From Frankiaceae bacterium (GTDB lineage: Bacteria; Actinomycetota; Actinomycetes; JADGOV01): a stretch of DNA of 46,698 nucleotides. The position numbers and the translations under genes are program-made. Shown piece after piece: positions 1-46,698 of the stretch. Position 1 is the first letter of the stretch; each line of letters opens with the position of its first letter. The DNA lies in assembly GCA_040002735.1 (NCBI GenBank), contig JBDUDX010000093.1, forward strand, positions 1 through 46,698, given 5' to 3'. Under the pieces are notes generated by a model. The model was given only the letters and a program-made list of their open reading frames with translations, ran no database searches and was not told the origin of the DNA.

Positions 1-177
1 CGATACCCCTGCCATCGCTTTAAAACTGACCACGACCTGCGGAACTGGGTGCGGCATAGCGTGGACTACGGGCGATCGCCAGCCCCGAAGTGACTGCCGA
101 TCCACGATCTTCACGACCAAGGTCTGGCTGTCACAGCCCAGCACCGCAGCACGGCCGCAGTGTTAGCCCCAATGTAG

Positions 178-768
178 TTGCCGTCAGGCAGGCGGAACGG
201 CAAGCATGGCGTGGTGACCGACTTACCGCAGCATCGCGCCGACAGATTTCTGGAGCCCGATGGTGACCCGCGCGAGGGGGGTACGTCGCTGGGCGACGAG
301 CGGGCGACGCTCACCGAATTCCTGCGCTATCAGCGCCTGACCCTGCAGGTCAAGTGCGAGGGTCTCGACGCCACCCAGTTGGCCCGTCGGGCGGTCGAGC
401 CGTCGACAATGTCACTGCTGGGTCTCCTCCGACACATGGCCGAGGTTGAGCGCGGGTGGTTCCGTCGGCGGTTTGCGGGTCAGGACGTGCCCAAGCTGTA
501 CCAGTCCGAGGCCGAGCCGGACGGAGACTTCGACGGTGCCGTGGCCGATCAGGCGGTGGTGGACCAGGCGTGGTCGGATTGGCGCGAAGAACTTGCCTTC
601 GCTGAGCAGTTCGCGCGGGACACGGACCTCGGCTTCGTCGGACGCGACTCTGACGGCCAGCCCATCTCACTACGTGAACTGTTGGTCCACATGATCGAGG
701 AGTACGCCCGACACAACGGCCATGCCGATCTGCTGCGCGAGCGGATCGATGGCCGCGTCGGGCAGTAG
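178..768 (+). CDS. DinB/DUF664-family protein (four-helix-bundle, mycothiol-transferase-like)
   Basis: ORF 178..768. The translation carries DinB-family hallmarks (DERATLTEFLRYQRLTLQVKCEGL, LLRHMAEVERGWF, LLVHMIEEYARHNGHADLLRERIDG). The track start is TTG; an in-frame GTG at 211 is an equally plausible start. Confidence 0.75.
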   Translation: MPSGRRNGKHGVVTDLPQHRADRFLEPDGDPREGGTSLGDERATLTEFLRYQRLTLQVKCEGLDATQLARRAVEPSTMSLLGLLRHMAEVERGWFRRRFAGQDVPKLYQSEAEPDGDFDGAVADQAVVDQAWSDWREELAFAEQFARDTDLGFVGRDSDGQPISLRELLVHMIEEYARHNGHADLLRERIDGRVGQ

Positions 769-872
769 ACGCATCGGGCAGTAACGCATGGGGCTGTAGA
801 GGCCAAGCAGCGCGCCTGCGGACCGCACACCGCCGACCCGACCGGGAGGCTGGTCGACGTGTGCCGCATCCG

Positions 873-1037
873 GTGCGGATCGACGCCGATCTCCTTGAGC
901 GTCCCGGTCTGCACGTGGTGGTCGCGGGTCCACCACCGGTCAATGCCGGAGGTGAACACCTCGAACGCGCGGTCCGGCGGAATGGCCACATCTACGGCGG
1001 CGTGCACGGCGGTGCTGTTCCCGGTCTGGGCGGTCAC
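873..1037 (-). pseudogene. Truncated SRPBCC/AHSA1-like (activator of Hsp90 ATPase homolog) gene; only about 55 N-terminal codons are recognisable
   Basis: A GTG at 1037 overlaps the ArsR stop (GTGA). The first 55 residues (MTAQTGNSTAVHAAVDVAIPPDRAFEVFTSGIDRWWTRDHHVQTGTLKEIGVDPH) look like an AHSA1/SRPBCC N-terminus. After that the frame turns into Cys/Arg/Ser-rich nonsense. The intact convergent DinB gene ends at 768, leaving room for at most 90 of the roughly 150 expected codons. Confidence 0.45.
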
Positions 1038-1369
1038 TGATCCTCCTGGGACGGACGGGAGGCCGGTTCGGCCTCGACGGTTGCGGCGTAGGCCGCGAGA
1101 GCGGTGGTCCAGAACTGGTCGAAGTACTCGCGTACGGCCGCCACGCCAGCGGGGTCGAGGGCGTAGATCCGGCGGGTGCCCTGCGGGCGTACGGACACCA
1201 GTCCGGCGTGCTTGAGCACTTTGAGGTGCTGGGACACGGCTGGCCGGCTGATAGGGACCTTCCCGGAGATGTCCACCACCGAGCGGGGGCCACCGCCAAG
1301 AAGCTCGAAAATGGAACGGCGGGTCGGATCTGCCAGCGCCTCCAACGCCAATACTTGGTTAGTGCTCAC
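1034..1369 (-). CDS. ArsR/SmtB-family winged-helix transcriptional regulator
   Basis: C-terminal 111 codons of track ORF 1034..1897, starting at GTG 1369 (VSTNQVLALEALADPTRRSIFELL ... ISRPAVSQHLKVLKHAGLV). The upstream part of the track ORF is low-complexity and not homologous. Confidence 0.85.
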   Translation of the reverse strand: MSTNQVLALEALADPTRRSIFELLGGGPRSVVDISGKVPISRPAVSQHLKVLKHAGLVSVRPQGTRRIYALDPAGVAAVREYFDQFWTTALAAYAATVEAEPASRPSQEDQ

Positions 1370-1600
1370 GAACGGTACGTTGCCACTTACCAAATACGCC
1401 GTCAAGCCCCCGACCTGACTGCTCGCACCTGCGCCCGAGCGAGCTGCGCGGCGGAAAGCGAATGCTAGAAGATCACTGGTCTGGCATGTATGTGGTCGGT
1501 GCGCTTCACTAGCTAGGCCGCAGGACATCGTCGGCGGAGGACTTGGCTGGACCGCGTTAACACAACTTTCTGCTGGCCCGCAGACATAAGGTTGGAGGCC

Positions 1601-2211
1601 ATGGCGAAACTGATCTACTCGGCGTTGACGTCGCTTGACGGGTATGTGGCGGACGAAGACGGAGCCTTCGACTGGGCGGCACCGGACGAGGAGGTGCACA
1701 CTTTCTTCAACGACCGCGAACGGCCCGTGGGTACCTATCTGTACGGGCGCCGGATGTATGAGGTGATGGTCGCCTGGGAGAGCCCGCAGGCGGTCACCAG
1801 CCAGCCGACTTTCGTCAGGGATTTTGCGCGATCTGGCAGGGTGCCGAGAAGATCGTGTACTCCCGGACGCTCGACGCCGTTTCCAGCGCTCGGACACTCA
1901 TCGAGCGAACTTTCGATCCGGAAACCATCCGGCGGATGAAGGCGCAAGCCGGACGGGACATCACCGTGGGCGGTCCCCACCTCGCCGCCTACGCGATGCG
2001 AGCAGGGTTGGTCGACGAGTACAACTTATTTGTCGCCCCCGTGGTGGTCGGCGGGGGGAACTCGGCCTTGCCCGCCGGGGTCCGGGTACAACTGGAGCTG
2101 CTGGACGAGCACCGTTTCGGCAATGGCGTGGTCTATCTCCGGTACCGCACCCGAGGGGTGGAACATATCGCTCAGTCAGCCGGGGAATCTGCGGTCGATC
2201 TCGTCCAGTAG
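1601..2211 (+). pseudogene. Dihydrofolate-reductase-like protein (RibD C-terminal domain family), disrupted by a 1-nt frameshift near 1831
   Basis: Track ORFs 1592..1939 and 1855..2211 are the two halves of one gene. MAKLIYSALTSLDGYVADEDGAFDW...FVRDFAR continues in the other frame as IWQGAEKIVYSRTLD...ITVGGPHLAAYAMRAGLVDEYNLFVAPVVVGGG. The frames meet at cga/atc sharing nt 1831, so one base is missing. Confidence 0.7.
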
Positions 2212-2259
2212 GGCCAAGGAAAGGTGTCGAAAGCCGTTCCTCGGTTGGGTGATACGCGG

Positions 2260-2928
2260 TCAGTCTCGTGTGGGCGCTGAGCCGAGGCCGGCTTCCCGAG
2301 CGCGGACGATCGCGCTAGGACGGTCGACCACCTGAAGCTTGGTCAAGATGATCGACACATTGTTCCGGATGGTTTTCTCGCTGAGCGCGAGCCGTTCGGC
2401 GATGGCGCCGTTGCTCTGGCCGGCGGCTATCAGGTTGAGGATGTCGTGTTCGCGTGCGGTCAAGGCCGGAAATGGCTGGGGGCTCTGTCGTCGGGCTGAT
2501 TGGAAGTAGTCGCCCATCCGGGCGGCGATGGCGGCACCGAGAATAACCTCTCCAGCCGCCACGGCGGTGATGGCCCGAATGATGTCGTCCGGCGCGGCGC
2601 CCTTGAGGACGTAGCCTCTGGCTCCGGCTCTCATGGCGGCGAACACCAAGGTGTCGTCCTCCAGCATGGTCAACATGAGGATGCCGATCGTCGGGTTCCG
2701 GTCAAGGATGTGGCGGGTGGAATCGATACCGCTCATCGCGGGCATCCGGATATCCATCAGGACGACGTCGGGTCCGTGCTCGGCGCAGCCGGCCACCGCC
2801 TCTGCGCCGTCAGCGGCTTCGCCGGCAAACTCCAGGACAGCGCTTTCCTCGACCAGCGTGCGCAGGCCGGAGCGGAACACCGGGTGGTCATCGGCGATGA
2901 GAACGCGAATCGGTCGCTCAGAGCTCAC
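2260..2928 (-). CDS. NarL/LuxR-family two-component response regulator
   Basis: REC domain (IRVLIADDHPVFRSGL, DVVLMDIRMP) plus a LuxR HTH (LTAREHDILNLIAAGQSNGAIAERLALSEKTIRNNVSIILTKL). GTG start at 2928 overlaps the kinase stop (2925..2927). Confidence 0.9.
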   Translation of the reverse strand: MSSERPIRVLIADDHPVFRSGLRTLVEESAVLEFAGEAADGAEAVAGCAEHGPDVVLMDIRMPAMSGIDSTRHILDRNPTIGILMLTMLEDDTLVFAAMRAGARGYVLKGAAPDDIIRAITAVAAGEVILGAAIAARMGDYFQSARRQSPQPFPALTAREHDILNLIAAGQSNGAIAERLALSEKTIRNNVSIILTKLQVVDRPSAIVRAREAGLGSAPTRD

Positions 2929-4927
2929 GGCGACTCCAGGGGGATGGTGGCCCGGATAAGCGTTCCGACAAGAGCACCCCGTTCGACGCTGCACTGCCCG
3001 CCAAGCTCGGCGGCGCGCTCCCGCATCGACAAGATGCCGACGCCGGCTCGGTAACCAGCTGGCAGACCGCGGCCGTTGTCGCTGATCTCGACGTGCACGG
3101 CGCTGTCAACGCTGACCTCAACTCCTCCCTCTGTCGCCGAGGCATGCCGCGCGATGTTCGTCATCGCCTCCAGCGCAATTCGGTAGGCGGCAACTTCAAT
3201 GGCTGCGGGAAGTTGCAGCGAAGATCCGGGGCCGACCACGGTGATCTGACCGAACGCCCTGGCCTTCTCGGTGAGGGCCCCGATCAAGCCCAGTTCGTCG
3301 AGCGCGGGAGGTCGGAGGTTGTACACAAGACGACGCACCTCGGCGATGGCCTGCTGGATCTGCCCGGTCAGCTCGTCCAGCTGGACACGGGCTTTCCCCG
3401 GGTCGGTGGTCAGATGCTGCCGGGCGCGCTGCAAACCGAGCACGACACCGGCCAGACCGGGGCCAAGGCCGTCGCGCAAGTCACGGCGCAACCGGCGGCG
3501 TTCCTCCTCGGTGGCCGCGATGAGATGTTCCCGTGATCGCTGTAGGTCACGGGTAAGCGAGACGGCGTGGCCGGCGGCCGCCACCTGCTGGGTAATTCCC
3601 TTGAGCAGTGTCCGCTCCGCAGCCGTGAACGGGAGCCCGGTCTCGCGCTGCTCACGGTAAGCACGCCGATCGTCTCACCCGCGAAAACAAGGGGAAAGGT
3701 GTCCCGCGGCGCGCCGCCGGCACGGCCAACCACGGTCGAGTGGCCCTCGATCTCGATGGCAACATGCGGGATCCGCAGGGCGTCGCGCACGGTGCGGGCC
3801 ACAACCGGGAGCACGTCCTCGGGGGCGGCGGCGTCTTCGAGGCGTTGGCCGAGGCGGACGAGCGCCCCGTACGGGTCATCTCGATACCCGTAAACGAGAC
3901 GGTTGGCGGCTCGGGCCAGCAGGTCACGAAGGGGGAGGGCCAGCAGTACCGCGGCCAGTAACGCGACCTGCGAGCCAATCGCGGGCGACACAAGCATCTG
4001 AACACCGGCTCCGACGAGCAGGTAAACGGTGATCACGCAGACGCTCAACGAGCCGTAGAGCAGGGTTCGGCTGATCGCCAGGCGGGCGTCGAAGAGCCCG
4101 TAGCGACGGATAGCGATCCAAGCAGTCCCGGCCAATGCCATCACGGGCAGCGCCTGGGCGGGCAGCGCGTTAAGGCTGTCCCCCGTCACCGCGGTGATCG
4201 CCAGGGTCAGCCACCAGGAGGCGGCGATCAACCAGGCCGCCGGTTCCACCAGCCGGAGCGCACGGAAGTCCCACTCGCCGACAATCCGGCGGCGCAGGTG
4301 TAGCGACCAGGCGTTGAGTGTACTGAGAGGCGCGATCAGTACGATGCACCCGAGAAGACCGTTGGCGACCTGTCCGGCAGCGCCGGGCAACGCGGTCGGG
4401 TTCGGACGCTCCGGAAAGTCAAGCAGGGCGGACCCGAACAGCAGACTGATGCTGATCCCGGTGAGGGCACCGAGACCGGTCACCAGCGTGGGGCGCCACC
4501 GCGGCGACGGCAGCCGCCCGTCCGGGAACAGCAGCATGCCCACGGTCGGGATCACCGCAAGGGCCGGAACCCACGGCCACCCGTCCAGCCATCCAGCCAT
4601 CCAGCCATCCAGCCATCCAGCCCAAGCTGCGGCCGGCAGATCGGCGCCGGCATTGAACACCGCTCGGGCGTAGAGGTACGCGGCAGCCGCCAGCGGCAGG
4701 CAGGTGCCGCTGGCGAGCACTATCCAGCCGACCGGATTGCGTGGCTGGCTCCGCACAACCGCGGCGCCCACCAACGGAACCGACAGGAAGCCGACGGCCA
4801 GGACAGCAATTACCACGGTGCGCGGCGTAGGGTCATACCGCGCACTCAGCACCGCTGCCGCCGCCGACAGTCCGGCGGCGGCCACGGCAGTTCGAGACAC
4901 TGCAATCACAGCGCTGATGTTGTTCAT
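2925..4927 (-). pseudogene. Membrane sensor histidine kinase (HisKA_3 + HATPase_c, NarX/DesK type), frameshifted near 3641..3650, with Arg in place of the H-box His
   Basis: Track ORF 3410..4927 gives the multi-TM N-terminus and sensor region up to ...FAGETIGVLTVS. Track ORF 2925..3584 gives the catalytic core (LIAATEEERRRLRRDLRDGLGP, AAYRIALEAMTNIARHA, DNGRGL, GVGILSMRERAAELGG). The second frame stays open upstream to a TGA at 3675..3677 and reads RETGLPFTAAERTLLKGITQQV. A single indel therefore joins the two ORFs. Confidence 0.75.
4584..4623. repeat. Octanucleotide tandem repeat (TCCAGCCA x4 perfect plus 1 imperfect copy) inside the kinase gene
   Basis: Read directly: tccagcca tccagcca tccagcca tccagcca tccagccc. 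On the coding strand it encodes WAGWLDGWMAGWLDGW. Confidence 0.9.
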
Positions 4928-4960
4928 CTCGGCAGATTGTCCTCCTGCCGGCCGTTATGG

Positions 4961-5653
4961 TCAGGTGGATGCCGGCGCCGCCGGTCCAACCCGGGCCATG
5001 GCGACGGTTGTTTCTCCGCTGCCGGATTCGTGGCGTACGAGCGAGATCGCACACGCGCCGAAGCCGGCCGCTAACAGCGCGAAACCCGCAGCGGCGAGCC
5101 AACGAGATCCACTGGCCTCGCCGGCCATCGCGAGAAACGGCCATACCGCCACCGCGAGCGCCGACCACCGCGGCACCACCCCGACGCGAGCCAAGGCAAT
5201 TCCCAAGAGCACAAACCCCACTGCGTGACCGATGAGATAGGCCGCCACTACCCCCACCACGACGGGATGAGACAAGTACCCGTCCACCAGTGCCACCGCT
5301 GCGGCTCGATCGGAAGACCTTGCGGCGACGTAGAGCAAGACGTCGCTACCCAGCAGGTATCCCGCGCTGAGCCACGTCAGAAAGATGAGGCCGGCCCCCG
5401 ATGCGGCGAGCCTTGAGCTTCGCCCGCCCGCCAGCGAGCCGACGTACAGCACCGCAGGCGCGACCAGCAGGATCAGCAGGTCCAGCAGCACAGCCCAGCG
5501 CAACCGAGCCAGCTGATCGGCTGCCTGGCTCACCTGCACCGCCGCGGAATCCGCCTCACCGATCGGCGTGACCAGAAACTGCGCCAGTTGCCCAACCGGT
5601 CCCGCCACCAGACACACCACACCGGCGGCCGTCGTCCATCGCACTGTCCTCAC
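4961..5653 (-). CDS. Hypothetical integral membrane protein (about 6 TM segments), first gene of the kinase/regulator operon
   Basis: ORF 4961..5653. Hydrophobic segments run throughout (AAGVVCLVAGPVG, LLDLLILLVAPAVLYVG, GLIFLTWLSAGYLLG, VVVGVVAAYLIGHAVGFVLLGIAL). Same strand as the kinase start, 33 nt upstream of it. Confidence 0.6.
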   Translation of the reverse strand: MRTVRWTTAAGVVCLVAGPVGQLAQFLVTPIGEADSAAVQVSQAADQLARLRWAVLLDLLILLVAPAVLYVGSLAGGRSSRLAASGAGLIFLTWLSAGYLLGSDVLLYVAARSSDRAAAVALVDGYLSHPVVVGVVAAYLIGHAVGFVLLGIALARVGVVPRWSALAVAVWPFLAMAGEASGSRWLAAAGFALLAAGFGACAISLVRHESGSGETTVAMARVGPAAPAST

Positions 5654-5862
5654 AAGTCGCCCCGTCCAAGTAGAGATCCCGTCGCAGACCGACGGTCGAA
5701 GAGCACAATCGCCCGCGGCTGGGTCCCGGGAACAGAGACCCCGGTCCTGCGATGTCGGGAGATCCGTGGCTCGCGTCGGCTAGATTCTGTTCCCACCACA
5801 CGGACGTACCGGGCGGGGCCGAGGTGCCCGGCCATGTCGGGATGAAGGAAGAGGGCCTTGCG

Positions 5863-7032
5863 ATGACCGGTCGTCAAGGCGTGCCCGGGCAACCCGCCGT
5901 GGGTAACGCCCTGCACGGCGTACGCGTCATCGACATGGCCACCGTGATAGCCGGTCCTGGCGCGGCACGCTATCTCGCCGACTTCGGCGCGGATGTCATC
6001 AAGGTCGAGCCGCCGGACGGCGACGGCACCCGACGCCTGGGGTGGACACTTCCCGGTGATCTCGACTCGCTGTTCTGGAAACTCGTCAACCGCGGCAAGC
6101 GGTCGGTAACCCTCGATCTCAAGGACAGCACCGACCGCGAGCGGATGCTCGCGCTGCTGGACACCGCGCAGATCCTCGTGGAGAACCTGCGGCCGGGAAA
6201 GTTGGAGCAATTGGGACTTGCACCCGACTATCTCCTGAGCCGCAATCCCGCCCTCGTCATCCTTCGCGTCTCCGGCTTCGGGCAAACCGGACCGTACGCA
6301 GCACGGCCCGGATTCGCAACCATCGCGGAAGCCCTTTCAGGGTTGTCTGACCTCAGCGGCGAACCGGGCGGTGGCCCACTGCTGCCACCGATTGCCCTCA
6401 CCGATGAGGTAACCGCCCTCGTCGGGGCCTTCGCGGCAATGGTCGCGCTCCGTCACGCCGAACGCCTGGGCGTGGGCCAGGTCATCGACGTCAGTCTGCT
6501 GGAATCGACACTGCAGATCTTGGGACCATTGCCGTCGGCCTGGGCACATCTGGGTTACCTACAGCCACGGCTTGGTTCCGGGCTGCCCTACGCGGTACCG
6601 AGAGGTACCTATCGCTGCTCCGACGGCGTATGGGTAGCCCTCTCGGCGTCAGCGGACTCCGTGGCGTCCCGGGTGTTACAGCTCTTGGGATTGGACGGCG
6701 ACTCGCGCTTTGTGGACTTTCCCGGCCGCTTCGCGCATCGAGAGGCGCTGGAAAGGCTGACCAGGAACTGGATTGCACAACGGTCCTCGGGGCATGTGCT
6801 CGCTGCCTTTGCCGAGGTGGATGCGGCGATCGCTCCGGTGTACACGATGGCTGACGTGGCGCAGGATCCGCACATCAAGGCTCGCAACTGCCTGATTCCG
6901 GTGGACGGCGTGATCATGCAAGACGTCGTGGCCGGGATGTCGAAGACCCCCGGGTCCGTACGAAGCGTCGGGCCCAGCCTGGGCCAGCACAACGAGGAAG
7001 TTTTCGCAGAGCTGGCGGAACGGGAAAGCTGA
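5863..7032 (+). CDS. Family III CoA-transferase (CaiB/BaiF/Frc family)
   Basis: GVRVIDMATVIAGPGAARYLADFGADVIKVEPPDGDGTRRLGW, LVENLRPGKLEQLGL and GFATIAEALSGL are typical of the family. ATG 5863 is preceded by GGAAGAGG. The track ORF start at 5752 adds a non-homologous extension. Confidence 0.85.
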   Translation: MTGRQGVPGQPAVGNALHGVRVIDMATVIAGPGAARYLADFGADVIKVEPPDGDGTRRLGWTLPGDLDSLFWKLVNRGKRSVTLDLKDSTDRERMLALLDTAQILVENLRPGKLEQLGLAPDYLLSRNPALVILRVSGFGQTGPYAARPGFATIAEALSGLSDLSGEPGGGPLLPPIALTDEVTALVGAFAAMVALRHAERLGVGQVIDVSLLESTLQILGPLPSAWAHLGYLQPRLGSGLPYAVPRGTYRCSDGVWVALSASADSVASRVLQLLGLDGDSRFVDFPGRFAHREALERLTRNWIAQRSSGHVLAAFAEVDAAIAPVYTMADVAQDPHIKARNCLIPVDGVIMQDVVAGMSKTPGSVRSVGPSLGQHNEEVFAELAERES

Positions 7033-7089
7033 GCGTTACGCCACAAGCACTGAGCCAGGCGGAGGCAGGCAGCCGTACTTCCTGCATCC

Positions 7090-7110
7090 GCCGGCGGGCG
7101 GCTCGCCGGC
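7090..7110 (+). terminator. Candidate terminator hairpin downstream of the CoA-transferase gene
   Basis: gccggcg-ggcggct-cgccggc (7-bp GC stem) followed by tt, 58 nt after the stop codon. The U-tract is weak. Confidence 0.3.
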
Positions 7111-7396
7111 TTGCACGACCGCACGCCCATGGTGATCCCCCGAGCCCGATGGGACGAGTGGGGTCGGAAACGTCCGCGATCCGGTGCGCAGCTGATCGAC
7201 CGCGGCTCGAGTTGGAGCGGCAGCCCGGTGAAGCAGGGCTTGATGTCGCCCAACGCCATCACGAGATTCCGATTCCGCCTCTACCGGCCGTTCCACTCGG
7301 GCGTTAGCGTTCCCCGTAGCCAACGGCCTAGAAGGGATCTGCGATGACCGTCGATGCAGCGCCGGGTTCGCCGGATAGTTCGGTGAGGTTCGAGTC

Positions 7397-7783
7397 ATGG
7401 TGACCCGAGTCGACCTCACCGAGGCGGCGGCGGAATTGCTCCGTCGCCTCTACCGTGACCATGGACCCTTGATGTTCCACCAGTCCGGCGGCTGTTGTGA
7501 CGGCAGTTCGCCGATGTGCTATCTCGCCGGCGAGTTTCACATCGGGCAGTCCGATGTCCACCTGGAAGACCTCGTTGTGGACGGCATCCCCGAGCCGATC
7601 GGCATCTGGATGTCGGGGCCGCAGTACGAGTACTGGCGGCACACCCACCTCACCATCGATGTCGTACCGGGCCGCGGTGGTGGCTTCTCTCTGGAAGCTC
7701 CCGAAGGCTTCCGCTTCCTGATCCGCTCACGGTTGCTCACCGAGTCCGAGCTGATGGAGTTGGGTGCACTCGGCCGCGGCTGA
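7397..7783 (+). CDS. DUF779-family protein
   Basis: ORF 7397..7783. LMFHQSGGCCDGSSPMCY, DVHLEDLVV, IWMSGPQYEYWRHTHLTIDVVPGRGGGFSLE match the DUF779 pattern. GGTGAGG lies upstream of the ATG. Confidence 0.8.
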   Translation: MVTRVDLTEAAAELLRRLYRDHGPLMFHQSGGCCDGSSPMCYLAGEFHIGQSDVHLEDLVVDGIPEPIGIWMSGPQYEYWRHTHLTIDVVPGRGGGFSLEAPEGFRFLIRSRLLTESELMELGALGRG

Positions 7784-7803
7784 GAGAACTGTCGCCCAGG
7801 AGC

Positions 7804-8835
7804 TCAGCCGCCTTCCAGCCGCCGGCTCCGCTGCTCCTCGCCGGGACCGCCGTAGGGGTAATCGGCCGCGGCCGGGTCGCTCGCACTGTCCAGCCGAGCC
7901 GTCTCCTCGGCGGAGAGATGCAGATCGGCAGCGCCGAGGTTGTCTTCCAGTTGCTCAGTGGTGCGCGCGCCCAGGATCAACGAGGTGACGGCAGGGCGGT
8001 CGACCAGCCAGGCCAGCGCCACCTGGGCCTTGGACACACCCCGCTGCTCGGCGATCCGGCCCACCTCATCGACGACGGCCCAGGTCCGCGCACTGACGCT
8101 CCGCCGGTCGTAGGCTTCCACGCCACGGTCCGGATTCTCTCCGAGCCGGGTCGCGCCGGTCGGTCGCAGATCTCGCCGGTACTTGCCCGTCAGCCAGCCA
8201 CCGCCGAGCGGTGACCAGGGCAGCAGCCCCAGTCCATTCGCCTGCGCCGCCGGGACGATCTCCCACTCGATCTCCCGCACCAGCAGGTTGTACTGCGGTT
8301 GCACGGTCACGGGTCGGGTCAGGTTGCGGAACTCGGCCACATCCACCGCCCGCTGCAGTTGCCAGCCGGTGAAGTTGGACAGCCCGACGTAGTGCACCTT
8401 GCCCGCGCGCACCGCCGCGTCGAGGAAGCTCAACGTCTCCTCCAGCGGGGTCCACGGGTCGAACGCGTGCACCTGGTAGAGATCGACACGCTCTACCCGC
8501 AACCGGCGCAGGGAGGCGTCCAACGCCGCGGCGAGATGCCGCCGGGAAAGCCCGGCGTCGTTGGGCCCGTCCCCCATCGGGAAGCGGCCCTTGGTGGCCA
8601 GTACCAGCTGCTCCCGCACTGCAGCGGAACTGCCGCTCAGCCACCGACCAACAACCTCTTCACTCCGACCGACGCTGTAGACGTCGGCGGTGTCAATGAG
8701 GGTGCCACCCGCCTCGACGTACCGGTCGAGCTGGTCCTGGGCACCCTCCTCGTCGGTCTCCGCGCCGAACGTCATGGTGCCCAGCGCCAGCGTCGAGACG
8801 GCGCATCCGCTCCTGCCCAGCGGCCGGTACTCCAC
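7804..8835 (-). CDS. Aldo/keto reductase (AKR11/Tas-like)
   Basis: From GTG 8835 (AGGAGG 8 nt upstream): VEYRPLGRSGCAVSTLALGTMTFG, LIDTADVYSVGRSEEVVGRWL, VDLYQVHAFD, YVGLSNFTGWQL, QPQYNLLVREIE. The track ORF extends to 9312 through the cysK antisense frame. Confidence 0.85.
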   Translation of the reverse strand: MEYRPLGRSGCAVSTLALGTMTFGAETDEEGAQDQLDRYVEAGGTLIDTADVYSVGRSEEVVGRWLSGSSAAVREQLVLATKGRFPMGDGPNDAGLSRRHLAAALDASLRRLRVERVDLYQVHAFDPWTPLEETLSFLDAAVRAGKVHYVGLSNFTGWQLQRAVDVAEFRNLTRPVTVQPQYNLLVREIEWEIVPAAQANGLGLLPWSPLGGGWLTGKYRRDLRPTGATRLGENPDRGVEAYDRRSVSARTWAVVDEVGRIAEQRGVSKAQVALAWLVDRPAVTSLILGARTTEQLEDNLGAADLHLSAEETARLDSASDPAAADYPYGGPGEEQRSRRLEGG

Positions 8836-8867
8836 CGTTTTGCCTCCTGTCGTCGGCTGGCTGGCGC

Positions 8868-9794
8868 TTACTCGGGTGTAGTGAACAACGGCGTGGAAAG
8901 GTACCGCTCGCCGGTGTCCGGAAGGATGACCACCACCAGCTTCCCGGCGTTCTCCGGCCGGGCCGCGACCACATCGGCCGCATGCAACGCGGCGCCACTG
9001 GACACCCCGGCGAGGATTCCCTCGGTCCGGGCAAGTCGGCGGGCGGTGGCCCGAGCGGTCTCCACGTCGACGCGCTGGATCTCGTCGTAGATGCCGGTGT
9101 CCAGCACGGCCGGGATGAAGCCGGCGCCGATGCCCTGGATGCCGTGCGGCCCCGGCGTGCCACCGGAGAGTACCGGGGACTCGGCCGGCTCGACGGCGAC
9201 CAACTGCACCTCGGGCTTCTTGCCGCGGAGCAGTTCCCCCACGCCGGTGATGGTGCCGCCGGTTCCGATGCCACTGACGAAGATGTCGATGGCGCCGTCG
9301 GTGTCCTCCCATACCTCCTGGGCGGTGGTACGACGATGCACGTCCGGGTTTGCCGGGTTCTCGAACTGCTGCGGCAGGAAGACGTCCGGGCGCTCGGCGA
9401 GTTCGCGCGCCTTGTTGACGGCGCCGGTCATGCCCTCCGCGGCCGGGGTGAGTACCAGGCCGGCGCCGTAGGCCGCGAGCAGGGCTCGGCGCTCCACACT
9501 CATGCTCTCCGGCATCGTGAGCGTCAACCGGTACCCCTTGGCCGCGGCCACCAGGGCGAGGCCGATTCCGGTGTTGCCGCTGGTGGGTTCGACGATCTCC
9601 ATGCCGGGCCGCAGGGCACCGGAGGATTCCGCGTCCTCGATCATCGCGGCGGCGATCCGGTCCTTCACGCTGCCGCCGGGGTTCGCCGACTCCAGCTTGG
9701 CGACGAGGCGCGCCGGCAGGTGCTCGCCGAAGCGGCTCAGTTCGACGAGCGGGGTGTGCCCGATCAGTCCGAGTACGTTGGGGGCGATGTTCAT
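8868..9794 (-). CDS. cysK: Cysteine synthase A (O-acetylserine sulfhydrylase)
   Basis: [26 protein letters not shown] (PLP lysine motif), [36 protein letters not shown]. Confidence 0.9.
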
Positions 9795-9806
9795 GGGGCT
9801 CCTTTG

Positions 9807-10358
9807 CTAGATCTGATAATCGAGGGGTTGGCGGCTGTTCAGTCGTCGCCCGCGCATGTGCGACGGCGGGGCACTCACGGTGGTGTCCGGGGGTACGTCG
9901 GCGACGACCAGGGCATGCGCCCCGATCCGACTGGAGCTTCCGATCGTGACCGGGCCGAGGACCGTAGCACCGACCGACAGCGTGACGGAGTCCCCGATGG
10001 TCGGGTGCCGCTTGGCGCCTTTCAGATCGGTCCAGAAGCCACGTGCGCCGAGCGTGACGCCCTGAAAGATGCTGACGTCGTCGCCGATTTCCGTGGTCTC
10101 ACCGATTACCACGCCGGCGCCGTGGTCGATGAAGCAGCGCTGCCCGATCCGCGCGCCGGGGTGGATCTCGATACCGGTGAGCAGCCGTGACGTCTGGGAG
10201 AGCAATCGGGGCAGGAACGGAATGCCGTTTCGGTACATCCGGGAGGCAACCCGGTGCGTCACCAGGGCCCATACGCCCGGATAGAGCACCGCCTCGGCCG
10301 CGCTGATGCCGTGCAGCGCCGGATCACGTTGATATGCGGTACGGAGTTCGGCGAGCAT
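9807..10358 (-). CDS. cysE: Serine O-acetyltransferase
   Basis: Hexapeptide-repeat acyltransferase with CysE features (YPGVWALVTHRVASRMY, GIEIHPGARIGQRCFIDHGAGVVIGETTEIGDDVSIFQGVTLG, RHPTIGDSVTLSVGATVLGPVTIG). It ends 12 nt upstream of cysK. Confidence 0.85.
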   Translation of the reverse strand: MLAELRTAYQRDPALHGISAAEAVLYPGVWALVTHRVASRMYRNGIPFLPRLLSQTSRLLTGIEIHPGARIGQRCFIDHGAGVVIGETTEIGDDVSIFQGVTLGARGFWTDLKGAKRHPTIGDSVTLSVGATVLGPVTIGSSSRIGAHALVVADVPPDTTVSAPPSHMRGRRLNSRQPLDYQI

Positions 10359-10618
10359 GCGAGCCCTCTTTGCAGGTCATCAGGCGGACAGGTCGGCATG
10401 TCAACGCCGGACCTGCCCGAGGCCCTGGAGAGAGTTAGGGGGTAACGGTCAGCTGCCGGCGACAGAGCGCCGACAGCGCTCGTCGTAGACCCGGCGCACG
10501 GAGAACCCGCTCAGCGGCACGGCGTATCCCTGCCGTTGCATCGGCCCGTTCGCCAGCAGCAATCGCACCGGGAAAGTATAGGTGGGCGGTCCCGGTCGAG
10601 CAGCGCCGGGTGGCGGGG

Positions 10619-11707
10619 CTAGGAGTGAGCGTTGAACGACGGCTGGGTCGGAACGGCCGATGGGATCACCGTGGGCTCCGTCGTGACGACATACTGGGCG
10701 CCGCCGGCCCGCTTCGCCATGTACATCGCGGCGTCCGCCGCACTGAGGATGGCGTCCAGCCGCTGGTCGCCTTCGCCGGCGAACGCCACCCCGATGCTGG
10801 CCGAGAGGGGGACGTACCGGCTGTTGGGCAGTCGGAAAGGTGGGTTGAACACTGCGGTGATCCGCGCCGCCACCTTCTCGGCCTTGCTGTTGTCGTCCAA
10901 CTCCTCACACAGCACCACGAATTCATCACCCCCGAGCCGGGCCAGCGTGTCTCCTGGTCGCAGGGCGCCTTTCAGCCGGTCGGCGACCGAGGCCAGTACG
11001 GCGTCACCGGCGTGGTGCCCGTACCGGTCGTTGATCGCCTTGAAGCCGTCGAGGTCGACGAACAGTACCGCCACCCGGCGCCGCGAGCGGCGCGCCTTCG
11101 CCAACGCCTGCTCGAGCCGGTCGTAGAGCAAGACCCGATTTGGCAGGCCGGTCAGCGGATCATGGAGCGCTAGTTGACGTAGCATCTCGACGCGCTCGCG
11201 GGCGGCGGTCCAGGAGCGGGCATTGCTGACATAGGAGGCCGCTACGTCGGCGAGTAACTGCACGGCGGAGACGTCGGACGGTTCCAGGTTCCCCGCGGAC
11301 TGCCGCCACACGTCCAGCGCGCCCAACCGGATGCCGTCGATGGACATGGGAAACGCAAAGACGGCAGCCAACCCGGCGTCCCGGGCGCGCGGCGAGAATT
11401 GTGGAAAGCGGCGATCGCGGCCCAAGTCGGGGAGCAACACCGGTTCGCCGGTTCGATAGGTCTCCAGGCACGGTCCCTCGTCGAACTCGATCTGCAACCC
11501 CTCGATCTGCAGCAGCACGCCATCGGAGGCGGCGGCGAAGTGCAACTCGTGATCCGTATCCATCAGTAGCACCCCGGCGCCGGTCACCGGTACGACCTGA
11601 GGAAGCCGTTGCACGAAATTGTCCAGGATTTCCTGGATCGGAAAATCGTGCGTCAGGGTCCGAGCGAACTCAGTGAGGACCGCCGTGAGCCGCTTTTCAT
11701 CGACCAT
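10619..11707 (-). CDS. GAF-domain diguanylate cyclase (GGDEF)
   Basis: From ATG 11707: a GAF-like N-terminus, then LALHDPLTGLPNR, FVDLDGFKAINDRYGHHAGD, RPGDTLARLGGDEFVV (RxxD I-site 5 residues before an intact GGDEF), SIGVA. Confidence 0.85.
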   Translation of the reverse strand: MVDEKRLTAVLTEFARTLTHDFPIQEILDNFVQRLPQVVPVTGAGVLLMDTDHELHFAAASDGVLLQIEGLQIEFDEGPCLETYRTGEPVLLPDLGRDRRFPQFSPRARDAGLAAVFAFPMSIDGIRLGALDVWRQSAGNLEPSDVSAVQLLADVAASYVSNARSWTAARERVEMLRQLALHDPLTGLPNRVLLYDRLEQALAKARRSRRRVAVLFVDLDGFKAINDRYGHHAGDAVLASVADRLKGALRPGDTLARLGGDEFVVLCEELDDNSKAEKVAARITAVFNPPFRLPNSRYVPLSASIGVAFAGEGDQRLDAILSAADAAMYMAKRAGGAQYVVTTEPTVIPSAVPTQPSFNAHS

Positions 11708-11792
11708 CTCTCCGCTCCGATCCCCGTGCCGCCCGAAAGGCGGAGCGTACCATGTCCGTAACACAGGGTAATCGGCCGATCCAGACCTGCGC

Positions 11793-11936
11793 TTACTCCT
11801 GGTCCGGCAGGTCACCACCACAGACGGAACAGAGGTCGGCATACCGATCCTCGGCGAGCCGACCACAGTCCGGGCACACCCGGGCCAGCCAGCACACCGG
11901 GTCCCCGATCACCTCGCCGGTCTCCTCGGTTCCCAT
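11793..11936 (-). CDS. Small (47 aa) zinc-ribbon-like protein, below the ORF-track length cut-off
   Basis: My own translation: MGTEETGEVIGDPVCWLARVCPDCGRLAEDRYADLCSVCGGDLPDQE, stop TAA. It has two CxxC pairs (CPDC, CSVC) and about 38 of 47 codons end in G/C. No clear Shine-Dalgarno. Confidence 0.45.
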   Translation of the reverse strand: MGTEETGEVIGDPVCWLARVCPDCGRLAEDRYADLCSVCGGDLPDQE

Positions 11937-11989
11937 GGCGAGGAGTATCGCCGCGCGGGGACCGGGACACCAGGTGCTTCGGTCACGAA

Positions 11990-12928
11990 CTAAGAACCGT
12001 CACCCTTCGGCGCCTGCTGGGAAAGGAAATGCTCGAACTGGGCTCCGAGCTCGTCGGCGGTCGGCAGCGACTGATCATTTGCCAGTAGGTTCTCCCGGCC
12101 GGCCATCATGAGGTCGTACTGGCTCTCCAGTCCGCGGACGACCTCGGCCACCTCCGGTGACTGACCAACCTGGCTGTCGATGGCTTCCTGAGTCGTGTGG
12201 GCTTCCTCGGCAAGCCGCTCGGTGGGGAGCTTCAGCGACGTAGCCTCGGATACCGCGTCCAGCAGCCGGACCGCTGCCGCCGGGTAGTCCGTCTGGGACA
12301 GGTAATGCGGCACATGGACGGCCAAGCCCATCGCATCGTGGCCGGTCTGGCCGAGCCGGTATTCCAGCAGATGACCGGCGCTCGCCGGCACCTGCACGGT
12401 GTCCACCCACGCCTGATGCGCGGTCAGCAAGTCCGGTCGGGTCGCGTGCGCGATCACGCCGAGCGGCCGGGTATGCGGCACGGCCATCGGAATGGCGCCG
12501 AGCCCGACGGTGACCCGGACCTCAAACCGGTCGATGAGCAGGCGTACGGCCTCGGCGAAGCGCTCCCACTGCACGTCCGGCTCCATGCCGGCGAGGACGA
12601 GGAAGGGCACCTCGTCGAGGTCGCTCACCGCGTAGATGGCCAGCTGCGGATCGTCGTAGCTCTCCCAATGGTCGCGGGAGAAGACCATGGCCGGACGACG
12701 GGCTCGGTAGTCGAAGAGTTGGTCGACGTCGAATCGAGCCACTACCCGGGCATCCGGCCCGGCGAGCAGCTCCGCAGTCGCGATGCGCTTGGCCCCACCA
12801 GCGTCGATGAAACCGTCCATACCTTCCAGCAGCACCGGCTGCCCCAAAGGGGGCAACGGCGACTCCACCTCAAACAAGTCGCTGGGCTCGAGCACGGTCC
12901 ACCGCCTCCCTTGGTCACGCCGTCGCAT
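11990..12928 (-). CDS. PAC2 (proteasome assembly chaperone 2)-family protein
   Basis: PVLLEGMDGFIDAGGA, FDVDQLFDYRARRP, LAGMEPDVQWERF, GLGAIPMAVPHTRP, and an acidic C-terminal tail are typical of actinobacterial PAC2 proteins. GTG at 12895 is an alternative start. Confidence 0.8.
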   Translation of the reverse strand: MRRRDQGRRWTVLEPSDLFEVESPLPPLGQPVLLEGMDGFIDAGGAKRIATAELLAGPDARVVARFDVDQLFDYRARRPAMVFSRDHWESYDDPQLAIYAVSDLDEVPFLVLAGMEPDVQWERFAEAVRLLIDRFEVRVTVGLGAIPMAVPHTRPLGVIAHATRPDLLTAHQAWVDTVQVPASAGHLLEYRLGQTGHDAMGLAVHVPHYLSQTDYPAAAVRLLDAVSEATSLKLPTERLAEEAHTTQEAIDSQVGQSPEVAEVVRGLESQYDLMMAGRENLLANDQSLPTADELGAQFEHFLSQQAPKGDGS

Positions 12929-12999
12929 TCACCGTATCGGTACGCTTCGACTCTGTTCGGTTCAACAATGCTTGGCTTCCGCGGCTTCCCCGGCACAGC

Positions 13000-13032
13000 A
13001 AAGGGCCAGCCGCAAGCTGGGCGACCGGCCCT
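13000..13032 (-). terminator. Candidate intrinsic terminator after the 13088..13372 gene
   Basis: On the minus strand: GGGCC..CAGC-UUGCG-GCUGGCCC followed by UUUGCU. The stem has an internal bulge, so this is tentative. Confidence 0.3.
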
Positions 13033-13087
13033 GACGGGTGGTTAATCGAAGCGACGCCGTGGCATCGAGTGCCGCGGCTCCGGTGGG

Positions 13088-13372
13088 TCAGTTGCCGATC
13101 GGGCCGCCGGTGAGACCGGTGCCTTCTTCGCCCTGCAGGTTGGGCCCGTCCAGTTGGATCTCATCGGCCTCGGCGCCGGGGATCAGACCGGAGCCGCGGG
13201 ACGAGCCACCTCCACCGTGGTCCGGGGCGGCTGCCGGCGGATTCGCCGACTCCACCTGCTCGAGTGAAGGCGGGGCGGCGGGGGCGGCGGGGGCGGCCGG
13301 CAGGTCAGGAGCCGCCTGCGCGGCCTTACCCGCAAGATCGTCGGTTGCAGCTTCGGGAGCGTCGTATGCCAT
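13088..13372 (-). CDS. Hypothetical acidic Ala/Pro-rich protein (94 aa)
   Basis: Second Met of track ORF 13088..13411 (MAYDAPEAATDDLAGKAAQ...), with GGTGGGAAAG upstream and G/C-rich third positions. I recognise no family. Confidence 0.5.
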   Translation of the reverse strand: MAYDAPEAATDDLAGKAAQAAPDLPAAPAAPAAPPSLEQVESANPPAAAPDHGGGGSSRGSGLIPGAEADEIQLDGPNLQGEEGTGLTGGPIGN

Positions 13373-13427
13373 GGTTGCGGCTTTCCCACCGGCTGAGCCG
13401 GTACACCCCATTTCGGCAGCGCACCGG

Positions 13428-14690
13428 CTAGCGCAGCGAACCGCTGGCCGTGCCGTAGCCGGGTGCCGCCTGCCGGATCTGGCTGACGTACCGGATCACG
13501 ACGGGATCTGCCGGAACCCCGCCGGCGGCCAGGACGGCGCCGGGCCCCGCGTTGTAGGCGGCGAGCATGGTGTCGACCGGATCTCCGGAAACCTGCCCGA
13601 CGATGCGCGCCACCGAGCAGTCGTACGCCGCGGCGCTGGCGATGGCGTCCAGCGGGTCGAACGCCTGTGCCCGCCCGTCACCATCACCGTCGATACCATG
13701 CGCGGCCCAGGTGCCGGGCAGAAACTGGGCGAGCCCCTGGGCACCGGAGGAACTTACCGCCAGCGGGTTCCACCGACTCTCCGTGGCCAGCTGAGCGGCC
13801 AGCAGAGCGGGAGTCAGCATCGGCGGGCACCGCGTGCCGGCGGCGGACACCGCCGCTCGGTAGGCCGTCGGGACGGTTCCGGCCGGCACAAAACGACTGC
13901 CGGTCGAGCCGGCTTGCTGCGCCCAGCGGAACACCGAGGCCGCGGCCGCTCGCACGTCACTGAGCTCGGTGGCTAGCGTCGCGGCTCGCCGGAACTCGGT
14001 GGCCTGCGCGGCGAGCCGGATAGCCGCGGCATGGGCGGCGTCCCGCGCGGCAACCCGCGCAGCCCGCTGCTCGGCGGCCACCCGAGCCGCCCGCTGCGCG
14101 GTCGCCAATTCGGCCGCCAACTTCGTTACCGCGTCGGTGAGCGCGGCGGCACGTTGGCCAGCCTTGACGGCAAGGGTGATCTGCTGGTCGGCGAGGACGG
14201 CGACCGAGGCTGCGAGGTCCGCCGCCTCCCGGGTGGCTGCCTCGGCAGCCCACATGCTCACCGTGTTGCTGCTCGCCACGGCAGTGACCACCTGAGCGCG
14301 ATCAAAGAGGTCTTCCGGTCGGCCGCCGAGCAGCAACTCACCCAACATCGGAAGGTCTCCACCGGAGACATACAGCTCACGGACGTGGTCAGAGTTGGCT
14401 GCCCGCTGCTTCTGCAGCATCGCCAGAGTGTCGGCGAGTTGCTGGGCTGCCACGGTCTGGGCGGCGGAGAGTTGGGCCAGCTCGGCGGAGATGTCGGCCG
14501 CCGCCTGGACGGCTACCGCCTTGGTGTGTCGCAGCCGGTCCAGAGCCGCAGACAACCGCGCCGGATCCGTCGTCCCGGGGGCGGCGCCGGCAACCGGGGT
14601 CAAGGCCGGCAGCCACAACGGGAGCAGCGCGAGGCCGAGAACCAGCGTCCGGGCGGAGAGCCGAGCCCGACGTCGATATGGTCGGCGCAT
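13428..14690 (-). CDS. Secreted lytic transglycosylase (SLT domain) with a long coiled-coil N-terminal region
   Basis: From ATG 14690: signal peptide (MRRPYRRRARLSARTLVLGLALLPLWLPALTPVAGAAP), an Ala/Gln/Leu-rich coiled coil, then the SLT core (LLAAQLATESRWNPLAVSSSGAQGLAQFLPGTW ... AAYNAGPGAV). Confidence 0.75.
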   Translation of the reverse strand: MRRPYRRRARLSARTLVLGLALLPLWLPALTPVAGAAPGTTDPARLSAALDRLRHTKAVAVQAAADISAELAQLSAAQTVAAQQLADTLAMLQKQRAANSDHVRELYVSGGDLPMLGELLLGGRPEDLFDRAQVVTAVASSNTVSMWAAEAATREAADLAASVAVLADQQITLAVKAGQRAAALTDAVTKLAAELATAQRAARVAAEQRAARVAARDAAHAAAIRLAAQATEFRRAATLATELSDVRAAAASVFRWAQQAGSTGSRFVPAGTVPTAYRAAVSAAGTRCPPMLTPALLAAQLATESRWNPLAVSSSGAQGLAQFLPGTWAAHGIDGDGDGRAQAFDPLDAIASAAAYDCSVARIVGQVSGDPVDTMLAAYNAGPGAVLAAGGVPADPVVIRYVSQIRQAAPGYGTASGSLR

Positions 14691-14848
14691 GTGCTGGGCC
14701 TCGACCACGACCCCGTCCGGCTTGAGCCGGCCGTCCCCTCGGAGCGTGGGGCCGGGGTGAAATGCCCGGTTTGGGCTCGACCGGAGTACCGTTTGTTGGT
14801 CGACGCCCTGCCTACGCCGGGCGTTTCCGACGTGACAGGAGCCTGACC

Positions 14849-16336
14849 ATGTCGGTGAGCACATCGAATCCGAGCGGGGCTTCGGCGTCGTACGGGACTG
14901 CCCTGCAGGTGGAACGCAACGGCATCAACGTCATCGCCGAGGCGGAGCGGAAGGGCTCGCCGCGAGACCTGTTCTGGCCCTGGTGCGCGGCGAATATCGC
15001 CGTGCTCGGCGTGAGTTACGGCTCGTTCCTGCTGGACTTCGGTGTCAGCTTCAGTCAAGCCGTGGTCGCTGGCGTGGCGGGCGTACTGCTCTCCTTCCTG
15101 CTGGTGGGCTTCGCCTCCCTCGCCGGCAAGCGCGGGTCCGCCCCGACCATGGTGCTGTCCCGAGCGGCTTTCGGCGTACGCGGAAACTCCCTGCCCGCGG
15201 CGGTCTCCTACCTCGTCCTCATCGGGTGGGAGACGGTGCTGGTCTCACTCGCCACCCTGGCGACCGCGACCGTGTTCCGCGAACTCGGCTGGTCCAGCGG
15301 GAACGCCACGAAAGTGATCGCCTTCGTGGTCGTGATCGCCGTCATCATCGCCGCCGGAATGCTGGGATTCGACGCGATCATGCGGCTCCAGACGATACTC
15401 ACGGTGACGCTCGCCGTACTCACCGTTGGATATGTCCTGCTGACGTTGAAGCATGTGCACTGGCACACCGTCTCGTCGCTGCCGAGCGGCAACGGGGCGG
15501 CGTTTCTCGGTACGTTGATCTTCTCCATGACGGCGTTCGGGTTGGGCTGGGTGAACAGCGGCGCCGACTACTCGCGGTACCTCCCTCGGCGGGCTTCGGC
15601 TGCCGGCGTGGTGGGCTGGACGACGTTCGGCGCCAGCGTCGCGCCGGTACTTCTGCTGGTGTACGGGCTGCTGCTCGCCAGCTCCGACCCCAAGCTGGCG
15701 AAGGCGATCGGCAGTGACCCGATCGGGGCGCTGACCACGCTGCTGCCGACCTGGTACCTGGTGCCGTTCGCGCTGGTCGCGGTCTTCGGCCTGGTGGGCG
15801 GCGCGGTGCTGGACATCTACTCTTCCGGGCTCGCGCTGCTCACCCTGGGTCTACGCGTACCGAGGTGGGCGGCGGCCGGACTCGACGGCGTACTCATGGT
15901 GCTGGGCACGATCTACGTGGTGTGGATCGCGCAGGACTTCATCACCCCCTTCCAGGGCTTCCTGATCACGCTCGGCGTCCCGATCAGCGCCTGGTGCGGG
16001 GTGTTTCTGGCGGATCTCGCGCTGCGCCGCCGCTCCTACGCCGAAGCGGACCTGCACGACGCGGGCGGCCGGTACGGCGCGGGAAACCCGGTCGCCCTGG
16101 CCAGCATGGTGCTCGGCACTTTCCTCGGCTGGGGGTTGGTGGTCAATACCCTCTCCCCGGTCTTCAAGTGGGAGGGCTACCTGATGAACGCGTTTGGGCT
16201 GGGCCCGAAGTCGAACGGCACCTGGACCTACGCCAACGTCGGCGTGCTGGTCGCGCTCGCCGTCGGCTTTCTCGGCCAGTACGCCTTCGGCCAGGGGCGG
16301 GTACGCGCTCAGGAGGCGCTGATCTCCCGAGAGTGA
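14849..16336 (+). CDS. NCS1-family purine-cytosine/nucleobase permease
   Basis: ATG 14849 follows AGGAG. It has 12 TM-like segments and NCS1 motifs (LFWPWCAANIAVLGVSYG, GSAPTMVLSRAAFGVRGN, GADYSRYLP). Confidence 0.8.
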   Translation: MSVSTSNPSGASASYGTALQVERNGINVIAEAERKGSPRDLFWPWCAANIAVLGVSYGSFLLDFGVSFSQAVVAGVAGVLLSFLLVGFASLAGKRGSAPTMVLSRAAFGVRGNSLPAAVSYLVLIGWETVLVSLATLATATVFRELGWSSGNATKVIAFVVVIAVIIAAGMLGFDAIMRLQTILTVTLAVLTVGYVLLTLKHVHWHTVSSLPSGNGAAFLGTLIFSMTAFGLGWVNSGADYSRYLPRRASAAGVVGWTTFGASVAPVLLLVYGLLLASSDPKLAKAIGSDPIGALTTLLPTWYLVPFALVAVFGLVGGAVLDIYSSGLALLTLGLRVPRWAAAGLDGVLMVLGTIYVVWIAQDFITPFQGFLITLGVPISAWCGVFLADLALRRRSYAEADLHDAGGRYGAGNPVALASMVLGTFLGWGLVVNTLSPVFKWEGYLMNAFGLGPKSNGTWTYANVGVLVALAVGFLGQYAFGQGRVRAQEALISRE

Positions 16337-16364
16337 GGTTTGCTAGCAGAATTGATATCCTCCG

Positions 16365-16640
16365 GTGGTGCCCAATGTTCTGATTCGCGATGTCCCCGCC
16401 GATGACCTTGAGTTGATCCGTTCCACCGCGGCGGATCGGGGGGTGTCGCTGCAGAGCTACCTGCTGGAGACAGTCTCAGGACAGGCCGACTACCTGCGCC
16501 GGCGGGAGGCCCTGGCCGCAACGGCGCGGCGTCTTGCGGACAAGCCTGGTGTGCCGGAGAGCGAGCGGTCCGCTGTACTCGGCGCGATCGCCGATGAGCA
16601 AGCTGAGCGGGCACATGAACTCGGCCGCGTCACTTCATGA
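16365..16640 (+). CDS. vapB: VapB-type antitoxin (FitA/ribbon-helix-helix-like N-terminus)
   Basis: NVLIRDVPADDLELIRSTAADRGVSLQSYLLETV is a typical RHH antitoxin N-terminus. Its stop overlaps the start of the PIN gene (ATGA at 16637..16640). Confidence 0.75.
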   Translation: MVPNVLIRDVPADDLELIRSTAADRGVSLQSYLLETVSGQADYLRRREALAATARRLADKPGVPESERSAVLGAIADEQAERAHELGRVTS

Positions 16641-17077
16641 TCGTGGACGCGTCGGTGGTGATCGACGCGGTCGCCGACTCGGGAGCACGGGGCGCTGCCG
16701 CCCGCGGCGCGTTAGCCGCTCAGCCACCCGGTGAGCCACTTCTCGCACCCGGACATTTCGCCGTCGAGGTGTTGTCGGGCCTCCGGGCCGCGGCTCACCG
16801 GCCCGGGCATCCGTTCCAGCCCGACGACGTCGTGGCGGCGCTGCACGACGCCGAGGCCCTGCAGATCCGGATCGAAGGAACGCCGTGGTCCGACGTACAC
16901 CGGGCCCGGTTCCTGGCCGCTGGCTCGCTGCGGTACGCCGACGCGGTCTACCTCGCTGCGGCTGAGCGTCACCGGACCTCCCTGATGACCGCCGACGGGC
17001 GGATCGAACGCGCGGGCGCGCTGGTCCGATGCGAGATCGTCACCGTCATCCCGGAACCGGGAGACCCTGGCGGCTGA
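16637..17077 (+). CDS. vapC: VapC-type PIN-domain ribonuclease toxin
   Basis: MIVDASVVIDAV (PIN Asp4), ...YADAVYLAAAERHRTSLMTADGRI. Size and coupling to the upstream antitoxin also fit. Confidence 0.8.
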   Translation: MIVDASVVIDAVADSGARGAAARGALAAQPPGEPLLAPGHFAVEVLSGLRAAAHRPGHPFQPDDVVAALHDAEALQIRIEGTPWSDVHRARFLAAGSLRYADAVYLAAAERHRTSLMTADGRIERAGALVRCEIVTVIPEPGDPGG

Positions 17078-17083
17078 GCCCGG

Positions 17084-18025
17084 TTACCGGGCCGGAACCG
17101 CAGCCAGTTGGGCAGGGGTCGGACCGGTCGCCGGGCCCCGGCGGGTGACCGAGTACGCCGCCGCTCGGTTCGCATAGGTCACCGCATCGGGCAGGTCCTT
17201 GCCCGTGGCCAACCCGGCGAGCAGCGCCGCGACGTGCACGTCACCGGCGCCGGTGGTATCCACGGCGGTGGCCGGCACCGCGGGAACCAGGTGCGGTGGG
17301 GCGCCGGCGCGGTACAGCATCGCGCCCGCAGCGCCTTGGCGTACCACCACCACCGGCGGCCCGGCCCGCGCCGCGCCGGGCCGGTCTGCTCCCCAGAGCA
17401 GCGCCGCCTCGCGCGCGTCCAGGCTGAGCAGGTCGGTACGCCCGAGAACCGCCGCCCAGCGGGAGCGCGGGATGTCGCCGACGAGCGGACCGGGATCGAC
17501 CACCAGCAGCCGACCGGCGGGCAGCCCGGCCAGGTACTCCCCGAGGACCCGGCCGTTGACCGGATAGCCGAGGTCATACCCGGAGACGTAGACGGCGTCG
17601 CCATCGCGCAGCCGCAGGCCGGCCAGGTCGGCGGCGGTCAACTCCGCCTCGGCTCCGGGTGCGGTGAGAAACGTACGCTCGCCGGCCGGCTCCACCAGTA
17701 CGGCGCAGTAGCCGGTATCCGCCACTGCCGGCTCCGGAAAGGCCAGCTCGATCCCCTCGGCCTCAAGGGCGCTTCGGACCACCGCGCCGAACGGGCCGCC
17801 ACCGATCCGCCCCGCGTACACCGCCGGTAATCCGAGCCGGGCAGCGGCGGACAGTACGTTGAAGCCGCCCCCAGCGGTCGGCGCGCTCGGCCGGGCCACG
17901 ACGTCACCGCCCCGAGGGGGCAGGTGCGGCACCTGCAAGGACAGATCGACCAGGACGCTGCCGAGCAGTACCAGCCGCCTGGGCAGAGGCAGTGCGCCCG
18001 GCCTCGACGTCGCGCTCGAACTCAT
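17084..18025 (-). CDS. PfkB-family carbohydrate/nucleoside kinase (ribokinase-like)
   Basis: From ATG 18025: LVLLGSVLVDL, GGGFNVLSAAARLG, the terminal TTGAGDVHVAALLAGL anion-hole motif, and NRAAAYSVTRRG. The ATG overlaps the upstream stop (ATGA 18022..18025). Confidence 0.8.
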   Translation of the reverse strand: MSSSATSRPGALPLPRRLVLLGSVLVDLSLQVPHLPPRGGDVVARPSAPTAGGGFNVLSAAARLGLPAVYAGRIGGGPFGAVVRSALEAEGIELAFPEPAVADTGYCAVLVEPAGERTFLTAPGAEAELTAADLAGLRLRDGDAVYVSGYDLGYPVNGRVLGEYLAGLPAGRLLVVDPGPLVGDIPRSRWAAVLGRTDLLSLDAREAALLWGADRPGAARAGPPVVVVRQGAAGAMLYRAGAPPHLVPAVPATAVDTTGAGDVHVAALLAGLATGKDLPDAVTYANRAAAYSVTRRGPATGPTPAQLAAVPAR

Positions 18026-19038
18026 CGGGCGGCCGCACGCAACACCAGCAGATCGGCAGCCAGGGCTTCCAGGTCGAGGGAGTTGACCCGGCGTACGGTC
18101 TCGCAGGCAGGCCGCGGCATTGCGGCGACGCCGGTGTGGGCGCCGGCCATCGCCGCGGCCATCGCACCGATCGTGTCGCTGTCGCCGCCGAGGCCGGCGG
18201 CCAGGAGTCCGACCCGCCAGGGGTCCTGCGGTACGAGGGCTGCCAGGGCGAAGGCCGCCGGTACCGACTCCTCGGTCGCGACGCCGAGGCCACGGTCGGA
18301 GATGGCGTCGAGAGTTCGCGGCAGGTCGACCAGCCGTCGTAGGAGGACCTCCCCGGTGGGCGGGAAGCCGCGGTCGGCGACGCCCCGGGCGGCGGTGATG
18401 GCCAGGGAGTAGGACTGCCGCCACGACGCGCCGGCGACTCCGCTACTCACCGCGGCGGCCACCGCCACCGCGCCGGCATGGGCCAGGCCGGTGGCATGGG
18501 TGGGCGTGTCGACCGTCACCACCGTGTCCGCCAGCCGCTGCAGCGGCTCCGGCGGCTCGGCGATGCCGACCGGCGCGATGCGCATCGCGGCGCCGTTCGT
18601 GGTGCCCTCCCGGCCGGTCTCGGTCAGCGGCACGCCGGCCCGAGCGGCGGCCAGCGCACGCTGGGTCGACGGCCCGAGGAGGAAGTTTCGGCCCTCGGCG
18701 AGCTTCTGCTGCTGCCAGTCGAGCAGTTCGCTGACCAGCCGCCCGGGGTTGACGCCGCCGGCTCCCTCGATGAGCAGTCGGGCCACGATGACGGCCTGCT
18801 CGGTGTCGTCGGTGACGAGGCCGGCGGGGAGCCCGACGCGGTTCCCGTCTCCCGGCAGAAAGCCGGTCACCTCCCCGTACCGGCGGCGTACCTCCACCCG
18901 GGACAGCGTTTCGGTCGGCATCCCGAGGGCGTCACCGATCGCCAACCCGTACAACGCGCCGAGCGCCCGCCCCTGCACAGCGGATGCTCGGGCGGGCGGC
19001 ACCGGTTCATTCTCCGCCCACGTCTCACGCAGCCCCAC
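18022..19038 (-). CDS. ADP-ribosylglycohydrolase-family protein
   Basis: From GTG 19038: ALGALYGLAIGDALGMPTE, VTDDTEQAVIVARLL, TTNGAAMRIAPVG, GGDSDTIGAMAAAMAGA. The track ORF upstream of 19038 is antisense to the TauE gene. The start choice is moderately uncertain. Confidence 0.8.
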   Translation of the reverse strand: MGLRETWAENEPVPPARASAVQGRALGALYGLAIGDALGMPTETLSRVEVRRRYGEVTGFLPGDGNRVGLPAGLVTDDTEQAVIVARLLIEGAGGVNPGRLVSELLDWQQQKLAEGRNFLLGPSTQRALAAARAGVPLTETGREGTTNGAAMRIAPVGIAEPPEPLQRLADTVVTVDTPTHATGLAHAGAVAVAAAVSSGVAGASWRQSYSLAITAARGVADRGFPPTGEVLLRRLVDLPRTLDAISDRGLGVATEESVPAAFALAALVPQDPWRVGLLAAGLGGDSDTIGAMAAAMAGAHTGVAAMPRPACETVRRVNSLDLEALAADLLVLRAAAR

Positions 19039-19130
19039 GCTTGGTGATCCATGGCGAATTCCGTACGGATATCCGAACACTTCGCGCCATGGATCACCCG
19101 GGATGGAGGGACAGCCGGCGGCACCCGAAC

Positions 19131-19883
19131 TCAGTGGCGGATCAGCAGGATGGCCGCGACGATCACGCCGCCGATCACCACGACGTACCGCAGGACCGGA
19201 CCGGGGATGCGCCGGCCGAGGGACGCGCCGGTGAATCCGCCGGCGATGGCGCCGACCGCGAGGAGTCCGGCCACCGCCCAGTCCACGTCGGAGACCGCGA
19301 TGAAGATCACCGCCGCAACCCCGTTCACCAGCGCGGCGAGGACGTTCTTCGCCGCGTTGAGCCGCTGCAGCTGATCGTGGATACCGAGGCTGAGGAACGC
19401 GATCAGCAACACACCCTGCGCGGCGCCGAAGTACCCGCCGTAGATACCGGTGAGGAAGACCAGCAGCGGCAGGACACCGCGCCCCGCGAGCACCGGCCGG
19501 TCGCTCCGGCCACCACGCCGGGCCAGCCGAGGCTGGGCGGCCATCAGCGCGCAGGCCAGCAGGATGAGGAACGGGACCAGCACCTCGAAGGTTCCCGGAG
19601 CGGCGAGGAGCAACAGGGCGCCGGTGATGCCGCCGAGCAGCGACATGCTGCCCAGCATGAGGAGGCGACGCAGCTGCCCGGCGAGTTCCCGGCGGTACCC
19701 GATGGCTCCGCTGACCGAGCCGGGTACGAGTCCAACGGTGTTGGACACGTTCGCGATCAACGGCGGATACCCCAACGCCAACAGCGTCGGGAAGGTGACC
19801 AGCGAGCCGGAACCGACGATGGTATTGACCATGCCGGCCACCGCCCCAGCGCCGAGGATGACGAGTGCCCCCAGCGGCGTCAC
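19131..19883 (-). CDS. TauE/SafE-family (sulfite exporter-like) membrane protein
   Basis: ORF 19131..19883. GAVAGMVNTIVGSGSLVTFPTLLALG and the internal duplicate GIYGGYFGAAQGVLLIAFL are characteristic of the family. Confidence 0.85.
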   Translation of the reverse strand: MTPLGALVILGAGAVAGMVNTIVGSGSLVTFPTLLALGYPPLIANVSNTVGLVPGSVSGAIGYRRELAGQLRRLLMLGSMSLLGGITGALLLLAAPGTFEVLVPFLILLACALMAAQPRLARRGGRSDRPVLAGRGVLPLLVFLTGIYGGYFGAAQGVLLIAFLSLGIHDQLQRLNAAKNVLAALVNGVAAVIFIAVSDVDWAVAGLLAVGAIAGGFTGASLGRRIPGPVLRYVVVIGGVIVAAILLIRH

Positions 19884-19934
19884 GCCCGCCCCCTACCCTG
19901 ATGCCGGCGACGCCGGCAACGGGCGGCGCTGAAG

Positions 19935-20837
19935 ATGTCGGCGACATGCTGCCACGGCGAGGAGGGCGCGCAATTGTCACACCCTGCCATCTCCCGCCCG
20001 GCCGTGGCGGCGGCCGCAGCCGTCGGTTCGGCTGAGCCTGGGCCGTTACCGGCACTGCCGGCACTGGCATTCGCCTCCTCGCTGACCACGACGGCGAGGG
20101 CGGCGGCCGATACGCTGCGGGCGCTGTATCGCTCGGTACCCCTCTCCGAGGCCGACGTCGTGGTGGTCGTCGGAGGCGACGGCACGCTGATCGATGCGTT
20201 GCATGCGGTGCTGGCGCTTCCCCCGGACCGTCCGGCGCCCGCGGTGTACGGGATGAACTGCGGCACCGTCGGTTTCCTGCTCAACGATCTGGACACCAGC
20301 GAGGACCTCCTCAGCTCGATCGCTGCCATGGAGGTCACCAGCATTCGACCGTTGCGCATGCGGGCGTACGACGCCGACGGCGCCACGTTGCCGCCCGCAC
20401 TGGCCTGCAACGAAGTGGTCCTGCGGCGCCTCGGCGAGCAGGCCGTCCGGATCCGGGTCAGCGTGGACGGTACCCAGCGCCTGGAGGAGTTGCGCGGTGA
20501 CGGCGTGATGGTGGCCACGGAAGTGGGTTCCACCGCGTACAACTACTCCGCCCACGGCCCGATCCTGCCGATCGGGGCGGGGTTGCTGGCGCTCACTCCG
20601 ATCTGCGCGATGCGGCCGCGCCGCTGGCCCGGCGCCCTGCTGCCGCATGCCGCCATCGTCCGATTCGACGTACTGGAATCGGAGAAGCGCCCGGTGACCG
20701 CCAGCGCCGACCAGCGCGGCATGACCACGGTCAGCGCGGTGGAGGTGTCGGAGGCGGCGGACCGTACTTTGCGGCTTCTGTTCGACCCCCGTCGACCCCT
20801 CGGGGAACGCGTCACGCAGGAGCAGTTTCACCGCTGA
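19935..20837 (+). CDS. nadK: NAD(+) kinase
   Basis: DVVVVVGGDGTLIDALH (GGDG), YGMNCGTVGFL, ACNEVVL, GDGVMVATEVGSTAYNYSAHGPIL. The N-terminal 25-45 residues are not conserved-looking. GTG 20004 is an alternative start. Confidence 0.75.
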   Translation: MSATCCHGEEGAQLSHPAISRPAVAAAAAVGSAEPGPLPALPALAFASSLTTTARAAADTLRALYRSVPLSEADVVVVVGGDGTLIDALHAVLALPPDRPAPAVYGMNCGTVGFLLNDLDTSEDLLSSIAAMEVTSIRPLRMRAYDADGATLPPALACNEVVLRRLGEQAVRIRVSVDGTQRLEELRGDGVMVATEVGSTAYNYSAHGPILPIGAGLLALTPICAMRPRRWPGALLPHAAIVRFDVLESEKRPVTASADQRGMTTVSAVEVSEAADRTLRLLFDPRRPLGERVTQEQFHR

Positions 20838-20909
20838 CCGAGTTTTCCGTCACATTACGGAATGTCACGACCCTCCGGACTGTCGGCCTGAAGTAGGAGG
20901 TACACCGAC

Positions 20910-21632
20910 ATGCGACCTGACGGCAGCCAGGCCCGGTGGGAGACGGACACCGTTCCGCTGACCCCACCGCTCGCCAACACCCTCGAGCTACCGGTAGTTC
21001 CGGCGACTCCGCAGACCGTGCCGCCGGCTACAGCCTCTCCGGCGGCTCCGGCCCGGCCCAGCCGCCCCAAAGACCTCCCCCGACGCAGCCGCCGGGGCCG
21101 CTGGGTGTTCGGCCTGGCGCTGCTGGTGCTCGCCGCCGGCACGGCCGTCGCGATCGCCCTGGCGGGTGGGGGGCGGCCCACGGGGCGACACGCGGTGTCC
21201 CAGGCAGGTTCGCCGCTGACCATCCGCACCGTATCCAGCGTGGATCCGGCCGGGGGTAGTGGCTGGCGCCGGTCCGGTTCGGACGTGGCTTCGGCGGTAT
21301 GGCGTACTCAGCACTACCGCAGCCCGGAGTTCGGCGGCCTCAAGTCCGGCCTCGGCCTGCTGATCGACCTCGGCTCCGCCCGGCGGTTGACCGCCGTCCG
21401 CACGACGGCCGGAGTACCCGGTACGACCGTCGAACTGCTCGCCGGGGACTCCGCCGGCCCCGCCCCCGGGAGCTTCCGCTCAGTCGACCGGGTCGGCAAT
21501 GCCACCGGCGCAACGACGCTGCGAGCGGTCGGCGGCGGTTCGCACCGGTACTGGCTGGTGTGGGTGCCCCGGCTCGGCCAGGACGGTGGCGGCTACTCGG
21601 CGGAGTTGCGCGGGTTGACCGTCCGCGGCTGA
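20910..21632 (+). CDS. Hypothetical single-pass membrane protein with an extracytoplasmic beta-rich domain
   Basis: ATG 20910 follows TAGGAGG. It has a Pro-rich N-terminus, one TM segment (WVFGLALLVLAAGTAVAIALAG), then WRTQHYRSPEFGGLKSGLGLLIDLG...HRYWLVWV. I recognise no family. Confidence 0.55.
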   Translation: MRPDGSQARWETDTVPLTPPLANTLELPVVPATPQTVPPATASPAAPARPSRPKDLPRRSRRGRWVFGLALLVLAAGTAVAIALAGGGRPTGRHAVSQAGSPLTIRTVSSVDPAGGSGWRRSGSDVASAVWRTQHYRSPEFGGLKSGLGLLIDLGSARRLTAVRTTAGVPGTTVELLAGDSAGPAPGSFRSVDRVGNATGATTLRAVGGGSHRYWLVWVPRLGQDGGGYSAELRGLTVRG

Positions 21633-22237
21633 TCCGCCGCTTCGGCGCGAGCCCAGGCGCCATGTTCGCGTAGCGCCCAGGAGGCCGGCACATCGCCGGT
21701 CCGCATACCGTCACGGGCTATCGGGTCGCGGGCGGCGAACCAGAGGTGGCCGATCACCATCGCGGCCACCGCGTACGCCAACCAGTCGTGCACCAGCGTC
21801 GCCCCGGTCCGCAGTGACAGCGGGCCGCCCGCCCCGTACCGCATGATCAGGCCGGTACCGAGCATCACCAGCATGGCGCCGGCGATGAAGCTGGCGTTGA
21901 GCTTCTGGCCGGCATTGAACTTGCCGACCGCGATCCGACCGCTCCGCCGTTGCCGATCGCGCAGCCACGCCCAGTCCGAGGGCAGGAAGCGGTTGAGTCG
22001 CCGCAGGTCCGCGCGGAAGGCAGCGGATCCCAGTCCGAGCAGCGCCGGCACCGGTAGCGCCAGCCCGGCGTAGACGTGGATCGTCCGGATCAGCGGCCGA
22101 CGGCCGACCAAGATGGACAGCGGTCCGATGTAGAGCACCGCCGCGGTGAGCAGGCAGAGGCCCATCAGGATCCCGGTCGCTCGGTGCACCCACCGCTCGC
22201 CGCGGCTGAAGCGGGAAAGCACGCCGTCGACACTCAT
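21593..22237 (-). CDS. Cytochrome b-type membrane subunit (Ni/Fe-hydrogenase/FdnI-like cytochrome b family)
   Basis: From ATG 22237 (ATGA overlap with the upstream gene): ERWVHRATGILMGLCLLTAAVLY, GKFNAGQKLNASFIAGAMLVMLGTGLIM, LVHDWLAYAVAAMVIGHLWFA. Confidence 0.75.
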   Translation of the reverse strand: MSVDGVLSRFSRGERWVHRATGILMGLCLLTAAVLYIGPLSILVGRRPLIRTIHVYAGLALPVPALLGLGSAAFRADLRRLNRFLPSDWAWLRDRQRRSGRIAVGKFNAGQKLNASFIAGAMLVMLGTGLIMRYGAGGPLSLRTGATLVHDWLAYAVAAMVIGHLWFAARDPIARDGMRTGDVPASWALREHGAWARAEAADQPRTVNPRNSAE

Positions 22238-22944
22238 GCTGTCGGGGCGTCGCGTTGGCCGTTGGACCGGCCGACCCAGGCGTCCACGTCGTAACCGCGG
22301 TGCTCCCAGTACCCGGGGCGCACCGCGTCGGTGACCTCGATGCCGCCGAGCCACTTCAGCGACTTGTACCCGTACATCGGGGCGACGTAGAGCCGGACCG
22401 GACCCCCGTGTTCCCGGGTGACCGGCTTGCCGAGCATCCGGGTGGCGACCAGCACGTCCCGACGACGGGCCTGCTCCAGGGTGAGGCTCTCGGTGTACGT
22501 GCCGTCGAAAGAGGTGAACTGGACGGCTCGGGCACCCGGCCGGACGCCGACCTGCTCCAGCAGGTCAGCGAGCGCGACGCCGGACCACGCCACGTTGCGC
22601 ACCCGCCAGCCGGTCACGCACTGGAAGTCCCGGGTCAGCGCGGTCTGCGGCAGCCGGTGGAGATCGCTGAGGGTGAAGGTCTCCGGCCGCTCCACCAGCC
22701 CGCCGACCCGTAGTCGGTACGTCACGGCCGTACGGGTGGGGATCCTCGAAGTGACCGAGTAGTACCGAAACCCGCCGCCATCCGGCAGCAACTGGGTCAA
22801 TCCGGTCGGGTCGCGCACCTGGAGCGGGGCAAGCAGCCGTTGCTCGAGGTCGGCGAGGTCGCGGCCGGTGACGACGCCGACCACTCCGAGGCCGAGCATG
22901 CCGAGCACGATGCGCCGGCCGATCGGCTTGCCCAGCTCCTCCAC
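22234..22944 (-). CDS. Molybdopterin-dependent oxidoreductase (sulfite-oxidase/YedY-MsrP fold), Tat-like signal
   Basis: GRRIVLGMLGLGVVG (twin-Arg), FQCVTGWRVRNVAWSGVALADLL, TSFDGTYTESL, GPVRLYVAPMYGYKSLKWL, GYWEHRGYD. Confidence 0.8.
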   Translation of the reverse strand: MEELGKPIGRRIVLGMLGLGVVGVVTGRDLADLEQRLLAPLQVRDPTGLTQLLPDGGGFRYYSVTSRIPTRTAVTYRLRVGGLVERPETFTLSDLHRLPQTALTRDFQCVTGWRVRNVAWSGVALADLLEQVGVRPGARAVQFTSFDGTYTESLTLEQARRRDVLVATRMLGKPVTREHGGPVRLYVAPMYGYKSLKWLGGIEVTDAVRPGYWEHRGYDVDAWVGRSNGQRDAPTA

Positions 22945-23021
22945 CGCTCCATGGTGCGCCCGATCCGACCGATCGGCTGGTCCACCGCACGCTCATCGCG
23001 ACAGCAGTTAGCGTTGTCCGG

Positions 23022-23357
23022 GTGACTCCAGATGAGGCGCTGGCCACGGCGGCGGCCAGTGTGCGCCGCGACCTCGAGCGGACCGGGCGCTGCCGGCGGC
23101 GTGCCCTGCGCGCGCTCGAGGCGTCGCTGGCCCACCGGCAGTGGTGGGTGGGCGCATGGCCGGAGGGCGCCGATCACCTGCCGGGGCTGGTCGCCCAGGA
23201 CGTGCAGGAAGCGGTGCAGGCTGAGTTGGATGCGTACTGGCCACCGTGCCCGGAACATCGGGACCATGCTCTGTTCGTCGAGCCGGACCTCGGCCCGGAC
23301 GCGTTCTGGGTGTGCCACCGCACCGGCCTGCCGGTGGCTAGCATCGGCGGACTGTAG
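23022..23357 (+). CDS. Hypothetical protein (111 aa)
   Basis: ORF 23022..23357 (GTG) with G/C-rich third positions. It contains a WPPCPEHRDHAL...FWVCH motif that could bind metal. I recognise no family. Confidence 0.5.
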   Translation: MTPDEALATAAASVRRDLERTGRCRRRALRALEASLAHRQWWVGAWPEGADHLPGLVAQDVQEAVQAELDAYWPPCPEHRDHALFVEPDLGPDAFWVCHRTGLPVASIGGL

Positions 23358-23389
23358 CCGTACCGCCTCCGCATCGGCAAGGAGCCTGC

Positions 23390-24535
23390 ATGCCTCAGCT
23401 GCGCCTCGGGATACTCGCCACGTCCGGGAAGCCGGCTGAGCGCCGACTGCCGCTGCACCCCCGGCATTTCGGCCGGGTACCGCCGCAGGTACGGCCGGCG
23501 CTGCACCTGGAGACCGGGTACGGGGAGCGCTTCGGGGTACCCGACTCCGATCTCGCTCCGCTGGTCGCGGGCCTGGGGAGTCGTAAGCAGCTGATCGCGC
23601 AGTGCGACGTGATCCTGCTGCCCAAGCCGGTGCACGCCGATGTCGCCGAGTTGCGGCCAGGATCGGTGCTCTGGGGCTGGCCGCACTGCGTCCAGGACGC
23701 GACGATCACTCAGCTCGCCATCGACCAGAAGCTGACCATGATCGCTTGGGAGGCGATGAACTACTGGACGGCGGAGGACACCTTCGATCTGCACGTGTTC
23801 CACAAGAACAACGAGCTGGCCGGGTACTCCTCGGTGCTGCATGCCTTCGCCTTGCGCGGAATCACCGGCGCGTACGGGCGACGGCTACGAGCCGTGGTGA
23901 TCAGTTTCGGCGCCACCGGTCGGGGCGCGGTGATCGCCCTGGAAGCCATGGGCGTCTCCGACGTCACCGTGATCACCTTGCGGGACGTGCACGCCGTTGC
24001 AGCACCCTTTCCGTCGGCGACGATGGGCCAATTCGAGCGTGTGGACGAGGCGTGGCGTAACCAGGTACTCACCGGTCGCGGACCGGTACCGCTCGCCGAG
24101 TTCCTCGCCGGCTTCGACGTCGTGGTGAACTGCGTACGCCAGGACACCGACGCACCGCTGATGTTCGTCACCGCCGAGGAAGTGACCACTTTCCGGTCGG
24201 GCACGCTGCTGATCGACGTCTCCTGCGACGAGGGCATGGGCTTCTCCTTCGCCCGGGCCACGTCGTTCGCCGAGCCGGTGTTCTCCGTCGGCGACGGGGT
24301 GACGTACTACGGGGTCGACCACAGCCCGTCGTACCTCTGGAACTCCGCGACGTGGGAGATCAGCGAGGCTCTCATTCCCTTTCTGGAACCGCTGGTCGCC
24401 GGGCCGCAGGGCTGGGAGCGGAACGCGACGTTGCGGCACGCGGTGGAGATCCGCGACGGCGTGGTGCAGAACCCGAGCATCCTGTCCTTCCAGGGCCGGG
24501 CCGCGGAGTATCCGCACGAGCGCCGGGCGGGGTGA
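23390..24535 (+). CDS. AlaDH/PNT-fold NAD(P)-dependent dehydrogenase, N5-(carboxyethyl)ornithine-synthase-like
   Basis: ORF 23390..24535. Rossmann motif VVISFGATGRGAVIALEAMG within an alanine-dehydrogenase/saccharopine-dehydrogenase-like layout. The specific substrate call is tentative. Confidence 0.6.
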   Translation: MPQLRLGILATSGKPAERRLPLHPRHFGRVPPQVRPALHLETGYGERFGVPDSDLAPLVAGLGSRKQLIAQCDVILLPKPVHADVAELRPGSVLWGWPHCVQDATITQLAIDQKLTMIAWEAMNYWTAEDTFDLHVFHKNNELAGYSSVLHAFALRGITGAYGRRLRAVVISFGATGRGAVIALEAMGVSDVTVITLRDVHAVAAPFPSATMGQFERVDEAWRNQVLTGRGPVPLAEFLAGFDVVVNCVRQDTDAPLMFVTAEEVTTFRSGTLLIDVSCDEGMGFSFARATSFAEPVFSVGDGVTYYGVDHSPSYLWNSATWEISEALIPFLEPLVAGPQGWERNATLRHAVEIRDGVVQNPSILSFQGRAAEYPHERRAG

Positions 24536-24596
24536 CGGCCGCACTCCGCGGCTGGGTCGATCTGGTGGCGGAGCACCTGGCGCGGCGGGCCTCGCG

Positions 24597-24640
24597 CTGT
24601 GGAGGATTGCGCGAGCCCCAGGTCTGGCCATCCTCCACAG
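24597..24640. repeat. 11-bp perfect inverted repeat (ctgtggaggat ... atcctccacag) with a 22-nt spacer
   Basis: Read directly, 62 nt after the stop of the 23390..24535 gene. No U-tract follows, so it is either a terminator-like hairpin or a protein site. Confidence 0.6.
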
Positions 24641-24675
24641 CTCCCCGGGTCCGGCCGCCGGCTCCCGGTCCCGTC

Positions 24676-24741
24676 TATTCAACCTAAGGGTTGACAACGC
24701 CGCGGAGGTGTCCCACAGTCGTATTCAACCGACGGGTTGAA
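24676..24741 (+). promoter_or_regulatory. Two palindromic ArsR-type operator candidates (TATTCAACC-N4-GGTTGA) overlapping a TTGACA -35-like hexamer
   Basis: 24679..24694 is tcaacc-taag-ggttga, and its right half runs into TTGACA (24691..24696). 24724..24741 is ttcaacc-gacg-ggttgaa, 17 nt upstream of the ArsR GTG. Both are preceded by gtc(g)tat. Confidence 0.55.
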
Positions 24742-24757
24742 CGAAAGGAGGTAACGC

Positions 24758-25129
24758 GTGCCGGCCGACCCACTGTCCCGGGTGTTCTCGGCGCTGGCCG
24801 ATCCCACCCGCCGGGACATGGTGGCGCGGCTCGCCGTCGGGGATGCCACCGTGAACGAGCTTGCCGAGCCGTACGAGGTCACCGTCCAGGCCGTCTCCAA
24901 GCACCTCAAGGTGCTTGAGCAGGCGGGTCTGGTCAGTCGCCGAAGCGAGGCACAACGCCGTCCGGTGCATCTGGAAGCCGAAGTCTTCACCTTGATGACG
25001 AAATGGATCGAGCGCTACCGCCGCCAAGCCGAGGAACGTTACCGACGCCTCGACGAGGTACTTCGGACGATGCCAGACGACGTCCCCCAACCCCCACCCC
25101 CGCCCGCACGGACAGGAGCTTCGACATGA
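24758..25129 (+). CDS. ArsR/SmtB-family transcriptional regulator
   Basis: LSRVFSALADPTRRDMVARLAVGDATVNELAEPYEVTVQAVSKHLKVLEQAGLV. GTG 24758 follows AAGGAGG. Confidence 0.85.
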   Translation: MPADPLSRVFSALADPTRRDMVARLAVGDATVNELAEPYEVTVQAVSKHLKVLEQAGLVSRRSEAQRRPVHLEAEVFTLMTKWIERYRRQAEERYRRLDEVLRTMPDDVPQPPPPPARTGAST

Positions 25130-25358
25130 CTCTCACCGGCCCTCGGAGGTCATCGTGCAGACCTTCACCTTCGAAGGCTTTCCGGACAGCGTCGCCCTGG
25201 AGCGCCTGGTCCTCACCGACCTCGGGAACGGCCGCACCCGGCTGTCGGCGACCTCGCTCGTAGATTCCTTCCAGGGCCGGGCCGCCTTTCTCGCCAGCGG
25301 CAGGGAAAGCGGCGTACGGGAAGGCTACGAGCGGCTGGACGAACTGCTCGCCCGCTGA
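25126..25358 (+). pseudogene. SRPBCC/AHSA1-like gene remnant (start codon plus C-terminal ~70 codons, out of frame; the middle is deleted)
   Basis: ATG 25126 overlaps the ArsR stop (ATGA) and follows AGGAG, but reads MTLTGPRRSSCRPSPS... to a stop at 25263. In another frame, 25155..25358 reads (SEVI)VQTFTFEGFP...TRLSATSLVDSFQGRAAFLASGRESGVREGYERLDELLAR, a typical AHSA1 C-terminus. Confidence 0.55.
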
Positions 25359-25389
25359 ATGTCCGGTTGCGTCGAAACGCGGAGGAACG

Positions 25390-25732
25390 ATGGACGAGGC
25401 GGTACGGAAGTATCTCGACGCGATCCCTGCGGAACGCCGGCCGCTCTTCGACCGCATTCACCGGTTGGCGCTGGAGGCGCATCCCGACGCCTCGGTGGTG
25501 CTCTCCTACCAGATGCCGACGTACCAGGTTGGCCGCTATCGCCTGCACGTCGGCGTCTGGAAACACGGGCTGTCGTTCTACGGCTGGAAACGGGGACGGG
25601 ACGCCGGCTTCGCCGCCCGCCATCCCGACCTGGTCCACCGCCAAGGGGACCATCAAGGTGCGGCCGGAGGATGCGGAGCGGATCCCGGATGAGGAGTTCC
25701 GCGATCTGCTGCGTGCCGCCCTGGAGGAGTGA
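25390..25732 (+). pseudogene. DUF1801 (YdhG-like) domain protein, disrupted by a frameshift near 25633
   Basis: Track ORF 25390..25692 reads MDEAVRKYLDAIPAERRPLFDRIHRLALEAHPDASVVLSYQMPTYQVG...GFAARHPDLV, then nonsense. The tail of track ORF 25367..25732 supplies the expected ending STAKGTIKVRPEDAERIPDEEFRDLLRAALEE. Confidence 0.65.
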
Positions 25733-25851
25733 ACGCGCCTGCGGACTGACTCCACTCGCCGGGGGAATGGCGCCCTCACGGGTTGGGGTTACCGCCCTTT
25801 GTGACGACTGCGGACACCGACCGGGTTGCCGCAGCGTCCGCGCCGGCCGGC

Positions 25852-26736
25852 ATGTCCGTGTCCGCGTTCGTCCGGTTGCTGTTGTTGGCCGCGATCTGGG
25901 GCTGCAGCTTCCTCTTCATCAAGGTCGCTCTCGAAGGGCTGGCCCCGACCCAGATCGTGCTCGGCCGGATCACCCTCGGGGCCGCAACCCTGGCCGTCAT
26001 CGTCGCCGTCCGGCACGGCCGGATGCCCCGGGACCTCACGACCTGGGCGCATCTCGCCTTTGTCAGCGTCCTGAACAACCTGCTGCCGTTCTTCCTCTTC
26101 GCCTGGGGTGAGCAGCGGGTCGCGTCCAGCCTGGCCGGGATCTACAACGCGACGACGCCCCTGTTCACACTCCTGGTGGCCATGGCGGCCCTCCCTGCGG
26201 AACGCCCCACGCGGGCCCGCTTCGCTGGCATCGCCCTGGGCTTCCTCGGCGTGGTGGTGGTACTGGCACCGTGGCGCGGAGTCGCCGGCTCGTCCCTCAC
26301 CGGCCAGCTGGCCTGCCTGACGGCGGGTGGCTGCTACGGATTCGGCATTGTCTACACCCGGCGGTTCCTCTCCGGCCGGGGGCACGCGCCCCTGGTTCTC
26401 GCCGCCGGTCAGCTGATCTGCTCATCGGCCATCCTGCTGCTCGCCGTACCGCTGTGGGTCGGCCACGCACCGAGGCTCGCTCCGTCGGTGGTGGCGTCGA
26501 TCCTGGCACTCGGCATCCTCGGCACCGGCATCGCGTACCTGATCTTCTACCGCCTGATCGGGGAGATCGGAGCCACCAGCGCCTCCACCGTCACCTACGT
26601 CATACCGCTGATCGCGGTAGCGCTCGGGGTGGTCGCCCTCGGCGAGCACATTGGCTGGAACGACTTCGCGGGCGCGGCGGTGGTGGTGGCGGGTATCGCC
26701 GTCGCCGAAGGTCGGTTGGTCCGGCGCCGTCTGTAG
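25852..26736 (+). CDS. EamA/DMT-superfamily transporter
   Basis: Two EamA halves (LLLLAAIWGCSFLFIKVAL...; ILALGILGTGIAYLIFYRLI...TYVIPLIAVALGVVALGE), about 10 TM segments. ATG 25852 is preferred; the track start at 25783 is an alternative. Confidence 0.8.
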   Translation: MSVSAFVRLLLLAAIWGCSFLFIKVALEGLAPTQIVLGRITLGAATLAVIVAVRHGRMPRDLTTWAHLAFVSVLNNLLPFFLFAWGEQRVASSLAGIYNATTPLFTLLVAMAALPAERPTRARFAGIALGFLGVVVVLAPWRGVAGSSLTGQLACLTAGGCYGFGIVYTRRFLSGRGHAPLVLAAGQLICSSAILLLAVPLWVGHAPRLAPSVVASILALGILGTGIAYLIFYRLIGEIGATSASTVTYVIPLIAVALGVVALGEHIGWNDFAGAAVVVAGIAVAEGRLVRRRL

Positions 26737-27042
26737 GCCCACCGTGCGGGCGGGCGGGGAGTTGGGCCGATGAAGCCATTTCCCACAAGAACGGCACCGC
26801 TACCGGCTACGTTGTGATCAACAACACCTGCAACCGACTGCCCGGGGGGGTCCCAGCACCGGCCCCAAACCGCGGCGAGTTCTGCTCGGCGGGTACGCCT
26901 CCAGGAGCAGCGCGGCTGCATTCTCCGAAACTGGGCCGCGCCCCAATAGGCCGGTTGGCCCTGCAGCCGGGCAATGCGCCGCCGATAACACCGAAGCCGG
27001 TGGTCCATACCCCCGCGCAAGCCAGCTTTGAGGAGATCCGAC

Positions 27043-29151
27043 ATGCCGGTGTACCGACCCGTCGTACTCGCCGGTGGCCTGCTCGCCGGCGTGCTCAGCC
27101 TGAGTCCGGCCGCTGCCGGGGCCGCCACTGCGGGCGGCGCCGCGAGCCAGCCGGTGACGCTGCGCGGCACGTACCAGTTGCTCGTCGCCGACACCGTTGC
27201 CGGGTCCGCGTCCCCGCGGACGGCCGTCGTGCCGGCGCAGGCCGGGCACAGGTACCGCACGGAACTCCGGGTCGGTTCCCAGACCTACCACCTGCGCCTG
27301 CCGGCTGGGGTGAAGCTGCGCGGCGGGGCCGGGGTCCAGGTCACCGGCCGACTCGCCGGGGACACGCTGACGGCGACCTCCGTCGCACCGGTCGCCGCCC
27401 TGAGCGAACCGCTGGCGGCCACCACGCAGAACACCAACGTGCTGGTGATTCTCGCCCAGTGGCACGGCGCCGACACGACGACTCAGGCTTCGGCAGCCCA
27501 GCAGATGTTCACCAATTCGTCCAACTGGTACTCCACCGCCTCGCACGGCGCCCTGACCCAACACGGCGTGGTGACTCCGTGGTTGGCGATCAGGGGTCCG
27601 TCGAACGAAAAGTGCTACGCCGACAGCGACGCGATCCTGAGCCAGGCCGAATCGGCCGCCAGCCTGCGCGGGTACAACATCGGGGACTACGACCGGACGA
27701 TCGTGTATTTCCCGTACGACATCCGGCCCGGCTCGGATTGCGTCGGGCTCGCCGGTTGGGCCTACCAACCCGGATCCAAGGTGTGGATCAACGGCAACAT
27801 GAACACCCGCGCGCTGGTCCACGAGCAGGGCCACAACTACGGGCTGGCGCACGCCCACTCCTACGCCTGTCAGACCGGCGTACTGACCGGCGCCTGCACG
27901 TTCGGTGAGTACGGCGACGACTACGACGCCATGGGGGCCTCCCGGCTGATCGCCCAGTTCAGCGCCAAGCAGGAGTACCAACTCGGTTGGCTGCCGGCCA
28001 CCACGCTCACCGCAGGCGGTTCGGCGACGCTGGCGCCGCTGGAGGAACCCACCGGTATCCGCGCGATCGTGGTGCACGCCACGCCCACCCGGGACTACTG
28101 GGTGGAGTACCGCCAGCCGGTGCGTGACGACGTAAACCTGCCGATCGGGGCAACCAACGGCGTACTGATCCACCTGGTGGATCACACCCTCAGCTCCCAG
28201 GATGGCTACACCTACGGTCCGGCCCTGCTGGATCTCAGCCCGGCCGACCACTCGCTCACCGACGCGACCCTGAAGGCCGGCCACAGCTGGAGCACCCCGG
28301 AGGGTCTCCGGTTTGCGGTCGGCGCGGTTACCCCCAGCGCGGCGACCGTGTCAGTGGGCTCCGCACGCCCGGCCGCCGGGGACTTCACCGGCGACGGCCG
28401 CGCCGACGCGGCGGTCTACCGGCCGGGTACCGGCACCTGGTGGATCTCCGGCGGAACCGGTGGTCCGTACGGCGCCACCACCGACGTGCCGGTGCCGGCG
28501 GACTACAACGGCGACGGGCGTACCGACCTCGCCGTCTGGCGACCCTCCACCGGCGCGTGGTTCGTCCGCGGCATCGCCGCGGTTACCTGGGGCCGGAGCG
28601 GCGACATCCCGGTACCGGGGGACTACAACGGCGACGGCCGCGCGGACTTCGCGCTGTACCGGCCGAGCACCACCAGCTGGTTCATCCGGGGCGCTGCGAC
28701 GGTGAGCTACGGGGCCGCCACCGACGTGCCGGTGCCCGCGGACTACAACGGCGACGGGCGTACCGACCTCGCCGTCTGGCGACCCTCCACCGGCGCATGG
28801 TTCGTCCGCGGCGCCGCAGCGGTCACCTGGGGTCAGCGGGGTGACATCGCGGTGCCCGGGGACTACAACGGGGACCGCCGCAGTGACTTCGCCGTCTGGC
28901 GTCCGCCGGTCGGCTCCGAAAAGGGTACCTGGTTCGCCCGCGGCGGAACTGCCGTCCCGTTCGGCTCGGTCGGCGACAAGCCGAGCCCGGGTGACTTCAC
29001 CGGCGACGGCCGGACGGACCCCACGGTCTGGTCACCGCCCAGCGGAGCGTGGACCATTCTGAACGCCCCGACCTTCTCCTATGGGCTTCCCGGTGATATC
29101 CCGGTTCAGTTGCCGGCCTCGATCCGGCTCACCCAGCTGGGCAGCCGGTAG
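27043..29151 (+). CDS. Secreted metzincin-type zinc metalloprotease (gametolysin/M11-like) with six C-terminal FG-GAP/VCBS repeats
   Basis: ATG 27043 follows GAGGAG. Signal peptide (VVLAGGLLAGVLSLSPAAAGAA). Extended zinc motif HEQGHNYGLAH (HExxHxxGxxH). The C-terminus has six units of the type GDYNGDGRTDLAVWRPSTGAWFVRG. Confidence 0.75.
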   Translation: MPVYRPVVLAGGLLAGVLSLSPAAAGAATAGGAASQPVTLRGTYQLLVADTVAGSASPRTAVVPAQAGHRYRTELRVGSQTYHLRLPAGVKLRGGAGVQVTGRLAGDTLTATSVAPVAALSEPLAATTQNTNVLVILAQWHGADTTTQASAAQQMFTNSSNWYSTASHGALTQHGVVTPWLAIRGPSNEKCYADSDAILSQAESAASLRGYNIGDYDRTIVYFPYDIRPGSDCVGLAGWAYQPGSKVWINGNMNTRALVHEQGHNYGLAHAHSYACQTGVLTGACTFGEYGDDYDAMGASRLIAQFSAKQEYQLGWLPATTLTAGGSATLAPLEEPTGIRAIVVHATPTRDYWVEYRQPVRDDVNLPIGATNGVLIHLVDHTLSSQDGYTYGPALLDLSPADHSLTDATLKAGHSWSTPEGLRFAVGAVTPSAATVSVGSARPAAGDFTGDGRADAAVYRPGTGTWWISGGTGGPYGATTDVPVPADYNGDGRTDLAVWRPSTGAWFVRGIAAVTWGRSGDIPVPGDYNGDGRADFALYRPSTTSWFIRGAATVSYGAATDVPVPADYNGDGRTDLAVWRPSTGAWFVRGAAAVTWGQRGDIAVPGDYNGDRRSDFAVWRPPVGSEKGTWFARGGTAVPFGSVGDKPSPGDFTGDGRTDPTVWSPPSGAWTILNAPTFSYGLPGDIPVQLPASIRLTQLGSR
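28378..29100 (+). repeat. Six tandem ~120-bp coding repeats (FG-GAP units); units 2 and 4 are nearly identical at the DNA level
   Basis: gactacaacggcgacgg recurs at 28501, 28621, 28741 and 28861. 28474..28572 and 28714..28812 differ at 3 of 99 positions and lie exactly 240 bp apart. Confidence 0.85.
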
Positions 29152-29164
29152 CCGCCGCGGCTAG

Positions 29165-29265
29165 GCTGCGGGCATCGCGGGAGCTTGGACCGACCAGGCT
29201 GAGAGGGCGACACCACGGGTCGCCGACCGCCGGACCTGCCGGGTAATGCCGGCGTCGGGAGCCTG
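29165..29265 (+). promoter_or_regulatory. TPP (thiamine pyrophosphate) riboswitch, THI element
   Basis: Conserved cores read directly: GGGAGC...GGCUGAGAGG...ACC...GGACCUGCCGGGUAAUGCCGGCGUCGGGAGCC. It ends 3 nt before the cytX ATG, so the 3' GGGAG doubles as the Shine-Dalgarno. Confidence 0.85.
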
Positions 29266-29267
29266 GT

Positions 29268-30659
29268 ATGTCGATCGTCACCGACCGTCCCTCCCCCGCC
29301 GGTACACCGGGTGGGCAGGCGGGCACCGAGGCACCGCACACCCTGCTCCAGCCGGCGCCCCGCACGCTGAGCCTGCTGGACCAGCTCGGGTTGTGGGGGA
29401 ACCTCGGGGTCAGCCTGCTCGGCCCGGTCGGGGCGATCTACCTGCTGCAGCCGGCCGGGGTGGCGCCGCTGTCCCTGCTGGCGGCGTTCACCGCCCTGGT
29501 GCTCGGCACCGTCCTCGGCTCGCTGCTGATCGGACTGGCCGCCATTCCCGGCGCGCAAACCGGCGCCCCTTCGATGGTGCTGCTCCGGGGCCTGCTCGGC
29601 GCCCGGCTGTCCTACCTGCCGACGCTGCTCAACATGCTGCAGCTGATCGGCTGGACGGTCTTCGAGATCGTGGTGATCACCTCCGCCGCGCAGCAGTTGT
29701 TGCCCTGGCACGGCGCCCGCTGGCCGTACGTACTGATCGCCGGGCTGTTGACCATCGCAATGGCGCTGCGGCCGCTGGGCGCGGTCCGGGTACTCCGCCG
29801 GTACGCCCTGGTCGCGGTCCTGCTCGCCACCGTCTACCTCTACGCGCAGTTGCTGCGCCACCCGCTGCCCTCGGCGACGAAGGGCTCCTGGGCCGGCTTC
29901 TGGCTGGCCGCCGATGTGGCGATCGCGGTCGCGGTGTCCTGGGTACCGCTGGCGAGTGACTACAGCCGGCACTCCCGCAGCGTGCGGGGCGCCTTCCTGG
30001 GCGGCTTCGCCGGATACGCGGTCACCCAGATCGCCTACTACGCCCTCGGCCTGATCGCGCTGTCCACGGTGGTCCGGGCCAGTGCGGACGCCGGGGTGCT
30101 GCAGCACGACATGTTCGCCGCCTTCATCGCGGTACCCCTCGGCTGGCTGGCGTTCGGCGTCATCATCCTGCGGGAACTTGACCAGTCCTTCGCCGACACG
30201 TACTCCACGGTGGTCTCGATCCAGAACCTCCGGCCGAGCCTGGACCGCCGGCTGCTCGCCGTCGGGGTCGGCGGGTTGGCGACCCTGCTCGCTCTGGCGC
30301 TGAACATCGACGCGTACTACAACTTCCTGGTGCTGCTCGGGTCGGTGTTCGTACCGATGTTCGCCGTCTTCGTGGTGGACTACTTCCTGCTGCGGCGCCA
30401 CCGGCAGTGGGACGTCTCCGAGCAGGCGCCGGCGCGCTGGACGATGTTGGTGCCGTGGCTGCTGGGCTTCGCTGCGTACCAGCTGATCAACCCCGGCTAT
30501 ATCGGCTGGTGGGTCCGGGTGTGGGGCGACCTCCGGGACGCGATGGGTTGGCAGCCGACGAGCTGGATGAGCGCGTCCCTGATCTCCTACACGGTGGCCG
30601 CGCTCGCCACCCTGGCCCTGGCGCCCCTGCAGCGTCGGCTGAGCCGGGCCGGTCGATGA
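29268..30659 (+). CDS. cytX: NCS1-family hydroxymethylpyrimidine transporter (CytX-like)
   Basis: 12-TM NCS1 permease (GAPSMVLLRGLLGARLSY, WVPLASDYSRHSRS) placed between a TPP riboswitch and tenA, which is the usual CytX context. Confidence 0.75.
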   Translation: MSIVTDRPSPAGTPGGQAGTEAPHTLLQPAPRTLSLLDQLGLWGNLGVSLLGPVGAIYLLQPAGVAPLSLLAAFTALVLGTVLGSLLIGLAAIPGAQTGAPSMVLLRGLLGARLSYLPTLLNMLQLIGWTVFEIVVITSAAQQLLPWHGARWPYVLIAGLLTIAMALRPLGAVRVLRRYALVAVLLATVYLYAQLLRHPLPSATKGSWAGFWLAADVAIAVAVSWVPLASDYSRHSRSVRGAFLGGFAGYAVTQIAYYALGLIALSTVVRASADAGVLQHDMFAAFIAVPLGWLAFGVIILRELDQSFADTYSTVVSIQNLRPSLDRRLLAVGVGGLATLLALALNIDAYYNFLVLLGSVFVPMFAVFVVDYFLLRRHRQWDVSEQAPARWTMLVPWLLGFAAYQLINPGYIGWWVRVWGDLRDAMGWQPTSWMSASLISYTVAALATLALAPLQRRLSRAGR

Positions 30660-31321
30660 CGCTGCGGGAACGGCTGTGGGCCACGATGGCTCCGACGTAC
30701 GCGGAGATCCTGCGACACCCCTTCCTCGCCGGGCTCACCGACGGCTCCCTGGAGACGGATCGCTTCGCGTACTACGTCACCCAGGACGCTCGCTACCTCC
30801 TGGACTACGCCCGCGCCCTGGCGGTACTCGCCGGCAAGGCGAACGACCCGAGCCGGGTAGCGATGTTCGCCCGGCACGCGGCCGGTGCGCTGGAGGTGGA
30901 GCGGGAGCTGCACACCACATTGCTGCCGAAACTGGGTCTGGATCCGTCCGTGGTGGCCGCGGCTCAACCCGCCCCGACGACTCTGGCCTACACCAGCTAC
31001 CTGCTCGCGGTCGCCCACGACGGGGATTTCGCCGAGGGCGTCGCCGCTGTGCTGCCGTGCTACTGGATCTACGCGGAGGTCGGGGCAGCGCTGGTTGACC
31101 GGGGCTCGCCGGACCCCCGGTACACCCAGTGGATCGACACCTACGGCGGCCCGGAGTTCGCTGCGGTCGTGGCCGAGGTGCACGCCCTGGTCGATGACCT
31201 GGAGGAGGAGATCGCGGCGGCGCAGGAGGCGCGGATGCACCGGCACGTCGGTATCGCGACTCGCTACGAGTGGATGTTCTGGGAGATGGCCTGGCGCCGG
31301 GAGGATTGGCCGATACCGTAA
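30656..31321 (+). CDS. tenA: Aminopyrimidine aminohydrolase / thiaminase II (TenA family)
   Basis: From ATG 30656 (ATGA overlap with cytX): ILRHPFLAGLTDGSLETDRFAYYVTQDARYL, AAVLPCYWIYAEVG (catalytic Cys), IATRYEWMFWEMAW. Confidence 0.85.
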   Translation: MTLRERLWATMAPTYAEILRHPFLAGLTDGSLETDRFAYYVTQDARYLLDYARALAVLAGKANDPSRVAMFARHAAGALEVERELHTTLLPKLGLDPSVVAAAQPAPTTLAYTSYLLAVAHDGDFAEGVAAVLPCYWIYAEVGAALVDRGSPDPRYTQWIDTYGGPEFAAVVAEVHALVDDLEEEIAAAQEARMHRHVGIATRYEWMFWEMAWRREDWPIP

Positions 31322-31326
31322 CGCCC

Positions 31327-32127
31327 GTGGCGGGTGTCAACCGGCCGCAGGTGGTGGCGCACCGCGGCGCCTCGGAGCTGGCGCCGGAGCACACCCTGGC
31401 GGCGTACCAACAGGCCATCGACGACGGCGCCGACGCGCTGGAATGCGATGTCCGCCTGACCCGGGACGGCGTCCTGGTCTGCGTCCACGACCGCCGGGTG
31501 GATCGGACCTCCAATGGCCGCGGTGTGGTCTCCACCCTGGAACTCGCCGATCTCGCCGAGCTGGATTTCGGCCACTGGCGCGGCACCGGCGCACCCGGTG
31601 ACCGCGGCGAGGAGGAGCCCGACTGGGACCGTACCTCCGTACTCACCCTGGCTCGCCTGCTGGAGCTGGTGACCGACTCGCCGCGCCCGGTGGACCTGGC
31701 GATCGAAACCAAGCACCCCACCCGGTACGCCGGCCTCGTCGAGCGCAGCCTCACCGAGTTGCTCCGCCGCTTCGGCATGCTGAGGTCGGGTACGCCGACG
31801 CCGGCCGTTCGGGTGATGAGTTTCTCCGCGTTGGGCCTGCGCCGAGTGCATGCGCTGGCCCCCGGGCTGCCCACCGTGCTGCTCCTCGCCCGGCTCGCTC
31901 CGCAGTACCGCCTCGGCGCGCTGCCCCCTCGCGTCGACATCGCCGGGCCGTCGATATCCCTGGTACGCCGGCTTCCGCTGTACGTCGAACGACTCCACGC
32001 CGCCGGCAACGCGGTGCACGTATGGACCGTCAACGAACCGGAAGACGTCGACCTCTGCGTGGCACTGGGCGTCGACGCGATTATCACGGATCGGCCACGA
32101 CATGTGCTGGCCCAGCTCGACCGGTGA
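31327..32127 (+). CDS. Glycerophosphodiester phosphodiesterase (GDPD family)
   Basis: From GTG 31327: VVAHRGASELAPEHTLAAYQQAIDDGADALECDVRLTRDGVLVCVHD, LAIETKHP, VHVWTVNEPED, GVDAIITDRP. Confidence 0.8.
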   Translation: MAGVNRPQVVAHRGASELAPEHTLAAYQQAIDDGADALECDVRLTRDGVLVCVHDRRVDRTSNGRGVVSTLELADLAELDFGHWRGTGAPGDRGEEEPDWDRTSVLTLARLLELVTDSPRPVDLAIETKHPTRYAGLVERSLTELLRRFGMLRSGTPTPAVRVMSFSALGLRRVHALAPGLPTVLLLARLAPQYRLGALPPRVDIAGPSISLVRRLPLYVERLHAAGNAVHVWTVNEPEDVDLCVALGVDAIITDRPRHVLAQLDR

Positions 32128-32204
32128 TCGGTGCAACCGTTTGACGGCCGTTGAAGCGGGCAAACAGGTGACAGACTGCTTACCCGTTCGCAGGGAGAAT
32201 TAGC

Positions 32205-32672
32205 GTGCCCGCGTTGTCCGTACCGCATGCGCTGAGCAGCTCGCCGATGGTACGACGGAGCTTACGCGAGGAGTTGTTGGCCTGCGGCACCCCCCGCGAC
32301 GTGGTGGAGGACACCGCCCTGCTGGTGGCCGAACTGGTGGGGAATGCGCTTCGGCACGCCGATCCGCTCCCGGACGGCACCATCTCGGTCAGTTGGGACG
32401 TGGGACCCTCCGCGCTGGTGGTATCGGTGACCGACGGCGGAGCGACCACCAGCCCGGGGCTGCGGCCGATGCACGCCTTCGAGACCAGCGGCCGCGGTCT
32501 GCCGATCGTGGAGGCGCTTGCCGTCGAGTGGGGGGTCCGGCGGCGTGGTGGGTCAACCACGGTCTGGGCCACCATGCCGCTCGCTCACCTGCCGGCGGAG
32601 CCCGAGCCTCCCGTGCGTGCCGGCGCTGGGCGGCGCGCCGTCAACGGCGCTCGAGTCTCGACAGTGTCGTAG
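32205..32672 (+). CDS. RsbW/SpoIIAB-like anti-sigma-factor serine kinase (HATPase_c_2)
   Basis: LVAELVGNALRHA (N-box), SVTDGG, SGRGLPIVEALAVEWGV. No STAS or sigma gene lies next to it in this window. Confidence 0.65.
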   Translation: MPALSVPHALSSSPMVRRSLREELLACGTPRDVVEDTALLVAELVGNALRHADPLPDGTISVSWDVGPSALVVSVTDGGATTSPGLRPMHAFETSGRGLPIVEALAVEWGVRRRGGSTTVWATMPLAHLPAEPEPPVRAGAGRRAVNGARVSTVS

Positions 32673-32762
32673 AGAGGCATCCGAGCCTTCCTCATCCCAA
32701 ATGCTCAGCGGGACGGTCCTGAACGGATGTCGTGCAGAGGGACTCAACCGGGGCAGAAGCAC

Positions 32763-33041
32763 CTACGCGCTTCGCACATACTCCCGGAGTGCTCGGCGGA
32801 TCACTTCGGAGACCGTGACGCCCTCGGCTGCCGCGCGCTGCGCGGCAGCAGCTCGTAGCGCGGGCTCAAGGCGAACCGATTCGACCGACTTCGCGGCCTC
32901 ACCTAGCGGAGGGCGCCCTGGCCCGCGGCGCCGACCCTGGAGTTGACCGGGATCGTAGCCCCGCTCCGCCTCCGCGGCTAGGTCCTCGATCCTCTCATCC
33001 GTGATCGGCTCCCCGCGCTCCGTGTACCCATAGCTGCTCAT
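32763..33041 (-). CDS. Ribbon-helix-helix (CopG-like) antitoxin candidate, RHH at the C-terminus
   Basis: C-terminal SVRLEPALRAAAAQRAAAEGVTVSEVIRRALREYV is a canonical RHH. The ATG overlaps the stop of the upstream 100-aa gene (ATGA 33038..33041). Confidence 0.6.
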   Translation of the reverse strand: MSSYGYTERGEPITDERIEDLAAEAERGYDPGQLQGRRRGPGRPPLGEAAKSVESVRLEPALRAAAAQRAAAEGVTVSEVIRRALREYVRSA

Positions 33042-33340
33042 CTGCCCTCTCCTCCGAATAGCTCCCGCTCGGTGCTCCGCCGCAGCGCCATCGCGTGGAT
33101 AACCAACGCCGTGGCCCGTACCTCGATCACAACCAGCTCGAGTAGGTTGCCGGACCGATCGGGACCGACCACAAGGTAGCGCGGCGGGTCGTCGCCCAAC
33201 TCCACCCAGGTGACGGCGTGCTCGTACGCGTGAATGCTGTCCACATCCGAGACGTGATGCCGGCGCGCCGAGCGATGGATGTCCACACGCAATAAGCGTA
33301 GTACGGAAACGTCAGCCATGGCCCGCAGCAGGATCTCCAA
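33038..33340 (-). CDS. Putative toxin partner (93-100 aa) of the downstream RHH protein
   Basis: ORF 33038..33340 (alternative ATG at 33319). IHRSARRHHVSDVDSIHAYEHAV...VVGPDRSGNLLELVVIE...VIHAMALRR. Assigned by size and 4-nt coupling, not by a family I can name. Confidence 0.5.
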   Translation of the reverse strand: MEILLRAMADVSVLRLLRVDIHRSARRHHVSDVDSIHAYEHAVTWVELGDDPPRYLVVGPDRSGNLLELVVIEVRATALVIHAMALRRSTERELFGGEGR

Positions 33341-33595
33341 CTGGTGATTTGCTACTAGCGCCGAGGCAGCGCTTACGGCGCGACCGGATCAGTTGCTTCC
33401 GGTGATGAAGATCGACAAGTCGGTCCCACACCGCTGCGGGCCCAGCTTCGGTGGCAAAGGGGCGGCCTCTTTCGTCGAGTGCTGAGCGGACGTCAGTGAG
33501 CCCTGCGTCGCGGAACCCGATGACGTAACGGCTCTAGCCAGGGACGTGACTCGGTTTCCCGTTCGCATATCAGTTCGGCAACACGCCGAACCGGC

Positions 33596-33625
33596 TTGGC
33601 GCAACGAAGGTCCTCCGATTAGGCT
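33596..33625 (+). promoter_or_regulatory. Candidate sigma-70-type promoter (TTGGCG-N18-TAGGCT)
   Basis: -35-like 33596..33601 and -10-like TAnnnT 33620..33625. The predicted start falls at about 33631..33633, exactly at the foot of the hairpin below. Sequence match only. Confidence 0.25.
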
Positions 33626-33632
33626 GACTCCG

Positions 33633-33672
33633 GTCCGGGCGCTGCCGCATCCCCCGTCGGCAGCGCCCGGAC
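33633..33672 (+). other. 15-bp GC-rich stem-loop with C-rich loop (CAUCCCCCGU), in the leader of the 33778 gene or a small RNA
   Basis: ccgggcgctgccg (33635..33647) is perfectly complementary to cggcagcgcccgg (33658..33670) and extends by 2 more pairs. A second C5 run (33676..33680) follows. No ORF covers it convincingly. Confidence 0.5.
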
Positions 33673-33777
33673 TTTCCCCCACGTTTGGCGTGTCACCGTC
33701 CGCCGTGACGTTCGGTGTCTGCGGAACGCTAATCTGTGTCGGGCATCTCCCAGGTGGCGGGCCGCGAGGGGTGATAC

Positions 33778-35436
33778 GTGAGGCTCGACGCCAACGAGAA
33801 GGTCTTCGCCAACTATCTCGAGGCGGCGACCGCATTCTGGCGGCATAGCGTCCTGCCCGCCGCGGCCGGCGATCCCACCATCCTGGCGGAACTGTTCCCC
33901 GAGGACCTACGGGTGACCCTGCGCAACCTCACCTTGGCAAATGCGCTGCGCCGCTTCCAGCCAGCCCGCATCGTCGTGCTCACCGGGCGGGTCGACGGCT
34001 GGCACACCCGGGTATGGCCGGGTTTCGACGCCGACCGGGTGCGGGCGATGGCGACCGCGTTCGGTGCCAACGAGATCGTCGACATCAGGACACTGCTGGA
34101 CCGCGCGCCGGCGGGCGATGCGCGGTCGGAACGCCCGGACGTCGAAACTGACGCGGAGACTGACGTGGAGACTGTGGTCGCCGCCACGGCGCTGCGGTTG
34201 TGGCGGGCCCCGCGCCTCGAGCCGGCGCAAGCGGCCGGCCAGGACTACGCCAGGCTGCGGGAGCGGGGCGAGCGGTGGGCAGCGGCGCTGTCGGGTTTGT
34301 TCGCCGAGATGCGCCCGATCGCCTTCATCACCAGCCACGTCGACTATGACCTGTGGGGCCTGGCGGTGGAGACCGCCCGCCGCTGCGCCGTGCCGGTGAT
34401 ACACGTTCAGCAGACCGGCAATCTCAAGGCGTACGCGCTGTGGCCCGAGCATGATCGCGGGGAGGGGCCTTTCCGCGCGGAGATCACCCGTCAGGTGGGT
34501 GCGGTCTTCCAGCAACAGGTGTGGCCGTTGCGCGAGGAGATCCGGCGCAGCGCCGAGTTGGTGGTACATCGGTCGAAGTACAACCTCGGCCGTCCGTCCT
34601 GGTGGCGCAGCACCGCGAACGCGTGGGTACAGCTGGACAACGTGACCCAGCGCCAGCAGGTGCGCGCTCATGTGGCGGCTCGCCTCGGTTGGGATCCCGA
34701 GTTGCCGGTCGTGACGGTCTATAACCACGCCATCTCCGACGCACTGGGCACGAACCGCGAGGTCTTCCCCGACCTGGCCACCTGGTTCGAACGGACCGCG
34801 GAGTACGCAAGCGGCCGGACCGACGTCAACTGGCTGCTCTTGGATCACCCTTCGCAGGCGTTGTACGACGAGACCGGCTTCTTCGCCACGCTGGCCGGGA
34901 AACACGCCCACGACGCGCATCTGGTCTTCCGGCCGAGCGAGGCGCTCAGCAAGAACGCGATCTGGTCGCTCACCGACCTCGGCGTGACGGTGCGGGGCAG
35001 CGTGAGCAACGAGCTGCCGGCGTACGGCATACCGGTCCTGCAGGCGGGCTGGTCGGAGTGGAGCGCCTGCGGCCTGAGCCTCGTGGCCACCGACGAGGCG
35101 GACTACTGGCGCCTGCTCGAGGACTCCCTCGGCCGACTGTGCCGCGACGAGCCGGTGATCACCGAGGAACAAGTGCAGCGGGCCCGGTTGTGGATGTGGC
35201 TGTATCGGGCGGCCGCCGACGTGGTCAGCCCGCTCGTACCGCACTGGGAGAACCTCACGACCGACGAGGTGCTGCTGTTCCTTTCGGTCACCATGCGCCA
35301 CGTGGAAAGCGACGGGGACGCCCTGTTTCTCGCGGTACGTCGGATGTGGAGGAATCAGGAGCCGCTGCTCAGCGGGCTCGATCTCACCTCCCCGGCGGAT
35401 GTGGTCGCGGCCGTGTTGCCGGCCACCAGCCAATGA
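33778..35436 (+). CDS. Hypothetical protein, possibly KpsS/KpsC-like capsule-polysaccharide biosynthesis (Capsule_synth-like) transferase
   Basis: ORF 33778..35436 (GTG after GAGGGGTGA) with strong G/C third-position bias. The C-terminal half resembles the Capsule_synth logic (VVTVYNHAISDALG, WLLLDHPSQ, VTVRGSVSNELPAYGIPVLQAG). The functional call is weak. Confidence 0.55.
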   Translation: MRLDANEKVFANYLEAATAFWRHSVLPAAAGDPTILAELFPEDLRVTLRNLTLANALRRFQPARIVVLTGRVDGWHTRVWPGFDADRVRAMATAFGANEIVDIRTLLDRAPAGDARSERPDVETDAETDVETVVAATALRLWRAPRLEPAQAAGQDYARLRERGERWAAALSGLFAEMRPIAFITSHVDYDLWGLAVETARRCAVPVIHVQQTGNLKAYALWPEHDRGEGPFRAEITRQVGAVFQQQVWPLREEIRRSAELVVHRSKYNLGRPSWWRSTANAWVQLDNVTQRQQVRAHVAARLGWDPELPVVTVYNHAISDALGTNREVFPDLATWFERTAEYASGRTDVNWLLLDHPSQALYDETGFFATLAGKHAHDAHLVFRPSEALSKNAIWSLTDLGVTVRGSVSNELPAYGIPVLQAGWSEWSACGLSLVATDEADYWRLLEDSLGRLCRDEPVITEEQVQRARLWMWLYRAAADVVSPLVPHWENLTTDEVLLFLSVTMRHVESDGDALFLAVRRMWRNQEPLLSGLDLTSPADVVAAVLPATSQ

Positions 35437-36422
35437 GGGGGCGGGACGCGGGGCTTCGGCTGTCCACCTCCTACGACGACGTCGTGCACCCGCGGCCGCT
35501 ACCCGTCAGCTTTACGCGCGGGGACGACCCGGCCGTCCAGTTGATCGACGGATTCGTCCGCGGCCGGCAGAGCCTCGGACGATTCGCGGTGGCAACGGGC
35601 CTGGTGGGGTTTCGGGTGGCTGCCGACGCGCGGCCGGTCCGGGTCACGGTCCAACTCCGAGCCGACGAAGTGTCCGCGAAGTACTGGACGGGTCGCGTCG
35701 CTGAGCCGCTCGGCGTGGCCGGCGACCCCTCCGCCCCTCGGGTGCTGCAACTGAAGAGCCAGGGGCGGGTACGGGGGGCGGTACTGCTGTGCCGGGCGCC
35801 GTGGGCAGCGGAGGGCACCCCGGTACGCGGTGCGCTCCGCTTCGGCCTGGCACCGGAGGAGTTGCCGGCGGATGGGCTGCTCTTGATCGAGGTCGCCGAT
35901 GCCCCCGGACTCGCCGTCGGCGAGGGATCTCCGCTGCTGCCGCATGCCGCGGTCGGCGTGGAACCCACCGAGGTCGCCGTCGAGACCGCCGGGATGGCGC
36001 AGCCGCCGCCCCGCGGAACGCTGGACGCGGTCACGGCGGAGCGGCACGGCTGGTTGGCTACCGGTGACCTTCCTCCCCAGGAGGGCGTGGGGGCGCGGAC
36101 GGTGCGCTCCGGCGTATTCCTCCTCGATCTGCCGGCCCAGGACCGTCGACCCGGCGCGGTGACGGTCTCGCTGAGCCCGCGCAACCAGCCCGCGGCAACC
36201 ACCGGCAAGGCAGGTTGGCGCACACCCTCCGTCGGCGCGACGCTGCACGCCAAGGCCGTATCGATGATCGATGGCTCCGCCGTCGGTACCGAGTTGTCGA
36301 CCAAGGGCGACAGCACCCGGCTCACGGTGTGCGGGCCGGTTCCGGGGGCGGTACGCGTACATCTCGCCGGCGCGGAAGCCTCGAACTGGAACATCACGAC
36401 GGTGACCGGCTATGACGGCTGA
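35433..36422 (+). CDS. Hypothetical cytoplasmic protein (329 aa), no recognisable family
   Basis: ATG 35433 overlaps the upstream stop (ATGA). G/C third-position bias is high (3 of the first 38 codons end in A/T). No signal peptide or TM segment; Val/Ala/Gly/Arg-rich, beta-like. Confidence 0.7.
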   Translation: MRGRDAGLRLSTSYDDVVHPRPLPVSFTRGDDPAVQLIDGFVRGRQSLGRFAVATGLVGFRVAADARPVRVTVQLRADEVSAKYWTGRVAEPLGVAGDPSAPRVLQLKSQGRVRGAVLLCRAPWAAEGTPVRGALRFGLAPEELPADGLLLIEVADAPGLAVGEGSPLLPHAAVGVEPTEVAVETAGMAQPPPRGTLDAVTAERHGWLATGDLPPQEGVGARTVRSGVFLLDLPAQDRRPGAVTVSLSPRNQPAATTGKAGWRTPSVGATLHAKAVSMIDGSAVGTELSTKGDSTRLTVCGPVPGAVRVHLAGAEASNWNITTVTGYDG

Positions 36423-36446
36423 AATCCCGCCGTCAACAGGAGACCT

Positions 36447-38741
36447 GTGGCGCAGGTGACCCTGGCCGGGTCGGCGGCCGCGCCCGGCAGCGCCCCCCCG
36501 AAGGCCCGACGTTTCCCGGGCCTGCTCGCCGGGTGGTCCCCGGTACTCGCGGCCGGGGGCTTGCTGCTTCAGGCCCTTCGCGCCGGGCTGCCCGCGTCGA
36601 GCGCGGGACGCGCCCTCGCCGCCGTGCTTGTCACCCAGATGCTTCCCGGCGTGTCGCTGTGGCGCTGCGTACGGCCGCTGCGCGGCTGGTGGATCGAAGA
36701 CGTCGCGATGGGTTTCGCGCTGGGCGTCATGATCGCCGTCCCGGCGCAGACACTCGCCGGCCTCACCGGGATACCCGCGATCGCCGGGGGCTTCGGGCCA
36801 GCGGTCGCGGCCGCCCTCTGGGCGATACCGGGCACCCGGCACCGCATTCGGGAAGCCATCACCGAGCCGCTCCCGATGTGGTGGGCACCGGCGGTGGCTG
36901 CGGTGTCGCTGTTCGGCGTCACGCAGCTGCGGTCGGCGTATCGGCTCACCCCGCTGAGCTGGCCGGCCGGCTTCCGCACCTCCTACGTCGATACCTACTT
37001 CCACCTGTCGCTGGCTGCGGAGTTGGCCCACCGCGGTCCGACAACGTTCCCCTGGGTAGCCAGTGAGCCGTTGGCGTACCACTGGTTCAGTCACGCCTGG
37101 ATCGCCCAAGTCTCGGTCGCCTCCGGCGCTCCGCTGGACGAGGTGCTGCTGCGGTTCACGCCCGCGCTGATGCCGCTGCTGGTGGCCTTCGTGGTCGCCG
37201 CGGCAGCTCTGCGACTCACCGGCCGCGCATGGGCCGGGCCCCTCGCCGCGCTACTCACCCTGGCCGGCGGCGACCTCAACGTGTTCGGCAAGGCATCTCC
37301 GGACGACTACAGCCACGCCGTTGACGCGCTGTCGCCGAGTCTCGGCCTCGCCGCCCCCTCCCTGATCGCGGTGGTGGTAGTGATCGGGCTGTACTGGGGG
37401 GGGCAGATGCGCGGCGGCGGTCTGCTGCTCGTTCCGGTGCTGACGCTGATGGCGACGGGGGCCAAGGGCTCGGCAACGCCGCTGCTCCTGGCCGGGCTGG
37501 TGCTCGCCGCCGCCGCCATGCTGGTGGCGAACCGGTCGGCGCTTCGGTCGGTGCTGGTTCCGCTCGGTCTGGTGCTCGGCGCGCTGGCGCTGGCGGTGGT
37601 GGTGGTCTTCCGCGGTTCGGAGCCCGGCCTGCACTTCGCGCCGCTGGCCGCCCTCCGGCAGACGCCGGCCGCCATCTGGTTCGGGGGCGCGCGCGGCGCC
37701 GGCATGCTCGCCGTCGTGGCGGTCGTCACGATGGCCGCCGTCCTGTCCCGTGGACTCGGAGTGCTCGGCGCGCTCGGTAGCCGAGCTGGCCGGCGCGATC
37801 CGCTGCCGTGGCTCTTCGCCGGGGCGGGCCTGGCCGCGGCCGGTGCGGTGGTGACGCTGTCCCATCCCAGCCTCAGTCAGTGGTACTTCGCTCGCAGCGC
37901 CGCACCGCTGCTGGCGCTCGGGTCCGCTGTGGGTTTGGTGGCGTTGGCGGACCGGCTGGGTCCCCGGATGGGCCCGGCCGCGGTGGTCGGCGTGCTCGCC
38001 GGCCCGGCGTTGTGCCTGCTGCCAGCGGCCGTCTTCGGGTCAGTGACCCCAGGCTCCGGTCTGCCCCGGGCGGCGCTGTTGGTGGGCGTAGCCGGGGTTG
38101 TCCTGATCTCGGCGGCTGGCGCTGTGGCCGCGGGATCGGCCCGCGGCCGGGTTGCGCTGGCCGGCACGGCGGGGGCAACCGTCCTGGTCGCCGTCCTCGC
38201 CGGTGGGGTCAGCCAGGTTGCGAAGGATCAGGTGACGACGGCACCCGCCCCGCCCTCGAAGCCGGTGTCCGCCTCCGCGCCGCTCGCGGTCTCTCGCGAC
38301 CAGGTCAACGCGGCGCGCTGGATTCGGGACCACTCCGATGTGGACGATCTCGTCATGACGAACCGGCACTGCATCACCCCGGTCGCGCCACGCCGTTGTG
38401 ACAGCCGATGGTGGGTGGTCGCCGCGTACAGCGAGCGGCAGATGCTCCTGGAGGGATGGACCGGCACCCCGCGGGCAGCCGCGATCGGGGACCGTACGAA
38501 GAATCGGGATCACGCCGCGATCTACGTGGACTACTGGCACCCGGACCTGCTGCGGCTCAACGACGGCTTCATCGCCCACCCCGACGCAACCGCCCTGCGC
38601 CGACTGCAAGCGCTCGGCGTGCGCTGGGTCTTCGTCGACCACACCCGGCCGCACGCGACGACACTGGCGCCGTACGCCGTTCCGCGACTGCGTAATCCAG
38701 GCGTGGACGTGTACGAAATACCGCCTACTTCGAAGCCGTAG
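36447..38741 (+). CDS. Polytopic membrane protein (764 aa), GT-C-like glycosyltransferase/polymerase candidate
   Basis: GTG 36447 follows AGGAG. It has more than 12 hydrophobic segments, an early loop motif SYVDTYFHLSLAAELAHRG...LAYHWFSHAWIAQ, and a ~170-aa soluble C-terminal domain (VSRDQVNAARWIRDHSD...GVRWVFVDHT). The fold assignment is inferred. Confidence 0.6.
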   Translation: MAQVTLAGSAAAPGSAPPKARRFPGLLAGWSPVLAAGGLLLQALRAGLPASSAGRALAAVLVTQMLPGVSLWRCVRPLRGWWIEDVAMGFALGVMIAVPAQTLAGLTGIPAIAGGFGPAVAAALWAIPGTRHRIREAITEPLPMWWAPAVAAVSLFGVTQLRSAYRLTPLSWPAGFRTSYVDTYFHLSLAAELAHRGPTTFPWVASEPLAYHWFSHAWIAQVSVASGAPLDEVLLRFTPALMPLLVAFVVAAAALRLTGRAWAGPLAALLTLAGGDLNVFGKASPDDYSHAVDALSPSLGLAAPSLIAVVVVIGLYWGGQMRGGGLLLVPVLTLMATGAKGSATPLLLAGLVLAAAAMLVANRSALRSVLVPLGLVLGALALAVVVVFRGSEPGLHFAPLAALRQTPAAIWFGGARGAGMLAVVAVVTMAAVLSRGLGVLGALGSRAGRRDPLPWLFAGAGLAAAGAVVTLSHPSLSQWYFARSAAPLLALGSAVGLVALADRLGPRMGPAAVVGVLAGPALCLLPAAVFGSVTPGSGLPRAALLVGVAGVVLISAAGAVAAGSARGRVALAGTAGATVLVAVLAGGVSQVAKDQVTTAPAPPSKPVSASAPLAVSRDQVNAARWIRDHSDVDDLVMTNRHCITPVAPRRCDSRWWVVAAYSERQMLLEGWTGTPRAAAIGDRTKNRDHAAIYVDYWHPDLLRLNDGFIAHPDATALRRLQALGVRWVFVDHTRPHATTLAPYAVPRLRNPGVDVYEIPPTSKP

Positions 38742-39330
38742 CGGCCACCACGACGAATTCGTTGTACACGAACAGCCTGCCGGCAAACCGCGGGAACGGG
38801 AACGACAACGTCCGGGTAACCGTGAGCCCCACCCGCTCGCACAGCCCGGAGATCTTGTCGAAATCGAAGTACACCGTATGGGTGGCGTCGGAGGCGAAGC
38901 CGCGCTCCTGCGGGCAGATCAGCAGGGCAACGGCTCCCGGCTCCAGGTAGGGCAAGTACGACTGGACCACCTGCGTCTCCTCGCCGGGCGGCAGGTGTTC
39001 CAGGACGTGCGCCATCAGCATTCCGTCGAAGGTGCCGATGTCGACGGTCGCCAGGTCCTCCGGGGTGTACGCGCGCAGCCCCAGCGATCGGCAGTGCTCC
39101 ACCGAGTACCGGTTGTGGTCCACTCCGACACTGCCGGCGGACAAGGCCGTGAGGTTGCGCCCGATACCGCACCCGACGTCCAGTACTCGGCGGTCCCCCA
39201 GCAGCCGCTGCAGGTTCCAGCGGTACGGCCGCTGAACATCGAGCCTCTGTTTCCAGCCGACCCCGGTCAGCGTGACCAAGCGCTCGGTGTACTCCCGATC
39301 CGCGGTGTCCGGATGCCCCTCGTCGACCAT
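38725..39330 (-). CDS. Class I SAM-dependent methyltransferase
   Basis: VLDVGCGIGRNL (motif I), FDGMLMAHVLEHL, LEPGAVALLICP. Confidence 0.85.
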   Translation of the reverse strand: MVDEGHPDTADREYTERLVTLTGVGWKQRLDVQRPYRWNLQRLLGDRRVLDVGCGIGRNLTALSAGSVGVDHNRYSVEHCRSLGLRAYTPEDLATVDIGTFDGMLMAHVLEHLPPGEETQVVQSYLPYLEPGAVALLICPQERGFASDATHTVYFDFDKISGLCERVGLTVTRTLSFPFPRFAGRLFVYNEFVVVAATASK

Positions 39331-39339
39331 CGCCCGAAC

Positions 39340-40203
39340 CTATCCCGCGGCCGTCCCCGGCTTCTTGCTCGGTATCCGCAACCATAGGTAGGTGGCGCGT
39401 CGGATCAACGCCATCAGCACGACCCGCGCATTTCCGAGCCGCACGTCCCCCGTCGAGAGCAGCGTCGGGTGCTGGGCCCGCAGCGCGCGGTGGAAGTTCT
39501 GCGCCTGCGCCGTCTGTTGCCGGGCGAGCGCCACGCTCCACTGCCCGGCGCTCACCCGGAACGCGGCCAGCGTGACCGGCAGGGCGACGATGTCCGCGTC
39601 GAGCATCAGAGCGATGTAGCTCGCCTGGTCGATGAGGTACGGGAACTCGCTGTTCCACCAGCCGACCCGCTCCAGCGCGGCTCGCCGGACCAGTACGCAG
39701 GCGGGCTCCCCGAAGATGTTGCTGCCCACTCGAACCGCGCGGCGGGCGCCTTCTCGGCCAGTGACCAGCCCTTTCAGCCCGGCCAGCCCCCGGCCCCGCA
39801 CGATGGGTCGGCCGTCGGCGTCGACGATGTCCCGCTGAGCGGCGACGAGGACGGCTGTCGGGTGGGCGTCGAAGGCGGCCACCTGCTGGGACAACGCGGT
39901 CGGTACCAGCAGGTCGTCACCGCACACCAACTTGAGCAACTCGCCGGTGGCGGCCTGACTGACCCGGTTCCAATTACGCAGCGCGCCGCCGCCGGCTTCG
40001 GTGGTCAACAGCCGCACCCGGGGGTGTTCGGCGTAGCGCTGCAGAAGGGCGGCCGTGCCATCCGTCGAAGAGTGGTCGGCGACGATTACCTCGAAGTCGT
40101 CGTAGTCCTGCGCCAACACCGACTCCAGAGTGTCGATGAGATACGCCGCGTTGTTGTATGCCGGGATCACCACGGATACCCGCGGGGCGCTCATGCCCGT
40201 CAC
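39340..40203 (-). CDS. Family 2 glycosyltransferase
   Basis: VSVVIPAYNNAAYLIDTLESVLAQDYDDFEVIVADHSSTDGT, and a DD pair in VCGDDLL. GTG 40203 overlaps the GtrA stop (GTGA); ATG 40194 is an alternative. Confidence 0.85.
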   Translation of the reverse strand: MTGMSAPRVSVVIPAYNNAAYLIDTLESVLAQDYDDFEVIVADHSSTDGTAALLQRYAEHPRVRLLTTEAGGGALRNWNRVSQAATGELLKLVCGDDLLVPTALSQQVAAFDAHPTAVLVAAQRDIVDADGRPIVRGRGLAGLKGLVTGREGARRAVRVGSNIFGEPACVLVRRAALERVGWWNSEFPYLIDQASYIALMLDADIVALPVTLAAFRVSAGQWSVALARQQTAQAQNFHRALRAQHPTLLSTGDVRLGNARVVLMALIRRATYLWLRIPSKKPGTAAG

Positions 40204-40610
40204 CGCCTAAAAGAGAAGTCGCGGTAACCGAAGTAGACCCCGAGCGCCAGGATGGGCGTGATGACCAACTGGGAGCGGATGACCGGGAAGCCGAACTTGG
40301 TCACCGCCACCGTCATCGCCACCATATTCAGCGCAAAGCTGGTGAAGGTCACTGCGGTGAAGCGCCACAGATCCCGAAGAAAATGGCCCCGTACCCGAAA
40401 GACCAGGAACCGGTACAGCAGGAATGCCGTCATCACGTTGCAGAGGTAGGCGGCGACCAGGTTGGCGTGGTAACCGAGATGTTTTCCGGTCAGCGATTGC
40501 CAGCCGACGAACCACAGGGTGGCGGATGCCGTATTGAAGGCACCCACCCCCAGGAAGGCCACTTTCTGGTTGGTGACGATGCGCAGTAGGGGACCGGGTT
40601 CACCGACCAT
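40200..40610 (-). CDS. GtrA-family small membrane protein (lipid-linked sugar translocation-associated)
   Basis: From ATG 40610: 136 aa, four TM segments, FLGVGAFNTASATLWFVGW ... FLVFR ... VITPILALGVYFGYRDFSF. Confidence 0.8.
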   Translation of the reverse strand: MVGEPGPLLRIVTNQKVAFLGVGAFNTASATLWFVGWQSLTGKHLGYHANLVAAYLCNVMTAFLLYRFLVFRVRGHFLRDLWRFTAVTFTSFALNMVAMTVAVTKFGFPVIRSQLVITPILALGVYFGYRDFSFRR

Positions 40611-40638
40611 TCCCGCGGGGGGCGTCGTGGTCACCGGG

Positions 40639-41571
40639 CTATCCGAGGAGCGCACGTCGCGTGGCTTCCAGGGTGGCGGCGACTCCGGTGTCCAACGGCA
40701 CCTGCTGCCGGTAGTCGAGGTCGGGCCGTATGACCGATCGGAGTCGTAGGTCACGAGCCTGCGCCTCGGCCCGCTTCGACGTGGCCAGCACAACCTGCGG
40801 GCGCCGCCGGAAGACGGCGGAACACTTCCCGACGACCGCTCCGAGAGTCACGCTGCGCCCTGATCCATAGATCTTGACGGTATGCCGGGCAGGCATGGCG
40901 CGGGACGACGCCAACGTATCCGCGACCATCGAGGCGGCATCGGAGACGAACAGGTAGTCGCGAATCGTGTCCAGCGGAACGTAGATCCACACCGGCTGGC
41001 GAAGCAGAAATCCACGACACAACTGCGAAACGATGCCCTGCGGTTTGCCGAGGTTCTGTCCTGGCCCGTAGAGGTTGGCGAATCGAGCGCTGATGACCGA
41101 CGCCCCGGTCGCGGCGCTGAAGGCACCGGCCGCGCGTTCGGCGGCGAGTTTGGCCCAGCCGTATGAGGTGAGGGGGGCCACCGGGCTGTGTTCGGTGTGC
41201 GGTGCGCCCGCTGCCCCGGCGTACACCGCACCGGCCGAGGACGCGTGCAGGACTGTGCCCTGCTCGGCCGAGTCGGCGGTCGCCTCCCGCAGCGCCGCCA
41301 GCACCGCACCGAAGACCGCGTTCTCCACCGCCACCACCTCGGAGTTGCTCGCCGTAACGCCGGCCCCGGCGCACCAGAGGAGTTGCCACGGTCCTTGCGC
41401 TGCGCTGTCAACCAGCGCCCGCGCGTCCGCGCGCAGCGCAGCAGCGGCGGCCACCGGATCTGCCCACGGGACCGCAGACGCCCGAACGTCGCCCCCTCGG
41501 CGGCGCAACTCATGCGTGACGGTGCTACCGAGCAGGCCGCGACTGCCGACCACCCAGGTCGGCCCGGTCAT
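40639..41571 (-). CDS. NAD-dependent epimerase/dehydratase (SDR extended family)
   Basis: WVVGSRGLLGSTV (degenerate Rossmann motif), SSAGAVYG, YGWAKLAAE (YxxxK). The start overlaps the upstream GT2 stop (ATGA 41568..41571). Confidence 0.8.
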   Translation of the reverse strand: MTGPTWVVGSRGLLGSTVTHELRRRGGDVRASAVPWADPVAAAAALRADARALVDSAAQGPWQLLWCAGAGVTASNSEVVAVENAVFGAVLAALREATADSAEQGTVLHASSAGAVYAGAAGAPHTEHSPVAPLTSYGWAKLAAERAAGAFSAATGASVISARFANLYGPGQNLGKPQGIVSQLCRGFLLRQPVWIYVPLDTIRDYLFVSDAASMVADTLASSRAMPARHTVKIYGSGRSVTLGAVVGKCSAVFRRRPQVVLATSKRAEAQARDLRLRSVIRPDLDYRQQVPLDTGVAATLEATRRALLG

Positions 41572-42632
41572 CGCGGCCGATCGATGCTGGAGGGAGCCGG
41601 CACATGATCTTCGGGTCGAGTGTTGCGGGCCCGACCGAGCGGCCCGGCGCCGGGGTCGCTGGTGATGAGGTACGCGGGCTTGCCCATCGCCATGTTCACG
41701 CTGACGCCGATGTACTCCGCGATCACGCCGAGGGAGAACAGGATCGCGCCGGTACTCAGCAGAACCACCACCATGGTGGAGGTCCAGCCTCGGACGCCAC
41801 TCCCCGTCGAGCCGGCGAAGAAGATCGTCGAAACCAGGATGTACGCCACCAGCAGCCCACCGAGCAACGCGAACGCCAACCCCAGAATGCTGACGATGCG
41901 CAGCCCTTTCGTGCCGCTGGAGAGCACCATCCGCCAGAAGTGCGAGAGCAGCGTCCGGAGCCGATAGCCGGATCGGCGGTCATGCTCATCGCGCAGGGCG
42001 ACCGGACTGGTGCTCACGCTGCCGGCGATCCAGCCGAGCGCCACGTCCAGGTACACCCCCGACCCGGCGTAGGCCGCAACCGCCCGGCCGGTCTCGCCCA
42101 GGACGAGGCGAAAGCTCTGGTACTCCGACGCCCCCTTCCCCGCCAAGGCCCGGGCCACGATCCACTTCGCTGTTGCGGATGCGGCATTGCGGGCGAAGCC
42201 GTGCGGCGCCGGATTGGTCGGTTGGGCGTAGACCACGCTCGACTGGGTGCGCAGCGCGGTGTCCAGCAGCCCGCCGATGTCGGCCGGATCGTGTTGGCCG
42301 TCCTCGTCCATCGTGACGATCCACTCGCCCCCGCTGGAGGCCATCCCGGCCAGGGTCGCGGCGTGCTGACCGTAGTTGCGGGAGAGCCAGACCGGCCGGA
42401 CCACATCATGCATGACCGCAAGATCGCGGATTACCGCGGCCGAGTCGTCCGGTCCGTGGTCGAAAACGAGCAGCACCTCTTCCACCAGGAAGGGGTGCCC
42501 GTCGGGCGTGTGCTGCGGCTTCGCGAGCGGCCGAATCTCGTCGAGAAGCCGCCGTAAGGTCAACTCGCCTTGGTAGACCGGGATAACGATCGAGACGCGG
42601 TGCGGACGAGCCGCACCCTCGGCGTCATCCAT
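41568..42632 (-). CDS. Polyprenol-phosphate glycosyltransferase (GT2; GtrB/DPM1/ArnC-like) with C-terminal TM segments
   Basis: From ATG 42632: VSIVIPVYQGELTLRRLLDEI, VFDHGPDDS, IVTMDEDGQHDP (DxD), then two TM helices (IVSILGLAFALLGGLLVAYILV, MVVVLLSTGAILFSLGVIAEYI). Confidence 0.8.
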   Translation of the reverse strand: MDDAEGAARPHRVSIVIPVYQGELTLRRLLDEIRPLAKPQHTPDGHPFLVEEVLLVFDHGPDDSAAVIRDLAVMHDVVRPVWLSRNYGQHAATLAGMASSGGEWIVTMDEDGQHDPADIGGLLDTALRTQSSVVYAQPTNPAPHGFARNAASATAKWIVARALAGKGASEYQSFRLVLGETGRAVAAYAGSGVYLDVALGWIAGSVSTSPVALRDEHDRRSGYRLRTLLSHFWRMVLSSGTKGLRIVSILGLAFALLGGLLVAYILVSTIFFAGSTGSGVRGWTSTMVVVLLSTGAILFSLGVIAEYIGVSVNMAMGKPAYLITSDPGAGPLGRARNTRPEDHVPAPSSIDRPR

Positions 42633-42726
42633 CACAACGGCCAAGTGTAAGCGTGCGGCGCCCCGCACACGACGGAGCGACCGACACCCGAAGGTGCCGG
42701 CCGCTCCGTTGCTTACTACGTGCTGG

Positions 42727-45700
42727 TTACGACCCGGCGGGGACGTAACCGAGAACGTCGACAGCAACATCGATCGGCGAACTGTCGCTGTAGAGCGAGA
42801 GCTCACCGTCGGTGCCCAGCTGAACGATGTCGAAGTTCGCGACATCACTGGTCTTGCTGACGTAGTTCAACGTGCTCACCGTCGCCACACCGCTGCCCGT
42901 GGGGTACACCCGCAGGTTTCCGTATCCGGTGCTGCCGGCCTTGTGGATGCCGGTGACGCTCACCAGAACCGCCTGAGCATCAGCCGGGACCCCACCGTGA
43001 CCGGCAACGGGGATGGACATCGCGTGGTTGGCGGTCAGGCTGCCGGTGTCGCGCGTATCCAATATGCGCTTCGGAACCGACGTCACCAGAGTGGATGTCG
43101 CCGGGTAGTACGCGAACGCATCGATGGCCACATTGGCGCTGGCGTGATCAGAGTAGACCCGGATCTTGCCATTTGCCGGCAGGTCCATGACGACGAACGC
43201 CGCCTTGTCCTGACCAACGATGTAGTTGATGTTGCTGGTGTTCGGGAGAGCTGCACCATCCGGGTAAACCCGCATGTTTCCCACCCGATTCGGGTCGATC
43301 GCGGTGATGTTCAATGCGACCGCCTTAGCACCAGGCGCAACGCCGCCGTTACCAGAAACCTGGAACACCTTGCTGGTGTTGGCGGCGATCGGACCGGTAC
43401 TGCCACCCAGACCTGTCCGAGTGTCCGCGACCCGACTCGGCGGGTCGAGTCCCTCGATGTTCGAAACAGGCAGACCGTTCTTAACGGTCCTGCTGGCCTT
43501 GCTGGCTCCTGCAGTCAAGGGAACGGTGCCCATCCTCGGGTAGTAGCCGGCGAAGTCGATGGCAACCGCCGCATTGCCGGTGTCGCTGTAAATCTTCATC
43601 GAGTTGCAGTCAGCCTGTGGGATGACTACGAAGTTGGCGACGTCCTTGCCCTTCTGGTAGTTGATCAGTGACGTATGCGGAACGGTTTCGTTGCCACAGG
43701 CCGGTCCGACCCGGAGGTTACCTGCGCTGGTCGGATTGATCGCCGTGACGTTGAAAGCGTAAGCAGCCGCATCGAAAGGCATGTCCGTACTGCCGTAGTA
43801 GAAGTAGTACAGCGTGTTCCGCACGAGCGTACGCGAGGAGGTGACATCGCCCTGCCCGGTCCGAGTGTCGACGACCCGACGCGGCGTCACCGGGACATAC
43901 TGGCCGCTGTAGGTGATGGTGGCGGCGTCAGAGATGCCGTCAACCGTCGCCGTCACCGTCTGAATACCGACCTGCGTCGACCGCACGTACACGGTCGCCA
44001 CGCCGGTGTTTTCATCCACCGTGGCGGTGGTGGTGCTGGTTCCGAGTGGCTTGCCAGCTGAATCGGTGAAGACACCGACTCCGCTGGTGGTGAAGCTCGC
44101 CGTCTTGCCATACAGCGGGTCGCCATGGGGGTCGGCCAGCGCGACCGATACTTGCTGCGTGTCGGCAGTCCCACCGGTGGCCGGATTCTGCGTGACACCC
44201 GCGTTGGCTGACTTTTCGAAGCCGGACGGCGTGTACGGACTCGTCATGGCGTACGAACCATTGGGGCCGTTGACGTCGACGTTGACCTGGTCCGCTTTGG
44301 CCGTACCGACGACCCAGTATTGATTGACGCTGTCGTCGGCCACATCCGTGCCAGTGCTGGTGAAGGCGCTGACCGACACCTCGTCACTGCCGCCGCTGGT
44401 GGCCGGTCCGACATCGGTGTAGGTGAAGGAAGCTCCGGTGCCGGTGGCGCCGGGATTGGTGCTCGGGTCATTGCGGGTGCCCGTCACGGTCCACACATAG
44501 GTGAGGCCGGTCACTGGGTCGCCGAATTGGTCGGTCACCTTGACCGTGTGGGTGGTGCTGCCCTTAGCTGGTGCGGTGTCCACGTGAGGTGTGATCACCG
44601 CATCAGAAGGCTGCCGAGCCTGCCATGTCACCGATGTGGCGCTGGTGACGCCAGGGTCCCCCACCAGCGATGCCGTCACGATGACGGAGTTTCCTGTCGC
44701 CGGCGTCGAGTTCGCGACCGTCACGACGACCTTGCCCGCGGCGTCGGTCACTCCGGTCGTCGGGCTGACCGAGTACTTCGCGCCCGGTGATGGGGTCGTG
44801 GTGAACGCCACGTTGTAGCCGGCCGCCGGGGTAGTCGCCGCCGTCTTGAGGGTGAAGGTGATCGGGACGCTGGTGGTATCCAGCGGGACGGTGAACGGGC
44901 CGCCGTTGGACAGGCCACCCGGAGAACTAAAGTCGGGCTCGGCAGCCACGACGACGGACGCCGTACCCCTGGGCTCGCCGGTGTCCAGTCCACCAGTGTT
45001 GATGGAGTGGTCACTCTGGTTGACGTACGCCCGCACGGTGTCGGTCCCCACCGTCGTGCCGGTGGCGAAGGTTGCCGTGGTGGATCCGGTGCCATTCGTC
45101 GCGCCCGCAACCAAGACGGCTCCTGACGCGTCGGGTCCGGCGGTCAGTTCGACTACTGGGGTGACGCCGGCAACCGGGTTGCCCTGGGCATTGCGCAGCG
45201 TGATGGTTGCCGACACGGGCTTGCTCGTGAACGCGTTCTGCGTTCCGGGAGTGACGTCGACGCTGGTCACGTCATTGACGCCCGCCGGGTTGACGGTGAG
45301 CAAGCTGGTGCTGGAGATGATGCCTCCGCTGCCATCCGCCGTTGCTTTCAGCGTGAGCGGCCCAGCCACCTTGGATGCGACGTAAACCGTCGCGGCGCCA
45401 GCGGTCGTGGTGCCGAGCCCGTCACCGGTGGTGACCGTGGCGGTGCCGGTGCCCGGGCCCGTGAAGGTGGCGCCCGGTGCTGGCGGCGTTGCCCTGATGC
45501 CGATGTCAGCCGGAAGGGCAGTTGGCTCGGTACCGGCGATCGTCACCGACGCATTCGGGACCGGGCGGCCGGCCGTGTCAGCCGCGGTGACCGTAAAGGC
45601 CTGGTAGCCGCCGACCCCGGCATTGGCCGAGCTTGGAGTCAGGGTAACCGAGTTGACCGCACCAGCGATGGTCAGCTTGGCCGTCGTGTTGGGGTCACCG

Positions 45701-46080
45701 GTCTGGTATGTACCAGTGTTTGCTGCGTCGTAGAAGAAGCGGACGGTGTCGACACCCACGCCGTTGGTGGAATCGTGAGCGACGCTGCAGACGTAGCTGC
45801 CGGCGTTGGGCGGGCATGCCGTACCGGTCAAGGTGCCGTCGGAATCCGGCCCACTCATGACATAGGCAAAGACGCCCTGCGCCGTCGTTGTGCCGTTCAG
45901 CGTGACCCTGAAAGTTGTCGCCGAACTCGGAGTGTTCGCCACGAAGGCTGCGTCAGGCGTGACGCCCAGCGCCGTGGGTTCTGCGGCGGAAGCGCTGGTT
46001 GCCCCAAGGACTGGCACCAACGCCCCTACCGTTGCGACAGCTGCAAAAGCAGCTGCGCGCGTTAGTGAGCTTCTCTTCAT
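42727..46080 (-). CDS. Secreted 1117-aa surface protein: signal peptide, multiple Big_1-like Ig repeats, three C-terminal ~120-aa modules of unnamed family
   Basis: ATG 46080 follows GGAAAGGA. Signal peptide MKRSSLTRAAAFAAVATVGALVPVLGATSASA. Ig-like units show up as FTVTAADTAGRPVPNASVTIAGT, ITLRNAQGNPVAGVTPVVELTAG, VKVTDQFGDPVTGLTYVWTVTG and VALADPHGDPLYGKTASFTTSG. The C-terminus has 3 x (RxxDTR ... NLRVYP ... S.(I/L)NY ... (A/V)IDxxGY). Stop is TAA. Confidence 0.75.
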   Translation of the reverse strand: MKRSSLTRAAAFAAVATVGALVPVLGATSASAAEPTALGVTPDAAFVANTPSSATTFRVTLNGTTTAQGVFAYVMSGPDSDGTLTGTACPPNAGSYVCSVAHDSTNGVGVDTVRFFYDAANTGTYQTGDPNTTAKLTIAGAVNSVTLTPSSANAGVGGYQAFTVTAADTAGRPVPNASVTIAGTEPTALPADIGIRATPPAPGATFTGPGTGTATVTTGDGLGTTTAGAATVYVASKVAGPLTLKATADGSGGIISSTSLLTVNPAGVNDVTSVDVTPGTQNAFTSKPVSATITLRNAQGNPVAGVTPVVELTAGPDASGAVLVAGATNGTGSTTATFATGTTVGTDTVRAYVNQSDHSINTGGLDTGEPRGTASVVVAAEPDFSSPGGLSNGGPFTVPLDTTSVPITFTLKTAATTPAAGYNVAFTTTPSPGAKYSVSPTTGVTDAAGKVVVTVANSTPATGNSVIVTASLVGDPGVTSATSVTWQARQPSDAVITPHVDTAPAKGSTTHTVKVTDQFGDPVTGLTYVWTVTGTRNDPSTNPGATGTGASFTYTDVGPATSGGSDEVSVSAFTSTGTDVADDSVNQYWVVGTAKADQVNVDVNGPNGSYAMTSPYTPSGFEKSANAGVTQNPATGGTADTQQVSVALADPHGDPLYGKTASFTTSGVGVFTDSAGKPLGTSTTTATVDENTGVATVYVRSTQVGIQTVTATVDGISDAATITYSGQYVPVTPRRVVDTRTGQGDVTSSRTLVRNTLYYFYYGSTDMPFDAAAYAFNVTAINPTSAGNLRVGPACGNETVPHTSLINYQKGKDVANFVVIPQADCNSMKIYSDTGNAAVAIDFAGYYPRMGTVPLTAGASKASRTVKNGLPVSNIEGLDPPSRVADTRTGLGGSTGPIAANTSKVFQVSGNGGVAPGAKAVALNITAIDPNRVGNMRVYPDGAALPNTSNINYIVGQDKAAFVVMDLPANGKIRVYSDHASANVAIDAFAYYPATSTLVTSVPKRILDTRDTGSLTANHAMSIPVAGHGGVPADAQAVLVSVTGIHKAGSTGYGNLRVYPTGSGVATVSTLNYVSKTSDVANFDIVQLGTDGELSLYSDSSPIDVAVDVLGYVPAGS

Positions 46081-46657
46081 GGTGTCCTTTCCGGACGTGG
46101 TCGGCCTGAGGCGGACCAAGGAGACGATGTATTGCGATGGTGCTGGAGACAATTCGGAACAAAACGAACCGATCAGCCCTTGGGCGAATCCCGCGGGGCA
46201 GGAGAGACACCCAGCGAGGCGAGCCTACTGTGAAGTTGCCGTTACTTGGCGCGGTTTCTTTGGAATGCCTGGGCCATAAGGGTGGTTGCAGACTGACGCA
46301 AGGATTACGCCCGAGTAACGAATGATTGGCGAGGTTCACCCGCTCTATCCGGGAATACCGCCCTTTGGTTCGGCGCTTTGCCTGTCACTTAGTCAGACCT
46401 GTAGCAGTTCGCAGATATTAGCCGGCTACAAGCCGAGGAGCTGGTCACACGAAGCGGCGGAGGCCGCGTCATTCGGGCTACATCGGGACGCCGCCCACAG
46501 ACCCATATGATCATCGATCTCTGGCCCACGTCGCATCCGAGCCGATTTCGTTCGCCCGTTTACCTGGCGGTTCGGCAAGGCCGTTGCAACGGTTAGGTAA
46601 CCCCCAGCCCCGGGGAGCCCGTTGTTACTACTCAGTGACGAGTCCCATGGAGGATGC

Positions 46658-46698
46658 ATGCTCAACCAGGATGACTACCGGACGCTGTCCGGCCGCAC
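46658..46698 (+). CDS. 5' end of an unidentified CDS running off the window
   Basis: GGAGGA at 46649..46654, then ATG 46658: MLNQDDYRTLSGR with G/C-rich third positions. Only 13 codons are visible. Confidence 0.3.
   Translation, partial: MLNQDDYRTLSGR

Follow-up and report, generated by a model that had tools for sequence, protein, structure and literature searches.

A probable six-gene envelope glycosylation module with a GT-C enzyme of an uncurated family in a Frankiaceae bacterium

In mycobacteria, PpgS (Rv3631), the GtrA-like protein Rv3632 and Rv3779 serve in the decoration of arabinogalactan with GalN, while MtxS and MtxT serve in the capping of LAM. These sets combine a polyprenyl-phosphate-sugar synthase, a GtrA-like protein and a GT-C glycosyltransferase, and they decorate wall glycan. 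The GtrA/GtrB/GtrC systems of Shigella and Salmonella phages, and the CsbB/GtcA/YfhO and GtlA/GtcA/GtlB systems of Firmicutes, likewise have a GT2, a GtrA-family protein and a GT-C enzyme in common (PMC8035078). The GT2 is a polyprenyl-phosphate enzyme with C-terminal transmembrane helices, the GT-C enzyme is polytopic, and the three are encoded together. There is also precedent for GT-C enzymes with C-terminal acceptor-binding domains (PMC8035078).

In S. mutans, the Pgf system brings together adhesin genes (cnm, cnaB and cbpA) and the genes pgfS-pgfM1-pgfE-pgfM2, which encode the GtrB-like synthase PgfS, the SDR epimerase PgfE and the GT-C enzymes PgfM1 and PgfM2 (PMC5856776; PMC12041528). 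The pentofuranose system of Citrobacter youngae O1/O2, with its GT136 enzyme, also uses a lipid-linked monosaccharide donor (PMC11127046); the three-component system of C. youngae O2 includes an auxiliary cytoplasmic SDR epimerase which sets the identity of the sugar. The gsf cluster of Actinoplanes missouriensis, described as a ‘GtrA-dependent pathway’, is needed for normal sporangia (PMC13390465). It encodes GtrA, a GT2 with two transmembrane helices, further GT2s, a SAM methyltransferase and an 11-TM protein without a recognised domain.

The window analysed here is a stretch of 46,698 nucleotides from a Frankiaceae bacterium. An initial annotation had proposed a convergent envelope-glycosylation locus at 33778-46080, and the nine ORFs on which this was based are all present at the coordinates given:

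33778..35436, plus strand: gene for a 552-aa cytoplasmic protein, GT-B-like (double-Rossmann fold, AF2/Foldseek)
35433..36422, plus strand: gene for a 329-aa cytoplasmic protein, conserved partner of the 552-aa protein (ORF, third-position GC 0.84)
36447..38741, plus strand: gene for a 764-aa polytopic glycosyltransferase of predicted GT-C fold (third-position GC 0.87, AF2 fold)
38725..39330, minus strand: gene for a 201-aa class I SAM-dependent methyltransferase (Pfam Methyltransf_23)
39340..40203, minus strand: gene for a 287-aa soluble GT2 of GT-A fold, the second glycosyltransferase (Pfam Glycos_transf_2)
40200..40610, minus strand: gene for a GtrA-family small membrane protein, putative flippase for a lipid-linked sugar (GtrA_DPMS_TM)
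40639..41571, minus strand: gene for a 310-aa SDR, a GalE-like nucleotide-sugar epimerase/dehydratase (Pfam Epimerase)
41568..42632, minus strand: gene for a GtrB/ArnC/PgfS-type polyprenyl-phosphate GT2 of about 354 aa (NCBIfam and PDB matches)
42672..42709, minus strand: GC-rich hairpin directly past the surface-protein stop codon (folding energy)
42727..46080, minus strand: gene for a 1117-aa secreted protein (ORF, signal peptide, Big_1)

Third-position GC is of a coding type in each of the nine ORFs, at 0.78-0.89. The ORF coordinates bear out all three start/stop overlaps of 4 nt: ATGA within the 552/329-aa pair (35433-35436), ATGA between the GtrB-like and epimerase genes (41568-41571) and GTGA between GtrA and the 287-aa GT2 (40200-40203). 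The methyltransferase and GT-C genes are convergent, with 3′ ends that overlap by 17 nt; on the plus strand, the gap between the 329-aa gene and the GT-C gene is only 24 nt. Upstream of 33778 lie housekeeping genes with no relation to the locus. The glycosylation machinery had been described as flanking the surface protein, but the gene for the latter is the last of the locus, with all the GT genes to one side of it. Taken as a whole, the observations of the initial annotation are partly confirmed, and its interpretation is partly supported.

Comparison with relatives delimits a conserved unit of six genes, at 36447-42632, in which the GT-C gene converges on those for the methyltransferase, soluble GT2, GtrA, epimerase and GtrB-type GT2. 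In a relative, L052/L053 (GT-C 71% identical in protein; 75-79% DNA identity), all six genes are found with order and orientation kept. The DNA homology sets in precisely at the GT-C start codon, stopping at 36446 on one side and at 42651 on the other, and neither the 552/329-aa pair nor a surface-protein gene lies next to the module in this relative. A wider survey covered 51 genomic GT-C loci, comprising 24 close orthologue loci and 27 distant ones. A polyprenyl-phosphate-type GT2 is encoded within 3 kb of the GT-C gene in 31 of the 51. Among the close loci, 16 of 24 have a short AglJ/DPM1/PpgS-like GT2, the PpgS/AglJ-type matches being weak, and 15 have a methyltransferase gene directly adjacent to that of the GT-C enzyme, in divergent orientation to it and encoding a homologue of about 240 aa. 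A PgfS/ArnC-like GT2 occurs within 500 nt of the GT-C gene in 11 of the 27 distant loci, in most of them (e.g. L028, L029, L033 and L041) immediately upstream on the same strand. Counts of GtrA are lower bounds, since the small-profile search was insensitive and missed Pfam-annotated GtrA in L055 and L007.

The 764-aa protein gives no match in Pfam, NCBIfam or PDB sequence searches, and in particular no Pfam match of the YfhO, PMT or ArnT type. Its fold had been named in the initial annotation as a possible refutation, and the outcome is in favour: the AF2 model is confident (pLDDT 94.6, pTM 0.94), and all 14 significant PDB matches (Foldseek, E <= 1e-3) are GT-C enzymes, namely STT3/PglB/AglB, DPY19, AftA and ArnT, although TM-scores are modest at 0.30-0.51. 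A soluble C-terminal domain occupies about residues 600-764. In the family, E84/D85 are near-invariant and D182, R131, R236 and K340 invariant, while H186, Y211/H212 and C642/C651 are also conserved; E84/D85 are placed on the outer face solely from hydropathy and the positive-inside rule. The family is large and actinobacterial, with 4,263 cluster representatives at E <= 1e-3, and neither Pfam nor NCBIfam has a model for it. As judged from the model, the protein is thus predicted to be a GT-C glycosyltransferase of a large, so far uncurated family.

The labels given to the minus-strand enzymes are upheld by Pfam and NCBIfam. The GtrB-like GT2 has full-length matches to ArnC (5.5e-26) and PgfS (3.7e-22) in NCBIfam, and to ArnC structures (1e-18) and Synechocystis GtrB 5EKP (1.5e-13) in the PDB; it has a DEDGQHD motif and two C-terminal hydrophobic helices, at about 249-267 and 287-312. 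The SDR (Pfam Epimerase, 2.7e-25) carries GxxGxxG-like and YxxxK motifs, its best PDB relatives being MoeE5 (2e-17), 6WJB/6WJ9 and UDP-glucose 4-epimerases. GtrA matches GtrA_DPMS_TM at 6.3e-10. The soluble GT2 (Glycos_transf_2, 5.4e-27) is nearest to NCBIfam models of the PgaC, EpsE and TuaG types, and its orthologues adjoin GtrA in L030, L051 and L052. The methyltransferase matches Methyltransf_23 (2.5e-8) and, likewise above the Pfam cutoff, Methyltransf_11; it has no hydrophobic or transmembrane segment.

The six genes at 36447-42632 probably constitute a multi-component transmembrane glycosylation module for the cell envelope. The GalE-like SDR would adjust a nucleotide sugar; the reaction is probably epimerisation at C4 of a UDP-hexose, UDP-HexNAc or UDP-uronic acid. 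There is precedent for auxiliary SDR epimerases in three-component systems (PMC11127046). The ArnC/GtrB-type GT2 would put the sugar onto polyprenyl phosphate at the inner membrane face, GtrA would carry the lipid-linked sugar across the membrane, and the GT-C enzyme would pass it on to an acceptor in the envelope, outside the cell. The two remaining conserved enzymes, the soluble GT2 and the SAM methyltransferase, are additions to this core; at a guess, they tailor donor or acceptor, for example by O-methylation, or supply a second lipid-linked sugar. That a GtrA/GtrB/GT-C-type pathway is encoded had been proposed already, and the fold, the conserved residues and the recurrence of a polyprenyl-phosphate-type GT2 near the GT-C gene bear this out. 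Such decoration from a lipid carrier is an ordinary kind of system; the GT-C family is uncurated.

The core of GT2, GtrA and GT-C is that of the phage and Firmicutes systems. Unlike those, the present GT-C enzyme falls in no curated GT-C sequence family, the host is an actinobacterium, and the module adds a conserved methyltransferase, a second, soluble GT2 and an epimerase. The enzyme also has no detectable sequence relation to the curated mycobacterial GT-C families, and the synthase here is of the transmembrane ArnC/GtrB type. The earlier remark that no characterised system has this gene set was overstated, given S. mutans Pgf (PMC12041528) and C. youngae O2 (PMC11127046). PgfS is the second-best NCBIfam match of the GtrB-like GT2, but at 78.9 bits against an equivalog cutoff of 500. 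PgfM1 and PgfM2 are of the YfhO family, to which the present enzyme does not belong, and the surface-protein linkage of Pgf is not conserved for the present module, as L052/L053 shows. As here, the C. youngae GT-C ends in an extracytoplasmic domain, and it took structure prediction to recognise the enzyme; the synthase of that system, however, is a PRPP-dependent polyprenyl-phosphoribose synthase and its flippase a MATE protein, in place of a GT2 synthase and GtrA. The gsf cluster differs in having a stealth protein, an acyltransferase_3 and a dehydrogenase, and no GT-C was recognised in it by its authors (PMC13390465).

The 1117-aa protein carries a Sec-type signal peptide, read from its translation, in agreement with its earlier description as secreted. 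Its description as an Ig-repeat protein holds for about the first 700 aa, where Pfam finds five stretches of Big_1 (6e-12), but the last 390 aa or so are three copies of a different repeat of about 120 aa, encoded at 42730-43899. This repeat has no match in Pfam, NCBIfam or the PDB, and appears to be an undescribed module. It recurs in 630 homologous proteins (E <= 1e-3) and, among the matches listed, is fused to SLT, CHAP, NlpC/P60, amidase_2, M23, CAP, GH18, subtilase and PKD domains; peptidoglycan hydrolases of at least five classes carry it. Neither an LPXTG motif nor a transmembrane anchor is present in the 1117-aa protein; since the repeat is joined elsewhere to so many peptidoglycan hydrolases, it probably targets the wall, anchoring this protein non-covalently. 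Downstream of the gene, the hairpin has a 17-bp stem, and its segment an MFE of -45.4 against -29.5 +/- 3.0 kcal/mol for shuffled sequence (z = -5.3). It lacks a U-tail and was therefore missed by a simple terminator scan, but is likely to terminate or attenuate transcription between the surface-protein gene and the GT operon.

What the module modifies is a matter of weighing several readings. The initial annotation had put forward as acceptor the adjacent surface protein or the wall polymer that holds it, and GT-C-mediated O-glycosylation of this protein in the manner of Pgf or Pmt, perhaps extending to other repeat-bearing proteins, has some attraction. The surface-protein gene is directly upstream of the GT genes on the same strand, its product is 23% Ser+Thr (T 15%, S 8.4%), and enzymes that modify proteins, OST/PglB and DPY19, are among the best structural matches of the GT-C enzyme. 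Of the close loci, 4 of 24 encode a repeat protein within 10 kb of the GT-C gene; of the distant loci, 0 of 27 do. In Actinoplanes (L055), genes for GT-C, GtrA and a repeat protein follow one another on one strand, in L018 two GT-C genes precede that for a repeat protein, and a Jatrophihabitans contig has a repeat protein, then a methyltransferase, then a GT2. The S. mutans pgf cluster with cnm/cnaB/cbpA provides a precedent (PMC12041528). Yet Pgf and GtrB-PgtC2 glycosylate Ser/Thr-rich disordered tracts, and the 1117-aa protein has none: the maximum is 13 Ser/Thr per 30 aa with hydrophobic residues interleaved, and no stretch free of hydrophobic residues exceeds 19 aa. Moreover, the closest relative with the full module, L052/L053, has no adjoining surface-protein gene, the strong hairpin intervenes, and no GT genes adjoin that for a repeat protein of 51% identity (L058). 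The expected co-occurrence in relatives held for the C-terminal repeat and nothing else, this being all that is common to the proteins near GT-C genes in L005, L007/L055, L017 and L018, and 4 of 24, lacking a genome-wide background rate, could be near chance. A protein acceptor is therefore unlikely, and the 1117-aa protein, not a demonstrated component of the system, is probably just its neighbour.

A wall or membrane glycopolymer, of teichoic, teichuronic or teichulosonic type, or a lipoglycan, is instead the most likely acceptor. The Emb, Aft and Mpt enzymes of Mycobacteriales build extracytoplasmic glycan from polyprenyl-phosphate-sugars, and the GT-C enzyme might similarly elongate or branch such a glycan rather than add a single decorating sugar. 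AftA gives the highest TM-scores (0.40-0.51), and more than one GT-C copy is present in 9 of 51 loci (L013, L027 and L030 among them, with four tandem paralogues in L018), an arrangement like embCAB. This is quite unlikely here, however, as the window holds a single GT-C copy and no genes for polymer backbone synthesis or export, and one GtrB-type synthase with one flippase is the typical layout for side-chain decoration. It is very unlikely that all nine genes form one pathway, in which a KpsS/KpsC-like GT-B enzyme builds or primes a polymer that the GT-C module decorates. The short same-strand gap before the GT-C gene would suit this, and the arrangement is kept in L057, but that contig is 97% identical and too near to inform on conservation. 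The plus-strand run had been read as a unit, yet none of the 51 genomic GT-C loci has the 552/329-aa pair, and neither does L052/L053. The KpsS/KpsC-like label also fails: Capsule_synth is matched by 0 of 44 members of the 552-aa family, even at E <= 1, and the fold is generic GT-B-like and not demonstrably that of KpsS/KpsC. Foldseek matches of the AF2 model (pLDDT 86.7) include CalG3, Cps3D and the WbbB Kdo-transferase, the last with the highest TM-scores among those listed (0.35/0.46), but the best E-values (1e-8) belong to UDP-GlcNAc 2-epimerases, and the protein may therefore not be a transferase.

The 552/329-aa pair appears to be a translationally coupled module of its own, apart from that of the GT-C enzyme. 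The 552-aa protein has more than 323 homologues and no match in Pfam, NCBIfam or PDB sequence searches; the 329-aa protein matches no Pfam or NCBIfam family. In A. missouriensis, a 552-aa homologue and the following gene, whose product is 33% identical to the 329-aa protein, adjoin NeuB, a GNAT and a GT2, which suggests glycan chemistry.

Two gene starts can be refined by comparison with orthologues. GtrA most likely begins at ATG 40610, giving 136 aa, as in its 136-aa orthologue. For the GtrB-like gene, a start at 42848 is unlikely; GTG 42635 or ATG 42632 is most likely, as the resulting 354 aa fit a 358-aa orthologue, and this leaves about 94 nt, including the hairpin, after the surface-protein stop codon.

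The polytopic 764-aa protein of the glycosylation locus is, on the evidence of its predicted structure, a GT-C-fold transferase belonging to a family without a curated model. It is encoded among the genes listed below, all of which appear in the ORF list where the initial annotation had placed them, and whose minus-strand family labels hold in Pfam and NCBIfam.

Genes of the locus, with family matches
33778..35436, plus strand: 552-aa protein
35433..36422, plus strand: 329-aa protein
36447..38741, plus strand: 764-aa polytopic protein (GT-C)
38725-39330, minus strand: methyltransferase; Methyltransf_23, 2.5e-8
39340-40203, minus strand: 287-aa GT2; Glycos_transf_2, 5.4e-27
ORF ending at 40200, minus strand: GtrA; GtrA_DPMS_TM (PF04138), 6.3e-10 (39.7 bits; cutoff 26.1)
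40639-41571, minus strand: SDR epimerase; Pfam Epimerase, 2.7e-25
ORF ending at 41568, minus strand: GtrB-like GT2; whole-length matches to ArnC (5.5e-26) and PgfS (3.7e-22)
42727..46080, minus strand: 1117-aa surface protein; Big_1, 6e-12

The ORF coordinates bear out the overlaps of four bases at 35433, 40200 and 41568. GC3 is 0.78-0.89 in the called frames of the locus genes and far lower in the alternative frames, in a window of ~69% GC.

The three plus-strand proteins have no match in Pfam or NCBIfam. For the 764-aa protein this holds for the single sequence and for a 65-member profile, searches of PDB sequences returning only noise, and within Pfam and NCBIfam there is no significant match to the curated GT-C models (PMT/PMT_2, ArnT-type, YfhO, STT3, GT87 and the arabinosyltransferases). 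A family-wide Pfam search of its relatives gave only sporadic weak DUF matches. The assignment comes instead from an AlphaFold2 model built on the family alignment, which has a pLDDT of 94.6 and a pTM of 0.94. When this model was compared with the PDB by Foldseek, each of the 14 hits at E <= 1e-3 (all of probability 1.00) was a GT-C enzyme (STT3 of human and yeast, PglB, AglB, DPY19, AftA, ArnT), the next match lying at E ~ 0.09. The TM-scores are modest (0.30-0.51), as is expected between different GT-C families, and the GT-C fold that had been suspected from the sequence is borne out.

A word-indexed homology search with the 764-aa protein found 108 full-length actinobacterial ‘hypothetical proteins’, and exhaustive searching with a profile yielded 4,263 cluster representatives (at 50% clustering) at E <= 1e-3, of which 1,523 reach E <= 1e-30. 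G68, R73, R131, D182, Y211, R236, S296, K340, N639 and E669 are invariant in the alignment; E84, D85, H186, H212, C642 and C651 are near-invariant, with E84 and D85 at least 90% conserved. Hydropathy and charge place a first transmembrane helix at ~23-45, following K19, R21 and R22, and then a helix of lower hydrophobicity at 50-75 that resembles a loop helix. E84/D85 stand at the beginning of the helix that follows and D182/H186 in the large loop thereafter. The predicted location of E84/D85 outside the membrane derives solely from hydropathy and charge distribution; so placed, they would form with D182/H186 the catalytic-residue layout of the ArnT/PglB/PMT class. The C-terminal domain contains two conserved cysteines, in keeping with a position outside the cytoplasm. 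No characterised member of the family was found in the literature on methylthioxylose/Rv0541c, on actinobacterial GT-C enzymes with methyltransferases or on Streptomyces GT-C enzymes.

The genomic surroundings of the family provide further evidence. In the relative whose GT-C is 71% identical (L052/L053), the genes for GT-C, methyltransferase, GT2, GtrA, epimerase and GtrB have the same order and orientation as in the window, and DNA identity of 75-79% is confined to window positions 36446-42651. To the left of this module are a 619-aa protein without a family match and a fragment weakly matching the group II intron maturase domain (GIIM), and to the right is a plus-strand gene; neither the 552/329-aa pair nor a surface protein lies beside it. 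Profile searches were extended to 51 genomic loci with family members, 24 of them close (38-54% identity) and 27 distant (27-32% identity).

Neighbours of GT-C in close and distant loci
Polyprenyl-phosphate-type GT2 within 3 kb: 16/24 close, 15/27 distant (31/51 overall)
Polyprenyl-phosphate-type GT2 within 500 nt: 2/24 close, 11/27 distant
Methyltransferase within 500 nt: 15/24 close, 0/27 distant
Triple-repeat protein within 10 kb: 4/24 close, 0/27 distant
Homologue of the 552-aa or 329-aa protein within 10 kb: 0/24 close, 0/27 distant

Close orthologues occur in Kribbella, Actinoplanes, Phycicoccus, Nocardioides and MAGs. Their partners are a SAM methyltransferase of ~240 aa and a GT2 of ~250 aa (AglJ, DPM1/dolichyl-P-hexose transferase or PpgS-like), which together form a pair divergent from GT-C and ~1.7 kb upstream of it in 15-16 of the 24 close loci (L001, L003, L005-L007, L010-L012, L014-L016, L019-L021 and L055). 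A first tblastn search at 1e-5 had left close orthologues apparently without partner genes, an artefact of sensitivity, as the profile searches found the divergent methyltransferase and short GT2. In Actinoplanes a GtrA gene follows GT-C. The distant members (Streptomyces, Micromonospora, Rhizocola and others) are partnered by a PgfS/ArnC-type GT2, mostly immediately upstream on the same strand and divergent in a few cases. This persistent pairing with polyprenyl-phosphate-sugar synthases supports the GT-C assignment independently, from genome context. The most surprising property of the system is how tightly methyltransferase and GT-C are linked throughout the core clade.

More than one GT-C paralogue is present in 9 of the 51 loci. 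Tandem or clustered paralogues are found in a Micromonosporaceae MAG (L018), where up to four lie within 22 kb, and in loci L013, L027, L030 and L051. By analogy, these arrays resemble those of the embCAB type and suggest stepwise assembly of an extracytoplasmic glycan in some lineages.

The GtrB-like enzyme combines a GT2 domain carrying a DEDGQHD (DxD-type) motif with two C-terminal hydrophobic helices, and matches PDB entries end to end (ArnC structures at 1e-18, Synechocystis GtrB 5EKP at 1.5e-13). The closest relatives of the SDR protein, which keeps the YxxxK motif, are MoeE5 (2e-17), the uncharacterised epimerase/dehydratase-family structures 6WJB and 6WJ9, and UDP-glucose 4-epimerases. 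The 287-aa GT2 is of the soluble type and resembles the polymer-building enzymes PgaC, EpsE and TuaG; in L030, L051 and L052 the orthologue sits next to GtrA. This GT2 could alternatively be a second lipid-sugar synthase. The methyltransferase is a generic class I enzyme.

Phage receptors, antibiotic susceptibility and the display of surface proteins are all influenced by extracytoplasmic glycosylation from polyprenyl-phosphate sugars, a process that to our knowledge has barely been charted in Actinomycetota beyond mycobacteria. The initial annotation read the locus as a Gtr-type pathway of this kind, and this reading stands: a GtrB-type GT2, GtrA, a GT-C fold and their genomic linkage were all found, from which the formation and transfer of a polyprenyl-phosphate sugar are predicted. 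The epimerase would supply a UDP-sugar, which the GtrB-type GT2 would load onto polyprenyl phosphate; GtrA, a flippase candidate, would translocate the lipid-linked sugar, and GT-C would transfer it to an acceptor outside the cell. The methyltransferase and the second GT2 may have tailoring roles or provide a second donor.

The acceptor had been proposed to be the adjacent surface protein or the wall polymer that holds it. Residues 1-700 of the surface protein comprise an AxA-type signal peptide, visible in the translation, followed by Ig-like domains with five Big_1 stretches; this signal peptide with tandem Big_1 domains makes it a bacterial Ig-like (Big_1) surface protein. Residues 728-1117 (window 42730-43899, minus strand) are three repeats of ~120 aa with the motifs R[VI]xDTR..G, NLRVYP, NY, ANF.V, YS and D..GYYP, for which Pfam, NCBIfam and PDB sequences hold no match. 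The triple repeat is present in 630 proteins at E <= 1e-3. Among the matches listed, these are mostly actinobacterial, with others in Acidimicrobiales and Dormibacteraeota MAGs, and the repeat is fused to SLT, CHAP, NlpC/P60, amidase_2, M23, CAP, GH18, subtilase, esterase, PKD, Fn3 and Big_1 domains. Wall-targeting modules typically show fusions of this kind, which makes the triple repeat a possible cell-wall-targeting domain not described before. It is the sole part that the surface protein has in common with proteins near GT-C in loci L005, L007/L055, L017 and L018. The picture around the closest homologues of the repeat is mixed. One (L058) lacks glycosyltransferase neighbours. In another, from Jatrophihabitans sp. 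(L059; JBPCOE010000118.1, 10001-14610), the gene of the triple-repeat protein is followed by those for a methyltransferase, a 111-aa ORF and a 517-aa membrane-type GT2, the group sitting as an insertion between map (methionine aminopeptidase) and infA, in the ribosomal-protein/secY region, and GT-C is absent from the annotated neighbours.

The expected co-occurrence of the surface protein with the glycosyltransferase genes was not seen, its gene being missing beside the complete module in L052/L053 and the four close loci with a related protein sharing the C-terminal repeat alone. Pgf/GtrB-type systems glycosylate Ser/Thr-rich disordered tracts (PMC12041528). No such tract was found in the surface protein, which has at most 13 Ser/Thr residues per 30-aa window and a longest hydrophobic-free run of 19 aa. 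A wall or membrane glycopolymer is the more likely acceptor, at roughly even odds, and the adjacent protein an unlikely one. It might also be imagined, as a long shot, that the GT-C family and its methyltransferase install a possibly methylated sugar on an actinobacterial wall glycopolymer, and that this decoration is the ligand of the triple repeat, both on the surface protein and where the repeat is joined to peptidoglycan hydrolases; the two would then be an actinobacterial counterpart of the anchoring of SLH domains to pyruvylated SCWP.

The 552/329-aa pair appears to be a different matter. The 552-aa protein, whose family has more than 323 members at ~50% identity, had been labelled as resembling the capsule beta-Kdo transferases KpsS/KpsC; Capsule_synth (GT107) matches neither it (E <= 0.01) nor 44 relatives (E <= 1), and plain and profile searches of PDB sequences gave noise. 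The AlphaFold2 model (pLDDT 86.7) has a GT-B-like fold. Its best Foldseek E-values are to UDP-GlcNAc 2-epimerases including NeuC, with further matches to GT1 CalG3 and the capsule polymerase Cps3D; the GT99 Kdo-transferase WbbB has the top TM-scores among the matches listed, at only 0.35/0.46. In Actinoplanes missouriensis (L056; AP012319.1, 462849-480405, genes at 5468-11442) the order is GT2, GNAT acetyltransferase, NeuB, 552-aa homologue, 329-aa homologue (33% identical) and a 318-aa orphan. This gene order marks the pair as a separate conserved module, possibly tied to the synthesis of a nonulosonic-acid (teichulosonic-acid-type) glycan; the window itself contains no NeuB.

Multi-component transmembrane glycosylation is already well known as a kind of system (PMC8035078; PMC11127046). 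Like GtrA/GtrB/GT-C systems, the window has a GT2 with C-terminal transmembrane helices, GtrA and a polytopic GT-C, all genomically linked in relatives. The initial annotation knew of no characterised system with this gene set; the Pgf system of S. mutans, with an epimerase and neighbouring adhesin genes, is nevertheless a close analogue. It differs in that PgfM1/PgfM2 belong to the YfhO family, to which neither the 764-aa protein nor 65 relatives show a match (E <= 1). Its acceptors carry Ser/Thr-rich disordered regions, unlike the surface protein of the window, and the Pgf surface-protein gene is in the cluster, whereas here that gene is unconserved. In the ‘GtrA-dependent’ gsf cluster of A. 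missouriensis (AMIS_70380-70480), AMIS_70420 is an 11-TM protein with no recognised domain, and the authors report no GT-C there (PMC13390465); AMIS_70420 may be another unrecognised GT-C of such a kind. As the system runs on established logic, the advance would be incremental rather than conceptual. The new elements are the GT-C family, the methyltransferase that partners it and the triple repeat. A single characterised member would allow thousands of ‘hypothetical proteins’ to be annotated, probably as a new glycosyltransferase family, as with GT136. The triple repeat, if confirmed as wall-targeting, would be useful in annotating actinobacterial autolysins and surface proteins.

The gene order also revises the outline of the locus. 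The surface-protein gene lies at its end, and so is not flanked by glycosyltransferase genes as had been supposed. The GtrB-like gene most likely starts at GTG 42635 or ATG 42632, giving 354 aa; its orthologue has 358 aa, with DNA homology to the window ending at 42651. This start leaves a gap of ~94 nt behind the surface-protein stop codon. Directly 3' of that stop is a GC-rich, 17-bp perfect hairpin without a U-tail (42672-42709, minus strand), the gap segment folding at -45.4 kcal/mol against -29.5 +/- 3.0 for shuffles (z = -5.3). A simple promoter/terminator scan found nothing exceeding shuffled expectation and missed this U-less hairpin. GtrA probably starts at ATG 40610, giving 136 aa.

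A mobile or phage-borne Gtr cassette was considered and rejected, there being no integrase, tRNA gene or repeat boundary; a search for island boundaries marked by tRNA genes or by long repeats, direct or inverted, found none. A JGI contig of 97.4% nucleotide identity (L057) is colinear with the window solely from 33609 rightwards (L057:6919), with GH3, GH26 and SGNH genes to the left of the junction where the window has GDPD and HATPase_c_2 genes. This limit points to a recent rearrangement breakpoint ~170 nt upstream of the 552-aa gene, and the junction carries neither a tRNA gene nor a repeat. The genes to the left of 33778 (a GDPD esterase, a HATPase_c_2-domain protein, permeases, a mycothiol S-transferase and others) are unrelated, and thus the cluster begins where it was originally drawn. 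Further left, and likewise unrelated to the glycosylation locus, a 720-aa protein (26989-29151, plus strand) has both a gametolysin-type M11 peptidase domain and FG-GAP repeats, a pairing unusual in a bacterium.
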